From Candidatus Pelearchaeum maunauluense (GTDB lineage: Archaea; Thermoproteota; Nitrososphaeria_A; Caldarchaeales; Caldarchaeaceae): a stretch of 64,000 nt of DNA. The position numbers and the translations under genes were made by a program. Below the pieces are notes generated by a model. The model did no database searches. It saw only the letters and a list, made by a program, of their open reading frames with translations, and had not been told where the DNA came from. The stretch lies in contig JANVYQ010000004.1 of assembly GCA_030059675.1 (NCBI GenBank), positions 1 through 64,000 of the forward strand. The letters are read 5' to 3'. Of this stretch, positions 1 to 64,000 are shown piece after piece. The number at the start of each line of letters is the position of its first letter. The stretch's first letter is position 1.

Positions 1-127
1 CCTCAAGCAGGGATACCTTCTCCTCAAGCCTGTTTAGAAACTCGTTGCGTAAGTCTTCAATCTCCTTCCTGACATCCGCTATCGTCTCGCTCTTCTTCCC
101 GCCGAGGATACCCATGAATTCTCGCAT
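1..127 (-). CDS. N-terminal fragment of a coiled-coil hypothetical protein (continues off the window)
   Basis: Reverse frame from ATG at 127 (or 115) reads MREFMGILGGKKSETIADVRKEIEDLRNEFLNRLEEKVSLLE with no stop; TATA-like CTTATAAAA at about 146-154. Confidence 0.55.
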   Translation of the reverse strand, partial: MREFMGILGGKKSETIADVRKEIEDLRNEFLNRLEEKVSLLE

Positions 128-268
128 TTAGCATGAGGGGCGGCCTTATAAAAACTGTGTCTCGGATTTCGTCGGAAAGCCTAATCCACGATACAAGAGC
201 TCCGCGTAGCTATTCTTTTAAATAAGAGACGCTGATAAGGGTTGCGCGGTGCCTAGGGTGGATGCACG

Positions 269-967
269 ATGATGGTCACCGTTGAGGAGGCTCTCGCGCG
301 TTTCTTCAAGATAGGCGCTATCCTCGCCCTGTTGGGGGCTCTCCACATGCTCACGCTCCTCCTCCCCTGGTATGTAGTCTCTCCCGACACGCTGGTCCAG
401 GTCTACATTAGCGGCTACAACGTCCTTGAAACTCTAGCCCTCTCAGTTGTAGGCGGAATCCTGGCAGGCATGGGCTTGCTAATATCCAGCTTCATGGGTA
501 GGGTGAGGACTGTGAGGCTTGTCCTAACCTCGCTGGCGATTGCCGGCGGAGCCTTGGCAGCGCTCTCGCCGACATACTTGCTGATGGTTAAGATACCCCG
601 CCTACAGGTGGCTGGCAATATTGAGTGGGGTCTCTTTGCCTCGCTCTTCACAGCCCTCGCGCTCCTCGCTGTAGGAATACTGGCAGCGCTCACACGTCTC
701 TCAGAACCAAGATACACATACAGCTTCACGGGCACAGTAGCAAGCACGATGCCCCAGCTAGAAGAGACAAGCGTAGGCGAGACAACATTTGAGCCAGCAG
801 AGAGCGTAGAAGAAGGGGCTATGTGCACAATCTGCTACCAAGACGTATCAGCTGACGACGCCGTAAAATGCGCTTCATGCGGCATGGTTTATCACGGGGG
901 ATGCATAGATGAGTGGGTTAGCCTTAACGGTAACTGCCCCAACTGTAAGAGTGTGGTGAAGTCCTAA
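269..967 (+). CDS. Membrane protein (about 4 TM helices) with C-terminal C4HC3 RING-type zinc finger
   Basis: Four hydrophobic segments, acidic/Thr-rich linker, then CTIC-x11-CASC-x4-HGGC-IDEW-x6-CPNC. Confidence 0.8.
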   Translation: MMVTVEEALARFFKIGAILALLGALHMLTLLLPWYVVSPDTLVQVYISGYNVLETLALSVVGGILAGMGLLISSFMGRVRTVRLVLTSLAIAGGALAALSPTYLLMVKIPRLQVAGNIEWGLFASLFTALALLAVGILAALTRLSEPRYTYSFTGTVASTMPQLEETSVGETTFEPAESVEEGAMCTICYQDVSADDAVKCASCGMVYHGGCIDEWVSLNGNCPNCKSVVKS

Positions 968-1009
968 AGAGGTAGCGGCGCTCTAGCCTGGGCAGAGACT
1001 CCTGGTGAT

Positions 1010-2467
1010 GTGGAGACTATGGGGATGGATGAAATCATAAGACTCGCGCTGGAGCGCGGCTTCTTCTTCCCATCAGCCGAAATCTACCCAAAGACACCAG
1101 CGGGGCTGTGGGACTACGGCCACCTGGGGGTTCTCCTGAAGCAGAAGTATATACAAGCATGGATTCGCGAGATTGTGCGCCGCGACGAGATGATTCTCGT
1201 GGACGGCTCGCAGATACTCCCACGCGATGTCTTCGTAGCTTCTGGACATTTGGAGAGCTTCGCAGACCCAGTGAGCAGCTGCCTCAAGTGCCGCTCCATA
1301 CATCGCGTTGATAGGCTGATAGAGGAGGTGGCTGGGGTCAAGGTTCCTGAGAGAACGCCGCCTGAGCAGATAACCGCGCTCATACGCGAGCATAATGTAC
1401 GCTGCCCTTCATGCGGCGGCGAGCTGGGCGAGGTAAGTCTCTTCAACATGATGTTCAGGCTGAGCGTCGGAGCATCTGGCGATGAAGCATACCTAAGACC
1501 AGAGACATGCCAGAATCTCTTCATAGACTTCCCCCGCATATACAAAATCTCGCGGCGTAAGCTTCCAGTAGGTTTTGCGCAGGTGGGTAAGAGCTTTAGG
1601 AACGAGATATCGCCGCGCCAATCCCTGACTAGGCTCCGCGAGTTCTACCAAGCCGAGGTGGAGGTCTTCTTCAACCCCGCAAAGGCTAATGAGCTGGAGA
1701 AGTTTGAGAGATTCAGGGACTATCCACTCCGCCTTTACTTTGACGAAGAGCTGCATATAACCACATGCGGCGAAGCTGTGGAGAGCAGAATAGTATCAAG
1801 CCGCCTAGCTGCATACTATCTGGCGCTCATACAGAGCTTTTACCTCAAGCTGGGAATACCTGAAGAGAAGCTCCGTATAAGAAGGCTGTTGGAAGATGAG
1901 AAGGCTTTCTACGCCGTTGAGGCATGGGACTTGGAGGTCTTGACGAGCATAGGCTGGATGGAGCTGGTGGCCTGCAACAATCGCGGGGACTACGACCTAA
2001 GCGGCCACGCGCGAGTAAGCCGCGCAGACATGCAGGTCTTTGAAGACGGTGAAAAATTCACACCCCACGTATTTGAGCTCTCCATGGGCGTTGACAGGAG
2101 CATACTCGCTCTCTTAGACCTGGGCTACAGGGTAGAGAACGGGAGGACAGTCCTAAAGCTCCACCCAGCACTGGCACCATACACGGCTGCCGTCTTCCCA
2201 CTTGTAGATAAGCCCGAGCTGGTCAGCAAAGCACGGGAGCTCTACGAGTCCCTCAGGCTGGATATGGATGTCTTCTACGACGAGAGCGGCTCAATAGGGA
2301 GGAGATACAGGCGCCAAGACGAGATAGGCACGCCGTTCTGCATAACAATAGACTACCAAACACTAGAAGACAACACCGCAACAATAAGAGATAGAGACAG
2401 TATGCAGCAGGTTAGGTTGCCGATGCATGAAATTCCGAGCTATCTCGGCGGTAAAACTAAACTCTAG
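1010..2467 (+). CDS. glyS: Glycyl-tRNA synthetase (archaeal/eukaryotic alpha2 type)
   Basis: YLRPETCQ, QVGKSFRNEISPRQ, ELSMGVDR and SIGRRYRRQDEIGTPFC motifs; start may be ATG 1019. Confidence 0.97.
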   Translation: METMGMDEIIRLALERGFFFPSAEIYPKTPAGLWDYGHLGVLLKQKYIQAWIREIVRRDEMILVDGSQILPRDVFVASGHLESFADPVSSCLKCRSIHRVDRLIEEVAGVKVPERTPPEQITALIREHNVRCPSCGGELGEVSLFNMMFRLSVGASGDEAYLRPETCQNLFIDFPRIYKISRRKLPVGFAQVGKSFRNEISPRQSLTRLREFYQAEVEVFFNPAKANELEKFERFRDYPLRLYFDEELHITTCGEAVESRIVSSRLAAYYLALIQSFYLKLGIPEEKLRIRRLLEDEKAFYAVEAWDLEVLTSIGWMELVACNNRGDYDLSGHARVSRADMQVFEDGEKFTPHVFELSMGVDRSILALLDLGYRVENGRTVLKLHPALAPYTAAVFPLVDKPELVSKARELYESLRLDMDVFYDESGSIGRRYRRQDEIGTPFCITIDYQTLEDNTATIRDRDSMQQVRLPMHEIPSYLGGKTKL

Positions 2468-2672
2468 CAGCCTGTTTTGATTTTCCATAGACAGTAAGCT
2501 GGCTCAAGGAGTTAGGCAACGCTATAGTAGGGTGCTGGAACATTTTATCACCCACCATAGTAGAGTAATGCTCCTCCAGCGATAAAATCCCCTAAGGTGG
2601 CCTTTAGATGGCGAGGTAGTCTTTAATTATAGCCAGGTGGTATTATTTAGAGGATATCTGAGTGGTGCGGCG

Positions 2673-3338
2673 ATGTTTCCAGCAAGAGAACGCGAGCAGG
2701 GCCTCCGTGTTAAGCTTCTCACGCTAGCCCAAGACCATATGAGGAGTGTTGTGGACGTAATTAGGAAGACGAGCCTAATGATGGAATACTTATGTAATGA
2801 TGAGCCTATCCAGAAGCTTGAAGAGACCTACGCTGATATTCTGAAGAGTGAGGAGAAAGCCCGCGATACGCGTAGGATTATTGAGGATGAGGTTACTAAT
2901 GTTGGTGCGTTGCTCACCAATCGTGAGGATTTTCTGAGGCTTATACATGGTATAGACAGGATAGGCGACACCGCCGAGGGCGTGGCGTTCAGGATTCTAA
3001 GCCTAGCGCGGGCTAAGCTGAAGATAAACAAGGATGTGGCTAAGAATATGTGCGTGCTGAGCGATAGCGTACTGCATACAGTTATGAAGCTGCGTGAGGC
3101 TCTCCTAGCGGTAACGCTCAACCACGACACATTCAGCAATAAACTTAAGGAGATTGAAGAGTCCGAGCGTGCTGTTGATGACCATTACAGGAATCTAGAC
3201 CTCGCAATCCTACAGAGCGAGATGCGCATCCCACAGCTCCTCCTCTCGCGCGAGATAGTATCTATGCTGGAGGACATCGCCGACAGGGCTGAAGAGACCG
3301 TTGAGACGTTGAGGGTTCTTTCGTTCGTCATACTATAA
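2673..3338 (+). CDS. DUF47/PhoU-like phosphate transport regulator family protein
   Basis: All-helical; REDFLRLIHGIDRIGD and LEDIADRAEE repeats typical of the family; ATG 2673 preferred over GTG 2637. Confidence 0.8.
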   Translation: MFPAREREQGLRVKLLTLAQDHMRSVVDVIRKTSLMMEYLCNDEPIQKLEETYADILKSEEKARDTRRIIEDEVTNVGALLTNREDFLRLIHGIDRIGDTAEGVAFRILSLARAKLKINKDVAKNMCVLSDSVLHTVMKLREALLAVTLNHDTFSNKLKEIEESERAVDDHYRNLDLAILQSEMRIPQLLLSREIVSMLEDIADRAEETVETLRVLSFVIL

Positions 3339-3377
3339 TTGAGGAGTAGTAATAATTAATCGTGGAGGGCGCTGGCC

Positions 3378-3926
3378 TTGGATAGGATTACGGCGGAGCT
3401 TATCCAAGACAGCTTAGTGGTTTGGGATATTGATGCTGGTAGGCGTCTCTTCAGAGAGGGGTTCTACGGTAAGCCGCTGGGGATTCCGAAGCCGCGCGAC
3501 GCTAATTTTGACGCGCCGCTCATACTAGACCTGATAGAGGCCACATACCTAGTTGAGCGCGGCTTGCTGCGGGTGGTCAAGGATGGTGCAGAACTTACGC
3601 TTGAGGAGCTGCTGGAGTATGGTGAGCGGAACTATGAGCGCTTTGCGGACAAGTATCTGGTTTACCGTGACCTCCGCAAGAGAGGGTTTATTATAACACC
3701 AGGGATAAAGTTCGGGAGCGACTTCGCCGCGTATAAGCATGGGCCGGGGATAGACCACGCGCCGTTCATCATACAGGTTAGAAGCGGCAACGACCCGCTC
3801 TCCGCGCTGGATATAGTGCGCTCAGGCAGGCTGGCGACATCTGTAAGGAAACATTTCACGATAGCCGTTCCAGACCACATCAACAAGAAGGTAACCTACC
3901 TAGTCTTTGAGTGGTGGAAAGCATAG
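3378..3926 (+). CDS. endA: tRNA-intron endonuclease, catalytic subunit
   Basis: YLVYRDLRKRG, GIKFGSDFAAY..GPGIDH and RLATSVRK carry the catalytic Y/H/K triad. Confidence 0.95.
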   Translation: MDRITAELIQDSLVVWDIDAGRRLFREGFYGKPLGIPKPRDANFDAPLILDLIEATYLVERGLLRVVKDGAELTLEELLEYGERNYERFADKYLVYRDLRKRGFIITPGIKFGSDFAAYKHGPGIDHAPFIIQVRSGNDPLSALDIVRSGRLATSVRKHFTIAVPDHINKKVTYLVFEWWKA

Positions 3927-4601
3927 CTACAAGCGCCTGTATAGGACGTGGATTAGTTTCCCACGCCTCTTCATATCAACCAGCTCCTGCCCCATATCCC
4001 GCGCCCACTTGAGCATATCCACCTCTGTGGCTGGGTCTTGGGTAACTACGTGAAGCGTCTCACCAGGCCTGACGAACTTGAAGAAATAATCCCCAACCTT
4101 CGTCAGTATCATCTCGCAGGTCTCGGCTAGGGCTGTTATCCTATGGTCTGGATAGCTCTTTAGGCAGACTATCCCCTCGCGGTCTATCTTCTCCTCATAC
4201 CGCCTTATCGCGTCTTCTCCAGTTAGTAGGCCTGCTAGCTTGGGGTCGCTGTGGGCTTTGAGCTCCACCACCCAGCCATCGCCGTATGGGTCTTCAGCAA
4301 CCTTACCAGGCTCGGCCACGACGCCCTCGTTTATTCTAGCTATCTCGCCCTGGAGAGGAGCCCACAATGAGCCTGTGAAGCGCTGGGATTCAAGCAACGC
4401 CAGCGGCTGTCCCTTCTTGACAGCAGTCCCGACGGGCCTGGGCTTGATATTGCTCAGCTTCCCAACCTTGAAGAGTAGCGGAACAGCCACGCCGACGCGG
4501 TAAGTAAAGCCGCCCAGCGGCCTGAGCCACACATCATTATCAACATCATAGAAAAGCTCACTGGGCAGTGGACAGTCCTCAAGCTTAGAACTTCCCCGCA
4601 T
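3927..4601 (-). CDS. Fusion of a GcvH-like lipoyl-carrier fold (lipoyl Lys replaced by Arg) and a C-terminal TusA/SirA-like domain
   Basis: N-terminal LYD..N.VW, ES-QR-F..L.AP..GEI..IN and EDPYGDGW (H-protein pattern); C-terminal ALAETCEMIL..PGETLHVVTQDPATEVDMLKWARDMGQELV (TusA pattern); ATG 4601 avoids overlap with the rhodanese. Confidence 0.8.
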   Translation of the reverse strand: MRGSSKLEDCPLPSELFYDVDNDVWLRPLGGFTYRVGVAVPLLFKVGKLSNIKPRPVGTAVKKGQPLALLESQRFTGSLWAPLQGEIARINEGVVAEPGKVAEDPYGDGWVVELKAHSDPKLAGLLTGEDAIRRYEEKIDREGIVCLKSYPDHRITALAETCEMILTKVGDYFFKFVRPGETLHVVTQDPATEVDMLKWARDMGQELVDMKRRGKLIHVLYRRL

Positions 4602-4669
4602 AGCCAGCCGCAGAAATAAATTGGAGAAAAGGAATGTTTTGTACGTATCCCCGCTAGTCAAAGAATTGT

Positions 4670-5524
4670 TTAGGCCTGTTCCTTCTCTATCGGGAAGCGT
4701 ACCAGGTTGCCCCACTCACTCCAGCTACCGTCGTAGACCTTAACGTTCTTGTATCCCAGTAGGTACTTCAGGACAAACCATGTATGGCTGGCGCGCTCAC
4801 CTATCCTACAGTAGGTTATTACTTCCTTGTCTGGCGTTACTCCACGCGGTTCGTAGAGTTGTTTTAGCTCCTCAACTGGTTTGAATGTCCCGTCATCCCT
4901 GACAGCCTGTCCCCAGGGTATGTTCACCGCCCCAGGTATATGGCCGCCGCGCTGTGCAGCCTCTTCTGGATACTCTGGCGGCGCGGTTATTTCACCCCTA
5001 TACTCCGCGGGGGAGCGTACATCAACCAGAGCCGCGTTGGGGTTGGCCACCTTAATCTTCAGCAGGTCTGTGAGGAATATCCTATTCTCCAGGTTTATGC
5101 GCGGCACTTTATAGCTCGTGGCTGGGTATGAGGGAGTCTCCTTACTCAGCTCGCCGCCTGAGTCAATCCACTTCTTCCTCCCGCCGTTTAGAAGCCTAAC
5201 ATCACGGTGGTCGTAGAGTTTAAAGACCCAGAAGGCGAAAGCGGCGAACCAGTTATTGTAGTCCCCATAGAGGATTACGGTAGTGTCGTTGGCAATCCCA
5301 AGACGCGACATCAACCTCTCAAATGCCTCAGGCCCTATGACGTCGCGCTGAACAGGGTCATTCATGTCCTTCCTCCAGTCTATCAAGACAGCGCCTGGTA
5401 TGTGGCCCTGCTCATATGCGAGGCGCGGGTCGTAATCTACTTCAACAATCCTCGTGTTTGGCGCGTTTAGGTTCTTCTGGAGCCAGTCAATATCTACTAA
5501 AGCTTCTGGATGTGCGTAGTTCAT
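4670..5524 (-). CDS. Tandem-domain rhodanese / thiosulfate sulfurtransferase (CysA/SseA type)
   Basis: GHIPGA twice, active-site YCRIGERAS, C-terminal YDGSWSEWGN. Confidence 0.95.
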   Translation of the reverse strand: MNYAHPEALVDIDWLQKNLNAPNTRIVEVDYDPRLAYEQGHIPGAVLIDWRKDMNDPVQRDVIGPEAFERLMSRLGIANDTTVILYGDYNNWFAAFAFWVFKLYDHRDVRLLNGGRKKWIDSGGELSKETPSYPATSYKVPRINLENRIFLTDLLKIKVANPNAALVDVRSPAEYRGEITAPPEYPEEAAQRGGHIPGAVNIPWGQAVRDDGTFKPVEELKQLYEPRGVTPDKEVITYCRIGERASHTWFVLKYLLGYKNVKVYDGSWSEWGNLVRFPIEKEQA

Positions 5525-5617
5525 GGTTGTTTTGACGGAATATAACAGCGTTATAAAGCGATTACCAAACTACATATTATAGAGTAATAATGTGAGGCTT
5601 TGTCCATAGATATATGG

Positions 5618-5941
5618 TCAGCGCAGAACACAACGCCTACCGTCAAACTCGCAGGAGCTATACCTAACCATAATCCAGCCCCTATCCTGGCTCTCGCCTC
5701 CGTCAACAGGCTGCTCCGCGATGAGGCCGTAGCTCGCTACGTTAATCACTAGCTCCTCCGCGAGGAACTCCTCCTCAAGGAAGAAGCGGTTACCCATGAA
5801 GTAGCCCAGCCCAACAAGCCACTTGGCTGGCTCATCACCGTAACGCTTCATATAGCTAATACGCGCGACAGGAGAGCGGTTCTCCAATACGTGCACCGCC
5901 TCGCGCGGAAGGCGGACGCTGCTCTAGTGGTAAATGGGCAT
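5618..5941 (-). pseudogene. Small hypothetical protein gene with in-frame TAG after codon 5 (or a 92-aa protein from GTG 5896)
   Basis: ATG 5941 reads MPIYH*SSVRLPREAVHVLEN..., in frame with the 5618-5896 ORF; TAG at 5924-5926. Confidence 0.5.
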
Positions 5942-6088
5942 GGCGCATGGCTGGGCAGGCGAATATTAAACATAAACCCCATCGCAGGTTCTCAACAATC
6001 TCCCCCTAATTATTGCATGCTGCTTGTAGGTAACGCTTATATGTAGGTTAGGGCTGCCCCGTCATGGTTGGTATGGTGTTGGTATGGT

Positions 6089-7492
6089 ATGGTCTCAGGT
6101 GATAGAATCTCTAGGAGGAAGGCTCTGAAGGCTATCAGCAACGTTGCTGCGGCTGGTGCGATAGTTGGGGCTGGTGTTGTAGGAGCGATTGGCGGTTTTA
6201 TGGCTGGCTCAACGACGGGAGGAGCGCAGCAAACAGTAACCGAGACACGCACACGCGAGGTTACGAAAACAGTTACGGCAACCAAGACGGTTACGGCAGG
6301 CGCCCCCACTGGTGGAAACCCGATAAAGATTGGATTTGAGGTTCACCGCACAGGTATAGGAGCTGTTTATGGCAAGTGGTATGAACGCACCACGGTAGCC
6401 GCGGTTAATCTCATCAACGAGATGGGCGGGATTGATGGCAGGCCCATAGAGCTGGTAATAGAGGACGATGGCACAGACCCGCAGCGTGGTGCGCAGGTGG
6501 TTGAGAAGTTCGCCCTTGAGCATAAGGTTGATTTTATACTGGGCGCCCTCTTCTCCAACGTAGTCCTTGCAGCAGCCCCCCGTGCAGGTGAGCTGAAGAT
6601 ACCATACTTCGCCGTGAGCGAGGGCTACCACGTGCCCTCAGGAAAGCTCAACAGATACAGCTTCCAGCCAGGGATAACCGACGTCAGGTCGCAGACGCAG
6701 GCTGTAGCTGGGTGGATTGTGGAGAACCTGGGAAAGAAGATAACCATGGTATTCCCAGACTACGCTTTCGGCTACGACCACCGCGACTGGTTTGGGAAGG
6801 CTGCCAGAGACCTGGGTGGTGAGATACTTGAGCTAATCCCGATACCCCCGACTGAGACGACATTCACCAAATACTTCCCTAAAGTCCCAGCGGATACTGA
6901 GGTCCTCTACCACGTCATGGTTGGGCCCGCGGTGCTCACGTTTGTTAAGGAGATGGGCGAGTTCTTCGGCTCTAAGAGGCCTGAGATATTTGGCTTTATA
7001 GACTCGCTGGAGGGCGTGGCGATAGACAGCCCTGGCCTGGAGTTCCTTGAGGGCACCTACTTCTGGGAGGCGTTTCCACGATACTTAGATGGATACGACA
7101 CGCCCTACCACAGGTTCTTCCGCGAGAAAGTGGGCGTTGATGAGAATGGTGCAGACGTGAACGACCCCAAGAGCGTCGCTACATACTCGCATATGTTCAG
7201 CTGTTGGGAGACGCTCTTCATCATAAAGGAGACTGTTGAGCAGAGCGGCTACACGCGGCGTAGCCCAGAGGATTATCGCGCCTTCATAGAGACGTTGGAG
7301 AACTTCAGGTGGTTTAACGAGGGTAACCAGCATCCGCAGGGTGCTAAGCTCTTCAACGGCAGGCTACACCAGGGCTTCGGGCAGCAGTTCATCTCGCGTG
7401 TGGAGAACGGAAGACTCAAGACGGTCTACCGCACAAAGATAGAGGACTCGGTATACGAGTCCGATGTTGATTATACCAAGCAACCGCTCTAG
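6089..7492 (+). CDS. ABC transporter substrate-binding protein (branched-chain/PBP1 family), Tat signal
   Basis: ISRRKALK twin-arginine motif, Thr/Val linker, PIKIG...INEMGGIDGRPIELVIEDD. Confidence 0.9.
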   Translation: MVSGDRISRRKALKAISNVAAAGAIVGAGVVGAIGGFMAGSTTGGAQQTVTETRTREVTKTVTATKTVTAGAPTGGNPIKIGFEVHRTGIGAVYGKWYERTTVAAVNLINEMGGIDGRPIELVIEDDGTDPQRGAQVVEKFALEHKVDFILGALFSNVVLAAAPRAGELKIPYFAVSEGYHVPSGKLNRYSFQPGITDVRSQTQAVAGWIVENLGKKITMVFPDYAFGYDHRDWFGKAARDLGGEILELIPIPPTETTFTKYFPKVPADTEVLYHVMVGPAVLTFVKEMGEFFGSKRPEIFGFIDSLEGVAIDSPGLEFLEGTYFWEAFPRYLDGYDTPYHRFFREKVGVDENGADVNDPKSVATYSHMFSCWETLFIIKETVEQSGYTRRSPEDYRAFIETLENFRWFNEGNQHPQGAKLFNGRLHQGFGQQFISRVENGRLKTVYRTKIEDSVYESDVDYTKQPL

Positions 7493-7585
7493 CAGCGTAT
7501 ATTTCTTTTATTTTTTGGAAGGAGGCTGTGGCTGGGCTTAGCGTTATATCACCGTCTCTAATCTCTCCAGAGCAGAGTTGATGGT

Positions 7586-8449
7586 ATGAGTCTGGAGGTT
7601 ACGCTGTTTCTGGGGTTGTTGGATGGCGTCGTCTTCGGGCTTATAATGGCGCTCATAGCCCTCGGCCTCTCAATAGCTTTTGGTGTTATGCGGATAGTGA
7701 ATGTGGCGCATGGTGAGTTCTATATGCTCGGAGCGGTTATAGCGTGGTACGCCACGACATACCTGGGAAACTTCATACTAGGTCTGATAATAGCGCCAGC
7801 CGCTGTAATAGGCCTAGCAGCAATAGTTGAGAGGACTGTCCTGAGGAAGATAAACTATAACCCAGAGAGCACGATAGTAGCTACCATCGGCCTGCTATAC
7901 ATAATACAGCAGCTCGTTCTCGCGATATATGGTCCATACGCCTATAATGTTGAGCCGCCCTTCTACCTCAGGGTTGATTTCCCCTGGTTTGGCTATTCTG
8001 GGTATAAGCTCTCCATAGCTTTTGTGTCGCCGCTCATAATGGGCTTGACCGCACTGTTCATCTTCAAGACGCGGCTGGGGCTGTATATGCGCGCTACGCA
8101 GCAGGATAGGGAGATAGCACAGGCCTTCGGCGTCCCCGTTGGCCGCGTCTACATGGCGTCATTCGCCCTAGGAGCGGCGCTGGCTGCGATAGCAGGCGTG
8201 CTGGTGGTCCCGTTCCTCCAGGCATACTACTTAATGGGGCTTGAGGCGCTCCTAATCTCGTTCATGATAGTAATCATAGGCGGCCTGGGGAGCTTGAAGG
8301 GTACGCTGGTTGCGGCGCTCATCATAGGCGTTATAGACGGCGTTGTCTCGGTCTTCTTCTCGCCCACGCTGGCGAAGATCGTCGGCTCCGTCCTCGTTGC
8401 GGCCGTGCTGCTGGTAAGGCCGACAGGCCTCTTCGGGGCTGAGCGCTGA
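7586..8449 (+). CDS. ABC permease, LivH-like
   Basis: GLSIAFGVMRIVNVAHGEFYMLG and IIGGLGS motifs. Confidence 0.92.
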   Translation: MSLEVTLFLGLLDGVVFGLIMALIALGLSIAFGVMRIVNVAHGEFYMLGAVIAWYATTYLGNFILGLIIAPAAVIGLAAIVERTVLRKINYNPESTIVATIGLLYIIQQLVLAIYGPYAYNVEPPFYLRVDFPWFGYSGYKLSIAFVSPLIMGLTALFIFKTRLGLYMRATQQDREIAQAFGVPVGRVYMASFALGAALAAIAGVLVVPFLQAYYLMGLEALLISFMIVIIGGLGSLKGTLVAALIIGVIDGVVSVFFSPTLAKIVGSVLVAAVLLVRPTGLFGAER

Positions 8450-9417
8450 TGTATGTTGCAAACAAGGGATTGGGGAAGGCTCTCGCGCTCCACATAGGAG
8501 TAATAGCTGGGTTCTTCATACTACAGTTCATAGTGCCACCATTCCATGCAGCGATGCTCACTAGGATAATGGTGTTGGCGACGTATGCGATAGGCTATAA
8601 CATCCTGCTGGGCTATACGGGCTTGATGAGCCTAGGCCATGCTATGTTCTTCGCAACAGGCTTGTATGCCGCTGGCCTCTCGGTAATCTACTACGGCCTA
8701 CCCCCGCTGGAGGCTCTCCCCCTCGCAATACTCCTGAGCGCCGTCATGTCTGCTACGATGGGAGCCATAACCCTCAGAACCAGCGGCGTCTTCTTCCTAA
8801 TAGTCACCATGATATTCTCACAGGTCTTCTTCCTAACAACACTATACTTCAACATGATTACGGGAGGTGAGGAGGGGCTGGTATTGACCCGTTATCTCAA
8901 GCCAATCTCGCTGGGTCTGTTCAGCGTGGAGCTTACCGATAGTGTTGTCAAGTATAACTTCGCCCTGATAATATTTTCTATCGCTTTTCTCTTCAGTCTT
9001 TGGCTGACGCGCTCACCTGTTGGGCGTGTCTTGATAGCGATTAGGGAGAACGATGAGCGCGCGGAGATGCTGGGCTACAACATCTACAAGTATAAGCTCC
9101 TAGCATTCACCATGTCGGGGACAATCTCTGGGATGGCAGGCGCAGCTTATGCGCTGGTCTTCGCATACATCGGCTCAGCGCTGGCCTCAATACTATACTC
9201 CATCAACCCCCTACTCTGGACACTGCTGGGAGGCGCTGGAACTACGATAGGCCCAATAATCGGGACAGGTCTGATGATATACATAATAGACTTCACCAGC
9301 GGCATAACGAGCAGCTACCTCATCGTAGTCGGGATAACGCTCATGTTGCTTGTCTTGGCTTTCCCGCCTGGGATTGTTGGAGCTATTAAGAGGAGGTGGA
9401 TTCGTTGGCTTCCGTAG
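8449..9417 (+). CDS. ABC permease, LivM-like
   Basis: GYTGLMSLGHAMFF, AIRENDERAEMLG and LLGGAGT motifs. Confidence 0.92.
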   Translation: MYVANKGLGKALALHIGVIAGFFILQFIVPPFHAAMLTRIMVLATYAIGYNILLGYTGLMSLGHAMFFATGLYAAGLSVIYYGLPPLEALPLAILLSAVMSATMGAITLRTSGVFFLIVTMIFSQVFFLTTLYFNMITGGEEGLVLTRYLKPISLGLFSVELTDSVVKYNFALIIFSIAFLFSLWLTRSPVGRVLIAIRENDERAEMLGYNIYKYKLLAFTMSGTISGMAGAAYALVFAYIGSALASILYSINPLLWTLLGGAGTTIGPIIGTGLMIYIIDFTSGITSSYLIVVGITLMLLVLAFPPGIVGAIKRRWIRWLP

Positions 9418-10154
9418 GTAATGTGATACTTGAGACGCGGGCTTTGACAAAGCGCTTCGGCGGGCTTGAGGCTATCAGGTCTGTTGATTTCAAGCTTGAA
9501 CGCGGCGAGCTTAGGGCGATAATAGGACCAAACGGAGCTGGTAAGACAACCTTCGTCAGCATGATAAGCGGCAGGATAAGACCATCGTCGGGGAGAATAT
9601 TCTTTGAGGGCCGCGACATAACTAAGATGAAGGCACATGATAGGGCTGGTATGGGGATAGTCTATACCTTCCAGATAATCAATATCTTCAGAAATCTACC
9701 GGTTTATGAGAATGTTAGCCTGGCTGTCCAGCGTAGGCTGGCAGGCGGCGGGGCTGGGATATTCAGGGTTGATGAGGAAGAACTACACCGCGAAGTTGAT
9801 GCTATCCTTGAGCGTATAGGGCTGCGGGACGTGGCCGAGCAGGAGGCAGGCTCACTACCCTATGGCCATCAGCGTCTCCTAGACATAGGACTCGCGCTAG
9901 CGTTGAACCCAAAGCTCCTCATACTAGACGAGCCCACGCAGGGACTTGCGATAAACGAGATAGACGAGGTCATGAGGATGATACGCGAGCTCCACCGCGA
10001 GAGGACTATAATGCTGATAGAGCATAACATGCAGGTCGTCCTGGAGCTGGCCAAGAAGATAACAGTAATGGATAAGGGCACCATAATAGCTGAGGGAACG
10101 CCTGAAGAGATAGAGGGGAATATTGAGGTTCAAAAGGTGTATCTTGGTCTATGA
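9396..10154 (+). CDS. ABC ATP-binding protein, LivG-like
   Basis: GPNGAGKT, LPYGHQR, LDEP, IEHNM. Confidence 0.93.
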   Translation: MDSLASVGNVILETRALTKRFGGLEAIRSVDFKLERGELRAIIGPNGAGKTTFVSMISGRIRPSSGRIFFEGRDITKMKAHDRAGMGIVYTFQIINIFRNLPVYENVSLAVQRRLAGGGAGIFRVDEEELHREVDAILERIGLRDVAEQEAGSLPYGHQRLLDIGLALALNPKLLILDEPTQGLAINEIDEVMRMIRELHRERTIMLIEHNMQVVLELAKKITVMDKGTIIAEGTPEEIEGNIEVQKVYLGL

Positions 10155-10855
10155 CTCTTACAGTTAGCGGGATAAACTGCTACTATGGTAAGGCTCATGT
10201 GCTTAAGGATGTTTCTCTAAGCCTCTCCGCTGGTGAGGTTCTCTGCCTGTTGGGGAGGAACGGCGCTGGGAAGACGACAACACTCAAAGCGATTATGGGC
10301 TTGGTCAGGCCCAAGACGGGAAGTATAAAGATTGATGGAAAGGAGCTTACGGGCGTCCCGCCTCACATGATACCGCGCCTAGGCGTGGCGTATGTACCAC
10401 AGGGGAGGAGGCTTTTCCCAAGCTTCACAGTAGAGGAGAACCTTAGGATGGGGCTCTTGGTGAGCGGGGGCGACGAGCAGACCTATGAGCAGGTGCTCCA
10501 GCTCTTCCCAGTCCTACGCGAGAGGCTCAGACAACGCGCTGGAACACTTAGCGGAGGCGAGCAGCAGATGCTAGCGATAGCGCGAGCCCTATGCTGTAAG
10601 CCGAAGTACCTACTCCTAGACGAGCCTCTGGAGGGGCTTATGCCAGCGCTGGTCGCGAAGCTCCTAGAGACCATCAGGGGGCTGAAGAGCCTCGGCATAG
10701 GGATACTGCTGGTTGAGCAGAGGATAGACGCGGCATTCAAGGTGGCTGACAGGATAGCGTTGATGGAGAACGGCCAGATAAAACACGAGACAACACCAGA
10801 CCAGCTATCAAACAACACCGAGATACTCTACAGATACCTCGGAGTCAGGAGATAA
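10151..10855 (+). CDS. ABC ATP-binding protein, LivF-like
   Basis: GRNGAGKT, LSGGEQQMLAIAR, LDEP, LVEQ. Confidence 0.93.
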   Translation: MTLTVSGINCYYGKAHVLKDVSLSLSAGEVLCLLGRNGAGKTTTLKAIMGLVRPKTGSIKIDGKELTGVPPHMIPRLGVAYVPQGRRLFPSFTVEENLRMGLLVSGGDEQTYEQVLQLFPVLRERLRQRAGTLSGGEQQMLAIARALCCKPKYLLLDEPLEGLMPALVAKLLETIRGLKSLGIGILLVEQRIDAAFKVADRIALMENGQIKHETTPDQLSNNTEILYRYLGVRR

Positions 10856-10903
10856 GTGTAGAATCATTTATAACTAGCGGAGAAGCGCATAAGGCTTGCA
10901 AAT

Positions 10904-13267
10904 ATGTGCGCTAACTTGCTGGGAAAGCCTGTAAGACGGCTTGAGGATAGACGCCTCCTGGTGGGAGAGGCTAGATTCATAGAAGACATAAACATCCCCC
11001 GCGCGCTCCACTGCATATTCCTCAGGAGCCCAGTCCCACATGCTAGGATAAGGAGGATAAACGCGGAGAAAGCGCTGAGAAATCCGCGCATACACGCGGT
11101 AATAGATGGGGAGATGGTAGCCTCGCGGGCTAGGCCGCTCTACACGCTCATAGACAAAACACGCTACTATGGGATAGCCGTTGGCAAGGCCAGATACGTC
11201 GGCGAGCCCCTAGCTATGATACTCGCAGAAACACGCGAAGACGCGCTGGACGCGGCTGAGGAGATTGAGATAGACTACGAGCCGCTACCGCCGCTCACAG
11301 ACCCAGAGGAGGCGCTCAGGAATAACGAAGTCCTGCTTCACGAGGAGCTGGGCTCAAACATCGCTGTAAGCAAGAAGCTAACATACGGCGATGTTGATGA
11401 CGCCTTCGCCGAGGCTGACGAGACTATTCACAGTAAGCTATACTTTGATAGGTATGCTGCAGCCCCTATAGAGTGTTGCGGCGTGTTGGTGGATTATTCA
11501 CCAAACGACGATAGCCTAACAATCTATGACAACCAGCAGACACCATTGCTCTTCCACGGAATTATAGCAGACGCGCTGGGGGTGGCGAGCAATAAGCTAC
11601 GCTTCATAGAGCCTGAGATAGGCGGCGGCTTTGGGGTGAAGATAATGCTCTATCCCTACGTCTTTCTCCTCGCTTTCGCGGCGCGGGAGCTTAGAAGGCC
11701 AGTGAGGTGGATTGAGACGCGGAGAGAGCACCTAGCAGCTATGGCGCACAGCTCCAACAGAGTGTTTGACGCCGAGATGGCGCTGAGACGCGACGGGGAA
11801 ATCCTAGCCCTCAGAACAAAGATGATAGAAGACTGCGGCGCATACGTTAGGCTGCCAGACCCAGGGGGTATAATACGCTCACTCATGACCTACCTAGGCT
11901 GCTACCGCGTGAGAAACGTGGAAGTTGAGGCTCATGTTGTTATGACCAACAAATGCCCAACGGGGCCTGTAAGGGGATACGGCTGCCAACAGGCGTATTT
12001 CATGCTGGAGCGCATGATGGACATCGCTGCGCGGAAGCTGGGCATCCCGCCAACGGAGATTAGGCTCAGGAACTTCATCAAGAAAGAAGAACAACCATAC
12101 ACCACGCCGTTCGGCTGCATATACGATGGGGGAGACTACGCGGCAACGCTAAAACGTGCTCTAGAGCTCGCGGAGACGGAAAAGCTCAAACAAGAAAATA
12201 AAGACAAGCTCATAGGCGTTGGGATAGCCACGATAGTAGAGCCAGCGGTAACGAACCTAGCGCGCAACAAGCTCCTCAACCCTGCTCTCAAGACCTCAGG
12301 CTCAGGCGAGGGCGCCATAGTCAAGATGGACGACAACGGGTATGTCTACGCCTTCATAGCGTCTATCCCGCAGGGCCAGGGGCATGAGACTGTAGCTGCG
12401 CAGCTGGTGGCTGAGATGCTCGGCGTAGAGCCCAGCAGCGTTAGGGTCGTTAAGGGGGACAGCTCGGCAGTATATCACAGCCCGTACAGCGGGACGTGGG
12501 GGAGCAGGTTCAGCGTTATGACACTAGGAGCGCTCAAGATTGCCTGCGAGAGGCTGCGCGAGAAGATATTAGCAATAGCAGCCGCGCTGCTAGAGGCATC
12601 GCCTACAGACCTGGAGCTACACGATGGGCGTGTGCATGTAAAGGGCTCGGAGATAAGCATAACACTACGCGAGATAGCGCAGACAGCGTACCGCGATACG
12701 CTCAAGCTTAGGGGGAGGGTGGAGGAAGGCGGACTACAGGCACAAGCGTTCTACGACTACCCAACATTCACAGAGCCAGACGAGGAGGGCAGGCTCAACA
12801 TGTCCGCAACATACGGAAACTCCGCCCACGTAGCGGTTGTTGAGGTTGACCAAGAAACCTTCAAGGTGAATGTGCTCAGATACGTGGCCGTCCACGACTG
12901 CGGCCGCGTGCTAAACCCGCTGATAGTTGACGGCCAGATAGCGGGGGGAGTTGCGCAGGGACTAGGAGCAACACTCTACGAAACAATAAGATACGACGAG
13001 GATGGCCAGCTACTCACATCAACCCTAGCAGACTACCTCATCCCAACAGCCCTAGACACGCCAACCATCATAATAGACCACCTAGAAACACCCTCACCAT
13101 ACGCACCACTACAAGCAAAAGGAATGGGAGAAGGACCACTAATACCAGTAGCAGCAGCAATAGCCAACGCAGTAGAAGACGCACTACACCAAAAATACAA
13201 CATAACAATAACCCACTCATCAATAACCCCAGACTACCTATGGAAACTAGTAAAAACCCGAAAATAA
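10904..13267 (+). CDS. Xanthine dehydrogenase-family molybdenum hydroxylase, large (Moco-binding) subunit
   Basis: RLEDRRLL.G, IGGGFGVK, PVRGYG, PQGQGHET, HDCG..LNP.IVDGQIAGG and KGMGEG; lacks the CO dehydrogenase AYxCSFR loop. Confidence 0.92.
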   Translation: MCANLLGKPVRRLEDRRLLVGEARFIEDINIPRALHCIFLRSPVPHARIRRINAEKALRNPRIHAVIDGEMVASRARPLYTLIDKTRYYGIAVGKARYVGEPLAMILAETREDALDAAEEIEIDYEPLPPLTDPEEALRNNEVLLHEELGSNIAVSKKLTYGDVDDAFAEADETIHSKLYFDRYAAAPIECCGVLVDYSPNDDSLTIYDNQQTPLLFHGIIADALGVASNKLRFIEPEIGGGFGVKIMLYPYVFLLAFAARELRRPVRWIETRREHLAAMAHSSNRVFDAEMALRRDGEILALRTKMIEDCGAYVRLPDPGGIIRSLMTYLGCYRVRNVEVEAHVVMTNKCPTGPVRGYGCQQAYFMLERMMDIAARKLGIPPTEIRLRNFIKKEEQPYTTPFGCIYDGGDYAATLKRALELAETEKLKQENKDKLIGVGIATIVEPAVTNLARNKLLNPALKTSGSGEGAIVKMDDNGYVYAFIASIPQGQGHETVAAQLVAEMLGVEPSSVRVVKGDSSAVYHSPYSGTWGSRFSVMTLGALKIACERLREKILAIAAALLEASPTDLELHDGRVHVKGSEISITLREIAQTAYRDTLKLRGRVEEGGLQAQAFYDYPTFTEPDEEGRLNMSATYGNSAHVAVVEVDQETFKVNVLRYVAVHDCGRVLNPLIVDGQIAGGVAQGLGATLYETIRYDEDGQLLTSTLADYLIPTALDTPTIIIDHLETPSPYAPLQAKGMGEGPLIPVAAAIANAVEDALHQKYNITITHSSITPDYLWKLVKTRK

Positions 13268-13369
13268 CCCCCTTGATAGTCTTGTTGGAAATTCAATCCT
13301 CATAGTTTCCTCCTATAAATATGCCGCCGCTAAAAGTGTTAATAATCACCTGTATTAATGATTCTCACC

Positions 13370-14554
13370 ATGCCGCGAATATTGATTAAGAATATCGGCT
13401 GTATCGTTGGTGGTGATGTGGGCAGGCCTTTGCTGGATGGTGATTCCCTAGTTATACGCGATGGTGTTGTGGAGCGTATAGGCTCTGGCCTGGGTGGTGA
13501 TGTCGATGGCGTTATTGACGTGCAGGGGATGACCGTCATACCAGGGCTCTTTGACTCGCATGTTCATCCAGTCTTCGGTGACTACACACCCCGTCAGAAC
13601 ACTCTCGGCTTTATCGAGGCAAGCGTCCATGGTGGGGTTACGTCGTTCATCTCGGCTGGTGAGGTTCATCTTCCTGGAAGGCCGCGTGGGGATAAGGACG
13701 CCGCTATGGCTCTCGCGATACTTGCCCACAAGGCGTTTAGGAGCGTCAGGCCCCTAGGAGCGAAGGTTCACGCTGGGGCGCTCATCTTGGAGAAGGGGAT
13801 GACGGAAGAGGACTTCAGATACGTCTCTGAGAGAGGGGTATGGCTCGTCGGCGAGGTTGGCCTGGGCTCGGTTCAAGACCCAGATGAGGCGGCGCAGATG
13901 GTTGAGATGGCGCATAAGTATGGGATGAAGGTAGTAATCCATACTGGGGGAGCCTCAATACCTGGAAGCACGATAGTTAATGCAGATGTTGTGCTCAAGG
14001 TTAAGCCTGACGTGGTTTCGCATATCAACGGCGGGCCAACCGCGCCCACGGTTAGGGATATTGAGAAGATAATTGAGGGAACCAACGCGGCTATTGAGGT
14101 TGTCCAGTGCGGCAACTTCAGAGCTATGTTGGAGACTGTTAAGTTTCTGAAGAAGCGGGGGGAGCTTCATAGATTGATAATAGGCAACGACGCGCCCTCT
14201 GGGAGTGGTGTAATCCCGCTGGGGATACTTAGAACGATTCACACAATATCAAGCCTGGGCGGGGTTAAGCCAGAGCTGGCAATATGCGCCGCGAGCGGGA
14301 ATACCGCGCGCGTCTTCGGCCGTAGTGAGGGAGTGCTTGAGGAGGGCAGGCCAGCGGACTTGGTGGTAATAGACGCTCCATACGGCTCTGCGGCGCGCGA
14401 TGCTCTAGAGGCACTAGCCATCGGCGACATACCAGGCGTTGCTATGGTGATGATTGACGGCCAGCCGCGGGTCGGGAGGAGTAGGATGACGCCGCCACCA
14501 AACAGGCAGGTCAAGACCGAGGGAGAAGTTCATCTACCCAATGGAGGTCATTAA
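13370..14554 (+). CDS. ena: Enamidase-like amidohydrolase
   Basis: DSHVH..GDY.PRQ, HGGVT..ISAG, ILEKG, GEVGLG, HTGG.SIPGS, SHINGGPTA, GNDAPSG and SR.TPP match, as I recall them, the enamidase of nicotinate fermentation along its length. Confidence 0.85.
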   Translation: MPRILIKNIGCIVGGDVGRPLLDGDSLVIRDGVVERIGSGLGGDVDGVIDVQGMTVIPGLFDSHVHPVFGDYTPRQNTLGFIEASVHGGVTSFISAGEVHLPGRPRGDKDAAMALAILAHKAFRSVRPLGAKVHAGALILEKGMTEEDFRYVSERGVWLVGEVGLGSVQDPDEAAQMVEMAHKYGMKVVIHTGGASIPGSTIVNADVVLKVKPDVVSHINGGPTAPTVRDIEKIIEGTNAAIEVVQCGNFRAMLETVKFLKKRGELHRLIIGNDAPSGSGVIPLGILRTIHTISSLGGVKPELAICAASGNTARVFGRSEGVLEEGRPADLVVIDAPYGSAARDALEALAIGDIPGVAMVMIDGQPRVGRSRMTPPPNRQVKTEGEVHLPNGGH

Positions 14555-14559
14555 CTAGC

Positions 14560-15546
14560 ATGAAGCTTGGGCTACGTCTCCCCACATTCGCCTTAGATGG
14601 GGACTTCTCCTCCTATGATGTTCTCAGAAACTATGTCCAGAGAGCCGAGGAGTGTGGCGTGGAGGGATTCTTCGTCATAGACCACCTCCTCATAACGCCT
14701 CCCGCATATGCTTGTAGCTGGCACGACGCCCTGACAGCCGTCTCATTCATAGCCGCTGCGACAAAACATGCCCGCGTAGGCACTATGGTCCTCGTACTTC
14801 CTACCAGAAACCCATACTTCCTAGCCAAGCAGCTCGCGAGCATAGATGTCTATTCAGGGGGGAGGCTCGTCCTAGGCGCTGGCGTTGGCTGGAATGTACG
14901 CGAGTTTGAGCTGGCGGGAGTTCCAGTCAGTAAGCGCGGCAGGATAATGGACGAGTATCTGGTTCTCCTCAAGATGCTGTGGAGCGCGTGCAAGACGAGC
15001 TTTGACGGCGAGTTCTTCAGGGTTCGGGAGCTGGAGATGCTTCCAAAACCCGTGCAGAAACCCCATCCACCTATATGGATAGGTGGGGGTAGCCAGCCTT
15101 TTGAGAAGATATACGGAGAGCAGGCACGCGGGATAGAGCGCGTCCTAGCCAGAGTCGCCAAGCACGCAGACGGCTGGATACCCCACTCAAGCGCAACAGC
15201 GGAAATGGCCGCAAAAGACTGGGAGACCGTGAAGAGCTACGCCAGAGAATACGGTAGAGACCCATACAACATAACCCGCATATACTCCAACTTCATCTAC
15301 ATAAAACAGCCTGGAGAGCCCGACGCTGAGGCTGCCAAGCGCTTCAGCCTATACTCAGGGATGGACCTGGACTACTGGCGCGAATACTATCTCCTAGGCA
15401 CGGTTGATGAGCTGGCCCGTAAGATAAGGGCGCGCATAAACGCTCTTGAGGGCGTGGATTGGGTTGTTCTGAACCCTCTAACGTTTGGGGAGAGCCAGCT
15501 CAGGCTAATAGCTGACGAGCTCTTCCCCAAGATAGAGAAGCAATAG
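14560..15546 (+). CDS. LLM-class (luciferase-like, possibly F420-dependent) oxidoreductase
   Basis: DHL, LAKQLASID..SGGRLVLGAGVGW...EF and PKPVQKPHPPIWIGG. Confidence 0.88.
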   Translation: MKLGLRLPTFALDGDFSSYDVLRNYVQRAEECGVEGFFVIDHLLITPPAYACSWHDALTAVSFIAAATKHARVGTMVLVLPTRNPYFLAKQLASIDVYSGGRLVLGAGVGWNVREFELAGVPVSKRGRIMDEYLVLLKMLWSACKTSFDGEFFRVRELEMLPKPVQKPHPPIWIGGGSQPFEKIYGEQARGIERVLARVAKHADGWIPHSSATAEMAAKDWETVKSYAREYGRDPYNITRIYSNFIYIKQPGEPDAEAAKRFSLYSGMDLDYWREYYLLGTVDELARKIRARINALEGVDWVVLNPLTFGESQLRLIADELFPKIEKQ

Positions 15547-15553
15547 CCGCATC

Positions 15554-15979
15554 CTATTCTTCCACCCTTACATCCTCCTCAACGAAGCGCGGGCCTTCGC
15601 TTGCATCTTCGCGTCTCCATGAGCGGTACTCAACCACGCCGCCGCTGGATACCGAGACGATGAGGTAAGAGTACCAGGGGAAGGAGTGTTCTAGGTCGTA
15701 CTGGGATGGTCTTGCCGCGACGTTTGGATGCGAGTGGTAGGTGCCTACGACGCGGAGGCCACGCTCCTCCGCGCTCTTCTCCACACGATAATACTCCATA
15801 GGGTCAATCCTATACCTAACGCGCCTATCCCCCTCGTGCACGTTGCTAACACGGACAACATCAACAACCATGCGCTCGTCTTCATCCCTCCCCAGCATGA
15901 GGCCGCAGCACTCGTATGGGTAAGACTCAACGCAGTGGTCTAGGATTTTCTTCATGGCTGCGCCGCTCACAACCAGCAT
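15554..15979 (-). CDS. JAMM/MPN+ (M67) metallopeptidase, Mec/CysO-Cys peptidase-like
   Basis: YPYECCG and YHSHP..ARPS..D catalytic motif; directly downstream of cysteine synthase. Confidence 0.9.
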   Translation of the reverse strand: MLVVSGAAMKKILDHCVESYPYECCGLMLGRDEDERMVVDVVRVSNVHEGDRRVRYRIDPMEYYRVEKSAEERGLRVVGTYHSHPNVAARPSQYDLEHSFPWYSYLIVSVSSGGVVEYRSWRREDASEGPRFVEEDVRVEE

Positions 15980-15994
15980 GTCTCCACACGCTCG

Positions 15995-16918
15995 CTATGG
16001 CTTTAGGCTGTTGCTCAGAGAGTCGGGGAATATTACGACTATATTTCCTTCACTCAGCTCCTCATAGAGCCTAAGCGCCGCCGCGAGCGCTGCGCCAGAG
16101 GATATACCCGCCAGTATCCCCTCGCGTAGCGCTACCTCGCGCGCCATGGCCTCGGCTTCTTCTGTCCTCACCTTTTCATGGATGTCCGCTGCCTCGCTGT
16201 CGTATATCGCTGGGAGCATCGCGCTCGCCATGTGCTTCAGCCCCTCTATCCCATGAAACTCCTCATCTGGCTGGACCTCCACAATCCTTATCCGCGGATT
16301 AAACTCCCTAAGCCTCCGCGAAGTCCCCATAAGCGTGCCTGAAGTCCCAACCCCAGCTACCAGGTGCGTGATAGCCCCGTTGGTCTGCGCTATTATCTCA
16401 ACAGCCGTCGTCTCATAATGGGCAAGAGGGTTGGCTGGGTTGCTGTACTGGTCTGCGTAGAAGTATGCACCCCTCTCCTGCTCGTATAGCTGGCGCGCGT
16501 ATCTTATAGCGCCATCTATTCCCTCAATAGCTGGCGTCAGCACAAGCTCAGCCCCGAATGCCCGCATCTTCTTTATCTTTGCCTGCGCAGCGTTCGCTGG
16601 AACTATAAGCTTGACGCGATAACCCAGCGCAGCGCCGAGCATGGAGTATGCGACGCCAGTGTTTCCAGAGGTTGCGTCTAGTATTATCTTACGCCGCGTA
16701 AGCCTGCCTGTCCTCTCCCCGTCCAGAATCATGTAGAGCGCTGGCCTATCCTTGACGGAGCCTCCTGGGTTCATCATCTCCAGCTTGGCGAAGAGCCTCA
16801 CGCCGCGTTTGCTCTCAAACCGCCTAAGCCTGACTAGGGGTGTCTTGCCTATGAGCGAGGCCACGCCGCGGCCGTTAGCCAGCTCAATAAGCGCTGTGCC
16901 CCTGCCTACGGTCATCAC
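15995..16918 (-). CDS. cysM: PLP-dependent cysteine synthase family protein (CysM-like)
   Basis: KLEMMNPGGSVKDR, ATSGNTG, GVGTSGT and IEGLK. Confidence 0.85.
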   Translation of the reverse strand: MMTVGRGTALIELANGRGVASLIGKTPLVRLRRFESKRGVRLFAKLEMMNPGGSVKDRPALYMILDGERTGRLTRRKIILDATSGNTGVAYSMLGAALGYRVKLIVPANAAQAKIKKMRAFGAELVLTPAIEGIDGAIRYARQLYEQERGAYFYADQYSNPANPLAHYETTAVEIIAQTNGAITHLVAGVGTSGTLMGTSRRLREFNPRIRIVEVQPDEEFHGIEGLKHMASAMLPAIYDSEAADIHEKVRTEEAEAMAREVALREGILAGISSGAALAAALRLYEELSEGNIVVIFPDSLSNSLKP

Positions 16919-16932
16919 ACATCAGTTTCCCC

Positions 16933-17160
16933 TTATTCTTCTTCCTCCCTAGCTTTCCTCCCCCTATTCTCAACCCAACGCCTGAGAAACTCCTCTGGAG
17001 CCTTATCAACCTCCCAACAGCCTATCATAGCCTTCTCAGCAAGCCAAGACAAGAAAATATTACGAAGAACCTCAGCATCGCTAGAGCCCATCTTATTCCT
17101 AAGAAACTGCACACACTTATACTGCTCATCAGATAGCGTTACTAGTATATGCTTGACCAT
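16933..17160 (-). CDS. Small ribbon-helix-helix-like DNA-binding protein
   Basis: KHILVTLSDEQY beta strand followed by helices (SDAEVLRNIFLSWL); first gene of the cysM-JAMM unit. Confidence 0.6.
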   Translation of the reverse strand: MVKHILVTLSDEQYKCVQFLRNKMGSSDAEVLRNIFLSWLAEKAMIGCWEVDKAPEEFLRRWVENRGRKAREEEE

Positions 17161-17335
17161 AGCTCTCCACTCTTAGCGTGGTATTATTTCCACGATATGC
17201 TATTTAAATATAAAACCACATCCCAGCGCTTTAAACAAATCCACAAGAAATAATGAGCAACTAGCTACGTTTCAGCGCTTAGCCTAGACCATGCACGAGG
17301 CGTGCTCCAAGTTTAGATGTTGTGAAGCTAGCGCA

Positions 17336-17956
17336 TTATTCCATGTAGTGGTCTAGTATCTTCCTCAGGGACTTTCGTAGCGTCTCGGAGAGGGTTGATG
17401 ATGTTATCTGCAACTTGCGGGCTAGCTCCCGCGCGGTTATCTGGCGCGGGTAGTCGAAGTATCCTGACTTTACTGCTTCTAGGAGTATCTCCCGCTGTCG
17501 TTGTGTTAGTCTCTCGCCTATACGGGGCTTGGATACCTTAACCAGCTTCACCTGCCCGTCATGCTCGCCTATTTGACGTAGGAGGCGGCGCAGGCAAATC
17601 TTACCGGGAACCAATATACGTATCTGTGCTCTATCTCCATCCATGCTCGCCTCATCCAAGATGAAGCAGCCATTATTCCTGATTGAGTTGTAGAGAGAGC
17701 ATGCGGGTGTTTCTGTTATGACGAAAATGCTTGAACGGCTTGCCGAGTATGAGCATACCTCACTTGTAGAGTAGTTGCTCACCGCGCGTAGAACTTGTGC
17801 AGCATCCTTCCCATTTCCATAACCAACTCTGATGAGATGGTTTACATACCCGTTGTGGGGTGAGAGTCTAACAACCTGCACGGCGCGCCCAAGCTCGCGC
17901 GCAGCCCCCAAGACGCAGTAATGCGGGACGCGTATCTCTAGAACAGCCTCAAGCAT
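17336..17956 (-). CDS. Bat/HTH_10-type transcriptional regulator
   Basis: C-terminal LTQRQREIL..A...GYFDYPR.I...ELA..L.I..ST.SE.LRK. Confidence 0.9.
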   Translation of the reverse strand: MLEAVLEIRVPHYCVLGAARELGRAVQVVRLSPHNGYVNHLIRVGYGNGKDAAQVLRAVSNYSTSEVCSYSASRSSIFVITETPACSLYNSIRNNGCFILDEASMDGDRAQIRILVPGKICLRRLLRQIGEHDGQVKLVKVSKPRIGERLTQRQREILLEAVKSGYFDYPRQITARELARKLQITSSTLSETLRKSLRKILDHYME

Positions 17957-18186
17957 ACCGAAATTATGTAATAATCTACTCGGATTAAAATACCGTTTCC
18001 CGCACCTAATCCTTTAGGCTAGCCAAACCTTCACATATGAAGGAAATTAGATTGAAGCCAGAACCCTGGCCGCATAAACCCTTTTTCCACCTAGCAAAAA
18101 CCCTGCTGTTTTCTTTATGAGAAATTAAACATCTCCAAAAGACTCTTTGAACAAGTCTTGGGTAAAACGCTAAGGTGGGGTCTGGT

Positions 18187-18241
18187 ATTACTTTGTCATC
18201 TTTACAGTCAAGCATCTTGACGATAGAGATGACAAAATAAT
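18187..18241. repeat. 55-bp imperfect inverted repeat in an AT-rich intergenic segment
   Basis: TTTGTCATCT (18192-18201) pairs with AGATGACAAA (18227-18236); inner GTCAAG-cat-CTTGAC; outer ATTA/TAAT. Confidence 0.8.
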
Positions 18242-18360
18242 CTTTGGATATGGTTCCTCTTTAAATATGGGCTGGGCTGCGGCTTGGGGGGCGTTAAGCT
18301 CCTCTTGTTATGGGAGTGGTTAGCCTAGGGGAGCGCGGGGAGGTTGCTCGGTGGTGCGCT

Positions 18361-19377
18361 ATGCGTGTAGCCCTAGCTGGTCTAGGCGTCGTGGGTAGGA
18401 GCCTGCTTGAATTAGTACGGGATAGGCGTGAGGAGCTTCTCAAGGTATACGGCCTCAACCCCAGGTTCGTGGCTGTAGCTGATAAGAGCGGGGCCGTCGC
18501 CAGAGCTACGGGGATAAGCCCACATGAAATACTGGAGCAGAAGAAACGGGGAGGAATAACGGGGATAGAAGAAGCTGAAGCAAAGTCAAGCACATTACTA
18601 GACATGCTGGGCGAGCTGGATATAGATGTCTATATTGACGCCACACCCACGAATATAGTTGATGGCGAGCCCAGTTATAGCCTCATACGCAAAGCCATCC
18701 TCGCGCGTGCTGATGTGATAACGGTCAATAAGGGGCCTCTGGCTCTCGCGTTCCCAGCTATACGCGAGCTAGCCGAGAGACGCGGGGTAATCTTTAGGTT
18801 CAGCGGCACAGTGGGGGGCGGGATGCCTGTTCTGGAGTTCGCCAAGGAGTGCGCGCGGGCAGATACCATCATATCTATAGAGGGCGTTCTTAACGGGACG
18901 ACGAACTTCATCCTAACGCGAATGGAGGAAGAGGGGCTTGACTTTCCGACGGCGCTCAAACAGGCGCAGGAGCTGGGCTACGCCGAGCGCGACCCCACGC
19001 TTGACATAAAGGGGCTTGACACAGCCTGCAAAATCACAATCCTAGCCAACGCGGTCCTAGGCATGAACGCGACGCTCCACGACGTAGAGGTTGTGGGGAT
19101 TGATGGCATAGCCCGCGAGGATGTGGTGGATGCGCTGAAGGGCGGGGAGGTAATACGCCTCATAGGCCGCGCTGGAAAGAAGCTCTCCGTAGCGCCTGAA
19201 CGGATACCCAAGGGAGATACGCTAAACGTAAAAGAAGCCATGAACGCCGTAAGACTCACCACAAAATACTCAGGAAGACACACGATAACTGGGAAGGGGG
19301 CTGGCGGCTACGAGACTGCTACGGCTATCTTGAGAGACCTAATCTCAATTAAGCAGCGTAGGCTCGTAGAGGCTTAG
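18361..19377 (+). CDS. hom: Homoserine dehydrogenase
   Basis: GLGVVG, NKGPLA, GVLNGTTNFIL, LGYAE.DP..D and GKGAGG.ETA. Confidence 0.95.
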   Translation: MRVALAGLGVVGRSLLELVRDRREELLKVYGLNPRFVAVADKSGAVARATGISPHEILEQKKRGGITGIEEAEAKSSTLLDMLGELDIDVYIDATPTNIVDGEPSYSLIRKAILARADVITVNKGPLALAFPAIRELAERRGVIFRFSGTVGGGMPVLEFAKECARADTIISIEGVLNGTTNFILTRMEEEGLDFPTALKQAQELGYAERDPTLDIKGLDTACKITILANAVLGMNATLHDVEVVGIDGIAREDVVDALKGGEVIRLIGRAGKKLSVAPERIPKGDTLNVKEAMNAVRLTTKYSGRHTITGKGAGGYETATAILRDLISIKQRRLVEA

Positions 19378-19395
19378 CAGGAGAGGGGGCGGGAA

Positions 19396-20796
19396 TTGAG
19401 GATAGTGATGAAGTTCGGCGGCACTTCGCTCGCGTCGGCTGAGAGGATCAAGCATGTAGCAGAGCTGGTGAAGTCCTACCTCAAGGATAATGAGATAGTG
19501 GTGGTGTGTTCCGCTGCTGGGGACACGACCGACACGCTGATAACGCTTGTGGAGAAGGCTCGTAAGGGCCGTCATGAGGAGGTTGAGGAGATTCTCTCAG
19601 GCATAGAGTCGCTTCATAACGGGCTGCTGGACGCTGTTACTGATGTTAGGGTTAGGGAGGATGTGAGCGAGGCGATACGGCAGCAGCTAAGAGAGCTTAG
19701 GCGCGCGGTTCTGGGGATAACATACCTACGCGAAGCTACGCCGCGCAGCACGGATTATGTCCTCTCATTCGGCGAGAAGTTCTCCACAAGGATAGTGAGC
19801 GGCGCTCTAGCCTCACTGGGCGTGAAGACAACCTACCTAGAAGGCGGGGAAGCGGGAATAGTCACGGACTCAAACTTCGGCGAGGCGTCGCCGCTGATGG
19901 AGGTAACTAGGTTTGAGGTTAAGCGGAAGGTTGGCCGCCTGCTTGAGGAGGGCTACACGCCGACGATAACGGGCTTCATAGCATCCAACGAGGAGGGCGT
20001 TACCACAACTCTAGGACGCGGAGGCTCGGACTACACGGCTACAATACTCGCGTATAGCCTGGAGGCAGACGAGGTCTGGCTCTGGAGTGATGTTGATGGC
20101 CTAATGACGGCTCACCCGAAGATAGTGAAGGAAGCCCGTGTTCTGGAGAAGATTTCATACAACGAGGCTATAGAGATGGCGCTCTTCGGAGCTAAGGGGC
20201 TTCATCCACGCGCCTTGGAGCCAGCCATGAATGCGCGCATACCAGTGAGAATCAAGAACATCTTCAACGTGGAGGCTCCTGGGACGCTAATCTCGGAGCA
20301 GGGAGCTCCAGCGGGGCAGAGGGCTGTTAAGGCCGTTCTCCTCGTGAATGATACCGCCATGCTAACAGTACGCGGGGCGAGCATGGTGGGCAGGCCAGGG
20401 ACGTCTGCGCGAATCCTAGACACGCTGGCAAGGACTGGGATTAACGTGATGATGATTTCCCAGAGCGTCTCCGAGTCCAGCATATCCCTCATAATAAGAC
20501 GCGAAAAGCTTCACAAGGCTGTTACAGCTCTGGAGAACGCCCTCCTGGGTACTGGTGTAGTAGCTTCCATAGAGTATGAGGATGACGTTAGCGTCGTTGC
20601 CGTCGTGGGCGAGGGTATGAAGGGCACTCCAGGGGTTGCCAGCCGCGTCTTCGGCGCTGTTGCTGGGCGTGGTATAAACATAAGGATGATAGCCCAAGGA
20701 AGCTCCGAGCTTAACATAAGCTTCGTAGTCAAGGAGAATGACGGGGCTGAGGCTGTTAAGGCTATACACGAGGAGTATAAGCTGGAGAGCGTCTAG
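19396..20796 (+). CDS. lysC: Aspartate kinase
   Basis: MKFGGTS, TTLGRGGSDYTA, DVDG and two ACT domains (SQSVSE, AQGSSE). Confidence 0.95.
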   Translation: MRIVMKFGGTSLASAERIKHVAELVKSYLKDNEIVVVCSAAGDTTDTLITLVEKARKGRHEEVEEILSGIESLHNGLLDAVTDVRVREDVSEAIRQQLRELRRAVLGITYLREATPRSTDYVLSFGEKFSTRIVSGALASLGVKTTYLEGGEAGIVTDSNFGEASPLMEVTRFEVKRKVGRLLEEGYTPTITGFIASNEEGVTTTLGRGGSDYTATILAYSLEADEVWLWSDVDGLMTAHPKIVKEARVLEKISYNEAIEMALFGAKGLHPRALEPAMNARIPVRIKNIFNVEAPGTLISEQGAPAGQRAVKAVLLVNDTAMLTVRGASMVGRPGTSARILDTLARTGINVMMISQSVSESSISLIIRREKLHKAVTALENALLGTGVVASIEYEDDVSVVAVVGEGMKGTPGVASRVFGAVAGRGINIRMIAQGSSELNISFVVKENDGAEAVKAIHEEYKLESV

Positions 20797-21092
20797 GAAA
20801 GCTCCTTCAAAGCTGTTAGGAAGTCGGCGAGGGATACTACTCCCTCCGAGGTGAGGGAGATTATCCTAGCCCGCATGTCTTCCCACGTCTTATCAACCTT
20901 GATGTATCCCTTCTCCTCCAGAACCTTTAGGTGGTGAGCTAGGTTTCCAGCAGAAATACCCAACCCCTCCGCAATCTCCTTAAACCTAGCGCGCCCCTTT
21001 AGCGAGAGGTAGAGCATTATGGCTAGCCTATACCTGTCCCCAAGCACGCCGCCCTTCTCAAGAAGATGACGAATCCTCTCCTCTGGCTGCAT
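20793..21092 (-). CDS. Winged-helix (ArsR/MarR-like) transcriptional regulator
   Basis: RLAIMLYL...F.EI...LGIS.GNL.HHLKVLEE.GYI...LT.EG. Confidence 0.85.
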   Translation of the reverse strand: MQPEERIRHLLEKGGVLGDRYRLAIMLYLSLKGRARFKEIAEGLGISAGNLAHHLKVLEEKGYIKVDKTWEDMRARIISLTSEGVVSLADFLTALKELS

Positions 21093-21768
21093 GGAGTATG
21101 CCCGACACCCTGCCTCGTGCAGAGATTACGTACCACGAGGCTGTTATAAAGCCGGCTAGGACGGTGTGTATGGTCAGGAGAATGTAGGAAAGCATTATTG
21201 TGTCTGGCCTGCTTGAAGCCATGAAGGGGATTGTGAAGTAAGTGGGTATTGTTAGGAGGAGATAGAGTCCAGCGAAGAGCGGCCGTGGGTCAAATAGCCG
21301 TGCAATCCTCATGTTGGTTAGGAACATGCCGAGATTGCCTAGGCTTACGCCCAAGCTAACAGCCACTGGAATCTTGACTAGGTTATACTGGTCTGGTATA
21401 AGCGTTAGTGAGAGCAGGAAGGCGGCTGTCATACCACCCATCCATGAAGCGCCGATAAAGTTGCCAGCACGCTTGCGCGTCTTTAGATAATTCCGCCTCT
21501 CCTCAGGGCTTACCGTTAGGAGGGATAGAAAGTCGGAGATTCTAGCGATTATTGAGTATGCGATTCCCGCTACTGCGAATAACGCTGCGAATATCCCCAC
21601 GATTAGCGCCGCAAAGTATGGACTCGGCTCTATGAAGAATGAGAGGAGACCAGTAATCCAGCCCCCAGCTATGCCGACCAATGTGGTGAGCAGGTATATT
21701 ATAGCTGCGGAAGCCCTCGCCACTACCTCGCCAGACGCCTCCAAAACCCGTACCGAGTCACTGCTCAT
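21058..21768 (-). CDS. Integral membrane protein (about 6 TM), co-transcribed with the wHTH regulator
   Basis: Hydrophobic ORF overlapping the regulator start. Confidence 0.7.
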   Translation of the reverse strand: MSSDSVRVLEASGEVVARASAAIIYLLTTLVGIAGGWITGLLSFFIEPSPYFAALIVGIFAALFAVAGIAYSIIARISDFLSLLTVSPEERRNYLKTRKRAGNFIGASWMGGMTAAFLLSLTLIPDQYNLVKIPVAVSLGVSLGNLGMFLTNMRIARLFDPRPLFAGLYLLLTIPTYFTIPFMASSRPDTIMLSYILLTIHTVLAGFITASWYVISARGRVSGILHAARGEDSSSS

Positions 21769-21876
21769 ACCAGCTTTAGCATGGTGGCAGGAGGGCTACT
21801 TAAGGGGTTGTTTTCTTTGCCAGACAAAGAAGAGTCAGCATTAAGAATATCGTAAGTCTCTCATGCTGCTACGGAC

Positions 21877-22803
21877 ATGCAGCGCGGGGTTGTTGAGGTG
21901 AGAAACCTCGTCAAGGTTTATGATGGTGTTAGGGCTGTTGATGGTATATCATTCACGGTAGCGCGTGGTGAGGTCCTCGCATTCCTAGGCCCCAACGGCG
22001 CTGGGAAGACCACCACGATAGAGATACTGGAGTGCCTCAGGCCAAAAACAGATGGAGAAGCCCGCGTGTTTGGCCTTGACGTATAAGACCCAACAGATGC
22101 GCGGGAGATACGCTCGCGTATAGGTGTTCTGCCGCAGGATTTTAAGGGTCTTGACAAGCTAACCGTGTTGGAGAACGTCAGGTTCTTCGCCAAGCTATAT
22201 GGAAGGAGCGTGGATATTGGGGAGATTCTTAAGAGGCTTGGGCTCTGGGGGAGGCGTAGGCAGCGGTTTGACAAGCTCTCTGGAGGTCTTAAGCAGCGCG
22301 TAGGCCTGGCAGCAGCCTTGGTGAACGGCCCAGAGCTGGTCTTCCTTGACGAGCCGACCACTGGTCTTGACCCAAGCGCCAGGCGCGGGGTTTGGGATGT
22401 GATAAGAGAGCTCTCGCGCGAGGGTAAGACCGTCTTCCTTACTACGCACTACATGGAGGAGGCCGAGTACCTGGCTGACCATATAGCGATAATCAACAAG
22501 GGTAGGATTGTCGCTTATGGTTCTCCCAGCGAGCTTATACGCGCACACGGCGGAGCTAGGCGGCTTGTCCTCAAACGCATGGCAAGGCTCCGCGGGGAGC
22601 TGGAGAATCTGGGGATAGAGGTGGAGGAGCGCGGAAGCGATCTAGAGCTTCCATTCACCAACATAAGGGAGCTACATAGCCTGCTTGACGCGCTCAAACA
22701 GCTGGGAGATGATGTGGAGCTTCAGATAAGAAGCCCAGGTATTGAGGACGTCTTCCTCAACCTACTAGGCTCGCGCATAACCGAGGAGGGGGCTCTGGCA
22801 TGA
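21877..22803 (+). pseudogene. ABC-2 exporter ATP-binding protein interrupted by in-frame TAA
   Basis: Walker A GPNGAGKT lies before TAA at 22084-22086; the same frame continues DPTDAREIRSRIGVLPQ to LSGG and LDEPTTGLD. Confidence 0.85.
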
Positions 22804-24029
22804 GGAGGGCGTTCATAGTCTTCTCAGCTACCTTCAAGGACTGGATGCGCAGCAAGGCTGGAGTGTTCTTCAGCATACTCTTCCCCATAATGCTCCTCCT
22901 AGTCTTCGGCTCAGGTGGTCAGGCAACATACACACTATACGTCCAAAACCTAGACCTGGACGAGCAGGGCAGGCAGGCTCAGATATCAAGAGCCTTCATA
23001 GATGCGCTAAACATGACCAACGTTCTGGAGATACGTGAAGTCCCCAGCGATGTTGATGGAGTAGAATACATACGCAGTATTGCTGGGGGTTTTGGCGAGA
23101 GGCCGCGCCTCCTCATAATACCAGCGGGATTCTCCGAGGCTGTTATGCAAGGCTCTATAAGAGCGCGGCTCAACATAACCATCAGCATAATGGACTATGC
23201 CCTCGCCTATGGTGGCGAGACTATCCCCGAAGATGTTAGAGAGCTGATGGAGCAGGCGCGCGTGTATCTAGCCCAGCAGTCCGAAGAACTCGGCGGCAAG
23301 CAGGCGACGCTAATCCTGTTGATAGACCCATCAGACCAGGAAGGCCAGTTCATCAAGGGAATAATAACCAACATGGCGTCGGAGTTCAGTATCAGGGCAA
23401 TAGGCGCTGAGCGGCTGATGACGCTGAAGACCGAGATAATAACATCAAAATCCCTCAAGCCAGTTGATTATCTCCTCCCAGGGATTGGGGCTACGTTCAT
23501 AATGACCAACGGAATCCTGGGAGTTGCTCCCGTTGTGAGCGAGTATAGGCGGCGCGGGCTGGTTAAGCGCCTAGCCACAACGCCGCTCAGGCGCGTGGAG
23601 TGGATTATCGGCAACATGATGACACAGACGGTACTGGGCTTCCTGCTTACAGCGGTAGCCCTGGCCGTAGGCTTCGCGGTATTCGGCGTAAGGGCGCTAC
23701 CAAGCCCAATTGGAATAGCCCTGATAGTGGCGGGAGCAGTAGCCTTCGCAGGCCTGGTGAAGGACGTGGAGGCGGTAACAGGCCTGGGAAACTCAATAGC
23801 CTTCCCCATGATGTTCCTAGCGGGGACGTTCTGGCCTATAGAAGCCATGCCAGACTTCCTACAGGCTGTTGCTAGGTATCTGCCGCTCACATACCTGGCT
23901 GAGGGGCTTAGGGCAGACCTCATACTCCACGACCAGCAGGCTGTGGCGAGCTCGCTGCTGGTAATCCTAGCCCTGGCCGCGGTGTTCATAGGCATAGGTT
24001 CATTAGCTACTCGGTGGCGGGAGAAGTAG
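22800..24029 (+). CDS. ABC-2 exporter permease
   Basis: FFSILFP, large extracellular loop, KRLATTP, PMMFLAGTFWP and YLPLTY. Confidence 0.88.
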   Translation: MRRAFIVFSATFKDWMRSKAGVFFSILFPIMLLLVFGSGGQATYTLYVQNLDLDEQGRQAQISRAFIDALNMTNVLEIREVPSDVDGVEYIRSIAGGFGERPRLLIIPAGFSEAVMQGSIRARLNITISIMDYALAYGGETIPEDVRELMEQARVYLAQQSEELGGKQATLILLIDPSDQEGQFIKGIITNMASEFSIRAIGAERLMTLKTEIITSKSLKPVDYLLPGIGATFIMTNGILGVAPVVSEYRRRGLVKRLATTPLRRVEWIIGNMMTQTVLGFLLTAVALAVGFAVFGVRALPSPIGIALIVAGAVAFAGLVKDVEAVTGLGNSIAFPMMFLAGTFWPIEAMPDFLQAVARYLPLTYLAEGLRADLILHDQQAVASSLLVILALAAVFIGIGSLATRWREK

Positions 24030-24049
24030 CGAGACGTGAAGGCATTTTG

Positions 24050-24583
24050 ATGCCTGAGCAGGAGAAGAGCCTACTTGAGTCGTTTATGCGTATTGCAGCG
24101 TATAGGGAGGTCTTCAGCCAGTATGAGGGCTACGAGCACCGCGTAATGCCTGGCACGATAACGGCTTTGGGCGAGGCCCTGGACGAGGCGGCATCCAGGC
24201 TACCCTCGCGAAGCCTCTTCATGGTGGGAATACCAGCAGGAATATACCGCGCCCTCTGGGAAGGATTCAGGGAGAGCAACAGCTTCCACCTCCTAGATCC
24301 AATCGCCGCGAGCGGCTTTGACCTATGGGTTATAGCGGTGCCGCAAGAGAGCGTCCGCAGGGTTACGTGGCTGGTCTTTCCAGTAACGCGCGAAGACTTG
24401 ATGGAGCTGCGCAAGTCGCCTGTCTTCCCCATAGTGGTGGTTCCCATAAGCGAGCAGAGTTTTGATGAGCTTACCGAGAGGGTTGATGCGGTTGTTGCGG
24501 CGATTAAGCAGGGCGCCGAGTCTCCATCTGCAGAGGGGCTGCTGCTCCTATTAGACCTCACTGACCTCTTCGCCGAACGCTAA
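24050..24583 (+). CDS. Hypothetical protein
   Basis: Open frame with host-like codon use filling the gap; no family recognised. Confidence 0.6.
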   Translation: MPEQEKSLLESFMRIAAYREVFSQYEGYEHRVMPGTITALGEALDEAASRLPSRSLFMVGIPAGIYRALWEGFRESNSFHLLDPIAASGFDLWVIAVPQESVRRVTWLVFPVTREDLMELRKSPVFPIVVVPISEQSFDELTERVDAVVAAIKQGAESPSAEGLLLLLDLTDLFAER

Positions 24584-25011
24584 ACCCTGCCCTTCGCAAA
24601 CTCTATCTTATGACGATGCTCGTAGCTGTGTTTAACTGCCTGGAGAATCTCTTCCATCGTAGCGACCATCAAGGGCTTGTCAAGCTTTCTCACCAGAACC
24701 GCGGCCTCCCCCGTCCTTAATCCTAGCTCGCGCGCCAGCGCGTTGGTGTCAAGCCCCCCTACTGGAGTGTAGAAACGCGAGAGGTCTGCCGAGAGTCTAG
24801 CTGGCTTATAGTCCTTAGCCTTGAAGAAGATTTGCGTCCACGCCCTAACCTCCTCCACCGACGCTATGCGCTTCTTGAAGAGGTTTGAAACCTGCTTGGC
24901 AAGCTCTGGAGCAAGCTCCACGGCAAGCTCATGGGCGGCTCGCCAAGTATATTCCGATCGCGACTCCGTGAGCCAGGTATCCTCGTCAACACACCTAAAG
25001 TAGCGCGGCAT
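24580..25011 (-). CDS. Hypothetical protein
   Basis: 143-aa ORF with an AGGTGA RBS-like sequence upstream of the ATG; no family recognised. Confidence 0.7.
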   Translation of the reverse strand: MPRYFRCVDEDTWLTESRSEYTWRAAHELAVELAPELAKQVSNLFKKRIASVEEVRAWTQIFFKAKDYKPARLSADLSRFYTPVGGLDTNALARELGLRTGEAAVLVRKLDKPLMVATMEEILQAVKHSYEHRHKIEFAKGRV

Positions 25012-25131
25012 AAATCACCTGCTCCAGCGGAAGCGGCGAGAAAACCTGCTTAATACCCTAACCCAAAAACATGACTTCTGAGATTAAGATAATATAGGAC
25101 TTCCCGTGGAGGCGGTGAGAGAAGCAGTAGC

Positions 25132-26289
25132 ATGTCCGTTTACCTGGTCCTGCTTGGAATAGCTGTTGCGTGGGTTTTAGTGTATGTTGTTTTGAAGTAT
25201 GTTTTCTCGCGGGATGTGGAGAAGGGGGAGAACGTAAGCCTCTACCCCCTCTTCATCATGCTCAAGGCCAAGAGAGTAACAGGCCCGCTTGATAGGATTG
25301 CCAACAAGTTCCCAGCCTTCTGGGACGCTGTCTCCAGGATTGCGATAGTTACAGGCGTGGGTATGGCCGCGTTGGCCGTCTTCGTCCTAGCGAATAACCT
25401 CCTCACATACCTCTTTAGACCAGAGACCGTAGGGCCTCAGAACATAGTTATCCCGCTCATCATAGGCGTTACAATCAAGCTGGAGCACATTCCCTACCTG
25501 TTGATAGCCCTCGGTATCGTCTTGATAACGCATGAAGGAATGCACGGGATAATAGCCAGGCGTGAGGGGCTTCCAGTAAAGTCCGCTGGGGTCTTCCTCC
25601 TCTTCATACTTCCTGGAGGGTTTGTTGAGCCTGATGAACAGGCGTTTAGAAATGCTCACCTCAACGCTAGGATTAGGGTCGCCGCAGTAGGCTCATTCGC
25701 CAACCTCATAGTTGGGATTATAGCGGTCTTCCTAGTCCTGGGCCTCTTCACATCAACCGAGCAGGGGTTGCTGGTCTCAGAGGTCAGCGAGGACTCAAAG
25801 ATACCTGTGGGGGAGGTAATCGTGAGCGTTGAGGGAATTCCAGTCAATAGCTATACTGTGAGATTCAAGAACATAACGCTTGGCGAGACGATAACCGTAA
25901 CTGGCCTGAAGGGAGAATACACATACCAGGTGCGTGGAGAATTCGTAGGCAGCGAATTTCCCCTGGGAACTTTGATAAGGTCTCTGGGTATTGAGCGGGT
26001 TGACTACTACTTCCCCCTCAGGTTTATGGATGCAGACCCAGGAGCGGTCTACACGCTCTACAGAACCCTGAGCTGGCTTCAGCTAGTCTCCATAGGTGTG
26101 GCGGTATTCAACATGCTCCCGATACACATGCTTGACGGGAGCATAATTCTACGTTCATTCCTAGAGAGATACACGCGGGATGGTAGGAAGATAAACGGTG
26201 CTACACTGGCTGCTACCGCTGTCTGCTTGGGGCTTCTCGCATCCAACGTAATATTCACATACAACACATTCGGCTTCTTCCAGCTCTAG
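25132..26289 (+). CDS. Site-2 protease (M50) intramembrane metalloprotease
   Basis: THEGMHG zinc motif, GGFVEPD, NMLPIHMLDG and a PDZ-like insert. Confidence 0.93.
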   Translation: MSVYLVLLGIAVAWVLVYVVLKYVFSRDVEKGENVSLYPLFIMLKAKRVTGPLDRIANKFPAFWDAVSRIAIVTGVGMAALAVFVLANNLLTYLFRPETVGPQNIVIPLIIGVTIKLEHIPYLLIALGIVLITHEGMHGIIARREGLPVKSAGVFLLFILPGGFVEPDEQAFRNAHLNARIRVAAVGSFANLIVGIIAVFLVLGLFTSTEQGLLVSEVSEDSKIPVGEVIVSVEGIPVNSYTVRFKNITLGETITVTGLKGEYTYQVRGEFVGSEFPLGTLIRSLGIERVDYYFPLRFMDADPGAVYTLYRTLSWLQLVSIGVAVFNMLPIHMLDGSIILRSFLERYTRDGRKINGATLAATAVCLGLLASNVIFTYNTFGFFQL

Positions 26290-26776
26290 CTTCGCCGCGC
26301 CCGCCTTAGGAAGACTAGGAACGCCGCTATGGCTACGATTAGGAGCGCCGCCACCAGCGCTGTGGGAAAGCCTTCCTCACCACCCACCACAATCTCAAAC
26401 TCAACATCATTACTAGAGCCGTCCGATGTGGTGAATGAGAGGAGCACAGTATAGCGCCCAGCTTCGGGGAAGGTTACCCTATACTGGAAGTCGCCGAATC
26501 GCTGCAATTCCTCACCTATGACTTTTAGGGTGAGCCGTCGTGTAGGAGCGAGACCTTTACGCTAACGTTCTCCAAATCGCGGAGCTCTAGGTCTTGTATG
26601 CTGAAGAACAGGGTAGTCGCCTCGCCTATCTCAGGCGGGTTTGGCGCGACCTTGAACTGCACGCGGTAGTCGCCGACTATTTTCAGCTCCCCGCCAACTA
26701 CGTGGGCTGTTGCTGGAGCATTATGAGCCAGCGCGGCGAGTGGAATGAGCGCTATGGTAGCGTGTACCCGCCTCAT
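26286..26776 (-). pseudogene. Secreted Ig-like (YtkA/FixH-like) protein with C-terminal membrane anchor, frameshifted near 26530
   Basis: Signal peptide and PNPP.IGE.T.L.F.I.D in one frame; TLKVIGEELQRFGDFQY.VTFPEAGRY.V and a TM + RRARRS tail in the next frame. Confidence 0.65.
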
Positions 26777-27717
26777 ACAGCGTCCACCACCGCTGTGTTA
26801 AGCTTTAGCGAGTTCAGCAGCTCGCATGCCCTGCATATATCCTTCTTGGTCGGCTCGCCGCAGTATCTACAGCTCTTAAGCTGGCGCTCTTGCTTCACCT
26901 GTATCTTCTCAAAGCTCCTGAGAGCAGCGAATAGGGAGCCTGGATATCTCTCATCATACTCGGCGAGGAATTTCCTTATCATGTCGCGCATGGAGAGGCT
27001 CGCGTTGGGGCAGGCGTGGCTCTGGAACGGGATTCCAATAAGATAGGCGTAGAAGACAACCTCCCTCTCAGGGGTTAGCCTAAACGGCGCCACGCGTGGT
27101 ATAGCCGCACTACCATCGCCGCGTAAGCCTATCTCAAGCCTAGTTAAGTCGCCGCGCATGATGTTCATCATGTATGTCTGGACTATGTCGTCAAGCGTGT
27201 GCGCAGTGGCTATCACCGTAGCGCCCAGCTTCCGCGCAGCGTAGTTTATCGCCTTCCTGCGCAGAACGCCGCACACACTACACGGCTGGAGGCCAAGCCC
27301 CCTATATTCGGGGGTCCTCATTAGCTCCTCAAGACCAAACCCGAAAAGCTCCTCAAAGCTATACACATAAATCTCAACACCCAGCCTCCCAGCGTAATCA
27401 ACAGCGTTCCTAACCGCTTCTGTCCTATAGCCCTCAATCCCCTCATCAATGGTTATCGCGAAGAGCCTAGCGTCGGGAAACTTCTTCTCTATCTTATACA
27501 AAACATTCAGGAGAGATAAGCTGTCCTTGCCTCCTGAGACCGCGACAGCTATCCTGTCATCACGCCTAAGCATCTGATACTTGGCTATAGTCTTCACAAC
27601 ACGTTTCTCAAACGTCTTTATGAAGCATGTCTTGCATAACCTCTCATTAGAGTATACTCTATGATATACTATTGACGCGGCGCCGCATACGTTGCATAGC
27701 TCCTGCTCGCGTGTCAT
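26773..27717 (-). CDS. tRNA 2-thiolation protein (TtuA/Ncs6/NcsA family)
   Basis: N- and C-terminal CxxC zinc fingers, PP-loop SGGKDS, PCSVCGVLRR and TAHTLDD. Confidence 0.92.
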   Translation of the reverse strand: MTREQELCNVCGAASIVYHRVYSNERLCKTCFIKTFEKRVVKTIAKYQMLRRDDRIAVAVSGGKDSLSLLNVLYKIEKKFPDARLFAITIDEGIEGYRTEAVRNAVDYAGRLGVEIYVYSFEELFGFGLEELMRTPEYRGLGLQPCSVCGVLRRKAINYAARKLGATVIATAHTLDDIVQTYMMNIMRGDLTRLEIGLRGDGSAAIPRVAPFRLTPEREVVFYAYLIGIPFQSHACPNASLSMRDMIRKFLAEYDERYPGSLFAALRSFEKIQVKQERQLKSCRYCGEPTKKDICRACELLNSLKLNTAVVDAV

Positions 27718-27914
27718 TCACCCGTCCAGCAGCCAGCGCCACCTGATAAATCATTATGAGAAACAACCCATCCACCCATCATGTTAGGCGGGGTGTTCAT
27801 GTGTAAAAATTAACGAAGCGTATAAGAAGGCTGCGGAAATTATTATTTGCATACAATCTTTATAGTTAAGATAAGAAAAATATTAATATCCTATTAGCAT
27901 TTCACACAACCGCC

Positions 27915-29342
27915 ATGATAGGTAATAAGAAAACCGCACTGACAAGGTTGGAAGCCGTTCTCGCAGTTCTCTTCATAGTCGCCCTGATAGCCGCTGGCGC
28001 GGGGTGGGTCAGGCCCGTCGAGATGGGCGTCACAACCGTAACAAAGACGGTGGGAGAGGGGCAGGCTGCTACGGTCACCGTCACAGAGACCCAGCAGATA
28101 ACCGTAACTGAGACGGTTGTGAAACAGCCTGAGGCGCCGCGGAAGATCAAGATAGGCTTACTGACACACCAAACGGGGCCTGAAGCGCCTATAGGGCAGG
28201 ATATGGAGCGGGCATTCCTGCTTGCTGTTGAGGAGATAAACACGCGCGGCGGAGTCTATGTAGAGGAGTTCGGGACAAAGCTCTTGCTGGAGCCTGTTAT
28301 TGAGGACCAGCAGAGTAGCAGGGAAGGGACTGTGGCCGCTGCGGAGAGGCTGGTCAACGTCGACAAGGTTGATATAATCGTAGGCGGCTTCGGCAGCGCC
28401 TTCATACCAGGCGCCCAGCCAATAATCGCAGAGGCAGGAACACCATACATAATCACAGGAGTATCCACGCCGATAGTAGTAACCCGAACAGACATAGACA
28501 CCAGTTGGTTTGTCCTCTACCAGGCCATAGCGCCTGAGCATGGCCAGTCAATCTCGCTCATCCTGGCTGAGGCCGTAAAGCCCGTTGTGGCTCCAGATAG
28601 AAACCTAAAGGTTGCTGTTCTCTACCAGGACTCGCCCTTCGGTGAGGGATTCTTCGCTGGCATGAAGCTAATAATAGAGGAGAAGAACCTGCCTATTGAC
28701 TTGGTCTTCGTGGATAAGTTCAAGGTTAGGGAGACAGACTTCAGAGCTCTACTAACAGCGGCTGCGGCGGCTAACCCAGATGTGATAGTCCCAATAGGGT
28801 TCATAGGCGAGACCATCGCGGTCATCCAGCAGGGAGTAAGAGACCTGGGCATAAAGAAGCTCTACGGCCCAGTCTGCGTCTGTGTTGAGAGCCCAACATA
28901 CTATAAAGACCTCGGCCGTGAGGGAGAGTTCTCACTAATCCAGACATACTTCGGGCCGTATCACGTCCATCCGCGTGTTGCTGAGAAGGTCGCGGAGTTT
29001 AGTAAGAAGTTTGAGGAGAAGTGGGGTGTTAGGCCGGGCTCTCAGGGGCTCAGCGTGTATGACGCCGTGTATATAGCGGTGAAGGCGATTGAGGAGGCTG
29101 GCACGCTGGATAAGGCTAAGGTAGCCGAAGCGCTGAGGAACCTCGTCATGGGTGAGCTTCTGCTACCCGTGCCTGGTGGTGTCATAAAATTCAAGCCAAC
29201 AGGACACCAGACGTTTGAGCTCTATGGAGTACAGCTAATCTGGGACGAGAACGTCCAAGAGCTGCGGCCAGTAATCGTCTGGCCTAAGGAGATTGCCGAA
29301 GCCGAGGTAAGGCTTCCTTCAGGCTTCCAGCCTGGAGGCTAG
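27915..29342 (+). CDS. ABC transporter substrate-binding protein (branched-chain/aromatic acid family)
   Basis: N-terminal anchor, Thr/Val linker, KIKIGLL...TG, AVEEIN..GG and YDAVYI...AIE.AG. Confidence 0.9.
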   Translation: MIGNKKTALTRLEAVLAVLFIVALIAAGAGWVRPVEMGVTTVTKTVGEGQAATVTVTETQQITVTETVVKQPEAPRKIKIGLLTHQTGPEAPIGQDMERAFLLAVEEINTRGGVYVEEFGTKLLLEPVIEDQQSSREGTVAAAERLVNVDKVDIIVGGFGSAFIPGAQPIIAEAGTPYIITGVSTPIVVTRTDIDTSWFVLYQAIAPEHGQSISLILAEAVKPVVAPDRNLKVAVLYQDSPFGEGFFAGMKLIIEEKNLPIDLVFVDKFKVRETDFRALLTAAAAANPDVIVPIGFIGETIAVIQQGVRDLGIKKLYGPVCVCVESPTYYKDLGREGEFSLIQTYFGPYHVHPRVAEKVAEFSKKFEEKWGVRPGSQGLSVYDAVYIAVKAIEEAGTLDKAKVAEALRNLVMGELLLPVPGGVIKFKPTGHQTFELYGVQLIWDENVQELRPVIVWPKEIAEAEVRLPSGFQPGG

Positions 29343-29414
29343 AAACACACCATATAATAACACACTATTATTTTTATTTCCGCCAAGAATATAAAGCGGG
29401 TCTGGGTGCCATGA

Positions 29415-30305
29415 ATGGTTCTTGACGCTACAACCATAACCAGAATAATATTCTGGGGGCTGGTGGCGGGTAGCATATACACGCTCCTCGCCACAGGGCT
29501 CAACATAATATTCGGAGTTATGAAGGTCGTAAACTTCGCACATGGCGAGGTTATGATACTAGGCTCGTATGTTACGTTCTATCTCTGGAGCATGGCTCAG
29601 CTCAATCCGTATATGGTGATACCTGTAGCCATGCTCGTCGTCGCTGGGCTTGGCATGCTAATAGAGAGGCTCAGCTTTAGGCCGATAAAGGGGACGAGCA
29701 AGATAAACGAGATATTCCTAAGCTTGGCGCTCATACTCATCCTACAAAACGCGATGGCGGTGGTCGCGGTAGCAAATCTACGCGAGCTCAAGCCAGTGCT
29801 AATCAGCAGCCCATTCCGCCTAGAGAGCATACCACTAGGCCCCGTTAGCCTTCCCAACGACTTCGCGGTCATACTCTCAGTAACAGCACTAGTGCTTGTT
29901 GGTCTCCTCCTAGTTTTACGTAGAACGGGGTTTGGGAGACGTCTCAGGGCTGTGAGCCAGAATAGGACAGCGGCCGCCCTGATGGGCGTTGATGTGGAGA
30001 GGATGGATATGATTAGCTTTGGGATAGGCTCAGCCTTAGCTGCACTCGCGGGCGCTTTCCTCGCGATACTCGCGCCCTTTGACCCGTATTCTGGCACGTT
30101 CCCAGCAATCAAGGCGTTTGCGGTGATAATCCTCGGTGGTCTGGGGAGCATATCTGGCGCTGTGGTGGCCGGGTTCATACTCGGCCTCTCAGAGTCGGCC
30201 GCAGCATTCCTGCTGGGCGGCGTGTGGAAGGATGCCATAGCATTCGCGTTCCTTACAGCGATACTCGTGGTGAGGCCTGAGGGCATATTCGGGGAACGTG
30301 GATGA
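29415..30305 (+). CDS. ABC permease, LivH-like
   Basis: GLNIIFGVMKVVNFAHGE and ILGGLGS. Confidence 0.92.
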   Translation: MVLDATTITRIIFWGLVAGSIYTLLATGLNIIFGVMKVVNFAHGEVMILGSYVTFYLWSMAQLNPYMVIPVAMLVVAGLGMLIERLSFRPIKGTSKINEIFLSLALILILQNAMAVVAVANLRELKPVLISSPFRLESIPLGPVSLPNDFAVILSVTALVLVGLLLVLRRTGFGRRLRAVSQNRTAAALMGVDVERMDMISFGIGSALAALAGAFLAILAPFDPYSGTFPAIKAFAVIILGGLGSISGAVVAGFILGLSESAAAFLLGGVWKDAIAFAFLTAILVVRPEGIFGERG

Positions 30306-31276
30306 AGAAGGGCTTCATCGCTGGAATCATACTACTGGCCACCGCCTCAGCGGTGCCGATGATAACACAAGAGCCATACATCCTCCAAACACTCTCCATA
30401 GCATACGTCTTCGCCATCTACTCAATAGGCTGGAACATCCTTGCCCTCTCTGGCCAGGTCTCCCTAGGACACGCGGCATTCTTCGGCATAGGAGCGTATA
30501 GCTCGGTCATCTTGGCGAGGGCTTACGGCCTGCCCCCAGCGATAACAGTGGTTGTAGGCCCGCTCTTCACAGCGTTGGTGGGGCTTGGCATAGGCCTGCT
30601 ATGCGTAAGGCTGAAAGAATGGTTCCTCGCGATGGTTACGTTTGGGTTTGCTGTGATAATGCAGGCTATCGTGGTTGATGACCAGCTCCGCTGGCTCACT
30701 AACGGGTGGGATGGTCTTCTGGCCCCTCATCTTATTCCCCCAGAGTTTGAGCCCCGGCGTGTATGGAATTACTACGCCCTCCTAGCGGCTACCGTCATAA
30801 CGTATATCGCCAGCTACCTCATCTTCAACTCGCGGCTGGGGCTGGCTTTCAAGACGATAAGGGATAACGAACTAGTAGCGCGGGTATGTGGTGTCAAGAC
30901 CATGCGCTACAAGCTACTATCCTTCGTCATAAGCACATACATAGCAGGCGTAGCGGGAGCGTTGCAGTATCATGTCCTCTTCAGATTCCTCTCACCAGAG
31001 GTCTTCCACCTCCAGACATCATTCTGGCCCCTCATCTTCACAGTAGGCGGCGGGCTTGGGACGCTTGAAGGACCGTTGATAGGCTCTATAATCCTCTGGT
31101 TAGCCTGGGAGGCGTTCAGAGCTATAGCAGGGTTCTACGGCCTGATAGGGCTAGGCATCTTCCTCGCGCTTGTCATAATACTCATGCCAGGCGGTATAAG
31201 GTCGCTGATAGCTAAAGCGCCGTCGCTAATCTATGGGTTTGGGGAAAGGAGGAAAGTCATATCCCAAGGTATGTAG
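30302..31276 (+). CDS. ABC permease, LivM-like
   Basis: GQVSLGHAAFFGIGAY, IRDNE and GGLGT. Confidence 0.92.
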   Translation: MKKGFIAGIILLATASAVPMITQEPYILQTLSIAYVFAIYSIGWNILALSGQVSLGHAAFFGIGAYSSVILARAYGLPPAITVVVGPLFTALVGLGIGLLCVRLKEWFLAMVTFGFAVIMQAIVVDDQLRWLTNGWDGLLAPHLIPPEFEPRRVWNYYALLAATVITYIASYLIFNSRLGLAFKTIRDNELVARVCGVKTMRYKLLSFVISTYIAGVAGALQYHVLFRFLSPEVFHLQTSFWPLIFTVGGGLGTLEGPLIGSIILWLAWEAFRAIAGFYGLIGLGIFLALVIILMPGGIRSLIAKAPSLIYGFGERRKVISQGM

Positions 31277-31973
31277 CCCTTATCCGCTCATCAGCCATAA
31301 GCTCCTCCCGCCTTCCCTCTGCTGCTATCCTACCAGTCTCCAGCAGGTAAGCCCTATCCGAGACCTCAAGCGCCATCAGCGCGTTCTGCTCCACCAGTAG
31401 CATGGTGAGCTCCTCCTCGCGAAGCTGCTCCAAAACCCTGAATATCCGCGCAACTATGTTGGGAGCCAACCCCGTTGACGGCTCGTCAAGCACCAGGAGG
31501 CGGGGCTTTGACATCAACGCCCTACCTATGGCGAGCATCTGCCGCTGCCCGCCGCTCAGAGTACCCGCCTGCTGGTTCTTCCTCTCCTTCAGTATGGGAA
31601 ACAGGCTGTAAACCTCCTCCAATACCTGCTGCACGTCATAGTTCTTTGGAAGCAGATCAGCACCCATCATGAGGTTCTCGTAGACCGTCATGTGGGGGAA
31701 TAGCTCTCTCCCTTCTGGGACGCTTGATATTCCGAGACGCGCAACCTTATGCGGTGGCAGGCCGTTTATCCTCTTTCCATCAAATACAATATCACCTGAG
31801 GCTGGCTTGACCAGGCCCGTTATAGCCTTGAGTGTGGTTGTTTTTCCCGCTCCGTTGGGGCCTAGGAGCGAGACTATCTCGCCGCGCCTAACTTCTAGCG
31901 AGATTCCCCACAGCACGCGAACCTTCCCATACCCAGCGTGAAGCTCCCTGACTTGGAGCATAACTCGCCACAC
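31257..31973 (-). CDS. ABC ATP-binding protein, LivF-like
   Basis: GPNGAGKT, LSGGQRQMLAIGRALM, LDEPS and VEQN. Confidence 0.93.
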   Translation of the reverse strand: MWRVMLQVRELHAGYGKVRVLWGISLEVRRGEIVSLLGPNGAGKTTTLKAITGLVKPASGDIVFDGKRINGLPPHKVARLGISSVPEGRELFPHMTVYENLMMGADLLPKNYDVQQVLEEVYSLFPILKERKNQQAGTLSGGQRQMLAIGRALMSKPRLLVLDEPSTGLAPNIVARIFRVLEQLREEELTMLLVEQNALMALEVSDRAYLLETGRIAAEGRREELMADERIRATYLGI

Positions 31974-31976
31974 CTC

Positions 31977-32711
31977 TCAACTATATTTCTCGCCAAGATA
32001 AGCCCTAACCACAGCCTCCATGCGCGTTATCTCCTCAGGCCTCCCCTCTGCTATCTTCTCCCCAAAATGAAGCACAACAACCCGCTCACACAGGTTCATG
32101 ACTATCCGCATGTTATGCTCTATGAGCATTATCGTCATCCCGCTCTCCCTTATACGCCTAACCAGGCTTATCGCCTCGTTTATCTGCGCCACGTTTAGGC
32201 CGGTGAATATCTCGTCCAGCAGTAGTAGCGCTGGCCTTGTGGCGAGGGCGCGGGCCAGCTCTAGGCGCTTCAGCTCGACAATCGTCAAGTCCTTGGCTGG
32301 CGTGTTCCTCTTCCCAGATAGGCCGACATACTCTATAATCTCATCTACCCTCCTATCAACCTCCCCAGAGCTGTTCTTCCTCCCAACCTTCCCAAAGATA
32401 TAACCAGCCTTCACATGCTCCCTCACGGTGAGTGTTGGAAACGACTGGGCTATCTGGAAAGTCCTCCCAACACCAAGCCTGCAAATATCCTCAGGCGACT
32501 TACGCGTTATGTCATGACCCTTGAATAATATCCTACCATCCTCCGGCTTATACACGCCGGAGATTACGTTGATGAGCGTCGTCTTTCCAGAGCCGTTGGG
32601 GCCTATTAGGCCGACTATCTCCCCTTGGGATATCTCCAAATCCACGTTCTTGAGAGCAACTATACCGCCAAACCTTTTGGTGATATTCTCAACTTTTAGC
32701 AACGTGTTCAA
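31977..32711 (-). CDS. ABC ATP-binding protein, LivG-like
   Basis: GPNGSGKT, RTFQ, LDE, IEHNM and AYLG. Confidence 0.93.
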   Translation of the reverse strand: MNTLLKVENITKRFGGIVALKNVDLEISQGEIVGLIGPNGSGKTTLINVISGVYKPEDGRILFKGHDITRKSPEDICRLGVGRTFQIAQSFPTLTVREHVKAGYIFGKVGRKNSSGEVDRRVDEIIEYVGLSGKRNTPAKDLTIVELKRLELARALATRPALLLLDEIFTGLNVAQINEAISLVRRIRESGMTIMLIEHNMRIVMNLCERVVVLHFGEKIAEGRPEEITRMEAVVRAYLGEKYS

Positions 32712-32766
32712 GCGTTACGCCTCCTCTAGTTGTTGCCTGTTCGGCGTTGTCTTTTGTTCTAGTATG

Positions 32767-32946
32767 CTATAAGCTATACCCAGCCTCGCTCCGCTTGAGG
32801 CTCTCCAAGAGCGTCTGGGCGTGGCTCATCATGTGCCGCGCTGTTCTCTCCACACCATAGTTCCCAGACTTCCCAGCCTCATCGGCCAGCTCTTTTAGGG
32901 CGGTATAGACCTGCTCAACCTTCCTAAGCATCTCGTCATTACCCAT
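32767..32946 (-). CDS. 59-aa helical hypothetical protein (not in the ORF track)
   Basis: MGNDEMLRKVEQVYTALKELADEAGKSGNYGVERTARHMMSHAQTLLESLKRSEAGYSL; ATG immediately follows the paaK stop, with GGAG upstream. Confidence 0.65.
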   Translation of the reverse strand: MGNDEMLRKVEQVYTALKELADEAGKSGNYGVERTARHMMSHAQTLLESLKRSEAGYSL

Positions 32947-32947
32947 C

Positions 32948-34231
32948 TTAACTCCCCTCCTTGATTATGATTCTCCTGCTCTTCCCCTCGTAGCGCGGCA
33001 AGCTCCCTTCGGGGACGAACTCCACATGCGGTGTGACGAACATGAGGCCGCGCTTAAGCTCTGCTGATATCTTCTCGCGTAGCTCTGGCGTGTCGCGCTG
33101 CTGCTCCAGCTCCACCTTAATCCAGATACCGCCGCCAATAAGGGACTTATCAACAACCACTTGATACTCCATCACCTCGGGGAACTTGAAGAGAGCCTCC
33201 TGTATCGTGCTGGGCCATATCTTAGCCCCGCGGTAGTGTATGACGTCATCAACCCTTCCGCGAATCCACTTACAGCGCGGGAATGCGTCGCGCCCACACT
33301 CGCAGCCGCTATCGTCAATAAGCGTTATGTCGCGCATCCTATACCTGACCAAAGGCATGGCCTCCTTCGTCAAGGTCGTTACAACCATCTCGCCCTCCTC
33401 ACCTGGTGGTACTGGCTCCAGCGTCTCTGGGTCTATTATCTCCAGGTAGATGTGGTCTATCCAGAAGTGGAAGCCTTGCTCATACTCGCACTCTATCCCA
33501 GAGCCTGGGCCCAGCAGCTCTGTAGCCCCGAAGACGTTCCTAGCTCCCCCGCTCTTCTCCTTCAACGCGAAGCCCTCCTCAAGACGCCTGCGTGCCTCCT
33601 CTGTCCACATCTCGGCGCCTGGTATGGTTATTCTGAGCGAGGTCTTCTCAGGGTCTATGCCGCGTTTTCGGAGGGTCTCAAGTATGTAGAGCTGGTATGA
33701 TGGTGTTCCAGTCATGACGGTGGGCTTGAAGTCCCTTATGATGTCTATCATCGCTTCTGTCCTGCCTACGCCCCATGGTATTACGGTGGCGCCAACCATG
33801 TGCGAGGGCTGGTGGAAGCCCAAACCACCCGTGAAGAGCCCATAGCCGTAGATGTTTAGCATGATATCGCCCTTCCTCACGCCGCATGTAACGAGTGAGC
33901 GCGCCATCAAGTTAACCCATGTCTCGTGGTCCTTGTAGGTGTATGGCCCAACCGTAGGCTTTCCAGTCGTTCCAGACGTCATATGCCAGCAGATTAGCTC
34001 CTCGCGGGGCACGCAGAGGAAATCACCGCCATACGGGTAGCTATAAACCCGCAGGTCATCCTTTGTCGTGAAGGGGAATTTGCGTATATCCTCCAGCTTC
34101 TTCAAGTCATCTGGATTAACCCCAGCCTCGTCAAACCGCTTATGATAGAACCTACTGCGCTCATACACGTAACGAAGTATGAACTTGAGACGCTTCAACT
34201 GAAGCTCCTGCAGCTCGGAGCGCTTCATCAA
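32948..34231 (-). CDS. paaK: Phenylacetate-CoA ligase family protein
   Basis: PFTTKDDLR, TSGTTGKPT, YGLFTGGLG, EAMPLVRYR..D and GRVDD. Confidence 0.9.
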   Translation of the reverse strand: MMKRSELQELQLKRLKFILRYVYERSRFYHKRFDEAGVNPDDLKKLEDIRKFPFTTKDDLRVYSYPYGGDFLCVPREELICWHMTSGTTGKPTVGPYTYKDHETWVNLMARSLVTCGVRKGDIMLNIYGYGLFTGGLGFHQPSHMVGATVIPWGVGRTEAMIDIIRDFKPTVMTGTPSYQLYILETLRKRGIDPEKTSLRITIPGAEMWTEEARRRLEEGFALKEKSGGARNVFGATELLGPGSGIECEYEQGFHFWIDHIYLEIIDPETLEPVPPGEEGEMVVTTLTKEAMPLVRYRMRDITLIDDSGCECGRDAFPRCKWIRGRVDDVIHYRGAKIWPSTIQEALFKFPEVMEYQVVVDKSLIGGGIWIKVELEQQRDTPELREKISAELKRGLMFVTPHVEFVPEGSLPRYEGKSRRIIIKEGS

Positions 34232-34395
34232 CTCTATATGGGGCTCCCAGTAAAGCGTCTTGGAGGTCGTTTTTCACTCACCCCAACCCACCCGCAGAAT
34301 GAGCATTAATAAGCGTTTAGCGTAGATACCATAACATCGATGGAGTTGGTTGGTATACGTCTAAATAGGTTAGGTTGTTGGGGCTGGGTTAGGCT

Positions 34396-35439
34396 ATGGG
34401 GAGAATAGTCCCATCCACGCCTGGGATAAGGATACTTCAGTCAATCAAGGGAGGAAGCTACACGGTAACAATACCGCGCTGGTGGGTGGATAAGCACGGC
34501 CTAAAGAAAGGCTCCAAGCTCTTCGTGGCCGAGGACGGCGTCTCACTACGAATAGCTGCGCGAGAATCTATACAGATGAAGAAGACAGTTGAGATAGACC
34601 TAGACTCGCTGAAGGATATGAAGTCAGCCCGCTGCTGCATACTCACCTACTACATGCAGGGGGCTGATGAGATGATAGTCAAGTCGCGCGATGTGCTTTC
34701 TGCTGATAGGAAGAAGCAACTACGCGAGATGAGGCTCGCCTTGCCTGGCGTTGAGATAATCCATGACGACACTCACCGAATCGTGTACCGCGTATTCACC
34801 GAGGAGATGAACGAGAAGCTGGACGATACGATAATGATGATTCATAACATGGCGTTGACGACGCACCGCGACGCTGTGCGCAGCGTTGTTAGCGATAATG
34901 CTGGGCTTGCTAATGATGTTGTGAGCCGTGAAGCTGAGCTTCTGAGAATTTACCGAAAACTCATACGCCACCTCGCGCTGTGTAGCACGAATCCTGAGAT
35001 AGCGTTCAAGAGCGGCGTTGGAGATAGTAGGGAGCTGGTTACGTACGCGCTCGTTGCGAGAGACCTAAACAGAACGGTGTATCACGCAATCTACATAGCC
35101 AAACACTACCTAAGGCTTGCGAAGCCCATATCCGCTGGAAAGATGCTAAAGATGATTGAGGTTCTCTCCGAGACCGCCAGTAAGATGCAGCAATTGGCTG
35201 TAGAGGCATTCATAGACAAGAACTTCCAGAAGATCTTGGATGTTACCTCCATGATGCAGGACGTGAAGCAGCAAGAGGAGAAGATAAACTTCAGCGTGGT
35301 GGATAATGTGAAGAACTTGGAGCAGGCTATCACGCTTCTCATGATTGCGCGCGAGATTAGGCGTATAGCTGGCTATAGCGTGGCGATGGCTGATGCGGCT
35401 GCTAACCGCATACTCGCTCCTGGCCGCGCCGCTGTATAA
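34396..35439 (+). CDS. Archaeal AbrB-PhoU regulator
   Basis: N-terminal R.LQ...GGSYTVTIPR.WV (AbrB) followed by two PhoU-like helical repeats. Confidence 0.85.
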   Translation: MGRIVPSTPGIRILQSIKGGSYTVTIPRWWVDKHGLKKGSKLFVAEDGVSLRIAARESIQMKKTVEIDLDSLKDMKSARCCILTYYMQGADEMIVKSRDVLSADRKKQLREMRLALPGVEIIHDDTHRIVYRVFTEEMNEKLDDTIMMIHNMALTTHRDAVRSVVSDNAGLANDVVSREAELLRIYRKLIRHLALCSTNPEIAFKSGVGDSRELVTYALVARDLNRTVYHAIYIAKHYLRLAKPISAGKMLKMIEVLSETASKMQQLAVEAFIDKNFQKILDVTSMMQDVKQQEEKINFSVVDNVKNLEQAITLLMIAREIRRIAGYSVAMADAAANRILAPGRAAV

Positions 35440-35504
35440 TTTTTGTTATAATTATATAATTAATATTCAAAAAATATAAACTTCCAACCAGCAACAACTA
35501 CCAG

Positions 35505-37076
35505 ATGACCCTCCAGAAAATCCCCACCTACTGCTACCAGTGCGTCTGCGGACCAGACCTGCTCAAAATAGTCGTAAAAGACGGCACGCCAGTAGCTGTT
35601 GAGCCCAATTTTGACGTCAGCGATAAGCATCCAGCAGGCGGGAGAGTATGCATCAAGGCGTATGGGCTTATACAGAAGATGTACAATCCTTGGCGCGTTA
35701 AGGCTCCTATGGTTAGGACGAACCCGCGTAAGGGTGTTGATGAGGACCCTGGCTGGAGGGAGGTTTCGTGGGATGAGGCTCTTGAGCTTGTTGCATCCAA
35801 GCTCCGCAAGGTGCGTGGTAGGGGGCTTCTGGACGAGCGCGGCTATCCCAGGCTCGCGGTAACGCTGGGCGGCGCTGGGACGCCGCAGGCATACTTCGGA
35901 ACGCTCAACGCGTTCTTCGCAGCGTGTGGGCCTATTGACTTCAGCCTAGGAAGCGGCCAGGGGGTTAAGTGCTACCACACCGAGCACCTATTCGGCGAAT
36001 ACTGGCACCGCGCATTCATAGTCGCGGCAGATGTTCCATACACGCGCCTCGTAATCTCTTTCGGTCATAATGATAATGCCTCTGGAGGAGTTACAGGAGT
36101 ATGGCGTAACGCCCATGCCCGCGTTAATGGTATGCGCTGGGTGCAGGTAGAGCCGCACCTCTCCGTTACTGGCGCTACCGCCGACGAGTGGATTCCCATA
36201 AAGCCGAAGACAGACGCGGCGTTCCTCTACGGAATGCTCCACACCATACTCCACGAGATGCGTTGGCAGGATGTATGCGACTTGGAGTTTCTCAAGCGGA
36301 TGACGAACAGCCCATACCTCATAGGCCCCCGCGGCTACTACATACGCGACCCAGAGAGCAGGAAGCCGTTGGTATGGGATAAGCTTCGCGGCGAGCCGCG
36401 CGCCTATGACGACGCGACAGTAAGCGAGCCAGCCCTCGTGGGCAGGTTTAGGGTTGGGCGCTGCGTGGAGATAGGCCCAGACGGCGAGACGTGGGAGTAT
36501 GAAGATGTGGAATGCAGGCCAGCGTTTGACCTGCTCATAGAGCACATGAAGCCATACACCCCAGAATGGGCTGCGAAAATCTGCGACTTAAGCTCTGACG
36601 TAATCAGAAGACTGGCGCGCGAGTTCATCAGCAGCGCGATGGTCGGCGCAACGGTTGAGGTTGACGGCGTCAAGATGCCGCTGAGGCCTGTGGCCATACT
36701 GCTAGGGAAAACAGTCTCCAACGGCTGGGGAGCATACCAGGCAGTATGGGCCAGGACTATACTCCAGTCCCTAGTCGGCGCTCTAGAGGTTCCTGGCTCA
36801 ATACTCGGGGTAACAATCAGGCTGAATAGGCCGATGTTTGACAGGCTGGAGAGCGTGAAGATAGGTGCTGACGGCTTCATGGCGCAGCAGCTCAACCCAA
36901 CAGACCGCGAGCGTTGGGAGGCGGCGCGCGTGGGGATACCTATAACAGTCTCGCTGCGAGGCCCCCTATTCTCAGGGGTTTATGCAGCCATGAAGACAGG
37001 TGTAACCATGGTGAGCATAGTGCATGGCCGCGTGCTCACGGCATACGCCAATCCCGATAGAATAATAATCCCGTGA
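35505..37076 (+). pseudogene. Chimera: N-terminal half of a PadB-like DMSO-reductase-family molybdoenzyme fused in frame to the C-terminus of an FdhD-like protein
   Basis: PTYCYQCV.GPD...CIKAYGL, KCYHTEHLFGE and KTVSNGWG (PadB-like); Moco-binding C-terminal half absent; tail AARVGIPITVS.......A...GVTMV.......AYANPDRI matches the FdhD C-terminal pattern. Confidence 0.75.
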
Positions 37077-37077
37077 T

Positions 37078-37560
37078 ATGTTTAGAGTATTAAATAAAAC
37101 TCCAACAGCCAGCCTATGCGTGGAGCAGAGGCACGTAACACGTCTGAGGGTAAGGCTATCCGAGACAGATACCCTGGGAATCGTGTATTATGGCCAGTAC
37201 TTCGTCTATTTTGACGTGGCGCGGCTGGAGCTACTACGCGAGCTTGGAATAACGTCAGACTACCTCCAGAGACTTGGCCTCCATTTCGTCGCGGCAGAGG
37301 CTTCATGTAGGTATTTCGGCTCTGCGCGCTTTGATGAGCTACTACAGGTGAAGACATGGATTTCAAAGCTGGGAAACAGCAGCATAAGGTATGAGCATAT
37401 TATTGAGCGAGAGAATGACGGCCAAAAGCTTGTCCACGGCTTTGTTGTAGACGTCCTGGTGGATGCTGATGGTAGGCCTGTGAGCTTACCTGCCGAGATG
37501 CGGGAGAAGCTCTCCAAATATCTAATACCCCAGCGGGAAGAAGCTGGAGCAACGGCATAG
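37078..37560 (+). CDS. Acyl-CoA thioesterase (4HBT/YbgC hotdog family)
   Basis: VR.SETD.LGIVYY..YF.YFD.AR. Confidence 0.9.
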   Translation: MFRVLNKTPTASLCVEQRHVTRLRVRLSETDTLGIVYYGQYFVYFDVARLELLRELGITSDYLQRLGLHFVAAEASCRYFGSARFDELLQVKTWISKLGNSSIRYEHIIERENDGQKLVHGFVVDVLVDADGRPVSLPAEMREKLSKYLIPQREEAGATA

Positions 37561-37571
37561 GTGAGTAAAAT

Positions 37572-38000
37572 ATGGAGCAGGACGTTCCCGAGAGTCTAGT
37601 AGCCAAGTTCAGGTCAGACCCTTTCCTGCGTTATCTGGGTGTAAGGATAACCGAGGTTCGGCGTGGGTACTGTCGGGCTGAGATGAAGGTTGGTGGCGAT
37701 ATGCTGAATTTTCACGGCGTTGCTCATGGTGGGGCTATATTCACCTTAGCTGACGCTGCATTCGCGGTTGCGAGCAACTCTCATGGAACACGGGCAGTGG
37801 CGCTGATGATGGATATAGCATTCCGCCACCCAGCCATGGAGGGAGACGAGCTCGTAGCAGAAGCAACAGAGACGAGCCTAGGAAGGAGAACGGCACTATA
37901 CTACATAACGGTCAGAAAGACGGACGGCACGCTCGTAGCGTCGTGCCAAGGCATGGTCTTTAGGAGCGGCGAGAGTATTGAAAATACCACAAAAGAATAA
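37572..38000 (+). CDS. paaI: PaaI-type aryl-acetyl-CoA thioesterase
   Basis: MLNFHGVAHGGAIFTLADAAFAVASNS. Confidence 0.88.
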   Translation: MEQDVPESLVAKFRSDPFLRYLGVRITEVRRGYCRAEMKVGGDMLNFHGVAHGGAIFTLADAAFAVASNSHGTRAVALMMDIAFRHPAMEGDELVAEATETSLGRRTALYYITVRKTDGTLVASCQGMVFRSGESIENTTKE

Positions 38001-38017
38001 TGGAAGGTTCTGCATTG

Positions 38018-38800
38018 TTATAGTCTCTCCAGAACTCTGGCGCCTTCTATAACGAAGCCAGCCTTGTAATGTATTCCATACATGACCTCTAGGGGCTTTA
38101 CCAGCTCCAGCTCCTCGCTTGGCGACTTCCCCAGCTCCACCTCGCCCTCGCCAATCCATACGTCATCTACGCGTGAGCCTGTCTTGATTACCTCCACAAG
38201 CTCCGAAACACTTGTCTGACCTTCATGCGTTGTTGGGAAGTGCCTATATCCAAAAGTTGCGCCGAACTTCATAACGTCATCAACGGTTCCGCGTCGGTTA
38301 ATCTTGAGCCGCACAGTCAATAGTCTATAGCCATGCCTGACGCAGTAGCCTGTAAGCCTTACACCCTCTCTAACGTTTTCGGCAAACCTGTTGAACCTAT
38401 GAAATCGCGTCATAACTATCTCGTCTGCTATCTTTTTGGGATAGCCATTAAGCCAGCCGCGAATCAAAGCCCAATCCCTGTCAACCCACATGAAGGGGTA
38501 GAAGACACCTCTCCTGTCTTTATATTCGCAGAGAACCCCTATACCAGCCTCGTGGTAAATCGTCTGCGCGGGGTCTAGAAATAAAGCCTCTGGATTCTTC
38601 TCGCTCACCGAGACGAACTCGCTCACGTAAGCAGCCGCAGTGCCGTCAACAACCCTAAGCGGCGCTGGGAGAAGCTTCTGCAATCCATCAACATCACCGC
38701 GGAAATAGACGCTCACATAGTCTATCCCATAATGCCAAGGCCCCTCCTCAACAACCGAGCCCCTGCCCTCTGGAGTTAGAAAGTGAGTAAACGGCTTCAT
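38018..38800 (-). CDS. Acetoacetate decarboxylase-like family protein
   Basis: GPWHY, YHEA and MWVD.D.AL.RGW..GYPKK (Schiff-base Lys). Confidence 0.85.
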   Translation of the reverse strand: MKPFTHFLTPEGRGSVVEEGPWHYGIDYVSVYFRGDVDGLQKLLPAPLRVVDGTAAAYVSEFVSVSEKNPEALFLDPAQTIYHEAGIGVLCEYKDRRGVFYPFMWVDRDWALIRGWLNGYPKKIADEIVMTRFHRFNRFAENVREGVRLTGYCVRHGYRLLTVRLKINRRGTVDDVMKFGATFGYRHFPTTHEGQTSVSELVEVIKTGSRVDDVWIGEGEVELGKSPSEELELVKPLEVMYGIHYKAGFVIEGARVLERL

Positions 38801-38839
38801 GACTAGATTAGACTCTGAAAGTTTGAGCGCTTATTAAAG

Positions 38840-39030
38840 TTAGGGCCGCGAGACTATACTGGCGAGCTCATCCTCCCTCCCAGTCTCGTATCTACTCAAC
38901 TCTAGTAGCTTCTCTATCCTTAGGGAGACGTTAGCGCGGATAAGCTCGTCTATCAACTCTGAAAATGATTTTCCATTCTTCAGCTGCTCAAGCTTGGCGT
39001 AAACCCCTCGGATATTGTGAGAGTTTTATG
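38840..39030 (-). pseudogene. VapB-type antitoxin remnant (frameshifted, no start codon, no toxin)
   Basis: KTLTISE, then after a frameshift VYAKLEQLKNGKSFSELIDELI, the archaeal VapB/UPF0330 pattern. Confidence 0.7.
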
Positions 39031-39079
39031 CTAAATGTAAAAATATTGTGTTATTTTTTGGCCATTTTGGTGTGCTGGG

Positions 39080-40039
39080 CTGAAGCTATGCACGTTTCTG
39101 AAGAATGGAGAGCATAAGGCTGGCTTGGTCTTGGGTGAGGTGGTGGTTGATATAGCGTATGCCGCAGCTAGGCATTTTGGACAGAGGGTTCCTAGTGATA
39201 TGCTGGGGTTGCTGGATAGCTGGGACGATGTGCTACCTGTTCTGAGGCATATAGCTAAGCGGGTGGATGAGACGCAGCCTAGCGAAGGCGTGTATAGCCT
39301 AGACGAAACTAGGCTGCTCGCCCCAATACCTAGGCCACGCAAAATCATCGCTACCCTAGTCAACACCTATGGAATGTTGGGTGGCGGGGATGTGGAGCCC
39401 CTCAAGCATCCGCGCTTATTCATGAAAGCCCCAAGCACGGTCATAGGGCCTGGAGAAACAATACTCGCGCCGCCGCATGGTGTTAGGCCTGAGGTTGAGC
39501 TAGCCGCCGTGATAGGCCATAAAGTAAGGCGCGCCAACGTGGATGAAGCTGGCAGAGCAATAATAGGCTACACTATAATGAACGATGTAACAGCGCCGCG
39601 CGAGTCGCGTGAGGATGCTTACGAGGCTTATAGACGCGACCCAGCAACAGGTGAAGTCAGGAAGGTGAGGCTACGCGGCCCGTTGTTCCGCTCCAAGAAC
39701 CATGACACTTTCACACCGCTTGGGCCGTGGATAACCACGGTGGATGAGGTTGGTGATGTCTCAAGCCTACGCCTCATCACGCGCTTCAACGGTGAGATAA
39801 TCCAGGAAGGAACTACTAGGGAGTATATTTTCAGCCCAGCCGCGATAGTTGCGTTCATTTCTGGATTCATGACGCTTGAGCCTGGTGATGTGGTCTCCGC
39901 TGGCACCGTGGGCTGGGTAGCCGCTGAGCTGGGCGGCTCAGACCCATCCGAGTGGGTTCTTCCAAAAAATGAAGGGATTCTGGAGCTTGAGATTGAGAGG
40001 ATAGGAGTATTGAGAAATCCCGTAAGGCCTGAGGTGTAG
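39080..40039 (+). CDS. Fumarylacetoacetate hydrolase family protein (HpaG-like)
   Basis: LLAPIPRP.KII, FMKAPS, EVELA.VIG, NDVT, SKNHDTFTPLGP and TLEPGDV..GT; family-typical N-terminus (M)KLCTF begins at CTG 39080. Confidence 0.88.
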   Translation: MKLCTFLKNGEHKAGLVLGEVVVDIAYAAARHFGQRVPSDMLGLLDSWDDVLPVLRHIAKRVDETQPSEGVYSLDETRLLAPIPRPRKIIATLVNTYGMLGGGDVEPLKHPRLFMKAPSTVIGPGETILAPPHGVRPEVELAAVIGHKVRRANVDEAGRAIIGYTIMNDVTAPRESREDAYEAYRRDPATGEVRKVRLRGPLFRSKNHDTFTPLGPWITTVDEVGDVSSLRLITRFNGEIIQEGTTREYIFSPAAIVAFISGFMTLEPGDVVSAGTVGWVAAELGGSDPSEWVLPKNEGILELEIERIGVLRNPVRPEV

Positions 40040-40040
40040 G

Positions 40041-41510
40041 TTATTCTGGGTCTGGTATGGAGTCCAGCAGAGTCTTAGCCAGCTTCACACACTCCTCACG
40101 CTGCTTTGCGAACTGCATCTGCATCCTAGACCACATGACCGTTGGGTCTCCCCTACTAAACCTGTCATAAAGCTCGTAGCGCTGGCCCAGCTCGCTGCAC
40201 ACAACATCCCACGCTAGGTTGAAGAGCTTTATCCTCTCCACAGCGGAGACACCAGCACCAACTAGGTACTTATCTATGTACTGCCTTATCTCTGGATTCT
40301 CCAAATCCTTCCGCGAGGAGGGTAGGGATACTAGAGAACCCCCTGATAGGAGTTTTATTATCTCAAACGCTCTTGGAAGGGCTTTCATGTTGAAGTGGCT
40401 TACTGAGACGGCTATCTCTGGGTTTGGTCTGTAGAGCCCGTTGTCAAGCTTCTCGCCCGCGTCCTCGGCCGCGATTATAGCTGCCCTAGTTATGTTAAGG
40501 TATATGAGAAGCTCTCCCAGCTTCTCCTGAACATTAACAAACTTATCAATACCAACCGCTTGTGCTATGAGTGTGGCAAGCCCTGTAAGGAATTTGAGCC
40601 TAGAATAATACTGCACGTTGAAGTGGTAGTTGAACCACGCCTTCATGTAGACACCGCCCCACATCATCGGGATAACCTTATCCACCTCCTCCAAGAAGAG
40701 AAAATTCTCCTTTGGTATCTTCACGTTGTCAAAAACAACAAAAGCGTCGCTCTCCTCAAACCTTGAGCTTATCGGATACTCAAACTCACCGTACCCGTCG
40801 CGTGGCTTGAAACTCCTACGTGCTATGAACTTTATCCCATCAAGGTTCGTTGGGCATACGAAGGCTATCGCATAACGAGGGTCTGGGTCTCTCAAGAGGT
40901 TTGGGAAGTATATGAGCTCCTCAGCATAGGGGGCTGCTGTAGACACCATAGCAGCGCCCCGCACTACGACTGTGCTGTTATTCTTCTCCACCACACCAGC
41001 CTGGATGTATGGGTCAACTAGCTGAGAAGCCATCTTGGAGCGGTCAACCATAGGGGCTACAATAGCATGGGTCAGGAAAAGGTCGTTCTCGCTACAATGC
41101 TCATACAAGCTTATCGCATTATCCGCGAAGAGCGGGTCTTTATCGCCAAAGAAATCCCATGCATGGGCTGCAAATATAGCCATCCACATGTTGAGATAAT
41201 CATAACACCTGCCGAAGAAGCCTAGGAGGTTATCGTATATTATGTTGAGCGCTTCGCGTATCCGTCTGAGGTCTTCCTTAGAACGTGGTATCATGTAAGT
41301 TATGTTTGTGCGCTGGCCATTCTTCAGGTATGTGAGCTTATCCTGATACTCTGGGCTCCATTGTAGGTCGTATATGCGGGCTAGGGTTTGTATGGGTATC
41401 TTGAAGGCTGGATGCTCCACAACATTCTCTACCCGCTTACCCTCATAATAAACAGTAGGCTGCCTTTCCCTCAGGCTCGCGATATAATCCACGCCTCGTC
41501 TTATTGGCAT
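40041..41510 (-). CDS. hpaB: 4-hydroxyphenylacetate 3-monooxygenase, oxygenase component
   Basis: G..YIASLR, HPAF, GR..DY.N, SSRFEESDA..VFDNV.IP and R.KLF.LAWD...SE...R..LY.RF..GDP. Confidence 0.88.
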   Translation of the reverse strand: MPIRRGVDYIASLRERQPTVYYEGKRVENVVEHPAFKIPIQTLARIYDLQWSPEYQDKLTYLKNGQRTNITYMIPRSKEDLRRIREALNIIYDNLLGFFGRCYDYLNMWMAIFAAHAWDFFGDKDPLFADNAISLYEHCSENDLFLTHAIVAPMVDRSKMASQLVDPYIQAGVVEKNNSTVVVRGAAMVSTAAPYAEELIYFPNLLRDPDPRYAIAFVCPTNLDGIKFIARRSFKPRDGYGEFEYPISSRFEESDAFVVFDNVKIPKENFLFLEEVDKVIPMMWGGVYMKAWFNYHFNVQYYSRLKFLTGLATLIAQAVGIDKFVNVQEKLGELLIYLNITRAAIIAAEDAGEKLDNGLYRPNPEIAVSVSHFNMKALPRAFEIIKLLSGGSLVSLPSSRKDLENPEIRQYIDKYLVGAGVSAVERIKLFNLAWDVVCSELGQRYELYDRFSRGDPTVMWSRMQMQFAKQREECVKLAKTLLDSIPDPE

Positions 41511-41525
41511 GGTCTAGCCACTCTC

Positions 41526-42506
41526 CTACGTAACGAAGTCTGGCCTATCCTTAAGCTCCGCGGGGATGGGTGTTAAGAGTCTCCCATCAGTTACCGACTC
41601 CACCAACGAAGCCTCATCAAACCAGCTACGCGGCGCTACATGCCCCCAGAAGGTCTGACGCCTCTTATCGTTGATAGACCAGCGTATAGGCTTCCAGTCG
41701 GGGTCTGGTATCATGTAGTCGCTTGTGTATATCTCCATCCTGTTTCCATCGGGGTCGCGGACATATACGAAGAAGGCGTTTGACAACCCATGTCTTCCAG
41801 GGCCGCGTTCTATGTTGTCTGTCATCCCAGCTCCCGCTAGTATGTCGCAGGCTCTTATCACCCCAACCATGTCTTGAACCCAGACGGCGAAGTGATGAAG
41901 CCGTGGGCCTGTCCCAGTCATGAGGGCTATGTCGTGGACATTCTGCTTACGGTGCATCCAGACCGCCCAGAGCTTGCCGTCATCAGTCTCTGTGTATTCG
42001 GAAACCCAGAAACCAAGCTCACCTACGTAGTAGTCATAGCCCCTCTGCACGTCTGGAGTCTGGCAGTTGACGTGGTCTAGCCGCATGGGGCTAACACCCC
42101 TATGTAGATGAAACTGCTGGAGTAGCCGTTCTGCCTCGTCCATCTCGTGATAGAACTCTACTGGGAAGCCTAGGGGATCTTGAACCCTTATCGCCTCTCC
42201 CTGTCCCTTCTCGCTCCCCCCGGGTAGCTTCACTACTGGTAGCTTCTTTGCCTTGAAGAATTCTGTAAGCCTGTCCAAGTCTTCTGGGTCGCTCACCCTA
42301 TAAGCGAAATGAGCAACCCCAGGGCTTTCAGCCTGCTTCAGTATTATGCTGTGGTGTTGTCTCTCCTCAAGGCCGCGAAGATATATCCTACCACCATCGC
42401 GTTCAGTCTCCACAAGTCCAAGAAGACCGACGTAAAACTCCCACGCCCTATCCAGGTCGGTTACCCTAATCTCAACATGACTTACCCGCGTTATACTGAA
42501 GGCCAT
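41526..42506 (-). CDS. hpaD: 3,4-dihydroxyphenylacetate 2,3-dioxygenase (VOC extradiol)
   Basis: YLRGLEER.HHS, LDHVN, HRKQNVHDIAL..G.GPRLHH, ERGPGRHGLSNAFFVY and RRQTFWG. Confidence 0.93.
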   Translation of the reverse strand: MAFSITRVSHVEIRVTDLDRAWEFYVGLLGLVETERDGGRIYLRGLEERQHHSIILKQAESPGVAHFAYRVSDPEDLDRLTEFFKAKKLPVVKLPGGSEKGQGEAIRVQDPLGFPVEFYHEMDEAERLLQQFHLHRGVSPMRLDHVNCQTPDVQRGYDYYVGELGFWVSEYTETDDGKLWAVWMHRKQNVHDIALMTGTGPRLHHFAVWVQDMVGVIRACDILAGAGMTDNIERGPGRHGLSNAFFVYVRDPDGNRMEIYTSDYMIPDPDWKPIRWSINDKRRQTFWGHVAPRSWFDEASLVESVTDGRLLTPIPAELKDRPDFVT

Positions 42507-42593
42507 GACCCTTACATGCTCGGCATTTCTTATGATAATTAAGGATTTTGCTATGTTTATAGAGATGGTAGATCAATTATATAGATAAAACTT

Positions 42594-43124
42594 TCACCAC
42601 TCATGCAAAAGCGAGTAATAATCCGTAGCTAAGGCGAAGGGGTCGGTTACTGTCGTGTAGCTCCTGTTGTAATATACGAGGGGTTGAGTTCTTCTTGTTA
42701 AGCGTGCCTCTATCACCTCGCCTAGTATTATGCTGTGGTCACCTCCTTCATAGACGCGCCAACGCTTGCATTCAAGCCATGCGACGGCTCCCAGTATGAG
42801 GGGCGAGCCTGTGCTGCCTAGGCGGTATGGTATGTTCTCAAACTTGTCCTTCACGCCAGCCACGCGGCCAGCGAAGCGCTCCGAAACCCATGCTTGGTCT
42901 GATGACAACACACTAACAGCGAAATACTCTGCGTTAACAAGCGGCTCATGTGAGGAGCTTGCCTTGGCTATAGCAATCATAGCTAGAGGAGGGTTGATGG
43001 AGATGGAAGTGAAAGAGCTGACCGTAATTCCTACAAGCCTATCGCCATGACGGGCTGTAACAACGGTAACCCCCTGCGCATAGTGGCGCATAACCTCCTT
43101 AAATCCTTCCTGCACAGCCGACAT
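42594..43124 (-). CDS. hpaC: Flavin reductase
   Basis: GVTVVT, GITVSSFTS.S..PPL, GGDH.I..GEV and PLVY; adjacent to hpaD/hpaB. Confidence 0.85.
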   Translation of the reverse strand: MSAVQEGFKEVMRHYAQGVTVVTARHGDRLVGITVSSFTSISINPPLAMIAIAKASSSHEPLVNAEYFAVSVLSSDQAWVSERFAGRVAGVKDKFENIPYRLGSTGSPLILGAVAWLECKRWRVYEGGDHSIILGEVIEARLTRRTQPLVYYNRSYTTVTDPFALATDYYSLLHEW

Positions 43125-43246
43125 ACGGGATGACCGTCGTTTCTTAGATGATTAATTTATGTTATGCCGACGCGCGTTAAGCTTTTATAGAAAAGTAAAA
43201 ATCAGGCGGTAAGCCCTAACTAGGTTCGGGGGTGCATTTATAAGAG

Positions 43247-44737
43247 ATGGTAGAAGCCAGGGCTGTCCAGACATATCTTAACTATGTGAATGGTGAGTGG
43301 GTTAGGTCTTCTTCTGAAGAGAAGCTGGAGAGTATAAACCCAGCTACTGGCGAGCTTGTGGCTGTTGCTCAACAGTCAACCGCTGAGGATGTTGACGCCG
43401 CCGTAGATGCGGCGCGGGATGCTTTCTTCTCAGGAGTGTGGAGCGAGAAGAAGCCCCAAGAGAGGGCACGTGTCCTCTTCAAGATAGCTGAACTCCTCCG
43501 CTCAAACGCCGATACACTGGCAACATTACTTACACGCGAGAACGGTAAGCCGATAAAAAACGCGCGAGGAGAGATACTATACGCCGCTAACGTCTTTGAA
43601 TATTATGGCGCTTTAGCCCGCGTGGTTCTGGGTAACATACCACGCTATGGCTCAAGTGATGTTAGTCTAGTCGTGAAAGAGCCTGTAGGTGTGTGTGGCC
43701 TCATAGTACCATGGAACTCGCCGATACAGCTCGCCTCATGGAAGCTTGCCCCCGCACTGGCCGCGGGATGCACAATAGTCCTAAAACCATCAGAATACAC
43801 CCCAGCAATATCACTGGAGGTCGTGAAGCTCATAAGCACTATAGAGGAACTACCCCGCGGCGTTCTAAACGTAGTAACAGGCCCAGGAGACCCAACTGGA
43901 ACCGCGCTGGTCAAAAACACGAAAGTTGACAAAATCTCGTTCACGGGCTCCACCGAGACTGGGCGTAGGATAATGGAGATGGCGGCGGTCAATCTTAAGA
44001 AGATAAACTTGGAGTGTGGTGGGAAGTCGGCCAACATAGTGTTTGACGATGCAAACTTGGAGCAGGCACTACGCGGTACTCTGTGGGGAATCTTCAGGAG
44101 CGCTGGCCAGTCATGTAACGCTGGTTCTAGGCTACTTGTTCAAGAGACGATATACGAAGAGTTCGTTAGGAAGTTTGTGGAGCTTGCCAAGGGGATTAAG
44201 GTCGGCAACGGCTTAGACCCAAGCACGGAGATGGGGCCTATAATATCGGAGCGCCAGCTCAATAGGGTACTGTCATACATCAAGTCAGGCGTTGATGAGG
44301 GTGCGCGTCTCCTCTATGGGGGTAAGCGGCTAACCGAAGGCGAGCTGGCTAGAGGCTTCTTCATCCAACCAACAATCTTTGACAACGTCTCGCGAGATAT
44401 GCGCATCTTCCAAGAAGAGATCTTCGGGCCTGTGGTCTGTGTTATCCCATTTAAGAATGAGCGCGACGCGATTGAGATAGCTAACGACACGAAATACGGG
44501 CTTGCTGGAAATATCTGGTCACGCAACCTATTCCGTATTATGCGCGTGGCGCGTGGTGTGCGAACTGGAACGATCTGGGTTAACCGTCATCTCAACCCTG
44601 GGCCTGAGCCGCCCTTTGGAGGGTATAAGCAGAGCGGGATAGGACGCGAGCAGGGTATTGAGGGACTTATGGAGTATCTAGAGACCAAGCACATATGTCT
44701 AGAGATTAGCGAGGCATTCGGGGGTCCTGAACGATAA
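43247..44737 (+). CDS. Aldehyde dehydrogenase (candidate ring-cleavage semialdehyde dehydrogenase, HpaE-like role)
   Basis: PWNSP, FTGSTETG, LECGGKS, GQSC and EEIFGP. Confidence 0.9.
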   Translation: MVEARAVQTYLNYVNGEWVRSSSEEKLESINPATGELVAVAQQSTAEDVDAAVDAARDAFFSGVWSEKKPQERARVLFKIAELLRSNADTLATLLTRENGKPIKNARGEILYAANVFEYYGALARVVLGNIPRYGSSDVSLVVKEPVGVCGLIVPWNSPIQLASWKLAPALAAGCTIVLKPSEYTPAISLEVVKLISTIEELPRGVLNVVTGPGDPTGTALVKNTKVDKISFTGSTETGRRIMEMAAVNLKKINLECGGKSANIVFDDANLEQALRGTLWGIFRSAGQSCNAGSRLLVQETIYEEFVRKFVELAKGIKVGNGLDPSTEMGPIISERQLNRVLSYIKSGVDEGARLLYGGKRLTEGELARGFFIQPTIFDNVSRDMRIFQEEIFGPVVCVIPFKNERDAIEIANDTKYGLAGNIWSRNLFRIMRVARGVRTGTIWVNRHLNPGPEPPFGGYKQSGIGREQGIEGLMEYLETKHICLEISEAFGGPER

Positions 44738-44740
44738 GAC

Positions 44741-46129
44741 CTAAACGCCTACGCAGAGAATAGCCACATCCCCAACATTAGTTCCTGTTCTCCCAGTAAG
44801 TATAAGTCCTCCAACTTTTTTGAAGAAGTTATACGAGTCGTTGCGTTCTAGATAATCGTCGGCACTTAGCCCTACTCTGAGAGCCTGCTTTAGGGTTTCT
44901 GGGCTGCATATGGCTCCAGCCGCGTCTGTTGGGCCGTCTATTCCATCAGTTCCTAGTGATGCCAGGACAGCCTTACGCGTCTTGGCTAGCTTCTCCACAG
45001 CAGAGAGAACCAGCTCTTGATTTCTTCCGCCAACCCCATCGCCGCGCACTGATACGGTAGTCTCACCGCCGACGACAAACGCGCAAGGCCTCCTGAGAGG
45101 GACATCATAACACTCAACGCTCCGCGCAATAGAAGACAACACACGGCCAACCTCGCGCGCCTCCCCCTCGAGATGCGAAGACATTATCATAGACCTATAG
45201 CCGGAGCACCGCATAAAGCTAGCCGCAGCCTTGCAAGCATCAAAATTACCACCCACCACAATGTTCGTTATGCGTTTAAAGACGTTGTCCGATGGTTTGG
45301 GGGTTTCAGGAATCTCCCCCGACGTGCCTCGCCTGAGCCTGGCGAGTACGCTTGATGGTGTCTTATCTATAATTCCGCGCCTCTCCAATATCTGTAATGC
45401 ATCAGAATAGGTTGTTGCGTCTGGTGCTGTTGGACCTGAGCCTATAGTAGCTATATCGTCGCCTACCACGTCTGATAGTATAAGCGAGACCACGCGCGAC
45501 CTATTGAGCGCCTTTGCCAACTGTCCTCCCTTTATTGCGGAAATATGCTTACGTACCGTGTTCAGCTCATGTATTGTCGCGCCAGACTTCAGGAGGAGAT
45601 TCGTAACCTCTATCTTATCTTCAAGGGAGATTCCCTCGGCTGGGAGAGGAATGAGAGCCGAAGCTCCGCCTGATAGTAGGAATATCGTTAATGTATTCTC
45701 TCTACAGCTTTCTGCGAGTTCAATAATTTGTTGCGCTGCTCTTACTCCATTTGTATCTGGTATTGGATGACCTGCTTCTAGAATCTTGACACAATCTAGC
45801 GCTTTCGTGTTAGAGCCGTAGGGAACTACTATGGCGCCGCGCTTAATCCTACGGCCAAGAAGCTTCAGCATTGCTTTGGCCATGCCAAGCGCGGCTTTAC
45901 CAGCCCCAATCAAAACAACCTCATCAAACTTGTCAAGATTTAGACGCTTATCCCCAACCCTAAACATGCTCCCCCTCACGGTAATTTTATCACGAAGCAG
46001 CCTATCAGGCTGTACAGCGGCTATGGCTTTATCAAGAGCGTGTAGAACCGTTTTAACTTCACGTCTAACCCGCGTGGGTGCATTATCAACAAGGCTATCC
46101 GCATTACTAATATGCTCAAAGCCTCTCAT
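44741..46129 (-). CDS. Glycerate 2-kinase (MOFRL family)
   Basis: GAGKAA, GHP.PD, LSGGASAL, GGETTV, GGRNQE, TDG.DG and TGTNV.D. Confidence 0.93.
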   Translation of the reverse strand: MRGFEHISNADSLVDNAPTRVRREVKTVLHALDKAIAAVQPDRLLRDKITVRGSMFRVGDKRLNLDKFDEVVLIGAGKAALGMAKAMLKLLGRRIKRGAIVVPYGSNTKALDCVKILEAGHPIPDTNGVRAAQQIIELAESCRENTLTIFLLSGGASALIPLPAEGISLEDKIEVTNLLLKSGATIHELNTVRKHISAIKGGQLAKALNRSRVVSLILSDVVGDDIATIGSGPTAPDATTYSDALQILERRGIIDKTPSSVLARLRRGTSGEIPETPKPSDNVFKRITNIVVGGNFDACKAAASFMRCSGYRSMIMSSHLEGEAREVGRVLSSIARSVECYDVPLRRPCAFVVGGETTVSVRGDGVGGRNQELVLSAVEKLAKTRKAVLASLGTDGIDGPTDAAGAICSPETLKQALRVGLSADDYLERNDSYNFFKKVGGLILTGRTGTNVGDVAILCVGV

Positions 46130-46324
46130 AGGCTCGGAGTAAATGCTGATTTCTCATGATAAAAATAATCAAAACAAAAAATCAAGACTTAAATGGTGGA
46201 TTTTTAACTGGTAAGATGGGCAGCAGCAATTAACGCTCTCAACTAATCTACTCATTCAGAAAAATTGGGGATTATCTATCCACTCAACAAACCTAAGCCA
46301 AATAAAGTCGGGAGGGCTGAATAG

Positions 46325-48026
46325 ATGGTTGCATTAAAATCACCAGAATACACAAAACGGCTCACAGTTCTGGATGCTTTAGGAGCCCTAGTGGGATTAG
46401 CTGGAGGGTTAGGGGCGATAATCTTCCGACAAATGGTATCACTAAACAATAAAATATTCTTTGACACACTACTGCCCTTAATTTCGTTTGAGATTGCGGG
46501 CTATAATGCTGGTATGATATTCCTCCCCGCTTTAGGCGGTCTTATCGTCGGCTCAATTGTGATGAAATACGCTCCCGAAACAAAGGGGCATGGAGCACCA
46601 GAAGTTATGGAAGCCGTTGCACTAAGAGGAGGAAGGATAAGAAAGCGTGTAGCATTTATGAAGATAATTGTCTCTTCAATAACCATAGGCTCTGGCAGCA
46701 GCGCAGGTAGGCGCTTCGGTAGGCTCGCTGCTCGCGCAGGTATTTAAGCTAAGCCCCAACGACACGCGCTTACTAGTAGTATGTGGGCTCTCAGCGGGAA
46801 TAGCTGGGAAATTCAACGCTCCGCTGGGTGGCGCCATCTTCGGGATGGAGGTACTCCTGCGCGGTATAAGCATCTTCAACACCACCGCAGTAATCCTCGC
46901 TTCAGTCATAGGAGCTGCAACAGCGGCCTCAGTCCTAGGTCAGAGACCAGCATTCAATGCTCCAATAATAACAACCTGGAACCCACAGGAGTTGCTACTC
47001 TGCATACTATTGGGAATAATATTCGGGCTCCTTGTTGTAGCGTGGGTTAAAGTGTTCTATACTTTTGAGGAAGTTTTCGCCAGATTACGCGTTCCTGATA
47101 CGTATAAGCCTGCATTAGGCGGCCTAGCTACTGGCGTGCTGCTAATGCTCTTCCCGCAGTTCGGCATAGGTGGTGTAGGCTATGAAGGGATTAACATGGT
47201 GCTGGCAGGAGAACTAACACTAATGCTAGTCCTAATCCTTGGTATGCTGAAGATTCTAGCCACATCGTTCACTATAGGCTCTGGAGGAAGCGGAGGAATA
47301 TTCGCCCCAAACCTATACATAGGCTCCATGTTTGGAACAGCTATGGGAATACTATTCCAATCAGCATTCCCCAATCTGGTGAGCCACCCATTCACATACA
47401 CGCTTGCTGGAATGGGGGCGCTACTCGCTGGAACGGCACAAGCACCTCTTAACGTTATAGTAATGATACCAGAGATGTCAGGCGACTATGCATTAATACC
47501 TCCGCTAATGGCTTCCTCCGTCTCAAGCTTCTTCGTAGCCTGGATATTCCTCAAAGGCTAATCAATCTACACGATAAAACTGGAAAGAAGAGGCGTAAAG
47601 CTCAGAATGGGAAGACCATACGCACTAGACGTAATAACAGTAGAAGAAGTAATGACACGCAACGTAATAACCGTGCCATCAGACATGCCTATAGCAGCCC
47701 TTGAAATCATGTTTGAAGAATACGGCCATATGGGGTACCCAATAGTGGAGAAAGACAGACTCGTGGGTATAGTAACTTTAAGCGACGTACAGAAAGTACC
47801 AAGCGAGAAACGCGGTGAGACAAGGGTAATAGAGATAGCTAGCAAAAACCTCATAGTGGCGTATCCAGACGAAACCATGCGCGAAGCCCTAGATAAAATG
47901 TACAAACACAACGTGGGAAGACTCCCAGTAGTGGAGAGAAACAACCCCCAACGCATAGTTGGCATAATCTCGAAGAAGGATATTCTAAGAGCTTTCGAGA
48001 TTGCTACGGGTAGAATTATAGAGTAA
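46325..48026 (+). pseudogene. ClC chloride channel/antiporter with CBS domains, disrupted
   Basis: GHGAPEV, FNAP.GG and GGSGGIFAP present; EGPxxQIG deleted after AGR with a frameshift near 46710; in-frame TAA at 47559-47561 before the CBS pair. Confidence 0.88.
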
Positions 48027-48042
48027 TTAGGGGGATGTTGTA

Positions 48043-48116
48043 AGCCCTGGGAGGGCTTTGAACCCTCGACCTGCCGCTTACAAGGCGGCCGCTCTACCCA
48101 ACTGAGCTACCAGGGC
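48043..48116 (-). tRNA. tRNA-Thr(UGU)
   Basis: GCCCTGG/CCAGGGC acceptor stem, anticodon arm GCCGC-CTTGTAA-GCGGC, GGTTCAAA T-loop. Confidence 0.95.
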
Positions 48117-48157
48117 TCTGTTATTGCGGTCTGTCGTGGTTGTTTTTAGACGTTTCT

Positions 48158-49702
48158 TTACTGTGGCTCTATCGTGGATGGCGGCTTGCTGGATATAGCA
48201 TATGCAACCCATGTTACGCCATCCACTTCGTTGGTTATTCTTCTCGCTATTCTATCGAGAAGGCTATGTGGGAGTCTTGCCCAGTCTGCTGTCATCGCAT
48301 CGTCAGAGACTACTGCCCTTACTATTACTATATGGCCGTAGCTCCTCTCGTCTCCCTTAACCCCTGTAGCCATATCATCACCTACTATGGCGAATGCCTG
48401 CCATATCTTGTCAAGAAGCCCCTCGCGCTCCAGCTCTTCCTCAACTATACTGCTCGCCTCCCTGCATATGCGGAGCTTCTCCTCCGTTACCTCGCCTATT
48501 ATCCTCACAGCCAGGCCAGGGCCTGGAAATGGGTGCCGTTTGGCTATCTTATCTGGCACGCCTAGTATAGATGCCAACCGTCTCACCTCGTCTTTGTAAA
48601 GCTCGCGCAGAGGCTCTATAAGCCTGAACCTTAGGTTGGGAGGCAAGCCCCCAACATTGTGATGCGACTTTATCCTTGATGCAGAAGCCCGCGAGACGCC
48701 GCTCTCAATAACATCAGGATATAACGTGCCTTGGGCTAGGTAATCAAATGGTCCGTACTGTTTATTTATCTCCTCAAAGACAGCTGCAAACTCCCTGCCT
48801 ATTATCTTTCTCTTTTCCTCAGGGTCTTTAACTCCTTTAAGCTTTGATAAGAATCTCTCCGAGGCATCTACGTATTTCAGGTTTGGGAGCTTTAGTTGGT
48901 CGCGGTATATCTTAAGAACCTGCTCTGCCTCGCCTTTTCTGAGAAGTCCATGATTGACAAATACGCATGTGAGTCTATCACCGATTGCTTTCTTCACCAG
49001 CACCGCCGTTACTGTTGAATCAACCCCACCACTCAACGCGCATAGAACACGGCCTTCTCCAACCTCTCTGGAAATATTAGAAACCACCTTCTCGGCATAG
49101 TCCTCTATCCTCCAGCTTTTTCCGCATCCACATATATGGAATATGAAGTTCTCTAAGATTTCTTTGCCGTACTGCGTGTGCGATACCTCTGGATGGAATT
49201 GAACACCAAATATTCTGGACTTCTCGTCCTGTACAGCAGCAAACTGCGAGTATTCTGTCTTGGCTATCTGCTTAAACGAGGGGGGTAATGCTGATATTTT
49301 GTCAGAATGGCTCATCCAGACCTCGAAGCTGGTTGGAAGATTTTGAAATAGTGGTGAGTCATCAACTATTTGGATTAGAGTTCTGCCATACTCGCGGTGT
49401 GTGGCCTTCTCAACTCTGCCGCCGAGCTGGTGAGCTATCAGCTGGAGGCCATAGCAGATGCCCAGTATAGGCTTTTCTCCAAGCTTTCGCAAGTCTATGT
49501 GCGGGCTACCATCTCCATAAACACTTGCAGGTCCTCCTGAGAGTATGAATCCCCTAACCTCGTGTATCTCGGTGCTCACATCAACGTCGCTGTATGGGAC
49601 TACTACAGCCTTCACCCCAAGCTCGCGTATCCGTCTGCTAATTAGATGCGCGTACTGCCCGCCAAAATCAATAACTGCTATCTTATCCTCTCTAGCATTC
49701 AT
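48158..49702 (-). CDS. guaA: GMP synthase (fused glutaminase + synthetase)
   Basis: DFGGQY, GICYG.Q, QFHPEV, LSGGVDS, IKSHHNV and KPPSTIE. Confidence 0.97.
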   Translation of the reverse strand: MNAREDKIAVIDFGGQYAHLISRRIRELGVKAVVVPYSDVDVSTEIHEVRGFILSGGPASVYGDGSPHIDLRKLGEKPILGICYGLQLIAHQLGGRVEKATHREYGRTLIQIVDDSPLFQNLPTSFEVWMSHSDKISALPPSFKQIAKTEYSQFAAVQDEKSRIFGVQFHPEVSHTQYGKEILENFIFHICGCGKSWRIEDYAEKVVSNISREVGEGRVLCALSGGVDSTVTAVLVKKAIGDRLTCVFVNHGLLRKGEAEQVLKIYRDQLKLPNLKYVDASERFLSKLKGVKDPEEKRKIIGREFAAVFEEINKQYGPFDYLAQGTLYPDVIESGVSRASASRIKSHHNVGGLPPNLRFRLIEPLRELYKDEVRRLASILGVPDKIAKRHPFPGPGLAVRIIGEVTEEKLRICREASSIVEEELEREGLLDKIWQAFAIVGDDMATGVKGDERSYGHIVIVRAVVSDDAMTADWARLPHSLLDRIARRITNEVDGVTWVAYAISSKPPSTIEPQ

Positions 49703-49719
49703 GGCTTTCCTACATGCTC

Positions 49720-50358
49720 CTAAAGATACTTCAAAGCCTCGCCTAGCTCCACAACGCAGCGACCATCGTCGTATACTTCCGATATTATTATTAGCGGATG
49801 GTAGCGCGATGGAGGAAGTGTTTCTGGAAGAGGATGGCCAGCGAATCTAAAATCAAGTATCGTGAAGCAAGCCTCCACCTCACAGCCACTCTTACGCAAT
49901 AGATTCACAGCATTATCGATGGTGTTGGAGGTTCTCCTAATGTCGTCCACCAGAAGTATTCTGCTAAATTTCGAGACTATTGGCCTGTCTATAAAAAGCT
50001 GAACCGCGCGGTCTTCGGTTATCGATTTACTTTCGGTGCATATGGTCTCTAAAAATATTATTTTCTCAACTTTATGTATGGAGAAGTAGGGTATTCCCAT
50101 TTTAAGCGAGACCGCTACCCCATACTTGGCGCCTGACGTTTCTATAGAAGCCACAGCATCTGGCTTATAACCATGTATGCGGCATTCGTTTGCTATTATC
50201 TCGGAGAGCGCGTTAAGAAGTTGCGGTGCGTTGAAGAGGTTGAGCCATTCTATCCTGAGAATCTTATGATTACCGCGTTGTATTATCTTAACACCATTAC
50301 CCTGTCTGAGGTTCTCGATTGCCTCAGCAAGCGGCGCTGTTGCTGTAATCCTCTCCAT
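49720..50358 (-). CDS. Type I phosphoribosyltransferase (purine PRTase-like)
   Basis: IETSG and PRPP loop ILLVDDIRRTSNT; upstream of guaA. Confidence 0.8.
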   Translation of the reverse strand: MERITATAPLAEAIENLRQGNGVKIIQRGNHKILRIEWLNLFNAPQLLNALSEIIANECRIHGYKPDAVASIETSGAKYGVAVSLKMGIPYFSIHKVEKIIFLETICTESKSITEDRAVQLFIDRPIVSKFSRILLVDDIRRTSNTIDNAVNLLRKSGCEVEACFTILDFRFAGHPLPETLPPSRYHPLIIISEVYDDGRCVVELGEALKYL

Positions 50359-50456
50359 ATTGGCAGTCTTTCAACATGTTTATTTAAATGTTATAGCGAC
50401 CCAGCTATGGCGCTCAACATTTTTAGCTTCTATACCCGTACATAAAAGCGCTGGGC

Positions 50457-51191
50457 ATGGCTTGGCCTTCGGTAGCCGTCGTCATACCAACATACAACGA
50501 GGCTGGAAATATAGAGAATATAATCCGCTCCATTCTTGAGGTTTTTGACTCCAACAAGATAAATGGATACGTAGTCATAGTTGATGATGGAAGCCCTGAT
50601 GGGACAGCAGAGATAGCTAAGAGGCTTGCAGAACACGATGTTAGGATTCACGTTATAAATCGTGGGCGGAAGATGGGTCTCGGTTCTGCCTACCGTGAAG
50701 GCTTTACCTTTGTCATCAAAAACCTTAATGTTGATGCAATAGGGGTTATGGATGCGGACGGCTCTCACGAACCCAGTCTAATACCATCGTTGCTAAGCGA
50801 GATAAAGACGGGGAAAGATGTTGCTATAGCATCTAGATACATCAAAGGCGGGAGATGGTCAGTTGGTCTTTATAGAAAAATAGTAAGTAGGGGTGCTAAT
50901 ATCATAGCACGTATAGCTACAGGAATTAACGCGCGGGATCTCACTTCAGGTTATCGTGTCTATCGTGTATCCACTCTATCTATGACGCGTATGGATGATG
51001 TGGAGCAGGGTTATGTTTTCCAAGTTCAGATGCTCTATAAACTTAAGCAAGTGGGTGCGTCGTTTGCCGAAGTTCCGCTGATTTTCAGGGAGAGGAGGGC
51101 AGGTCGGTCCAAGCTGAGTTTAGGCGAGTATTGGAGGTTTCTCAAATGGTGTTTGAAAATTTTAGCCAGACGGCTGGTGGGGAAGGACTAA
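50457..51191 (+). CDS. GT2 polyprenol-phosphate mannosyltransferase (Dpm1-like)
   Basis: IPTYNE..NI, VDDGSPDGT, GLGSAY..G, MDADGSH, D.TSGYR and G.SKL. Confidence 0.9.
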   Translation: MAWPSVAVVIPTYNEAGNIENIIRSILEVFDSNKINGYVVIVDDGSPDGTAEIAKRLAEHDVRIHVINRGRKMGLGSAYREGFTFVIKNLNVDAIGVMDADGSHEPSLIPSLLSEIKTGKDVAIASRYIKGGRWSVGLYRKIVSRGANIIARIATGINARDLTSGYRVYRVSTLSMTRMDDVEQGYVFQVQMLYKLKQVGASFAEVPLIFRERRAGRSKLSLGEYWRFLKWCLKILARRLVGKD

Positions 51192-51217
51192 ATCATAAGA
51201 CACTGCACTAAATATGG

Positions 51218-52207
51218 ATGTCCATAGGTGGAGGTTCATCCACGCTCAGCGATGTGGGCGAGGATTGGGTGTTAGCATACATCCAGCGTAGGCTAGGCGC
51301 TCCACATTCTCCTTTGCTGGGCAGGGGTGATGATGCCACAGCATTTAGGTATAGCGGCGTACTGGTGCTCTCAACGGACATGCTTGTGGAGGATACTGAC
51401 GTTCCCCCAGGGATGTCATGGGAGCAGGTGGGGCGTAAAGCTGTTGTGGCTGTTGTGAGCGACCTGGCCGCCAAGGGCGCAGAACCACTCTACATCCTCA
51501 CAAGCCTAGGCCTCAAGCCCAGTATGTTGATTCAGGAGTTTGAAGAACTTTGGCGCGGTCTGGAGACTGGTTGCAGGGAGTATGGGATAAGCATAGTGGG
51601 TGGAGACACGAATCAATGCGACAGCGTAGTAATATCCGTGGCTGGTGTGGGGAGAGCCGATAATGGTCTCATACCGCGCTCAGGGGCTAGGCCAGGAGAT
51701 ATACTCGCCACTACTGGCATGTTTGGAGAGACGGCGGCAGGACTTCATGCTCTCCTCAACAACATACGTGAGAATTATGGGCTTATTGAAAGCGTGCTGA
51801 ACCCGCGGGCGCGTCTCAAAGAGGGCCGCGAGCTGGCAAGGTCTGGTGTTGTCTCGTCGTGCATAGACTCCAGCGACGGTCTGGCAAGGTCTCTCATACA
51901 ACTCGCCAACGCCAGCAGGGTTGGTTTTGAGATAGATAACATCCCAGTAAGTGAGGCTGTTGAGAGGTACGCCGCCGATAACAGGCTAGACCCCCTAAGC
52001 CTAGCGCTATACGGGGGAGAGGAGTATGAGCTGGTCTTCACAGTTAAGCAAGACGGTATTGATATGCTCAGCAGACGTTTAGCCGCTATGGGGTCTCGCC
52101 TAATAATACTGGGCCGTGTAATAGAGGATGCTGGTGTAATCAGGGCATACTATAGGGGAAAGTGGCATGATGTAATAGAAGGAGGTTGGGAACACTTCAA
52201 ACGTTAA
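51218..52207 (+). CDS. thiL: Thiamine-monophosphate kinase
   Basis: GDDA, STDML, SDLAAKGA.P, GGDT, RSGA.PGD, IDSSDGL and GGEEYEL. Confidence 0.95.
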   Translation: MSIGGGSSTLSDVGEDWVLAYIQRRLGAPHSPLLGRGDDATAFRYSGVLVLSTDMLVEDTDVPPGMSWEQVGRKAVVAVVSDLAAKGAEPLYILTSLGLKPSMLIQEFEELWRGLETGCREYGISIVGGDTNQCDSVVISVAGVGRADNGLIPRSGARPGDILATTGMFGETAAGLHALLNNIRENYGLIESVLNPRARLKEGRELARSGVVSSCIDSSDGLARSLIQLANASRVGFEIDNIPVSEAVERYAADNRLDPLSLALYGGEEYELVFTVKQDGIDMLSRRLAAMGSRLIILGRVIEDAGVIRAYYRGKWHDVIEGGWEHFKR

Positions 52208-52775
52208 ACACTTCTCGATGCTTATGCTTTAGGTAGAGGAGAGCCGCTATGGTCTTTGCATCAATTATCTCTCCCTTCTCAATCATAGCCAACGCCTCCT
52301 CTACTCTAGCCTTTAGCAGGGTTATATGCTCATCAACGTCGGGGCTGGCTGTTGAGCGCTCAAGCTCATAAGCGATGAAAAGATGGATTCTCTCGGTGCT
52401 ATATCCAGGAGCTAGAAAGAATTCTGTAATCTTCTCAATCTTGCCAGCCTTATAGCCTGTTTCCTCCTCAAGCTCCCTCATCGCGCAGTTTTCTGGTGAT
52501 TCTCCTTCCTCTAGGGTGCCTGCGGGAATCTCAACTAGGTATCTCCCCGCTGGGTATCTGAACTGCCTGACTAGGAGAAGCTCGCCAGCGCCGGTCATAG
52601 CTATTATAGCGACAGCCCCAGGATGAACCACAACCTCCCTAACATACTCACGAGAGCCGTGGCGAACTCTATCGCGGACAACGCTAAACACCCTACCGCG
52701 GAATACAACCTCAGAAGATATCGTCTCCTCAGGCTTATCCATACAGCCCAATCCATATAACCAGCTCTTATCCAT
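52197..52775 (-). CDS. NUDIX hydrolase (ADP-ribose pyrophosphatase-like)
   Basis: HPGAV, RQFRYP, EIPAG..E.GE......RELEEETG and DAKT. Confidence 0.92.
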   Translation of the reverse strand: MDKSWLYGLGCMDKPEETISSEVVFRGRVFSVVRDRVRHGSREYVREVVVHPGAVAIIAMTGAGELLLVRQFRYPAGRYLVEIPAGTLEEGESPENCAMRELEEETGYKAGKIEKITEFFLAPGYSTERIHLFIAYELERSTASPDVDEHITLLKARVEEALAMIEKGEIIDAKTIAALLYLKHKHREVFNV

Positions 52776-52785
52776 ATCTAGACAG

Positions 52786-53208
52786 GTGGAATACGGGTTG
52801 TCGTCACACGTGGATGAATGGCTGTCTCATACCCTCAGGCATATTAACGATAGCCTGCCTAGGCGGGTTGAGCGGCTCTCGCGCCTCCTAGAGATGGACG
52901 AGCCATACGTAGAAACTGTCGGAGGATGGAAACACTTCTTCAACAAGAAAGAACTCCAACAAATCAAGAAAATACTACCGGAAACAGTGGCCGAACGGCT
53001 CTACCTACCATTCGTTTTCGTAAAAAACCACGAATCAGAAGAACCCTTCTACATAATAAGAGAACACGGCTCAGAGGCCGAAGCCTTCAGAATGATCATG
53101 GGACTAGCCGAACTACCCAAAACAAGTGGAAAACCATATACATACAAAATACTGGTCGCAGAATTCTTGAATAGATTCCCCTCACTAGGCGTAATGGGCT
53201 ACATATGA
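52786..53208 (+). CDS. Archaeal conserved protein (DUF61-like)
   Basis: IN..LP.....L..LL....P......G..H.F...EL pattern. Confidence 0.7.
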   Translation: MEYGLSSHVDEWLSHTLRHINDSLPRRVERLSRLLEMDEPYVETVGGWKHFFNKKELQQIKKILPETVAERLYLPFVFVKNHESEEPFYIIREHGSEAEAFRMIMGLAELPKTSGKPYTYKILVAEFLNRFPSLGVMGYI

Positions 53209-53210
53209 GG

Positions 53211-53285
53211 TGGGCCGGGCCGGATTTGAACCGGCGACCTCCCGGTTATCAGCCGAGCGCTCTAACCAAGCTGAGCCACCGGCCC
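53211..53285 (-). tRNA. tRNA-Ile(GAU)
   Basis: GGGCCGG/CCGGCCC acceptor stem, anticodon loop CTGATAA, GGTTCAAAT T-loop. Confidence 0.95.
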
Positions 53286-53467
53286 CGTTGCTCTATATCG
53301 CGTCCGAAAAGGGAGCGTATAAATCGTTTCCCGTCCCATTATCACCATCTTGTCCAAGGCTATCTATAGGGTTTGCTATTGCCGCTACAGAGTGGCATGA
53401 TTATATTGCTGTGAATACTTAATAGATAGTAGCCCGATTATGACGTGCGTCATGTGGAGTTTAATTT

Positions 53468-55641
53468 ATGGTTAGCAGAAATTATAGCAGGGAAGGACGA
53501 AGGCCCGCTAGGTGGGCCAAGCTCTTATTGGCAGTGGTTTTCGGTGTTACAATCTTAATAACGATAGGCCAGATAGTATCGTTCTGGTTTAACATTATAG
53601 AGTTTAGAGACCTTTTCGTAAGGCCTATATACTACTCGCTGGTAGTTGGCTTTATCCTATCGTTCATAGCCTTGTTTAGGCTGGATTTTAGAAATCGCCG
53701 TTCAGTAACTTGGTAGAGCGCGCGAGTGCTTCTGGGTTTTCTTAGAAGGGATGTGGAATCAGGTAGGGTTGAGCATGTAGATTTCGGCAAATACAAGCTT
53801 AGCCCAACGAGATTCATCATGTGGCAGCTTACCAAGCTCATCCTAGGTATCTTTCTATTCAGCAATCTCTTCTTCGGTCTCTCCATGGTGGGGATGTCCG
53901 CAGGATGGAATCCAGAGCTTGAAAAACTATGGGGAATATTCTTTCTACCCTTTACAACACCTTTGGAGATGAGCTATGCCCAGAACACGGTTAATCCCCT
54001 ACGTGGATTTCCAAGACTCGGATATTATACGCTTCAACGGCAGCCTCTACTGGAGCGCCTCAATGAAGCCAGTCTTACCCACGACAGTCCGCGCAGAAGA
54101 TAGATGGTATGCAGGGCATTTAGTCTATACCCACGTCCCCAACGGCTTCCTACTACTTGACGGCTATGCGGGTACGGTAATAGATACCTAGCTCTTCTTC
54201 AAGCAGCGGCGCATATACTATGGTGAAGGTGGCTTATTCCAAGAGACGTGGGCTGCATACCCAGTTGGCCGCGAAACCAGCGATGAGCTTGAAGGCTTCT
54301 TCTACACGGGCTCTGGGGGATAAGCATACAGCCACCCCTCAGCTGGGTTTTTGAGCCAAGTTTCCTACTATCCTATCCGGACAGGACTATCCACGCCCTA
54401 CGTTATCGCGATGTTTATGACAGAATGCAGCTCCTCTTCCCCTACTTCCTATACGAATTCGGAGGCCAGCGCATAGACATGCTCCCCGTAACAGACGGCT
54501 AGAATACTTACTGGATCATGCCACTCATGTTCGGGGTAGAAGCCAGCAACGTCCCCTGGAGCGGAGGAAACCCGATAATACGGCTAGTGGGATACGCGCT
54601 CATAGCACGTTCAACGGCGACATACAACTAATCATAACAGGAGACGACTTCTTCAGCAAGCTCTTCAAAACAGTCTATTCAGACTATGTTGCAACAGAGA
54701 TACCTGAATGGCTTGGAAGCCAGCTGCGCTATCCAGAGGAGCTGTTCAACTGGCGGGTCTATATGTTTGGGTTCCTTCCATGTAACCGACCCCAGCACAT
54801 TCATAGCGGCCAAGGAGTTTTATGAGGTTCCGCGTGGTTTATCGCCATACTACATAATAGCCCAGCCTCCCCTGCTTGATAAGCCTGAATTCGTCGGGCT
54901 ACTATCGCTAGAGCTACGCGGTGCCGCTGGTAAAAATCTTGCTGGATACATGATTGTGCGGAACGATGAGCCGAACTTTGGAGAACTAATCTTCTACGAG
55001 GTGGCTCTTGACTCGCCTACCAAATTCCTAGGCCCAAGCGCGGTCTTAGAGGCTCTAGAGAGAAATCCAGACTTTACTACGCTGAGAACATTATTGAGAA
55101 ACCCACGAATAGGAGATAACATACTTTACAGGATAGGAGACTACGTGTTTATTTCATCCCCGTGTACACAGCTGGTGCTGGCGGGGTTGTGGCAGAGCTG
55201 GGCGCGATAGCTGCCGTAGGCGCCACATTCACAGGAGAATACTACGTTGGTCTTGGGAAAGGAAACTCTCCAGAGGAAGGTTTTAGAGCCTTTCTGATAA
55301 AACTCGGAGGAGTAGAGGAGATTCAGCCAAAACCCGGGCTGGGACGCGAGGAGAGGATAAAGAGGATGGAATCACTGATAGAGGATTCTGGATTGCAGAT
55401 AGCAAGGCCAACTAAGGTGGCTGCCCTATTCACATACATGGAGGGCTCAGCTAACTTCATAACGGAAGACGACTGGGAAGACGTCAAAGCGCTTCTCAAC
55501 TCATTCCTAGAGGAATGGGGAACGGCCAACAACATAAATAGAGTAATCGTATGGGCCGAAGGTGATTCAATAAACTTTGGAATAGCCATAGTTGTTGATG
55601 GAATAGCAGAACTCCACTACATAAGCATCAACTTCGGATAG
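53468..55641 (+). pseudogene. UPF0182-family membrane protein, multiply disrupted
   Basis: Fragments HLVYTH, RIYYGE, RYPEELF, FHVTDP..F, NLAGYM and RIG.N.L in shifting frames; TAG at 53714, 54189 and 54500; frameshifts near 54000, 54315, 54610, 54770 and 55145. Confidence 0.8.
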
Positions 55642-55647
55642 GCATAA

Positions 55648-55722
55648 CGGGCCCGGTGGGACTTGAACCCACGACCTTCGGCTCCGGAGGCCGACGCCCT
55701 ATCCATTCTAGGCTACGGGCCC
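55648..55722 (-). tRNA. tRNA-Arg(CCG)
   Basis: GGGCCCG/CGGGCCC acceptor stem, anticodon arm TCGGC-CTCCGGA-GCCGA, GGTTCAAGT T-loop. Confidence 0.95.
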
Positions 55723-55790
55723 TCCTCGAGAAGGGAGTTTCCAGCGTTTTCTAGTCTTATGGTGTGATAAAAACTTGTAATATGAGCGTT

Positions 55791-56150
55791 TCATGACCTT
55801 ATGCTATTCTTTAACTCACTTACCTTCTCAAACAGTCTGGTTATAGTTTCCTGTGGTGTGTGGGGCTTTAAGCCTACTGCTATCACTATATCTCTGGCGG
55901 GGAAGAGTATGGCCTGTCCTTTTGAGAAGCTAAACCAAAAGAAGCGTGCCTCACCGTATCTCTCCTCAAGTTTTTCCACCGTGCCGCGCATTATTATAGT
56001 AAGAAATCATGAAGTGCTCCGTAGGTGTTTCTGAAGTTATAGGTATTCGAGACTCAGCCGCCACAGTCTCGCCCTTAGGATAAGTGATTATTGCGGCAAC
56101 ATCAATATCACTGCCTACATGCAGCAGTTCGTTACATACTGTTTTCCAAG
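55791..56150 (-). pseudogene. Roadblock/profilin-like small protein, frameshifted
   Basis: WKTVCNELLHVGSDIDVAAIITYPKGETVA in one frame; MRGTVEKLEERYGEARFFWFSFSKGQAILFP..DIVIAVGL in another. Confidence 0.5.
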
Positions 56151-56199
56151 CTCCTTACCAACCACGGCCAGACCAAGTTGTTTAATCACTTTATTGGTT

Positions 56200-56445
56200 T
56201 TAGACTTTAACGGTGAACATAGTTTTGTTGACGTGAGGTTTACCTCGGTTAAAATCCATAGCTTCTTGAATAGTCTGTCAAAAAATTCTTCACGCGCCTC
56301 CTCTCTAACGGCTACAACAACATCCCACGTCATAGGGCCCCCATATCAGGTATGCCTCCTTTACTATGTTTGAGCCGCGTACTGCTTAGAGCGCTTCTAG
56401 TAAGCCGCTGCGCGTACCAACCGTAGCTAGTACAAACGCCTTCAT
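56200..56445 (-). pseudogene. Lrp/AsnC ligand-binding (RAM) domain gene, disrupted
   Basis: MKAFVL...AL*AVRGSNIVKEAYLIWGPYD, then a frameshift to VVVAVRE...KLW.L.EV..TST; 3' boundary approximate. Confidence 0.7.
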
Positions 56446-56688
56446 GAATGTCCTAACATATGTGGGCTGGTATGATTTAAGACTTCAGCGCCGATTATCT
56501 TTTTAGTCTAGGCGAATATGTTGGACGAGAAATATGTACTAATGGATACACTTTGGTTAATTTTTCTATAAATCGCATACCCCTCAATACTGAACGGTGT
56601 AGTATATCTGGGATTTACGCGTATGATTTTAAACCTCTCGGAATCGCGAGATTTTTTAACATGCTCTACATCTCTATCAGTCTTGAAT

Positions 56689-57417
56689 ATGCCATTGACA
56701 AAATCACGCCAGCAAAATGTTGATACTTCCACAAGCCTTTTCGTGGTTGAGCTTTTAAAGCTTATGAAGTCAAGGTATGATTATCGCGAGCTTTCCAAGA
56801 TAACTGGATTACCCATATCCACCCTAACTAGGTATGTAACTAACAAGACCCTGCCACGCGGAGCTAAGACGCGCGAGCTACTAAACCGTTTGATAGAAGA
56901 CTTGGATATACCCTCCATGGTCAGGGAGAGAATACGGATGAATAACGGATTTGTTGATATAACACCGGTCATTACTGATGGCTCTTTGCTTAAACTCATA
57001 ACCTTACACGCTGTTCATGGTTTTGCTGGCTCTAAGATTACTGGAGTAATATCGTTGGATGAGGCTGGAATACCGATAGCAACATGCATAGGCCTTATGA
57101 TGGATAGAAAGATATTCTACGTGAGTGATAAGCTTGTGTGGGATGCTGATGAGGCTTTGCAGCTCACTTACTACGTAAAGGAGGCGGCCGAATATAAGTC
57201 GGTTTGGCTCCCACGCAGCGCAATAAACAAAAAAGAGAATCTTCTCGCTGTTGTTGGTGTTCTCAAGCAGCCTGCCCTGATAAGAGAACTTAACTCCAGG
57301 ATTATAGAGGCTGGAGGAACTATCTCAGGTCTCTTCAGCGTAGTAGCCCTTGAGAATGCCTTAGCAGAGCTCAGTCTGGTCTCGGCTGGTAGGAGAATAA
57401 GCTTACTTACAGTCTAG
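56689..57417 (+). CDS. HTH + degenerate phosphoribosyltransferase-fold protein (PurR-like regulator)
   Basis: YRELSKITGLPISTLTRYV...LP HTH followed by a PRTase fold (GIPIA); the PRPP loop lacks its DD. Confidence 0.75.
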   Translation: MPLTKSRQQNVDTSTSLFVVELLKLMKSRYDYRELSKITGLPISTLTRYVTNKTLPRGAKTRELLNRLIEDLDIPSMVRERIRMNNGFVDITPVITDGSLLKLITLHAVHGFAGSKITGVISLDEAGIPIATCIGLMMDRKIFYVSDKLVWDADEALQLTYYVKEAAEYKSVWLPRSAINKKENLLAVVGVLKQPALIRELNSRIIEAGGTISGLFSVVALENALAELSLVSAGRRISLLTV

Positions 57418-57749
57418 GCATATTCACGCCACGTATGATTGCAGCGGACACATCTAAAGAACTGCGTCATAGGCTCGTCTGCTGAGCGAGTCTGAACTGA
57501 CCACCAGTAAGCCTCGTTATGGCCGCATTCTGGGCAAATTACGTCAGATGTGGTTGGTAAAACCTTCTCGTTAGAATTCTCACTAACCACAACTACATCG
57601 TTTCTTTCCTTCTTGCTGCTGGATTTGGAGACAATCTGTAGCTGTGCCTCAAGGGGTTTGACATATCCGCATTTCCTGCATGTTAAAACTACTTGTCCCT
57701 CCTTCTTTGATGGTGAGAGAACCTTACCACAGTTGGGACAGAACTCCAT
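57414..57749 (-). CDS. tfs: Transcription factor S (TFS/RpoM)
   Basis: MEFCPNCG and CPECG...AYWW..QTRSADEPMT.FFRC..C.HTWREY. Confidence 0.95.
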   Translation of the reverse strand: MEFCPNCGKVLSPSKKEGQVVLTCRKCGYVKPLEAQLQIVSKSSSKKERNDVVVVSENSNEKVLPTTSDVICPECGHNEAYWWSVQTRSADEPMTQFFRCVRCNHTWREYA

Positions 57750-57828
57750 TACTCAGCCACCCGACCTTGCTATTCCTATAGCTCACGGCTCAGCGTTCAA
57801 AGCCTCATTTAAACATTTGCAACAGCAA

Positions 57829-58110
57829 CTATAGTTTTTGTACTTCCTCTTGAATACTCGCCACAAAGTCGCGAAGGTTCTTAAGCGCGTCAAGCACGGC
57901 CCTACGCGCTGTTGGCTTTCCACGCGTCTTAACGGTGAGCGTTATGTCTCCCGTAAGTGGATGTTCAATTCTATAACCAGCATACTCTACGCCGTCTATT
58001 CTGTTAATATACTCTGATAATGAGTCTATTATTGAAGCATCCTCCTCTTGTATCAGCAGCTCTATAAAATCATCCCTCTCCTGCACTATCCGCATCTTCA
58101 TACTCCCCAC
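57829..58110 (-). CDS. rpoL: RNA polymerase subunit L (Rpo11)
   Basis: GVEYAGYRIEHPL motif; csl4-rpoL-tfs synteny. Confidence 0.9.
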   Translation of the reverse strand: MGSMKMRIVQERDDFIELLIQEEDASIIDSLSEYINRIDGVEYAGYRIEHPLTGDITLTVKTRGKPTARRAVLDALKNLRDFVASIQEEVQKL

Positions 58111-58673
58111 CCCATAATCTGGAACAATTTATTGATATTTCCATAGTCATGTGTTATTCTCCTGCTTTCCTTCCTACCGCATCTAGAGCATACTAGAGAG
58201 TTGCCCTTAAGGAGCAGCGTTGCCCTACAGTAGCTGCACATAGCGAGAATTACCCCGCAGCTAGGGGCATAAATATCAAGCGTATACATTCCGTTTAATA
58301 TGTTTGACACTAAGGCTATTATTATGTCGCCTATTCCTATAGCGTTGTCTAGCGGCTCGCCCTTCTTACTTACCACTACCGCTGTGCGGCGATACTTTAA
58401 TGGGCCTGAGTTGGGCTTGGCTATTATTTGAACCACCGCTATCTTGTCTTGCAGGTCCTTAACCTCCGCGACCACGTGCTCGCCTTTTCTTACGTTCTCT
58501 ACTTTCTTGAACGGGCTTACCAGTACTTCCCGCTTCTTGAAGTCAAAGCTCGGCTTACCTACGTAGATCGAGTATATGCTTCCGTCGTTGGATGCTTTAG
58601 TCCCCTTACCTGGGAAGAATTCCTCTATTATGCAGAGCGGCTCTCCAGGAACCACCACCTCCTCACGCTTCAT
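58098..58673 (-). CDS. csl4: Exosome subunit Csl4
   Basis: VVPGE.L..IEEF.PG.GT, S1 domain and GVI.A.CS.C...L....CSRCG..E.R zinc ribbon. Confidence 0.9.
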   Translation of the reverse strand: MKREEVVVPGEPLCIIEEFFPGKGTKASNDGSIYSIYVGKPSFDFKKREVLVSPFKKVENVRKGEHVVAEVKDLQDKIAVVQIIAKPNSGPLKYRRTAVVVSKKGEPLDNAIGIGDIIIALVSNILNGMYTLDIYAPSCGVILAMCSYCRATLLLKGNSLVCSRCGRKESRRITHDYGNINKLFQIMGWGV

Positions 58674-59782
58674 ACTATGCCTACCTCCTCTCTCTCGCTA
58701 CGGCTAGCATTCAGAATTTTCCAGAATATATTAGAAGCCTCGCCTGACCAGCCCCAGGGAAGCATCAGCAATCCCTTATTTATTATATCTTCCCAGCTAA
58801 GCAGCCTAAGGGCGGCCAAACACTCGGCAGGAAGCAGCACGGGCTTAGCGTACCTGGCTTGGTCTTCAACGCTTATTCTGGGACAGGCGGTATTAACATA
58901 AGCCTCAAAGGGGTATTCCGTGATTAGCTTATCGTCAATCTCGTCAGTTGCTATGATTGTTGCGTGCTTTCCATTATCGCGTAGAACATGCGCTAGTAAG
59001 ACCGCAAGCCCGCTCCTCATCTGGCCTGGCTTAGTGCTGACTACAACCCCGACCTTAGAAGCTTCGGCGAACTTCTGTATATTGGCATATCGCTGCATCA
59101 ATATACGCCTTCTATAGTCGCCCAGCTCTTTGACTGTCTGGGTTATCGGGTCTACAGCATAGGTGGTCTTTGATGATATTAGGGCTATGCCTAAGGCGTG
59201 GAATATACTCCCCAAAACTATGAACGCATCAACATCGGCCTCAAGCTGCTTTAATCCAGAATAGTCGCATCCAAGAACCTGCGCATTATGCATGGCGAAC
59301 ATGCTGGGTTTTGCTATGCGGGTTGATATTCCATTATCCTCAAGATAGCTGGCCAGTAGCGTTATGTGGTCTAGCCACTGGACGCTTGCTCCTAAGCCTA
59401 TTACGCTCACTCCCTTGAGTGCTTCGCGTATCTTTGGAAGCATGTTCATGAGAGGTGATGGGTCTGCGTATCTGCACTCTACGTATACTGTGGGTATTTT
59501 GTCTCTGCGCATGAATGGTGAGTGTCCTAGGTGTAGTATGGCGTCTGCCTTAACCTGCTCCGCCTCGGAGTACGCTATATCGCATCCTCCCCAGCACGCG
59601 GAGTTGGAGAGGACTGGGGTAAAGCCTCTATCGGCCAAAAGGACTGCAAGCTTGGCCGCTATTCCCCTGAAGCCCAGCGGCGCCTGGATAAGCACCCTAC
59701 GAGCAGAAAATACCCTAAGCTTATCCAATACCTGGCTTATGTCAATCTTATAAGGCCCGTGATAAAGCTCCTCCATGCCCAA
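58670..59782 (-). CDS. dph2: Diphthamide biosynthesis enzyme Dph2
   Basis: CWGGCD, H.GH, QVLGCD, STKPGQ and NTACPRI (three Fe-S Cys). Confidence 0.93.
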   Translation of the reverse strand: MGMEELYHGPYKIDISQVLDKLRVFSARRVLIQAPLGFRGIAAKLAVLLADRGFTPVLSNSACWGGCDIAYSEAEQVKADAILHLGHSPFMRRDKIPTVYVECRYADPSPLMNMLPKIREALKGVSVIGLGASVQWLDHITLLASYLEDNGISTRIAKPSMFAMHNAQVLGCDYSGLKQLEADVDAFIVLGSIFHALGIALISSKTTYAVDPITQTVKELGDYRRRILMQRYANIQKFAEASKVGVVVSTKPGQMRSGLAVLLAHVLRDNGKHATIIATDEIDDKLITEYPFEAYVNTACPRISVEDQARYAKPVLLPAECLAALRLLSWEDIINKGLLMLPWGWSGEASNIFWKILNASRSEREEVGIV

Positions 59783-59877
59783 TCAACTACAATTCCGCTT
59801 CCTGCTACCTATTTCCACTAACAGGCTCTATTTAGTGTTGTGAAGTTTTTTAGGCAACGGAATTACCTCGTCTAGGG

Positions 59878-61155
59878 ATGCCTGACTACGATATCCTGGT
59901 TATTGGGTCTGGGATTTTGGGTCTTACAACTGCTTTCTACGCGAAGAAGCAGAATCCAAAGCTTAGTGTTGCTGTTATTGACCGTGAGCGCGGGGCTGGT
60001 CAGGGAAATACGGCCAGGAGCGTGGGTGGTTATAGGAGGGGGATATTCACCTCGCATGTCAATAGAATACTGGCCGAGACATCAATAGACTTCTACAGAA
60101 AGATGGAGAGGGATGGGGAGTATAGCTTTGGAATGCGCGAGCTGGGCTACCTAATACTACTCACGAAGTCCAGGTATAACTCAATAGGCGGTTATCTAGC
60201 CCCCATACTAAAGGCTGGTAAAGCTAGGCTCCTTGATAGTAGAGAGCTTAGCAGTGTTCTAGGGATGGTTACCTCGTTTGAAGGTGATGAGGAGGCGGAG
60301 CTGCTGGAGCTTGAGGATATAGAGTATGGTTTGTTTGCTCATGAATGCGGCCAGCTAGATGTTGAGAAGCTTGTCTCATTCTATTTTGAGAAGTGCAAAG
60401 AGCAAGGTGTTGAGTTTATCTTTGGCAAGAATGTTGAACGCCTTACATTAGTGCCTAAGAAGCCGTTGGGGATACCCAACGAGCCGCGCGTGTGGCAGGG
60501 AAAGGCTATAGGGGGAGTTGAGACCGATTCTGGGAAGATAACGGCGCAGCAGGTTGTGGTCGCTGCTGGGGTATGGTCTCCTCACCTTCTAGACCCGCTG
60601 GGCGTTGATTGCTTCGTAAAAGCTAAGAAACGTCAGCTCGCTGTGGTGAGGGCGTCCAGCAACGAGCTAGCCGCGTTGCTCCATAGAGGAGGGCTAAATA
60701 AGCTGGGAACGCCTCCCATGATGTTCTTCCCAAAAGGGCTTTACCTAGTTCCACGCGAATCTGAGGGATGTTTCTGGGTTGGCCTGACAGATGATATAGG
60801 GAGGGCGTTTGAGATAGATATGACACCTGAAGAGAGGTTTTACTACGACAACGCGCAGCCTATGCTGGCTAAATACTTCCCAGAGTTCAGTGCAGCTAGG
60901 CCAGAGAGCATGTGGGCAGGTTGCTACTCTATGAATATGCTTGACGGGAATCCGATAATCTTCAGATTCCTAAACTGCGTCGTAGTTACAGGCGCTAGCG
61001 GGAGCGGCGCCATGAAGGCAGACGCGATAGGGAGGATTGCCTCAGCGCTGCTGATGAACAAGAGTGTTGCAGTTCTACATGGGGGCATACCATTTGACGT
61101 TAGTATTCTCGGTGTAGAGAATAGGCAGGTGGATAAAGAGTATCTAATTCTCTAG
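59878..61155 (+). CDS. FAD-dependent oxidoreductase (DAO/sarcosine oxidase-like family)
   Basis: VIGSGILG, GNTARS, VAAGVWS, WAG.Y....D.NP and GASGSG.MK.D. Confidence 0.88.
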   Translation: MPDYDILVIGSGILGLTTAFYAKKQNPKLSVAVIDRERGAGQGNTARSVGGYRRGIFTSHVNRILAETSIDFYRKMERDGEYSFGMRELGYLILLTKSRYNSIGGYLAPILKAGKARLLDSRELSSVLGMVTSFEGDEEAELLELEDIEYGLFAHECGQLDVEKLVSFYFEKCKEQGVEFIFGKNVERLTLVPKKPLGIPNEPRVWQGKAIGGVETDSGKITAQQVVVAAGVWSPHLLDPLGVDCFVKAKKRQLAVVRASSNELAALLHRGGLNKLGTPPMMFFPKGLYLVPRESEGCFWVGLTDDIGRAFEIDMTPEERFYYDNAQPMLAKYFPEFSAARPESMWAGCYSMNMLDGNPIIFRFLNCVVVTGASGSGAMKADAIGRIASALLMNKSVAVLHGGIPFDVSILGVENRQVDKEYLIL

Positions 61156-61701
61156 ATGATTTTACGTCGTCTGAGAATCCATAGCGTTACCACAGCTCCT
61201 GCGTTGCTTATCAGTATGTTTCCAGCCATTGTGGCGAGCCATATGAGTATGATGACTGAGAGAGGTGCTTCTATTATTCCTAGTGCTGTGAGTATGGAGA
61301 GCGCAACTATAGACTCGGATATGCTACTAAAGGATGTTGCGAGGAGTATTCTTCCTCTTTTTCTGCTGTTCTTAACATAAGCGCCGCCTACTCTACATGC
61401 CATATCATATGCTACTCCAGCAGCTAGCGATGCTAGGGGTAGGTAAGGTGCTGGGGCTGGTATAGTTACCAGCATTATGACCCCAGCTATCGCGCCCATC
61501 ATGGTGGCGCTCTAGGTTCTACCCGCATAAGCCGCGGCTGAGCTCATGAGGAAACCACGTAGAAAATGCGCTGGGTAGCCCCTGAGTAGAGGTTCTAAAG
61601 CATTATCAACCAACACGCCGCCCACCACATATAGGGCTGAGAGAAGCCCTATGACCGCTACGGATTTTGATGCGGGGACGGTAACAGTGCGGGGGTTGCA
61701 T
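61152..61701 (-). pseudogene. Small membrane protein (ECF S-component-like), disrupted
   Basis: ATG 61701 is one base out of frame across a C5 run; in-frame TAG (GRT*SATMMG) at 61512-61514; hydrophobic frame continues on both sides. Confidence 0.65.
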
Positions 61702-61791
61702 GTTTAGGATTCCCCATTACAATATATTAAGTTTTTAATGTATCGTGAAGAAGAACAACATCATATAAGTCCTCACAGTTCTACTGCTGGT

Positions 61792-62238
61792 ATGTGCGTG
61801 TGGTATTTTGCATATGGCGCTAACCTTGATAGGGAGATGCTCCGCCGCATAATAGGCGGCTGGAGTAGCGAGAAGAAAGCATGGCTACGGGGCTTCAGCA
61901 TAAAGTTTGACGCATATTCAACGAGCTGGCGGGGAGGCGTCGCTGATATTGTGGAAGACCCCGATGGAATAGTTTACGGCGCAGTATATCAGTTAGAGGA
62001 GGAGCAGCTTAAGACTCTTGATAGGTATGAGGGAGTTCCCACGATGCACGCGAGGCGGATTGTGGTTGTTGAGACAGAAGAAGGCCAGCTTGAGGCCGTT
62101 ACCTACGTTGTCAGCAATCCCCGCGGGAGGGTTGCCCCCTCCCAGCAGTACCTCTCAAGCATGATACGCGGATTAAGGCAGCACGGATACGATGAGAGAG
62201 TGATAGCGCTGGTGAGGAAAGCCGCCATGAAGGGCTAA
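61792..62238 (+). CDS. Gamma-glutamylcyclotransferase (GGCT/AIG2-like) family
   Basis: YFAYGANL, GVADIV, VYG.VY, LDRYEG and PS..YL..M..G. Confidence 0.9.
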   Translation: MCVWYFAYGANLDREMLRRIIGGWSSEKKAWLRGFSIKFDAYSTSWRGGVADIVEDPDGIVYGAVYQLEEEQLKTLDRYEGVPTMHARRIVVVETEEGQLEAVTYVVSNPRGRVAPSQQYLSSMIRGLRQHGYDERVIALVRKAAMKG

Positions 62239-62262
62239 AGCCTTAAGAGCAAACATGTAGGC

Positions 62263-64000
62263 TTGAGTTGGGTTAGAAGCCCCTTGACGGTCTCGCGGCT
62301 GGCTATATCAACAGCCGACGTGCTGGATGAGCTGGGATACGACTTCTACCAATTCACAACACAGCCCATAACACCCAGATTCTCTGACAAAACATTCAGC
62401 GAACTACTTCCACAACTGGCAACCTCCAACGAGCCACGCTGCGTAGCAATAGCTGGGATGCGCCTCTACGAGCATCAGGAAAAAACCATGAACGCCTTGA
62501 TGTTGGGCGAGAATGTAGTCCTAAAGTCGGGAACAGGCTCTGGCAAGACCGAGGCGTGGTTTCTATACTCGGCTATCAACGACGTGAAGACCATAGCAAT
62601 CTACCCAACTCTCGCTCTGGCTAATGACCAGCTAACTAGGCTAAAGGAATACACTGCCGCCCTGGGGAGGAAGACGCTCGCGCTTGACGCCTTGAAGAAG
62701 AGCAACATGCTAAAGAGGATGAGCTTCAGAGAACTGCGCAAAGAGCTGGGAGAATCGCATATACTCATAACAAACCCCGCGTTCCTCCTAAACGAGCTTA
62801 AGAAAATAGGTGCTGGAAAGCCGTCGCTTCTAAAACAGTTCATAGAGAAGGCAGGCCTCCTCGTGGTGGATGACTTTGACTTCTATGGACCGCGCTCCAT
62901 AGCGCTTCTCTTCAGCATGGTTAAGCTCCTAGTCCAGACAGTAAATCCTAATCTCCAGCTAGCGTTCATAACTGCAGCCCTAGAAAACCCGAATGAGGTA
63001 GCCCAATATCTAACCATGATAAACAACAGGAGAACATCAATAATAGAGGGACACGCGTTCCAACCAGCTAACAACTACTACATAGTGCTTGGAAAGAGCC
63101 TGCGTAGGACGTGGGAGGAGCTTAGAAACCAGATGCAGAAATTCCGCGACGCAGGAGCTGGGCATGATGTGATAAAGGCGCTGGAGGACTATCAGCTCTT
63201 CAAAAAGCTATACTTCAAGGTCATTGAGGTGGCTAGGGCTGCTGGGGTTAAGGTTCCAGAAGAAACGGTTGATGTGGCTGATATACTCGCTAGGTATGTC
63301 CAGGATGATGGTGTTACTCTGGTCTTTACGCGGGGTATTGCGCGTGCGGAAGAGCTTGCTCGGCGCGTGGCTTCCAAGCTTTCCAGCGACAGGGCTGTTG
63401 CTGCACACCACCATCTCCTACTAAAGACGCAGCGCGAAGAGGTTGAGGAGAGGGCTAGGAGAGGTGAGGTTAAGATACTCATTTCGCCAAGAACGCTAAG
63501 CCAGGGGATAGACATAGGCCTAGTGGTGCGCGCCGTCCATGTAGGCCTGCCAGACTCGGTTAGGGAGTTCAGGCAGCGCGAGGGTAGGAAGGGCAGGAGA
63601 CCAGAGATAGAGAGAACGGAGACCGTGATAATACCCAGCAGCCCCTGGGATAGAGACCTACTGACACGCGGGGTCGATGCATTAAGGAAATGGATAGAGC
63701 TGCCTGGGGAGAAAGTAATAGTCAATAAGGAAAATCTATACAGTAAGCTCTTTGAGACACTTTACCGCTTCATCTCCCCAAGCCTTAGGAAGACGCTCTC
63801 TCCAGAGGACTATAACTTCCTCAGGAGGCTGAGGCTTGAGGAGGATGGTGAGCTTACATTCAATGGGAAGAATACCTGGCTGAAGATGAACTTCTACGAG
63901 TTCGCCCCATCATACGGGATTAAACGCATGAGAACCACCGAGACGGGTGGAATTGAACGGCTTGAAGATATATCTCACGTGGATTTGGTTGAGAAATTCC
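62263..64000 (+). CDS. SF2 DEAD/DEAH-box helicase (YprA/Hrq1-like archaeal family), 3' end beyond the window; not in the ORF track
   Basis: Continuous frame with LYEHQ, SGTGSGKTEA, YPTLALANDQ, ITNP, VVDDFDFY, LSQGIDIG and QREGRKGR; start uncertain (62263-62320). Confidence 0.9.
   Translation, partial: MSWVRSPLTVSRLAISTADVLDELGYDFYQFTTQPITPRFSDKTFSELLPQLATSNEPRCVAIAGMRLYEHQEKTMNALMLGENVVLKSGTGSGKTEAWFLYSAINDVKTIAIYPTLALANDQLTRLKEYTAALGRKTLALDALKKSNMLKRMSFRELRKELGESHILITNPAFLLNELKKIGAGKPSLLKQFIEKAGLLVVDDFDFYGPRSIALLFSMVKLLVQTVNPNLQLAFITAALENPNEVAQYLTMINNRRTSIIEGHAFQPANNYYIVLGKSLRRTWEELRNQMQKFRDAGAGHDVIKALEDYQLFKKLYFKVIEVARAAGVKVPEETVDVADILARYVQDDGVTLVFTRGIARAEELARRVASKLSSDRAVAAHHHLLLKTQREEVEERARRGEVKILISPRTLSQGIDIGLVVRAVHVGLPDSVREFRQREGRKGRRPEIERTETVIIPSSPWDRDLLTRGVDALRKWIELPGEKVIVNKENLYSKLFETLYRFISPSLRKTLSPEDYNFLRRLRLEEDGELTFNGKNTWLKMNFYEFAPSYGIKRMRTTETGGIERLEDISHVDLVEKF

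Follow-up and report, generated by a model that had tools for sequence, protein, structure and literature searches.

A four-helix membrane protein with a C-terminal RING finger, a candidate ubiquitin ligase, encoded beside the ubiquitin operon of Candidatus Pelearchaeum maunauluense

The locus and its protein

The window analyzed here is the whole stretch of 64,000 nucleotides at the start of contig JANVYQ010000004.1 (assembly GCA_030059675.1; positions 1 to 64,000, forward strand) of the hot-spring archaeon Candidatus Pelearchaeum maunauluense. Near its left end, positions 269 to 967 of the forward strand hold a gene of 232 codons plus stop, with an ATG start and a GGTG 9 nucleotides ahead of it. 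Its product, here called TM-RING, has a hydrophobic part of four helices and, at its C terminus, a C4HC3 RING finger; a linker that is acidic and disordered joins the two. The reverse strand at positions 1 to 115 carries the first 38 codons of a divergently oriented gene for a coiled-coil protein (~278 amino acids [aa]). The 153 bp between the two genes (positions 116 to 268) include A+T-rich, TATA-like stretches at about 141 to 152 and 216 to 225 and represent a putative promoter region. A search for sequencing runs that contain this sequence listed no RNA run and one DNA run, the latter with 0.05 of the words. Downstream, positions 1010 to 2467 of the forward strand encode a class II aminoacyl-tRNA synthetase (Pfam tRNA-synt_2b and HGTP_anticodon), which we take to be of the glycyl type; the synthetase gene adjoins TM-RING in all five other genomes inspected and is probably functionally unrelated to it.

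Conservation counts for TM-RING refer throughout to a family alignment of 28 sequences, in most of which the start codon lies 25 residues ahead of the conserved TM1 motif. The parts of the protein all lie on the forward strand. The short N-terminal segment (residues 1 to 14; positions 269 to 310), predicted to be cytoplasmic, includes R11, which is kept in 28/28 sequences and falls at the start of a helix spanning residues 5 to 31 in the AF2 model. The membrane domain (residues 15 to 143; positions 311 to 697) was delimited by a Kyte-Doolittle hydropathy scan, which placed TM1 to TM4 at about residues 15 to 37, 55 to 76, 84 to 107, and 121 to 143, in agreement with the count of about four helices in an earlier sequence-only reading of this DNA. 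The same reading described the linker (residues 144 to 184; positions 698 to 820) as acidic, and it indeed contains 8 Glu and 1 Arg. Across the family, the linker is 37 to 60 residues long, has a median net charge of -3, and is poorly conserved (pairwise identity of 0.215 versus 0.405 in the pre-RING segment). Its residues 150 to 167 have AF2 pLDDT values below 50, and its end (about 171 to 184) is conserved and modeled as a strand packed against the finger. The RING finger itself (residues 185 to 227; positions 821 to 949) was recognized by Pfam family PF13639, with the same interval returned by the search of the organism's own genome.

Ubiquitin genes and the contig junction

The absence of ubiquitin, E1, and E2 genes from the window, pointed out in the sequence-only reading, is literally true and is an artifact of the contig end at which the window begins. 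All three genes were detected by profile search of the genome on an adjoining contig, C12 (ubiquitin, 52.2 bits; E2, 105.1 bits; E1, 206.6 bits), and the E2 is the single match above the cut-off to PF00179 in the genome. The end of C12 carries the genes for ubiquitin, E2, E1, and a small RING finger protein, srfp, known as the small RING E3 encoded in the ubiquitin operon of Caldiarchaeum subterraneum (CSUB_C1477; Nunoura 2011, PMC3082918; Hennell James 2017, PMC5654768). The suffix of C12 is identical to the prefix of the window over 29 bases. Moreover, in a sister genome (G016), an uninterrupted gene runs across this junction, and the two pieces of the divergent coiled-coil gene, one in the window and the rest at the end of C12, match it at 33/38 and 233/249 identities. 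From this overlap and the intact gene of the sister genome, we infer that C12 abuts the window and that TM-RING lies ~1.35 kb downstream of srfp and the operon.

Two genes, one of them on the opposite strand, are located between srfp and TM-RING, and both encode coiled-coil proteins. Pfam searches of these neighbors yielded only sub-threshold coiled-coil noise, and a profile of 11 orthologues recovered only generic coiled coils among PDB sequences (the best being THP2, with an E value of 3.9e-5). The MGxLGGK start of the coiled-coil neighbor, considered as an ESCRT-III/PspA-like mark, found no support in this profile search. A possible third RING on contig C5 was rejected; the weak match is to a protein of 85 aa that has two helices and a zinc ribbon.

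Identity of the finger

The finger reads C186-x2-C189-x11-C201-x2-C204-x4-H209-x2-C212-x3-W216-x6-C223-P-x-C226, followed by K227; the motif given in the sequence-only reading is thus present letter for letter in the 232-aa open reading frame. The eight ligands (C186, C189, C201, C204, H209, C212, C223, and C226) are invariant (28/28). The Pfam profile zf-RING_2 (PF13639) matches residues 185 to 227 with an E value of 1e-10 (42.1 bits versus a cut-off of 27.3) and matches all 28 aligned family members. In a PDB sequence search, the closest solved relatives are RING-H2 E3s, namely, RNF38 (E value of 5.9e-7), Arkadia, RNF165 (Ark2C), RNF12, and EL5 (6e-7 to 3e-5 for the group). Given the zf-RING_2 score and these relatives, the motif is not a chance pattern.

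A PHD-like fold had been named in the sequence-only reading as the alternative to a RING. The PHD profile (PF00628) reaches 19.0 bits versus a cut-off of 24 and aligns over profile positions 1 to 30 of 47, and on these scores, set against the zf-RING_2 match, a PHD identity is rejected. Among the fold matches listed for the finger by Foldseek and VIA, there was no classical PHD reader. Other families fared no better: Prok-RING_1 (PF14446) matches partially and below its cut-off (19.4 versus 29.1 bits), a C1 profile gives a weak sub-threshold match, RINGv/RING-CH (PF12906) is not among the 25 families listed at E values up to 10, and an NCBIfam search found no family. The RING-only AF2 model, built without metal, has a pLDDT of 94.9; its listed Foldseek matches are RING or U-box E3s throughout, many of them solved with an E2, and VIA ranks the RING of HRD1 first (Z of 7.2; rmsd of 1.9; 53 residues aligned). 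Profile scores and the model alike indicate that the finger is a RING and not a PHD.

The RING-H2 E3s are also the best fold matches of the finger (TM scores of 0.55 to 0.66) and, like TM-RING, have a CIxxW helix and end in CPxC. They differ in zinc site 2, where RING-H2 proteins have Cys-x-His and TM-RING has Cys-x2-Cys, making it C4HC3; in the alignment with RNF38, a Met of TM-RING stands opposite the RNF38 His. According to the accessible text of Hennell James 2017 (PMC5654768), the C4HC3 pattern had already been noted for srfp.

The membrane domain

In the 28 sequences, the mean number of Lys plus Arg residues is 2.3 in the N terminus and 2.8 in loop 2, compared with 0.4 in loop 1 and 1.7 in loop 3. 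By this positive-inside count, the finger and both termini are predicted to be cytoplasmic, with loop 2 also inside; the extracellular finger that would have argued against the sequence-only reading is therefore not what the charge distribution predicts. The AF2 model of the domain has pLDDT values above 90 and places short strands at residues 33 to 37, 45 to 48, and 116 to 118, in outer loops 1 and 3. Its best fold matches in Foldseek and VIA are claudin, TARP, Cav-gamma, and GARLH4, and the predicted domain resembles the claudin/PMP22/TARP/Cav-gamma tetraspan proteins in that its four helices are bundled and loops 1 and 3 contribute a small beta-sheet on the outer side. The best 10 VIA matches are all of the claudin type (Z of 11.0 to 13.2; 127 to 144 residues; rmsd of 2.7 to 3.6), a Z of about 13 being within the chance range for helical bundles, with generic helix bundles following at about 10. 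In Foldseek, nearly all of the matches listed are claudin-type (best E value of 1.1e-3).

At the sequence level, no claudin-type Pfam family was listed for TM-RING at E values up to 10. The claudin signature has two Cys residues, whereas loop 1 of TM-RING contains no Cys. Two bacterial four-helix look-alikes, Trp_oprn_chp and DUF4293, reach TM scores of 0.72 to 0.77 against the domain, and the best score in an Atlas feature search was 0.78, a value that shuffled proteins often exceed. In shape, the modeled membrane domain is a claudin-like tetraspan.

Searched against 1.84 billion representatives, a profile built from this domain matched no more than 15 proteins. Four of these (P0008, P0012, P0017, and P0019) are each a TM-plus-RING protein or a fragment of one, and the other 11 (163 to 259 aa) were assigned from length and match position only. 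At the sensitivity of HMMER, no membrane domain without a RING was found among these representatives. The domain has four invariant polar residues (H26, W34, S59, and S100) and an invariant P101; the conservation of the polar residues suggests a specific role in the membrane beyond tethering. As a separate observation, genome G371 encodes a 213-aa membrane protein with a weak match to the membrane domain (E value of 2.6e-4).

The sequence-only reading had drawn a parallel to the eukaryotic ligases MARCH, Doa10, and Hrd1. The parallel holds for architecture, since these proteins, like gp78 and the PA-TM-RING protein RNF13, combine a membrane anchor with a cytosolic RING (a location predicted here for TM-RING), and the RINGs of gp78 and RNF13 are among the fold matches listed for the finger (Foldseek and VIA). 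It does not extend to family membership: RINGv is unmatched, the membrane domains of the eukaryotic polytopic E3s are unrelated, and TM-RING has no Pfam match outside the finger. It has four helices, compared with two in MARCH and eight in Hrd1.

Relationship to srfp and distribution

The fingers of srfp and TM-RING have the same ligand spacing (C-x2-C-x11-C-x2-C-x4-H-x2-C-x10-C-x2-C), and the two proteins have the zf-RING_2 match, the genomes, and the gene neighborhood in common. However, srfp is soluble and encoded in frames of 70 to 120 aa, to which TM-RING adds a 143-residue four-helix membrane domain and the linker. TM-RING thus lacks the traits of srfp, being 232 aa long, having four membrane helices, and being encoded outside the ubiquitin-E2-E1 operon. 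BLASTP aligned the two fingers without gaps over 45 residues, with 11/45 identities. In a phylogenetic tree of the RING sequences, a single branch separates the srfp and TM-RING fingers (25 versus 24 rows; support of 91/88), and each lineage spans all four families of the order.

Of 76 genomes from the order Caldarchaeales, 72 encode full-length TM-RING and 75 encode E2; TM-RING was found in none of 341 genomes sampled from the rest of the phylum. Co-occurrence with E2, which the sequence-only reading had proposed to examine, is therefore borne out, and it counts as one evolutionary event, because both genes are near-universal in a single clade. In 52 of the 76 genomes, the small RING gene is followed on the same strand by TM-RING, at a distance of 1.27 to 2.08 kb. 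The linkage is retained where ubiquitin, E2, and E1 are encoded at another place (family f2; G029, G018, and G036): there, TM-RING still forms a block with srfp and the two coiled-coil genes. In genus g6, the TM-RING gene is away from the small RING gene (by 553 kb in G021), and the two are likewise not adjacent in G033. The conserved neighborhood also contains genes for PhoU_div and a tRNA-splicing endonuclease besides the aminoacyl-tRNA synthetase; with such housekeeping genes present, the genes may lie together in part because their order was inherited.

E2-contact residues and proposed function

According to the accessible text of Hennell James 2017 (PMC5654768), srfp residues I30, W58, and R69 are needed for ubiquitylation in vitro, and the mutants I30Q and W58A impair activity. 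At these positions, TM-RING likewise has an Ile, a Trp in the helix, and a basic residue: I188 is invariant (28/28), W216 is present in 26/28, and the last Cys is followed by K227. The Pro after the seventh Cys, an E2-contact residue in RING E3s generally rather than one known from the srfp mutants, is also invariant (P224; 28/28). Neither I188 nor P224 has a role in zinc binding. The two exceptions at W216 have Tyr and are both members of genus g2, the genus with the named Caldiarchaeum orthologue. The E2-binding residues listed in the sequence-only reading are accordingly all in place; the basic residue that it placed behind the final Cys is present in this protein but is K or R in only 19 of 28 family members, the others having G (four), Q (four), or N (one).

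Of the refuting conditions set out in the sequence-only reading, none of those examined by computation was found. With a RING encoded beside ubiquitin genes and a four-helix membrane anchor, TM-RING is a good candidate for a prokaryotic ubiquitin ligase acting at the membrane. We consider it probable (about 0.6) that TM-RING is a membrane-anchored RING E3 of the Caldiarchaeum-type system and the second ancient paralogue of srfp. The four-helix domain is predicted to anchor TM-RING in the cytoplasmic membrane, with the N and C termini both on the inner side, and the flexible acidic linker to tether the cytoplasmic C4HC3 RING. In the proposed mechanism, the finger would bind the genome's only E2 in its ubiquitin-charged form and promote the transfer of ubiquitin to lysines of membrane or membrane-associated proteins. 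The membrane domain would provide localization and probably the choice of partner or substrate, and the two coiled-coil proteins encoded between srfp and TM-RING would be likely partners or targets. A more far-reaching and tentative proposal is that Caldarchaeales possess a dedicated membrane arm of the ubiquitin system, in which TM-RING, the small RING protein, and the two coiled-coil proteins would form a conserved module that tags membrane proteins to be extracted, degraded, or sorted.

Alternative explanations

Membrane proteins with RING fingers also exist in archaea in which E2 was not detected, which calls for caution. Proteins combining TM helices, a bPH_2 domain, and a Pfam-significant RING are encoded in two archaeal genomes (G370, 93% complete; G119, 87% complete) in which searches for E2 and ubiquitin gave no match even at an E value of 1; a membrane RING alone therefore does not imply an E3. 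By analogy, TM-RING could be an E2-independent zinc-finger scaffold, its treble clef anchoring the coiled-coil proteins or other partners without ligase activity. The coiled-coil gene is tightly and divergently linked to TM-RING in 21 of the 25 genomes whose loci were examined, the basic linchpin is missing from 9/28 members and the Trp is replaced by Tyr in two, and the weak C1 and PHD profile matches would also suit a scaffold. Nevertheless, this explanation is unlikely: the E2-contact positions without a zinc role have been kept throughout the family and the Trp nearly so, TM-RING was found, among the genomes sampled, only in a clade with the full ubiquitin-E1-E2 set, and its finger is nearest in both sequence and fold to active E3 RINGs.

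RING domains may also act in pairs, as in the heterodimers BRCA1-BARD1 and RING1B-BMI1. If TM-RING and srfp paired in this manner, one would localize the complex (TM-RING) and the other catalyze (srfp), or the reverse. The block that srfp, the coiled-coil genes, and TM-RING retain where the ubiquitin-E2-E1 genes lie elsewhere would fit such a pair, as would the single E2 to be shared and the two RING lineages in all four families, which are expected of paralogues that have long coevolved. However, srfp was by itself sufficient in vitro, according to the accessible text of Hennell James 2017 (PMC5654768), and the two genes are not adjacent in genus g6 and G033, so we regard a heterodimer as slightly less likely still than a scaffold. 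Least probable is a regulatory role, in which TM-RING would recruit E2 (or E1-E2) to the membrane or sequester it there, or would itself be the main target through auto-ubiquitylation, and so tune the soluble srfp pathway; the kept E2-contact residues, the variable E2~Ub-activating linchpin (19/28), and the one E2 in the genome are compatible with it, but most members, including the present one, do have a basic linchpin (K or R), and the conserved polar residues of the membrane domain suggest a specific role there beyond tethering.

Implications for the archaeal ubiquitin system

Among ubiquitin systems of the eukaryotic type, the Caldiarchaeum cascade is the simplest; its in vitro reconstitution used a single soluble E3 and a substrate that was artificial. 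A membrane-fixed E3 candidate that is near-universal in the order and tied to the operon yields the concrete hypothesis that this system acts at the membrane. TM-RING is also a directly testable reagent, because its cytoplasmic part can replace srfp in the published assay. If the protein is active, membrane-associated ubiquitylation would predate eukaryotes and extend beyond the Asgard archaea. If the tentative membrane-arm proposal is true as well, control of membrane proteins of the ERAD/MARCH type would predate eukaryotes and exist outside the Asgard lineage, and it would involve a tetraspan anchor of claudin-like shape, which, to our knowledge, occurs in no eukaryotic E3.

The second E3 protein of Caldiarchaeum subterraneum

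A single sentence in the accessible text of Fuchs et al. 2018 (PMC6043591) describes the C. subterraneum operon as "adjacent to a second E3 protein" and refers to the pair as "small E3 RING finger proteins." That accessible text nowhere contains "membrane" and gives no architecture, distribution, or test for the second protein. The TM-RING orthologue of genus g2 belongs to a 90% cluster that also includes CSUB_C1480, which is located three locus tags past srfp (CSUB_C1477). CSUB_C1480, and with it the "second E3 protein," is almost certainly the TM-RING orthologue, and the picture of two small E3s is corrected accordingly, one of the two being a polytopic membrane protein. None of the papers searched mentions CSUB_C1480, and its database names are "hypothetical protein" and "RING-type domain-containing protein."

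Identification of a polytopic membrane protein with a RING finger

The open reading frame at 269..967 (+ strand; 232 codons) encodes TM-RING, which comprises a short N-terminal segment, four hydrophobic stretches (about residues 15-37, 55-76, 84-107, and 121-143), a linker containing eight Glu and one Arg, and the C-terminal finger C186-x2-C189-x11-C201-x2-C204-x4-H209-x2-C212-x3-W216-x6-C223-P-x-C226-K227. The sequence-only reading (i.e., four transmembrane helices, an acidic linker, and a RING motif) was borne out in all its details by the frame, the hydropathy, and the Pfam matches. The zf-RING_2 family covers residues 185-227 (E 1e-10; 42.1 bits versus a cut-off of 27.3). A PHD finger (19 bits versus a cut-off of 24, over profile positions 1-30 of 47 only) and Prok-RING_1 (19.4 bits versus 29.1) were rejected. 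Neither RINGv nor the claudin families appeared in Pfam at E values up to 10, and a search of NCBIfam returned zero families. The closest PDB sequences are RING-H2 E3 ligases, led by RNF38 (5.9e-7) and followed by Arkadia, RNF165, RNF126, and RLIM. In the RNF38 alignment, C204 falls at the usual third Cys, a Met lies opposite the usual His, and C201 is an extra ligand of TM-RING. The same ligand deviation occurs in srfp, the small soluble RING E3 of the Caldiarchaeum subterraneum ubiquitin operon, as described by Hennell James et al. 2017 (PMC5654768).

Predicted structure and topology

An AF2 model of the whole protein, built with an alignment of 28 family sequences, had a mean pLDDT of 88.5 and a pTM of 0.60, with values above 90 for the four long helices, the short strands in loops 1 and 3, and the finger, and below 50 for residues 150-167. 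The finger modeled with its 17 preceding residues reached a pLDDT of 94.9. Every Foldseek match listed for this finger model is a RING or U-box E3 domain, including RNF12 with Ube2e2 at the top (E 2.7e-3; TM 0.63) and RNF38, RNF165, EL5, Rad18, RNF8, RNF13, and gp78 further down; none reaches an E value of 0.001, as expected for a 65-residue query. In an exhaustive VIA comparison, the HRD1 RING ranked first (Z 7.2; rmsd 1.9 over 53 residues), followed mainly by RING E3s and by a few other treble clefs (i.e., TFIIH p44, C1 domains, and PHF7) at Z 5-6. Profile scores and fold matches both favor a RING over a PHD finger.

For the membrane domain, nearly all listed Foldseek matches are claudins, TARPs, Cav-gamma subunits, and GARLH4 (best E 1.1e-3), and the best ten VIA matches belong to this same superfamily (GARLH4, Z 13.2; claudin-15, Z 12.6 and rmsd 3.6 over 138 residues), at a Z level that helical bundles can attain without kinship. 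Unrelated four-helix bundles follow directly below at a Z of about 10, so that the modeled domain is described here as claudin-like in shape, with no claim of claudin membership. The Atlas listing begins with two clusters of archaeal TM-RING proteins, of 53 and 78 members, and continues with bacterial four-helix membrane proteins (TM 0.72-0.77).

Segments rich in Lys and Arg tend to lie on the cytoplasmic side of membrane proteins (the positive-inside rule). Over the 28 sequences, the mean Lys+Arg count is 2.3 for the N-terminal segment and 2.8 for loop 2, versus 0.4 for loop 1 and 1.7 for loop 3. By this rule, both termini, and with them the finger, are predicted to be cytoplasmic rather than extracellular, a position that suits a Cys-rich zinc site.

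Conservation and distribution of TM-RING

In the alignment of 28 sequences, the invariant positions of the membrane domain are R11, H26, L30, W34, G49, S59, G63, G67, S100, P101, and G121, and those of the finger are the eight ligands, I188, and P224. Mean pairwise identity is 0.46 for the membrane domain, 0.22 for the linker (37 to 60 residues long), 0.41 for the 13 residues preceding the finger, and 0.56 for the finger. W216 is conserved in 26 of the 28 members and replaced by Tyr in both members from genus g2. The last Cys is followed by K in 18 members, by G and Q in 4 each, and by R and N in 1 each. At the equivalent positions of srfp, the substitutions I30Q, W58A, and R69A abolished or impaired ubiquitylation in vitro, as reported by Hennell James et al. 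2017 (PMC5654768). One subgroup (P0002-P0005 and the frame at L010 157-906) ends in C-P-N-P-N-C-Q-R, with four rather than two residues between the last two ligands and Gln at the linchpin position (i.e., that of the basic residue after the last Cys).

A word-indexed search with TM-RING yielded no more than six clusters of comparable length at 90% identity, one of them annotated 'RING finger protein [Candidatus Caldarchaeales archaeon]'. A family profile run against 76 whole genomes of the order Caldarchaeales (four families and 15 genera) found full-length TM-RING in 72 genomes and E2 (PF00179) above the cut-off in 75. The genome lacking an E2 match, G050 (59% complete), also gave zero TM-RING matches in the profile search; in the other three genomes without a full-length match (G062, G066, and G071), the profile matched the finger only, in short frames. 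The gene of G015 is split into two pieces at two contig ends. Among 401 genomes drawn evenly from the phylum, full-length TM-RING was present in 58 of the 60 from the order and in none of the 341 from outside it, eight of which gave finger-range or weak partial matches. E2 was found in all 60 and, above the Pfam cut-off, in 6 of the 341 (G108, G136, G283, G288, G308, and G398), where the matches are shorter and partial (59-67 bits; profile positions of about 47-120; frames of 185-212 aa). None of these six genomes has a RING match, and their proteins may belong to a different E2-like system. As TM-RING and E2 both mark a single clade, their co-occurrence represents one evolutionary event rather than independent evidence.

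A profile of the membrane domain (the first 150 residues; 25 sequences) matched 15 proteins at E values up to 0.001 among 1.84 billion representatives. The four examined (P0019, P0008, P0012, and P0017) are all TM-RING proteins or fragments; P0019 is a distant member of 310 aa whose coiled linker is longer, and P0008 is a 188-aa form in which the C terminus is garbled. The other 11 (163-259 aa) were judged by length and match position only, and the search revealed no membrane domain standing alone.

Junction with the ubiquitin operon

The window comprises the opening 64 kb of C16, a contig in a genome of 1.79 Mb (21 contigs; 94% complete). It contains no ubiquitin, E1, or E2 gene, as the sequence-only reading stated, a statement that does not extend to the genome: the single E2 (105 bits), ubiquitin (52 bits; with a short tail after its final GG), E1 (ThiF, 207 bits; ubiquitin-like in its C-terminal part), and a 78-aa small RING protein (36 bits) corresponding to srfp are encoded consecutively on the + strand where contig C12 ends. 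The end of C12 overlaps the start of the window by 29 identical bases, and a minus-strand gene for a coiled-coil protein of about 278 aa, divergent from the TM-RING gene, runs across the C12 end (window 1-115 plus locus L009 6705-7454), with its first 38 codons at window 115..1. The orthologue in the sister genome G016 is unbroken (278 aa); its residues 1-38 match the window piece (33/38 identical), and its residues 30-278 match the C12 piece (233/249 identical). Given the overlap and the coverage of this orthologue by both pieces, C12 and C16 adjoin, and the TM-RING gene starts about 1.35 kb past the small RING gene. Between these two lies a second coiled-coil gene of the ~105-aa type (107 aa here; L009 6368-6691, +). 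The G016 assembly is also broken in this neighborhood, where the small RING lies at the edge of a contig. The genes upstream of ubiquitin (L009 1678-3987) read as ribosomal-protein-like. A weak third RING hit in the genome (L008 1477-1734, -) was rejected as a RING; its 85-aa product carries two membrane helices and a zinc ribbon of the form CxxC...CxxC.

In 52 of the 76 genomes, coordinates place the small RING 1.27-2.08 kb upstream of TM-RING, with both genes on one contig and one strand; in the others, the two genes are mostly on different contigs. They are far apart in genus g6 (553 kb in G021), and in G033 the order differs, with a gap of 6.8 kb. Four genomes from three families (G012, G057, G037, and G029) share the row of small RING, ~105-aa coiled coil, ~280-aa coiled coil (opposite strand), TM-RING, and class II aminoacyl-tRNA synthetase, which in the first three begins with JAB/Rpn11, ubiquitin, E2, and E1. 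In family f2, the block from the small RING through both coiled-coil genes to TM-RING is kept together although the ubiquitin, E2, and E1 genes are elsewhere (in G029, locus L032, E2 is at 1,435,378 and the block at 1,348,609-1,350,826, about 85 kb away; G018 and G036 are similar), and the RING block thus behaves as a unit of its own. The ~280-aa protein is the divergent neighbor of TM-RING in 21 of the 25 genomes with locus data (HMM); among those without a match, the contig ends within 190 bases upstream in G017 and G051, 470 bases of upstream sequence are covered in G047, and none was found in the 5 kb searched in G021. The shorter coiled coil has a conserved 'YVETPRGRV'-like start and the longer one starts with MGxLGGK; Pfam and PDB sequence profiles returned only generic coiled-coil noise for both. 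An aminoacyl-tRNA synthetase, a PhoU_div protein, and a tRNA-splicing endonuclease are likewise conserved near TM-RING, so that part of this conservation is plain inherited gene order.

A candidate second E3 ligase

The TM-RING gene is real and strongly conserved; it encodes a polytopic membrane protein with a predicted cytoplasmic RING of the srfp type, and it is tied physically and phylogenetically to the Caldiarchaeum-type ubiquitin system. Our preferred interpretation is that of a candidate membrane-anchored second E3, with a probability of roughly 60%. A search for RNA runs containing the gene returned none. Counted against a ligase are the absence of the linchpin in a third of the members and the change from Trp to Tyr in genus g2, which includes the named Caldiarchaeum orthologue. 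Also counted against it are proteins of about 310 aa encoded by G370 (93% complete) and G119 (87% complete), both from outside the order; these proteins combine membrane helices, bPH_2, and zf-RING_2 (L070 1273-2211 and L071 1099-2025, both +; 35.4 and 30.1 bits, above the cut-off). Neither genome gave an E2 or ubiquitin match even at an E value of 1, so that an archaeal membrane RING is not always accompanied by E2; they form a different membrane RING family that seems to function without a ubiquitin system. Less probably, TM-RING would serve as a scaffold independent of E2, pair with srfp in a heterodimer, or regulate E2.

The fingers of TM-RING and of the small RING in this genome share 11 of 45 residues in an ungapped alignment. 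In an unrooted tree of 49 fingers, 25 TM-linked fingers lie on one side of a branch and 24 small or other fingers on the opposite side, with a support of 91/88, below the starred level, from only 46 columns. Both sides contain all four families, which would fit an old duplication before the order diversified.

A second E3 beside the operon was mentioned earlier by Fuchs et al. 2018 (PMC6043591). The 90% cluster of the genus-g2 orthologue contains entries named 'hypothetical protein CSUB_C1480', 'RING-type domain-containing protein', and 'RING-H2 finger protein'. The name CSUB_C1480 was not found in the literature searched, nor was anything relevant on archaeal, transmembrane, or membrane-anchored RING proteins. 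The available parts of Nunoura 2011 (PMC3082918) and Hennell James 2017 (PMC5654768) treat only the small RING of the operon, the former without the word 'transmembrane'; those of Fuchs et al. 2018 (PMC6043591) do not contain the word 'membrane', and those of Grau-Bové 2015 give zf-RING_2 gene counts in aigarchaeotes without architecture. As far as this literature shows, the predicted membrane anchoring and tetraspan fold, the conservation across the order, the coiled-coil neighbors conserved beside TM-RING (candidate partners), and the joining of this gene to the operon across two contigs of this genome are new.

Other RING, E2-like, and JAB genes

Genus g6 (G021-G027; L033 5871-6707, -; L074 1550-2554, -) differs from the rest: its TM-RING frames are longer (279-312 aa) and not beside a small RING; the other RING of this genus lies in larger frames (143-338 aa), and a second, weaker E2-like match occurs in frames of 274-288 aa. 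The source genome encodes an Rpn11-like JAB protein outside the window (C16 129645-129959, -; 71.6 bits), which, unlike those of G012, G057, and G037, is not beside the ubiquitin gene. Within the window, a 141-aa Prok-JAB protein (15554-15979, -; 86 bits) is encoded directly downstream of a 307-aa gene (15995-16918, -) that looks like a cysteine-synthase-type enzyme, and this Prok-JAB is probably of the sulfur-carrier type, outside the ubiquitin system.

Follow-up and report, generated by a model that had tools for sequence, protein, structure and literature searches.

In the window analysed here, a 64,000-nucleotide stretch of the genome of Candidatus Pelearchaeum maunauluense, the gene of a two-domain rhodanese is followed by a gene that joins an LbpA-like H-fold domain to a TusA-like domain. 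With a probability that we put at roughly 55%, the two proteins form a cysteine-based sulfur-relay pair, in which the H-fold serves mainly for docking and the TusA-like domain is the sulfur carrier. This reading builds on the folds and on the descent from LbpA, on cysteines that are conserved, on two genes that are linked and co-occur, and on the predicted complex of their products.

The rhodanese and fusion genes

The features of the locus are as follows.

4673..5524, minus strand: two-domain rhodanese of the thiosulfate-sulfurtransferase type, 284 aa (stop codon 4670-4672; 4670-5524 including the stop)
4793..4810, minus strand: rhodanese active-site loop C239-R-I-G-E-R244 (CRIGER, residues 239-244), codons read from the sequence
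4602..4669, minus strand: spacer of 68 nt from the rhodanese stop to the fusion ATG
3930..4601, minus strand: LbpA-like/TusA-like fusion protein, 224 aa (stop codon 3927-3929)
4158..4586, minus strand: H-protein fold domain, LbpA type by sequence (residues about 6-148), containing the former lipoyl hairpin and the two cysteines typical of LbpA
4572..4574, minus strand: codon of Cys10, the N-terminal LbpA-type cysteine
4380..4391, minus strand: E71-S72-Q73-R74 hairpin codons, the lipoyl-lysine position of GcvH and LbpA, here arginine
4164..4166, minus strand: codon of Cys146, the C-terminal LbpA-type cysteine, at the junction of the two domains
3930..4157, minus strand: TusA-fold domain (residues about 149-224; Foldseek and phmmer)
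4116..4118, minus strand: codon of Cys162, the TusA-position cysteine, in the motif TCEMI and not CPxP

The sequence-only reading of this DNA had described a tandem rhodanese with a CRIGER loop on the same strand as a downstream ORF, and both ORFs were indeed found on the minus strand. The first of them matched the Pfam family Rhodanese over two stretches (E 4.9e-40), the Thermus rhodanese 1UAR over residues 1-282 (E 4.8e-116) and mycobacterial thiosulfate sulfurtransferases (TSTs; about 1e-94). It has the tandem domains of thiosulfate-sulfurtransferase-type rhodaneses, the C-terminal one with a CRxGx[R/T] loop, the motif being that given in PMC11094781. Cys239, the sole cysteine of the protein, lies inside CRIGER. 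In an alignment of orthologues, C239, R240, I241, G242, E243 and R244 were invariant in 32/32 fusion-associated rhodaneses and also in 25/25 fusion-less ones, save that G242 was replaced by alanine in 4 of the latter.

The fusion ORF is open from 4715, but its homologues begin at the ATG at 4601, which gives a protein of 224 aa. Translation and Pfam searches (GCV_H, E 1.3e-21; TusA, E 7.3e-5) confirmed the two-domain architecture that had been proposed, with an H-protein pattern, a TusA-like C-domain and exactly three cysteines, C10 (DCPLP), C146 (IVCLK) and C162 (TCEMI). The AF2 model of the fusion reached a pLDDT of 95.3 and a pTM of 0.88. Fusion homologues down to E 1e-137, together with the 1UAR match of the rhodanese, indicated that both genes are real and not chance ORFs. 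At related Caldarchaeales loci, the two genes overlapped by up to 13 nt or were separated by up to 66 nt. A promoter/terminator scan gave counts at chance level, the consensus being bacterial and the host an archaeon. Triple fusions that also include the rhodanese were looked for among proteins of 393-2000 aa, and none was found at E <= 1e-5, which is weak evidence; ten longer H-domain matches contained GCV_H alone or a response-regulator domain, but none of them included a rhodanese.

The N-terminal domain is related to LbpA

The N-domain shares with GcvH the barrel-sandwich H-protein fold and the Pfam GCV_H match, and Foldseek aligned it with 1onl_A at E 7e-13 and with several GcvH structures at TM values of 0.87-0.91. 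However, it fell below the NCBIfam cut-offs (TIGR00527, 54.3 vs 115.85 bits; NF002270, 77.5 vs 117), and it has no lipoyl-lysine, whereas the canonical GcvH of the same genome, encoded elsewhere on the contig, reads ESVK. The ES-Q-R that had been noticed in place of ESxK was read from the translation as E71-S72-Q73-R74, so that the usual lipoylation site is absent; with an arginine at position 74, lipoylation of this protein at that site is impossible.

The nearest stand-alone relatives of the domain possess an N-terminal cysteine, a C-terminal cysteine and an ESGKW motif, and C10 and C146 of the fusion align with the cysteines of stand-alone two-cysteine H proteins. One stand-alone relative sits in a cluster of the order hdrA-hyp-hdrC-hdrB-GCV_H-DsrE-GCV_H-radical-SAM. 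In the phylogenetic tree, 30 fusions, the 2 LbpA copies of an sHdr cluster, 16 two-cysteine H proteins and 6 others (54 rows) were separated with a support of 95/96 from 17 other H proteins, among them the genome's own GcvH, in a biased sample whose comparison rows were taken from matches to the fusion itself. All of the fusions formed one clade (support 96/92). Judged by its sequence, the N-domain is of the LbpA type and not of the GcvH type, and it nests within LbpA; the initial assignment to GcvH was therefore overturned by the tree and the two hallmark cysteines.

LbpA proteins have two LbpA-specific cysteines that coexist with lipoate, and the lipoyl-lysine is strictly conserved in published LbpA alignments, as far as the relevant part of Cao 2018 (eLife, PMC6067878) describes them. 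The fusion keeps both hallmark cysteines and groups with the LbpA of sHdr clusters, but it carries an added TusA domain and has an arginine where LbpA has this lysine, its family having lysine or arginine about equally. The cysteines had been proposed to replace the lost lipoate arm. C10 and C146, however, did not arise as such a replacement: they are a pair inherited from LbpA, in which it is present together with lipoate (Cao 2018). In the relevant section of a 2026 preprint, models put the two LbpA cysteines close enough for a disulfide and show no third ligand, and a role of the pair in ligase recognition, and that role only, is excluded (bioRxiv 10.64898/2026.10.01.755906).

The C-terminal domain has a TusA fold

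Foldseek superposed the C-domain on E. coli TusA (3lvj_C) with an E value of 6e-6, a TM of 0.89 and an rmsd of 1.1 A over 74 columns at 32% identity; further matches were 3lvk_B, 1dcj and 3hz7. In a phmmer search, residues 147-216 matched TusA of the PDB at E 2e-4. C162 aligns with the CPYP cysteine of the genome's canonical TusA, and in the AF2 model the helix 162-176 begins at this residue, i.e., at the N-terminus of helix 1 as in TusA. The structural match bears out the prediction of a TusA-like C-domain with a non-canonical CEMI motif, C162 occupying the position of the CPxP cysteine.

The likeness to E. coli TusA (PDB 3lvj/3lvk/1dcj) thus lies in the fold and in a cysteine at the start of helix 1. 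The differences are CEMI instead of CPxP, scores under the cut-offs (Pfam, 23 vs 28.6 bits for gathering; NF001423, 18.4 vs 78 bits) and its being only one part of a longer chain. Most family members read EC[AS]A around position 162; a few still have CPGP or CPET, and a proline at position 163 was found in only 5/121 fusion sequences. A separate canonical TusA is also present in the genome, with a DsrE-like gene beside it. Apart from these two, no other TusA or DsrE-like gene was found; both are on contig C5, where their neighbours were read by eye as 2-oxoacid:ferredoxin oxidoreductase genes and hdr genes are absent.

Distribution and conservation of the fusion

One genome scan with a 13-row alignment as the query yielded 340 fusion loci, and the fusion was found in Caldarchaeales, Nitrososphaerales, Bathyarchaeia and Thermoplasmatota. 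Another difference from LbpA is that the fusion also occurs in archaea that are not known to oxidise sulfur, e.g., Nitrososphaerales. The claim that the fusion is undescribed survived only in part: many archaea have this architecture, and databases give it automatic names, but no study of it was found. A search of open-access papers and preprints, covering main texts, returned no paper on a GcvH-TusA or LbpA-TusA fusion; the supplements of Cao 2018 and Tanabe 2024 may list some.

The conservation expected for the three cysteines was found, these being near-invariant over 121 fusion sequences (C10 in 120/121, C146 in 120/121 and C162 in 121/121). His218 was kept in 114/121. The lipoyl position 74, in contrast, was occupied by lysine in 58 sequences, by arginine in 55, by threonine in 5 and by asparagine, isoleucine and valine in one each (8 other than K or R), and the lysine of the K-type members (58/121) stands in an ES/EG-x-K context. 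Lysine and arginine occurred 18 and 18 times in Nitrososphaerales, 4 and 4 times in Bathyarchaeia and 4 and 7 times in Caldarchaeales, which also contain one asparagine. Because lysine, arginine and other residues are mixed inside every clade, lipoylation is not the conserved function of the fusion family, and the other conserved residues are equally kept in K and R members. The description of the fusion as lipoyl-less accordingly applies to the protein of the window, with its arginine, and fails for the wider family, about half of which keeps the lysine.

Linkage and co-occurrence with the rhodanese

A rhodanese orthologue (about 60-97% identity) lay within 4 kb of the fusion in 65/91 loci; in 58 of them the distance was no more than 200 nt. 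It was upstream on the same strand in 11/11 Caldarchaeales loci and convergent with the fusion in 54 of the other 80; the linkage thus exists in two gene orders and in two phyla, and because the two genes are convergent in most lineages they are not one operon. No rhodanese was present within 4 kb in 26/91 loci, although in about 20 of these the flank was long enough to show one; 18 of the 26 are labelled Thermoplasmatota, 6 Nitrososphaerales and 1 Bathyarchaeia, and 1 is unspecified. Among 401 sampled genomes of the phylum, the rhodanese was found in 33/33 genomes with a full-length fusion, and 78/111 rhodanese genomes had no fusion, which indicated that the rhodanese does not need it. Small TusA-like ORFs were located beside the same rhodanese in 18/25 sampled fusion-less loci. 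Some neighbours are tRNA-related, namely EndA in Caldarchaeales and, as read by eye from the sequence, a Sua5/YrdC-like gene in 11 loci. The functional link between rhodanese and fusion that had been suspected from their proximity is strengthened by the conserved adjacency, the co-occurrence and the predicted complex; the genomes are related, however, and do not count as independent, so that common descent may account for part of the adjacency and of the interface signature described below.

Predicted complex of rhodanese and fusion

The predicted complex of the rhodanese and the fusion scored 0.76 vs 0.00 for the best of 3 controls. In the calibration, 58/80 solved complexes and 2/110 mismatched pairs reached the mark, counts that hold only roughly because our own alignments were used for the complex prediction. 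The runs agreed in at least 94% of contacts, with partner pLDDT values of at least 88. Fusion residues 71 and 73-78, the former lipoyl hairpin, were placed in the interface, together with residues 153, 172, 175 and 176 of the TusA domain. The docking role suggested for the H-fold agrees with this model, in which the hairpin is predicted to lie on the rhodanese. Neither Cys239 of the rhodanese nor Cys162 of the fusion was in the predicted interface, and the modelled pose is for this reason not transfer-competent.

Rhodanese residues in the interface differed between fusion-associated and fusion-less orthologues. G40 was found in 32/32 of the former vs W in 17 and G in 8 of the latter, K117 in 32/32 vs T in 17, K in 5 and S in 3, and K128 in 31/32 vs a mix of residues.

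Relation to sHdr and glycine cleavage systems

The noted absence of gcvP/T/L, lipoate ligase and sHdr genes from the surroundings holds for the six ORFs of 2637-7492, among which Pfam scanning found none of them. The genome-wide search covered the families CCG, DsrE, TusA, GCV_H and BPL_LplA_LipB only, and the other GCV_H, BPL_LplA_LipB and CCG-domain matches of the genome were all outside the window. An sHdr system elsewhere in the genome was considered and rejected, since all CCG domains found belong either to a Nitrate_red_gam-Fer4-CCG protein of 677 aa or to two LUD-Fer4-CCG proteins. Among neighbour clusters present in at least 6/91 fusion loci there were no sHdr, sLpl or LipS genes, and no fusion homologue was found in a gcv or sHdr context.

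In the part of Tanabe et al. 2024 (Protein Sci, PMC11094781) that deals with these proteins, TusA of Aquifex co-purifies with LbpA, and sulfur is exchanged between the rhodanese Rhd442 and TusA. The fusion unites this co-purifying pair in one chain, and the window resembles the rhodanese-TusA(-DsrE) sets of sulfur oxidisers treated there in having a rhodanese gene beside a TusA-type carrier. However, the sets described in that part of the paper contain single-domain rhodaneses within shdr or dsr clusters, whereas the rhodanese of the window is a two-domain protein of the Thermus 1UAR/mycobacterial TST type, and no DsrE or sHdr genes accompany the pair.

Proposed mechanism

Sulfur transfer, its direction, the role of each cysteine and the end use are what we infer for the relay. 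Cys239 of the rhodanese would form a persulfide, and the fusion would be the dedicated partner of this enzyme. The H-fold domain, descended from LbpA of sHdr sulfur oxidisers, would now mainly dock, its hairpin (E71...R74) binding to the rhodanese. The TusA-like domain would carry sulfane sulfur on Cys162, and Cys10 and Cys146 might pass the sulfur on or resolve it, e.g., by release of sulfide with formation of a disulfide. The pathway could end in assimilation of thiosulfate or sulfane sulfur, in detoxification, or in supply to a thio-cofactor or to tRNA thiolation.

Rhodaneses are ubiquitous, yet natural acceptors are known for few of them. A bolder version of the relay, which we regard as doubtful, makes the fusion the long-sought physiological acceptor of a TST-type rhodanese and an all-protein substitute for dihydrolipoate: the hairpin would dock, Cys162 would accept the sulfur, and the Cys10/Cys146 dithiol would then yield sulfide and a disulfide. 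If this were true, aerobic archaea, soil ammonia oxidisers included, would obtain sulfide from thiosulfate or persulfides without sHdr; the function of the LbpA cysteine pair would also be explained, and direct contact between LbpA and TusA in sulfur oxidisers would be shown.

Alternative explanations

The adjacency of the rhodanese might be inherited gene order without partnership, another donor such as a cysteine desulfurase loading the fusion for tRNA thiolation or molybdenum-cofactor synthesis, the two processes that TusA serves in E. coli. Convergence in 54/65 linked loci, the absence of linkage in 26/91, the tRNA-related neighbours EndA and, by eye, Sua5/YrdC-like and a rhodanese far more widespread than the fusion would all suit this explanation. 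However, the linkage persists over two gene orders and two phyla, every one of the 33 fusion genomes has the rhodanese, the complex is predicted well above its controls (0.76 vs 0.00) with partner-specific interface residues, and a TusA-like gene is kept at the same place in fusion-less lineages; we therefore think it unlikely that the two proteins are unconnected. Alternatively, C10, C146 and C162, perhaps with His218, could be the ligands of a metal or iron-sulfur site by which the two domains are locked together; instead of carrying persulfide, the fusion would then have a role in structure, sensing or electron transfer. The near-invariance of these cysteines and the retention of the histidine (114/121) are compatible with such a site, as are the rigid two-domain body of the AF2 model (pTM 0.88), in which Cys146 lies exactly at the domain junction, and the loss from most members of the CPxP of persulfide-carrying TusA (Pro163 in 5/121). 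But Cys162 is exactly at the persulfide position of TusA, the linkage to a sulfurtransferase better fits sulfur traffic, and C10 and C146 are inherited from LbpA, where the relevant section of the preprint models them at disulfide distance with no third ligand (bioRxiv 10.64898/2026.10.01.755906), all of which makes a metal site quite improbable.

It is also conceivable that K-type fusions are working lipoate carriers of the LbpA type for some oxidoreductase, with the Arg variants, including that of the window, being degenerate or regulatory. The nesting of the domain within LbpA, the lysine kept in its ES/EG-x-K context in 58/121 sequences and the BPL_LplA_LipB-family proteins encoded by the genome speak for this possibility. 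We nevertheless consider it very improbable: lysine and arginine alternate in every clade, with T, N, I and V at the same position, although the lysine is strictly conserved in the published LbpA alignments (PMC6067878, relevant part); the other conserved residues are the same in K and R members; the neighbour clusters of at least 6/91 loci contain no sHdr, sLpl or LipS; and the CCG domains of the genome are confined to Nitrate_red_gam-Fer4-CCG and LUD-Fer4-CCG proteins.

Implications

A natural and widespread fusion of LbpA and TusA bears on the way in which these two proteins work together and on the function of the two cysteines specific to LbpA. A fusion that is often without the lipoate site and never without the cysteines points to direct contact between LbpA and TusA and to a lipoate-independent role of the cysteine pair. 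The rhodanese and the fusion also make up a simple two-protein, four-cysteine system for biochemistry. For the organisms themselves, the fusion may matter for the sulfur supply of abundant soil archaea (Nitrososphaerales, Bathyarchaeia and Thermoplasmatota) and of hot-spring Caldarchaeales.

The rhodanese and the fusion protein

Two minus-strand genes, separated by 68 nt, form the pair considered here:

4673-5524 (-), two-domain rhodanese, 284 aa, Pfam Rhodanese E 4.9e-40 in two stretches
3930-4601 (-), fusion, 224 aa, Pfam GCV_H and TusA matches

The sole cysteine of the rhodanese lies in its CRIGER motif (residues 239-244). Thermus 1UAR matched it over its whole length (E 4.8e-116) and mycobacterial TSTs at about 1e-94; judged by sequence, it is closely related to thiosulfate-sulfurtransferase-type enzymes of solved structure. 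The fusion matched GCV_H with an E value of 1.3e-21; its TusA match is weaker, with E 7.3e-5 and 23 bits where the cut-off is 28.6. The hairpin sequence of the fusion is ESQR, against ESVK in the genome's own GcvH, and the protein contains exactly three cysteines, at positions 10, 146 and 162. The sequence-only reading had described a tandem CRIGER rhodanese and, on the same strand, a 224-aa GcvH-like/TusA-like protein with three cysteines and without the usual lipoyl lysine; this description is correct, since the ORFs, the Pfam matches, the ESQR hairpin and the cysteines all agree with it.

The AF2 model of the fusion, built on a 33-row alignment, was confident (pLDDT 95.3, pTM 0.88). In Foldseek, residues up to ~130 resembled GcvH structures (E about 1e-12, TM 0.87-0.91), and the C-terminal 75 residues resembled E. 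coli TusA 3lvj_C (E 6e-6, TM 0.89, rmsd 1.1 A, 32% identity). Cys162, where helix 162-176 of the model begins, pairs in alignment with the CPYP cysteine of the genome's canonical TusA, and CPGP or CPET is still present at this site in a few family members. On the strength of the Foldseek match, this alignment and these members, the modelled C-domain has a TusA fold in which the motif has diverged, which bears out the earlier assignment.

Distribution and conservation of the fusion

A search of 5.8 billion clusters returned 9 close relatives of the fusion, and 11 genome loci with close relatives were all labelled Caldarchaeum, Pelearchaeum or Nitrososphaerota. About 35 further full-length relatives with 25-34% identity were found among representatives, several ESM Atlas clusters carry GCV_H plus TusA, and a scan with a sub-alignment revealed 340 loci encoding relatives, the best 80 of which were labelled Bathyarchaeia, Nitrososphaerales, Thermoplasmata or 'Methanobacteriota', Methanomassiliicoccales and, once, Nitrosopumilales. 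Database names were 'hypothetical', 'glycine cleavage system H protein' and 'sulfurtransferase TusA family protein'. Two Nitrososphaeraceae loci, L059 and L065, apparently from one genome bin, hold separate fusion-plus-rhodanese pairs.

Across 121 distinct fusion sequences, Cys10 and Cys146 were each kept in 120 and Cys162 in all; W25 and W110 were invariant, and H218 was present in 114. At the lipoyl position, 58 sequences had K and 55 had R; T occurred in 5, and N, I and V in a single sequence each. Thus, where conservation of the arginine and the three cysteines had been put forward as a check, the cysteines held and the arginine did not. K and R were mixed inside each clade: 18 K and 18 R in Nitrososphaerales, 4 K and 4 R in Bathyarchaeia, 18 K, 4 R and 3 T in Thermoplasmatota, and 4 K, 7 R and 1 N in Caldarchaeales. 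Because the residue flips freely between K and R, these alignments indicate that the position cannot be an obligatory lipoylation site across the family. The conservation of the surrounding hairpin (E71 in 108, S72 in 95 and G77 in 101 of the 121) suggests that it has another use.

LbpA origin of the H-domain

Among 1.8 billion representatives, the best non-fusion matches were proteins of about 145-150 aa with a cysteine near each terminus and an ESGKW hairpin, from Aquificota, a Sulfobacillus relative and Thermoprotei. One Hydrogenobacter copy lies in an sHdr cluster (HdrA-like, hypothetical, HdrC-like, HdrB-like with CCG, GCV_H, DsrE, GCV_H, radical-SAM). Two strictly conserved cysteines, one near each terminus, are described as setting LbpA apart from GcvH (Cao et al. 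2018, PMC6067878).

An unrooted ML tree of 71 H-domains, with comparison rows taken from matches to the fusion itself, split 54 from 17 with support of 95/96. The larger side held all 30 sampled fusions, both LbpA copies of that sHdr cluster, the full set of 16 two-Cys proteins and 6 further H-domains, while the smaller side included the genome's own GcvH; the fusions formed one clade (96/92). The H-domain is, by its sequence relationships, LbpA-type, and the two-Cys relatives, the published definition and the tree grouping all argue that Cys10 and Cys146 are the inherited LbpA pair. According to a 2026 preprint (10.64898/2026.10.01.755906), the LbpA pair lies at disulfide distance in models, and mutation of Cys7 and Cys145 in a Thioalkalivibrio LbpA2 left lipoylation unaffected. 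Some genomes of the window's own family encode stand-alone LbpA-like H-proteins (G057:C6:58347-58781 and G222:C6:20092-20526) matching fusion-profile positions 4-148 at E about 2e-41; no such match was found in the window's genome.

Linkage with the rhodanese

In Caldarchaeales, the rhodanese was directly upstream of the fusion on the same strand in 11/11 loci, the two genes overlapping by as much as 13 nt or lying as much as 66 nt apart in these related loci. Outside this order, an orthologue of about 57-65% identity lay downstream on the opposite strand in 54 of 80 loci, within 200 nt in 47 of the 54. The remaining 26 loci, 18 of them labelled Thermoplasmatota, had no rhodanese within 4 kb, 5 of the 26 having <900 nt of downstream flank. 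No other neighbour was conserved beyond single lineages in the neighbourhoods compared. Among 401 sampled genomes of the phylum, the rhodanese was present in 111, including, at E <= 1e-60, all 33 with a full-length fusion, and 78 had it without the fusion; 3 matches among the 33 were partial, and some pairs lay on different contigs.

Other genes were observed nearby:

3378-3926 (+), tRNA-splicing endonuclease EndA, convergent with the fusion in Caldarchaeales
5618-5896 (-), 92-aa ORF upstream of the rhodanese, no Pfam family, kept at the same place in two sampled loci, L003 (92%) and L004 (55%)
269-967 (+), 232-aa predicted membrane protein with a terminal Cys/His-rich RING-like finger (CTIC...CASC...H..C...CPNC), with conserved counterparts at 94% and 45% identity in two related loci

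A Sua5/YrdC-like gene, read from sequence, flanks the fusion in 11 Nitrososphaeraceae loci (e.g. L076:4759-5409). These tRNA-related flanks in two lineages may point to a connection with tRNA modification or may be coincidental.

In 25 sampled loci from five families with the rhodanese and without the fusion, small ORFs adjoined the rhodanese in all but two:

L186:2691-2939 (-), L185:2717-2995 (-), L187:4029-4295 (+) and 13 further among L191-L206, 80-95-aa ORF with one conserved Cys (16/25, Thermoproteota)
L188:2773-2934 (-) and L204:1785-1910 (-), TusA-like ORF after the rhodanese, KCGMP motif, 37-42% identity to the fusion C-domain (2/25, a further family)
L184:2719-3030 (-), also L207-L210, conserved ~103-aa ORF directly downstream, ending ...LTCPDD, no Pfam family (5/5 loci of one family, f5)

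For the 80-95-aa ORF, the Sulfolobus acidocaldarius and Saccharolobus solfataricus annotation is 'hypothetical'; the AF2 model of this ORF (pLDDT 89.6, only 5 sequences in the alignment) was closest to SirA/TusA-type 3hz7 (E 6e-4, TM 0.76), then 3lvj_C. The KCGMP ORF may resemble the unfused ancestor of the C-domain, and the ~103-aa ORF could represent a different type of Cys-bearing partner. Because TusA-like ORFs accompany the rhodanese at fusion-less loci, the pairing looks older than the fusion, which looks like the small partner with an LbpA-derived domain added.

Predicted rhodanese-fusion complex

With 32-row alignments for both chains, the predicted complex scored 0.76, against 0.00 for the best of 3 controls; the calibrating mark was reached by 58/80 solved complexes and 2/110 mismatched pairs, counts only roughly valid here because our own alignments were used. 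The runs shared at least 94% of contacts, with partner pLDDT of at least 88. The predicted H-domain interface (21, 45-46, 53, 55, 62, 64-66, 69, 71, 73-78, 80) corresponds to the former lipoyl hairpin plus flanking residues, joined by TusA-domain residues 153, 172, 175 and 176; the rhodanese contributes 32, 35-36, 39-40, 88, 116-117, 120-121, 123-126, 128, 179, 183-184 and 186. Since rhodanese Cys239 and fusion Cys162 both lie outside this interface, the model supports docking through the H-domain rather than a transfer geometry.

We compared 32 fusion-associated with 25 fusion-less rhodanese orthologues. Position 40 was G in 32/32 vs W17/G8, position 117 K in 32/32 vs T17/K5/S3, position 120 I/L in 32/32 vs A17/E5/I3, and position 128 K in 31/32 vs a mix. 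The share of fusion-less rhodaneses with the fusion-set majority residue was 0.45 for interface positions and 0.62 for the other positions, a difference to which shared descent may contribute in part.

Interpretation

The best-supported explanation is a rhodanese-partnered, Cys-based sulfur relay. Folds, ancestry, conservation, linkage and the predicted complex are its established part, from which we infer the chemical steps and end use: the LbpA-derived domain would dock on the rhodanese, the TusA domain would carry sulfur, and the Cys10/Cys146 pair would pass on or resolve sulfane sulfur. The conserved cysteines and H218 can also be read as a Cys3(His) metal site instead of a relay, a reading to be weighed with the LbpA ancestry of two of them and the TusA position of the third. 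True lipoate carriage by K-type members is a second rival; the window's genome has BPL_LplA_LipB-family proteins, and K and R are interspersed in every clade. A third rival, shared gene order alone with sulfur coming from another donor, is to be set beside the fusion loci without a nearby rhodanese on one side and the co-occurrence and predicted docking on the other.

Beyond the relay itself, queries with CCG, DsrE, TusA, GCV_H and BPL_LplA_LipB found no sHdr-like set in this genome, which is 94% complete. It has a canonical GcvH 86 kb away, its canonical TusA is encoded on a different contig, next to a DsrE-like gene, and its CCG-domain proteins are of Nitrate_red_gam-Fer4-CCG and LUD-Fer4-CCG types. 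We found no published description of an LbpA-TusA fusion beside a TST-type rhodanese; supplementary tables may list such proteins. The parts of the system are of known kinds; it is their combination for which no description was found. An LbpA-type domain that lost its lipoyl lysine repeatedly but kept its Cys pair is fused to a TusA domain of diverged motif and adjoins a two-domain TST-type rhodanese, with sHdr genes found neither in this genome nor close to the sampled loci.

Follow-up and report, generated by a model that had tools for sequence, protein, structure and literature searches.

Nicotinate fermentation by Eubacterium barkeri is reportedly encoded by a cluster comprising Ndh, Hnr, Ena, Hgd, Hmd, Mgm, Mii, Dmd, and Dml, which Alhapel and co-workers are said to have described in 2006. 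Another type of nicotinate degradation, that of Azorhizobium caulinodans, proceeds via 1,4,5,6-tetrahydro-6-oxonicotinate (THON) to glutarate; according to the excerpted text of PMC3511419, it occurs in A. caulinodans, Bradyrhizobium japonicum, Rhodopseudomonas palustris, and strain SG-6C, and bacterial nicotinate clusters carry an importer of the HAAT type.

For the locus presented here, the closest known system is the proteobacterial (Azorhizobium-type) cluster, which leads to glutarate or glutaryl-CoA, and not the E. barkeri fermentation cluster on which the initial annotation had been modeled. The bacterial locus L019 is organized in the order aldehyde dehydrogenase, HAAT permeases and ATPases, Fe-S, FAD and Mo subunits, enamidase, Hnr-like, UPF0280-like, and DUF1185. 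Its Hnr-like protein was 45% identical to a protein annotated in RefSeq as 6-hydroxynicotinate reductase, a name that JGI gives to 12 of its 120 listed homologues.

Homologues are already present in databases, some of them labeled "enamidase." None of the enamidase papers found concerned archaea, judged by titles and abstract openings, and none of the matches listed was a paper dealing with Aigarchaeota and nicotinate together. The terms nicotin* and enamidase were absent from the main texts of PMC10547907 and PMC6053391, whose supplements may list such annotations. A pathway reading of these homologues did not appear in the literature searched.

The archaeal locus and its importer

The window, that is, the whole stretch of 64,000 nucleotides that was analyzed, comes from the genome (94% complete) of a hot-spring archaeon of the Caldarchaeales ("Aigarchaeota"). 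The open reading frame listing contained eight ORFs on the + strand from 6068/6089 to 15546, with short gaps or overlaps between them; the first coordinate corresponds to a possible longer SBP ORF that starts with TTG. The eight co-oriented genes named in the initial annotation were present as described in this listing and in the Pfam and NCBIfam profile searches on which the domain calls are based (Table 1). The window also encodes a tRNA-intron endonuclease, HTH_10, a desampylase-like JAB protein, and a diphthamide synthase, which represent archaeal gene content.

Table 1. Genes of the putative nicotinate cluster and the profile or structure matches behind their assignment
Feature	Positions	Strand	Matches
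Substrate-binding protein (SBP) of HAAT-family ABC importer	6089..7492	+	Peripla_BP_6 3e-48
ABC permease, LivH/UrtB-like	7586..8449	+	BPD_transp_2 5e-35; UrtB model below cut-off
ABC permease, LivM/UrtC-like	8449..9417	+	BPD_transp_2 3e-37
ABC ATPase, LivG/UrtD-like	9396..10154	+	ABC_tran + BCA_ABC_TP_C
ABC ATPase, LivF/UrtE-like	10151..10855	+	ABC_tran 4e-37
Mo-hydroxylase large (MoCo) subunit, xanthine dehydrogenase/CoxL family	10904..13267	+	Ald_Xan_dh_C + MoCoBD_1 + MoCoBD_2
Enamidase orthologue	13358..14554	+	Amidohydro_1/3; PDB 2VUN E 1.2e-128
Luciferase-like (LLM) oxidoreductase, predicted F420-dependent	14560..15546	+	Bac_luciferase; TIGR03619 207 bits

The importer genes form a complete HAAT (branched-chain, Liv/Urt-type) set, made up of a Peripla_BP_6 SBP and two each of BPD_transp_2 permeases and ATPases. 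Bacterial nicotinate clusters carry importers of this family, too. The archaeal genes all scored below the cut-offs of the urea and Liv equivalog models. The N-terminus of the SBP reads M-V-S-G-D-R-I-S-R-R-K-A-L-K and continues into a hydrophobic stretch and a Thr-rich linker, which corresponds to a Tat-like SRRKALK motif, a predicted membrane anchor, and a linker. This agrees with the Tat dependence first proposed for the SBP, and TatC is encoded in the genome. An orthologue with 76% identity occupies the equivalent position in genome G014, and the only bacterial cluster SBP that resembled it was that of the Hnr-type locus L103 (37%). Between genera the SBPs were only 26% identical; that is, the importers differ among genera.

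The enamidase and the genes associated with it

The hydrolase aligned with the E. barkeri enamidase (PDB 2VUN) over residues 6–386 of 398, and the next PDB match reached only 1e-8. Amidohydrolases of this kind bind their metals through an HxH motif, a bridging carboxylate, two His, and an Asp. Among 22 homologues, H68, H70, H222, and D278 were invariant and E166 and H195 were at least 90% conserved, and the same residues align with 2VUN. What had first been called an enamidase-like hydrolase is thus, by its full-length match and its metal-ligand positions, a true enamidase orthologue. A comparison with bacterial clusters, suggested at the same time, gave 56% identity to the enamidase of an Hnr-type locus, while the enamidases of bacterial Hnr loci are 54–68% identical to that of L019. 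The LLM-linked enamidases form a single clade of their own (SH-aLRT 100).

Homologues of the enamidase were found in 14 of the 17 other genomes of the family. The Mo subunit, enamidase, and LLM genes were contiguous and co-oriented in all 14 related Caldarchaeales loci examined, with HAAT ATPase genes adjoining this trio in 11, so the arrangement is not due to chance. Besides the trio enzymes, the archaeal loci had no further conserved redox gene. Some relatives have a second, paralogous cluster with a Mo subunit, an enamidase-like gene (38%–40% identity), ABC ATPases, and an LLM. A scan of genome contigs with the single enamidase query returned three loci, one of them 96% identical and from Candidatus Pelearchaeum sp. 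Plasmids yielded 25 enamidase matches with 47%–49% identity; one was a named bacterial Hnr-type cluster, and a homologue on a Rhodococcus plasmid (about 48%) lay beside IclR and an MFS transporter, an unrelated context. The LLM had no plasmid match at E 1e-40.

The LLM gene starts five bases past the enamidase stop, and its product scored above the TIGR03619 cut-off of 166.9. Orthologues in Caldarchaeum MAGs are named by NCBI as predicted F420-dependent LLMs of this (Rv2161c) family. The best PDB matches were a mixture of FMN- and F420-dependent enzymes that included hydroxymycolic acid dehydrogenase and Mer. The model had 16 matches in the host genome, and the enamidase-linked LLMs formed one dedicated clade (100/100 and 100/99) apart from 10 paralogues of the same genome. 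A sister clade (51%–55% identity) consists mostly of unnamed proteins, and none of its members occurred within 10 kb of 73 other metagenome enamidase loci. To our knowledge, no LLM reduces a pyridone C=C bond, and we know of no characterized member of TIGR03619 and of no pyridone-reducing activity assigned to the family.

Our results showed that Hnr and this LLM exclude each other. Among 80 metagenome enamidase loci, 58 had Hnr, seven had the LLM, and none had both. In the 69 loci with sufficient sequence beyond the enamidase, the following gene was Hnr 52 times and the LLM seven times. UPF0280-like genes were present in 27 of the 58 Hnr loci vs. 0 of the 7 LLM loci. The host genome gave no Hnr match, and the Hnr core was not detected in any of 18 genomes of the family, in which the only matches (≤25 bits) were to the ferredoxin part. 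A 501-aa protein on contig C10, a candidate that has the length of bacterial Hnr and adjoins the aldehyde dehydrogenase gene of the host, was rejected; it is a membrane protein unrelated to Hnr, with a BLASTP E of 0.61 and no family assignment.

In Ca. Caldarchaeum and in the G014-type loci, which belong to sister genera, the cluster is flanked by DUF1185 and aldehyde dehydrogenase genes. A search of the host genome for 2-formylglutarate enzymes, which the initial annotation had proposed, led to orthologues of these two as candidates; they are on another contig, unlinked to the cluster, and are 73% (DUF1185) and 66% (aldehyde dehydrogenase) identical to the cluster-flanking copies. TIGR01722 (MMSDH) was the best match for all eight cluster-linked aldehyde dehydrogenases, and the host enzyme scored 447.9 vs. 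a cut-off of 448.5. Bacterial nicotinate clusters likewise contain DUF1185 (60%–73% identity) and an aldehyde dehydrogenase of the MMSDH type. These two genes are kept in three of the seven LLM-type loci, the other four being contigs of 13 kb or less. The two genes are retained alike in LLM and Hnr loci, which argues that the LLM is not a replacement for them.

The Mo-hydroxylase subunit and the cofactors

The initial annotation had also named a Mo-hydroxylase. A large subunit of the xanthine dehydrogenase family is indeed present, with a hammerhead and two MoCo-binding domains; in an alignment with paralogues, the GGGFG motif was retained, as was the catalytic Glu, which lies in KGMGEGP. By sequence criteria, on the other hand, it is not orthologous to the nicotinate dehydrogenase subunit of bacteria, and no gene for its Fe-S and FAD partners (Fer2_2, FAD_binding_5) was found in the window. 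The best PDB matches were the CoxL 8uem and quinoline 2-oxidoreductase 1t3q (E 1e-135 to 1e-124, together with 1ffu); the two E. barkeri 3HRD chains matched at 3e-44 and 3e-34. Identity to the large subunit of bacterial nicotinate clusters was 31%. In a tree of large subunits, in which the row of locus L019 was disregarded, it formed a clade with the orthologues from the Caldarchaeales clusters; this clade lies within a group of archaeal paralogues and is separate from the subunits of bacterial nicotinate clusters. Because of this low identity and the separate archaeal clade, the substrate of the bacterial hydroxylase is not transferable to the archaeal subunit.

The active-site loop is GPVRGYGCQQAY. 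It belongs neither to the Cu-binding CSFR type of form I CoxL (VAYRCSFR) nor to the AYRGAGR type; the latter occurs in two other Mo-subunit paralogues of the host genome. With this loop and a TIGR02416 score of 485 vs. a cut-off of 991, the protein does not classify as a form I CoxL, and a second NCBIfam CODH model gave 563 vs. 950.

Genome-wide there are 13 large-subunit genes and five sets of small and medium subunits. An orphan CoxM and CoxS pair on another contig adjoins the cofactor-maturation genes MoeA, XdhC, CoxD, and CoxE. Since no Fe-S/FAD genes are linked to the cluster and large subunits outnumber partner sets, any pairing of subunits is a guess. The host genome has three further pairs of a Mo-subunit gene and an LLM gene.

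Concerning F420, CofD, CofE, and Fno/NpdG scored above their cut-offs in the host, and CofE was present in all 18 genomes of the family. FO synthase was not found in the host (CofH 20.7 bits vs. a cut-off of 374), and CofG occurred in only one of the 18 genomes. F420 would need salvaged FO, or else the LLM uses another flavin.

A putative archaeal nicotinate pathway

We consider the chances a little better than even that the cluster encodes an archaeal nicotinate pathway via 6-hydroxynicotinate and THON, with the LLM replacing Hnr. Nicotinate or 6-hydroxynicotinate would be taken up by the membrane-anchored SBP and its ABC importer. The Mo large subunit would hydroxylate C6, borrowing its FAD and 2Fe-2S partners from the orphan pair that is located on the other contig. 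The LLM, with F420H2, may then reduce the C4=C5 bond of the 2-pyridone by hydride transfer to C4, giving THON, a step that the unrelated Fe-S flavoprotein Hnr performs in bacteria; Fno could recharge F420H2 from NADPH. The enamidase is predicted to open the THON ring to 2-formylglutarate and ammonia. Finally, 2-formylglutarate, which is a 2-substituted malonate semialdehyde, may yield glutaryl-CoA and CO2 through the action of DUF1185 and the CoA-acylating MMSDH-type aldehyde dehydrogenase. The hydroxylate–reduce–hydrolyze logic originally suggested for this locus is supported by an orthologous enamidase, an LLM that takes the position of Hnr and never accompanies it, and an importer family common to bacterial nicotinate clusters.

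It is unlikely, yet the strongest of the alternatives, that the same logic acts on another N-heterocycle, for example a pyridine or pyridone carboxylate, with the enamidase opening the corresponding reduced lactam. A Mo subunit drawn from an archaeal paralogue expansion, the separate clade of LLM-linked enamidases, the paralogous cluster of the relatives, the additional Mo-subunit/LLM pairs, and the variation of importers among genera are all compatible with a different substrate. Against this, the enamidase is about as near to the E. barkeri and Hnr-type enzymes as the bacterial enzymes are to each other, and the DUF1185 and aldehyde dehydrogenase genes shared with bacterial nicotinate clusters argue for the same ring-opened product.

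The pathway and its enamidase step could also be as proposed while another enzyme reduces 6-hydroxynicotinate and the LLM acts elsewhere, for instance in the F420-dependent interconversion of 2-formylglutarate and 2-(hydroxymethyl)glutarate or on a different aldehyde or alcohol; this seems rather improbable. In E. barkeri, the former interconversion is the Hgd step. Characterized F420-dependent LLMs mostly interconvert alcohols and carbonyls or reduce imines, the PDB matches include hydroxymycolic acid dehydrogenase and Mer, and many other reductases, the TIGR03619 members among them, are available in the genome. This role for the LLM is at odds with its mutual exclusion with Hnr at an equal position after the enamidase, with the DUF1185 and aldehyde dehydrogenase genes kept as in Hnr loci, and with the lack of another conserved redox gene in the archaeal loci. 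That the Mo subunit is just one of several aerobic CoxL copies, adjacent to the hydrolase and LLM without pathway meaning, is very improbable: multiple CoxL/M/S copies are reported and CO oxidation is discussed for Caldarchaeales in the excerpted text of PMC10547907, and the best structural match is a CoxL, but the loop is of neither named type, both CODH models fall far short, and the trio is strictly conserved.

A broader reading of the proposed nicotinate pathway, which we offer tentatively and at somewhat less than even chances, is that the LLM clade represents a novel kind of enzyme, an F420H2-dependent 6-hydroxynicotinate (2-pyridone) ring reductase that has displaced Hnr, and is one instance of a wider Caldarchaeales strategy. 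Orphan Mo subunits, until now interpreted as CO dehydrogenases, would share one Fe-S/FAD module and act together with F420-type LLMs, first hydroxylating N-heterocycles and then dearomatizing them. The pathway proposed here, if correct, would be the first route of nicotinate (vitamin B3) breakdown proposed for an archaeon. It would assign the predicted F420 LLM family a testable role, in a pyridone conjugate reduction otherwise carried out by a ferredoxin-dependent Fe-S flavoenzyme, and at least one "CoxL" gene of the Caldarchaeales genome papers would be reassigned from CO dehydrogenase. DUF1185 and the MMSDH-type aldehyde dehydrogenase would be candidates for the missing steps from 2-formylglutarate to glutaryl-CoA in the Azorhizobium-type pathway, bacteria included.

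Compared with CODH and quinoline 2-oxidoreductase large subunits, the Mo subunit has the same three-domain build and catalytic Glu; in contrast to CODH, its loop is unlike both CODH types and its gene lacks M and S genes and lies in a heterocycle-type cluster. The LLM shares with other TIGR03619 proteins a score above the family cut-off and differs in its dedicated enamidase-tied clade. With E. barkeri, the locus has in common the predicted order of hydroxylation, reduction, and hydrolysis and an enamidase homologous to 2VUN. However, E. barkeri has a split Mo subunit and a ferredoxin-dependent Hnr as reductase, and the linked downstream genes of the archaeal loci point to glutaryl-CoA rather than the B12-dependent lower pathway. 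With the proteobacterial cluster, it shares the HAAT importer, the Mo-hydroxylase, and an enamidase that immediately follows the Mo large subunit; DUF1185, a member of the "amino acid synthesis family," and an aldehyde dehydrogenase of the MMSDH type occur in both systems as well. The archaeal locus differs from this cluster in its archaeal host, in a Mo large subunit that is a non-orthologous archaeal paralogue without Fe-S/FAD genes, and in having, where Hnr and the UPF0280-like gene would be, an LLM of the F420 class.

Gene content and host of the cluster

The ORF listing bore out, coordinates included, the eight co-oriented plus-strand genes described in the initial annotation; they are spaced -22 to +94 bases apart. 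Family scans identified the parts of a HAAT-type ABC importer, with Peripla_BP_6 in the binding protein, BPD_transp_2 in both permeases, and a pair of ATPases. They also identified a large subunit of the xanthine dehydrogenase/CoxL family with three domains (Mo subunit), an amidohydrolase, and a luciferase-like (LLM) oxidoreductase that passes TIGR03619, a predicted F420-dependent family (207 bits; cut-off 166.9). The binding protein begins with MVSGDRISRRKALK, after which come a hydrophobic stretch and a linker rich in Thr, and TatC is encoded in the genome. This genome belongs to the Caldarchaeales, has 1.79 Mb, and is 94% complete. The other genes of the window mark it as archaeal, and the database includes a 96% identical locus.

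Outside the cluster, the RING-finger and JAB proteins resemble in kind the system of ubiquitin-like modifiers that has been reported in Caldiarchaeum. The chloride-channel gene appears to be split in two ORFs; it may be frameshifted, a pseudogene, or misassembled.

Coordinates of features in the window and on other contigs (C2-C17) of the same genome
Feature	Location	Strand	Composition or neighbours
RING-finger domain protein	window, 269-967		zf-RING_2, 1e-10
Eight-gene cluster	window, 6089..15546	+	Importer, Mo subunit, enamidase, LLM
Mo subunit	window, 10904-13267	+	
Enamidase	window, 13358-14554	+	
LLM	window, 14560-15546	+	
JAB/desampylase-like protease	window, 15554-15979		
Second HAAT ABC importer	window, 27915-34231	opposite	Binding protein, two permeases, two ATPases; adjoins AMP-binding, phenylacetate-CoA-ligase-like gene
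Thioesterases	window, 37078-38000		
Aerobic aromatic-acid catabolic cluster	window, 38018-44737	both	Acetoacetate-decarboxylase-like, FAA-hydrolase family, HpaB-type hydroxylase, extradiol dioxygenase, flavin reductase, aldehyde dehydrogenase
CLC chloride channel, two ORFs	window, 46325-46747 and 46845-47561		Profile positions 1-59 and 114-345
Mo large subunit/LLM pair (L156-L158)	C3:16512-19833		Cupin_7, DUF2848, LUD-domain proteins
Mo large subunit/LLM pair (L156-L158)	C17:1388-4658		M20 amidohydrolase, CoA-transferase
Mo large subunit/LLM pair (L156-L158)	C2:329881-333408		SnoaL-like protein
Orphan CoxM+CoxS pair (L068)	C9:120981-122391		MoeA, XdhC/CoxI, CoxD, CoxE
DUF1185 gene	C10:41146-41682		Aldehyde dehydrogenase; electron-transfer flavoprotein genes and FixC/X nearby

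The enamidase and its conservation in archaea

The hydrolase matched the Eubacterium barkeri enamidase 2VUN over nearly its full length (E 1.2e-128); the second-best PDB match was at 1e-8. Its HxH motif, E166, H195, H222, and D278, which correspond to the metal ligands of the superfamily, are fully or almost fully conserved among 22 homologues. Database matches to the hydrolase at E 1e-20 or better number at least 8000. Among the matches listed, the named proteins were bacterial for the most part, together with an archaeal group at 70-80% identity, part of which is already annotated as enamidase. The LLM-adjacent enamidases (22 rows and that of the window) fell in one clade (SH-aLRT 100; quick search, 99 rows). 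The family is also found outside nicotinate-type clusters, because a homologue on the Rhodococcus qingshengii plasmid NZ_AP023173.1 (48% identity) is accompanied only by an IclR regulator and an MFS transporter; a Mo enzyme, 6-hydroxynicotinate reductase (Hnr), and LLM were all absent within 9 kb of it.

Of the 76 genomes of the class, 16 had an enamidase match at E 1e-30 or lower. Excluding the window's own genome, these were 14 of the 17 genomes of its family and 1/19, 0/4, and 0/35 in the other three families. In a sample of the phylum, 17 of 401 genomes had a match at E 1e-60 or lower, and Caldarchaeales account for 16 of the 17. We examined 14 of the 15 primary archaeal loci, leaving out a partial match at a contig end (genome G015). 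Mo subunit, enamidase, and LLM were contiguous and in the same orientation in all 14, with identities to the window's proteins of 58-63%, 70-74%, and 63-70%, respectively; those of a same-genus genome were 93-96% identical. HAAT ATPase genes adjoin this trio in 11 loci, and the contig ends there in the remaining three. The importer of the window's type lies upstream of the trio in one relative (G014), whereas Caldarchaeum has a different HAAT set downstream, with binding proteins 26% identical to the window's type, followed by DUF1185 (Pfam AA_synth) and an aldehyde dehydrogenase.

In six relatives there is a further gene resembling the enamidase (38-40% identity). Four of these six loci were fetched (L057-L060, from G013, G012, G004, and G011), and all four encode a further Mo large subunit (32-37% identity) together with ABC ATPases; the one in G004 also has an LLM match. 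They look like a paralogous hydroxylate/reduce/hydrolyse cluster, which the window's genome lacks.

The proposed reductase position in bacteria and archaea

A locus from a Pseudomonadota MAG (L019), whose enamidase is 56% identical to the window's, has the gene order aldehyde dehydrogenase, two HAAT permeases and two ATPases, 2Fe-2S subunit, FAD subunit, Mo subunit, enamidase, a 501-aa protein, UPF0280-like protein, and DUF1185. The 501-aa protein carries a 4Fe-4S domain at its N-terminus and shares 45% identity over 461 residues with a Sulfitobacter plasmid protein that RefSeq annotates as "6-hydroxynicotinate reductase"; among the matches listed, 12 of 120 homologues bear this name in JGI. 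The plasmid cluster also includes UPF0280, two "amino acid synthesis family" genes, Mo and M subunits, an enamidase homologue, and beta-oxidation-type genes. This kind of proteobacterial nicotinate cluster has been described, with a pathway that leads through 1,4,5,6-tetrahydro-6-oxonicotinate (THON) to glutarate (PMC3511419).

Metagenome contigs were searched with the enamidase alignment. Of 552 loci confirmed, the best 80 were kept, and their neighbours were tallied from tblastn matches (E 1e-15 or lower) spanning over half of the query. Hnr-like genes were present in 58 of the 80, LLM in seven, and both in none. Where at least 1200 bases followed the enamidase (69 of the 80), the next gene was Hnr-like in 52, LLM in seven, DUF1185 in five, and none of the queries in five. 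A UPF0280-like gene accompanied 27 of the 58 Hnr loci versus none of the seven LLM loci. The Hnr-like query had no match in the window's genome, and in 18 genomes of the family it gave only matches no higher than 25 bits, each of them in the ferredoxin part (residues 3-81). The best explanation is that the LLM is a putative ring reductase; the rival is that it acts at a different step.

The enamidase-linked LLMs form one clade (support 100/100 with 32 rows, 100/99 with 40), and ten other LLM paralogues of the genome fall outside it. Its sister is a large set at 51-55% identity, represented by 20 proteins in the tree, with few named members (Calidithermus, Binatia, Rokuibacteriota). F420 use by the cluster is plausible: the genome encodes CofD (162 bits), CofE (252 bits), and Fno/NpdG (207 vs. 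149.8 bits), and CofE was found in 18 of 18 family genomes. The CofH search for an FO synthase in the genome gave 20.7 bits only, and CofG was found in just one of the 18 family genomes, two of those without it being 99% complete. FO synthase was not found, and F420 use would require FO from outside, which is a serious caveat. The two alternatives are salvage of FO and an FO synthase of an unknown kind.

Candidate downstream genes, probable substrate, and proposed hydroxylase subunit

The search for downstream enzymes of 2-formylglutarate yielded candidates on another contig, the single DUF1185 gene of the genome and the adjoining aldehyde dehydrogenase, which are 73% and 66% identical, respectively, to the cluster-linked Caldarchaeum copies. 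Among the best 80 of 552 enamidase loci, 47 had DUF1185 and 26 an aldehyde dehydrogenase within 10 kb. All eight cluster-linked aldehyde dehydrogenases scanned, archaeal and bacterial, had as best match the CoA-acylating methylmalonate-semialdehyde dehydrogenase model (385-475 bits; two exceed the cut-off of 448.5), and the genome's own copy reached 447.9 bits. Since 2-formylglutarate is a 2-substituted malonate semialdehyde, a guess that comes naturally from the chemistry is that it undergoes oxidative decarboxylation and yields glutaryl-CoA, which would fit the glutarate route cited in PMC3511419. DUF1185 is a candidate enzyme for processing 2-formylglutarate; according to PMC2954203, it has a chorismate-mutase-like fold, no known function, and an "amino acid" label that derives only from neighbouring BCAA-type ABC genes.

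Our results support the hydroxylate-reduce-hydrolyse reading first given to the locus. A THON-type nicotinate route is likely, and the rival is another heterocycle as substrate. The titles, abstracts, and main texts searched contained no description of a nicotinate route in archaea or of a 6-hydroxynicotinate reductase that depends on F420.

In a tree of 41 of 80 extracted rows (one mis-extracted row disregarded), the Mo subunit and its Caldarchaeales cluster orthologues form a clade (support 100) inside an archaeal paralogue clade (19 rows, support 100), separate from the 16 subunits of bacterial clusters (support 99). The Mo subunit shares 31% identity with that of L019. It retains the GGGFG motif and the catalytic Glu, its active-site loop is GPVRGYGCQQAY, and AYRGAGR is present in two other Mo-subunit paralogues of the genome. 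A further rival reading takes the Mo subunit for a CO dehydrogenase that shares no pathway with its neighbours; this CoxL-family protein scores far under the cut-offs of the CODH models. The genome has 13 large-subunit genes (one in two pieces) versus five Fe-S and five FAD subunit genes, and we infer that an orphan CoxM+CoxS pair (FAD and Fe-S), which lacks a large subunit, serves the window's Mo subunit. Four of the 13 large subunits, the window's included, are paired with an LLM gene.

Compared with the bacterial clusters, enamidase, DUF1185, and aldehyde dehydrogenase are common to both, whereas the archaeal hydroxylase subunit and putative reductase are not shared; the archaeal cluster is therefore a mosaic.
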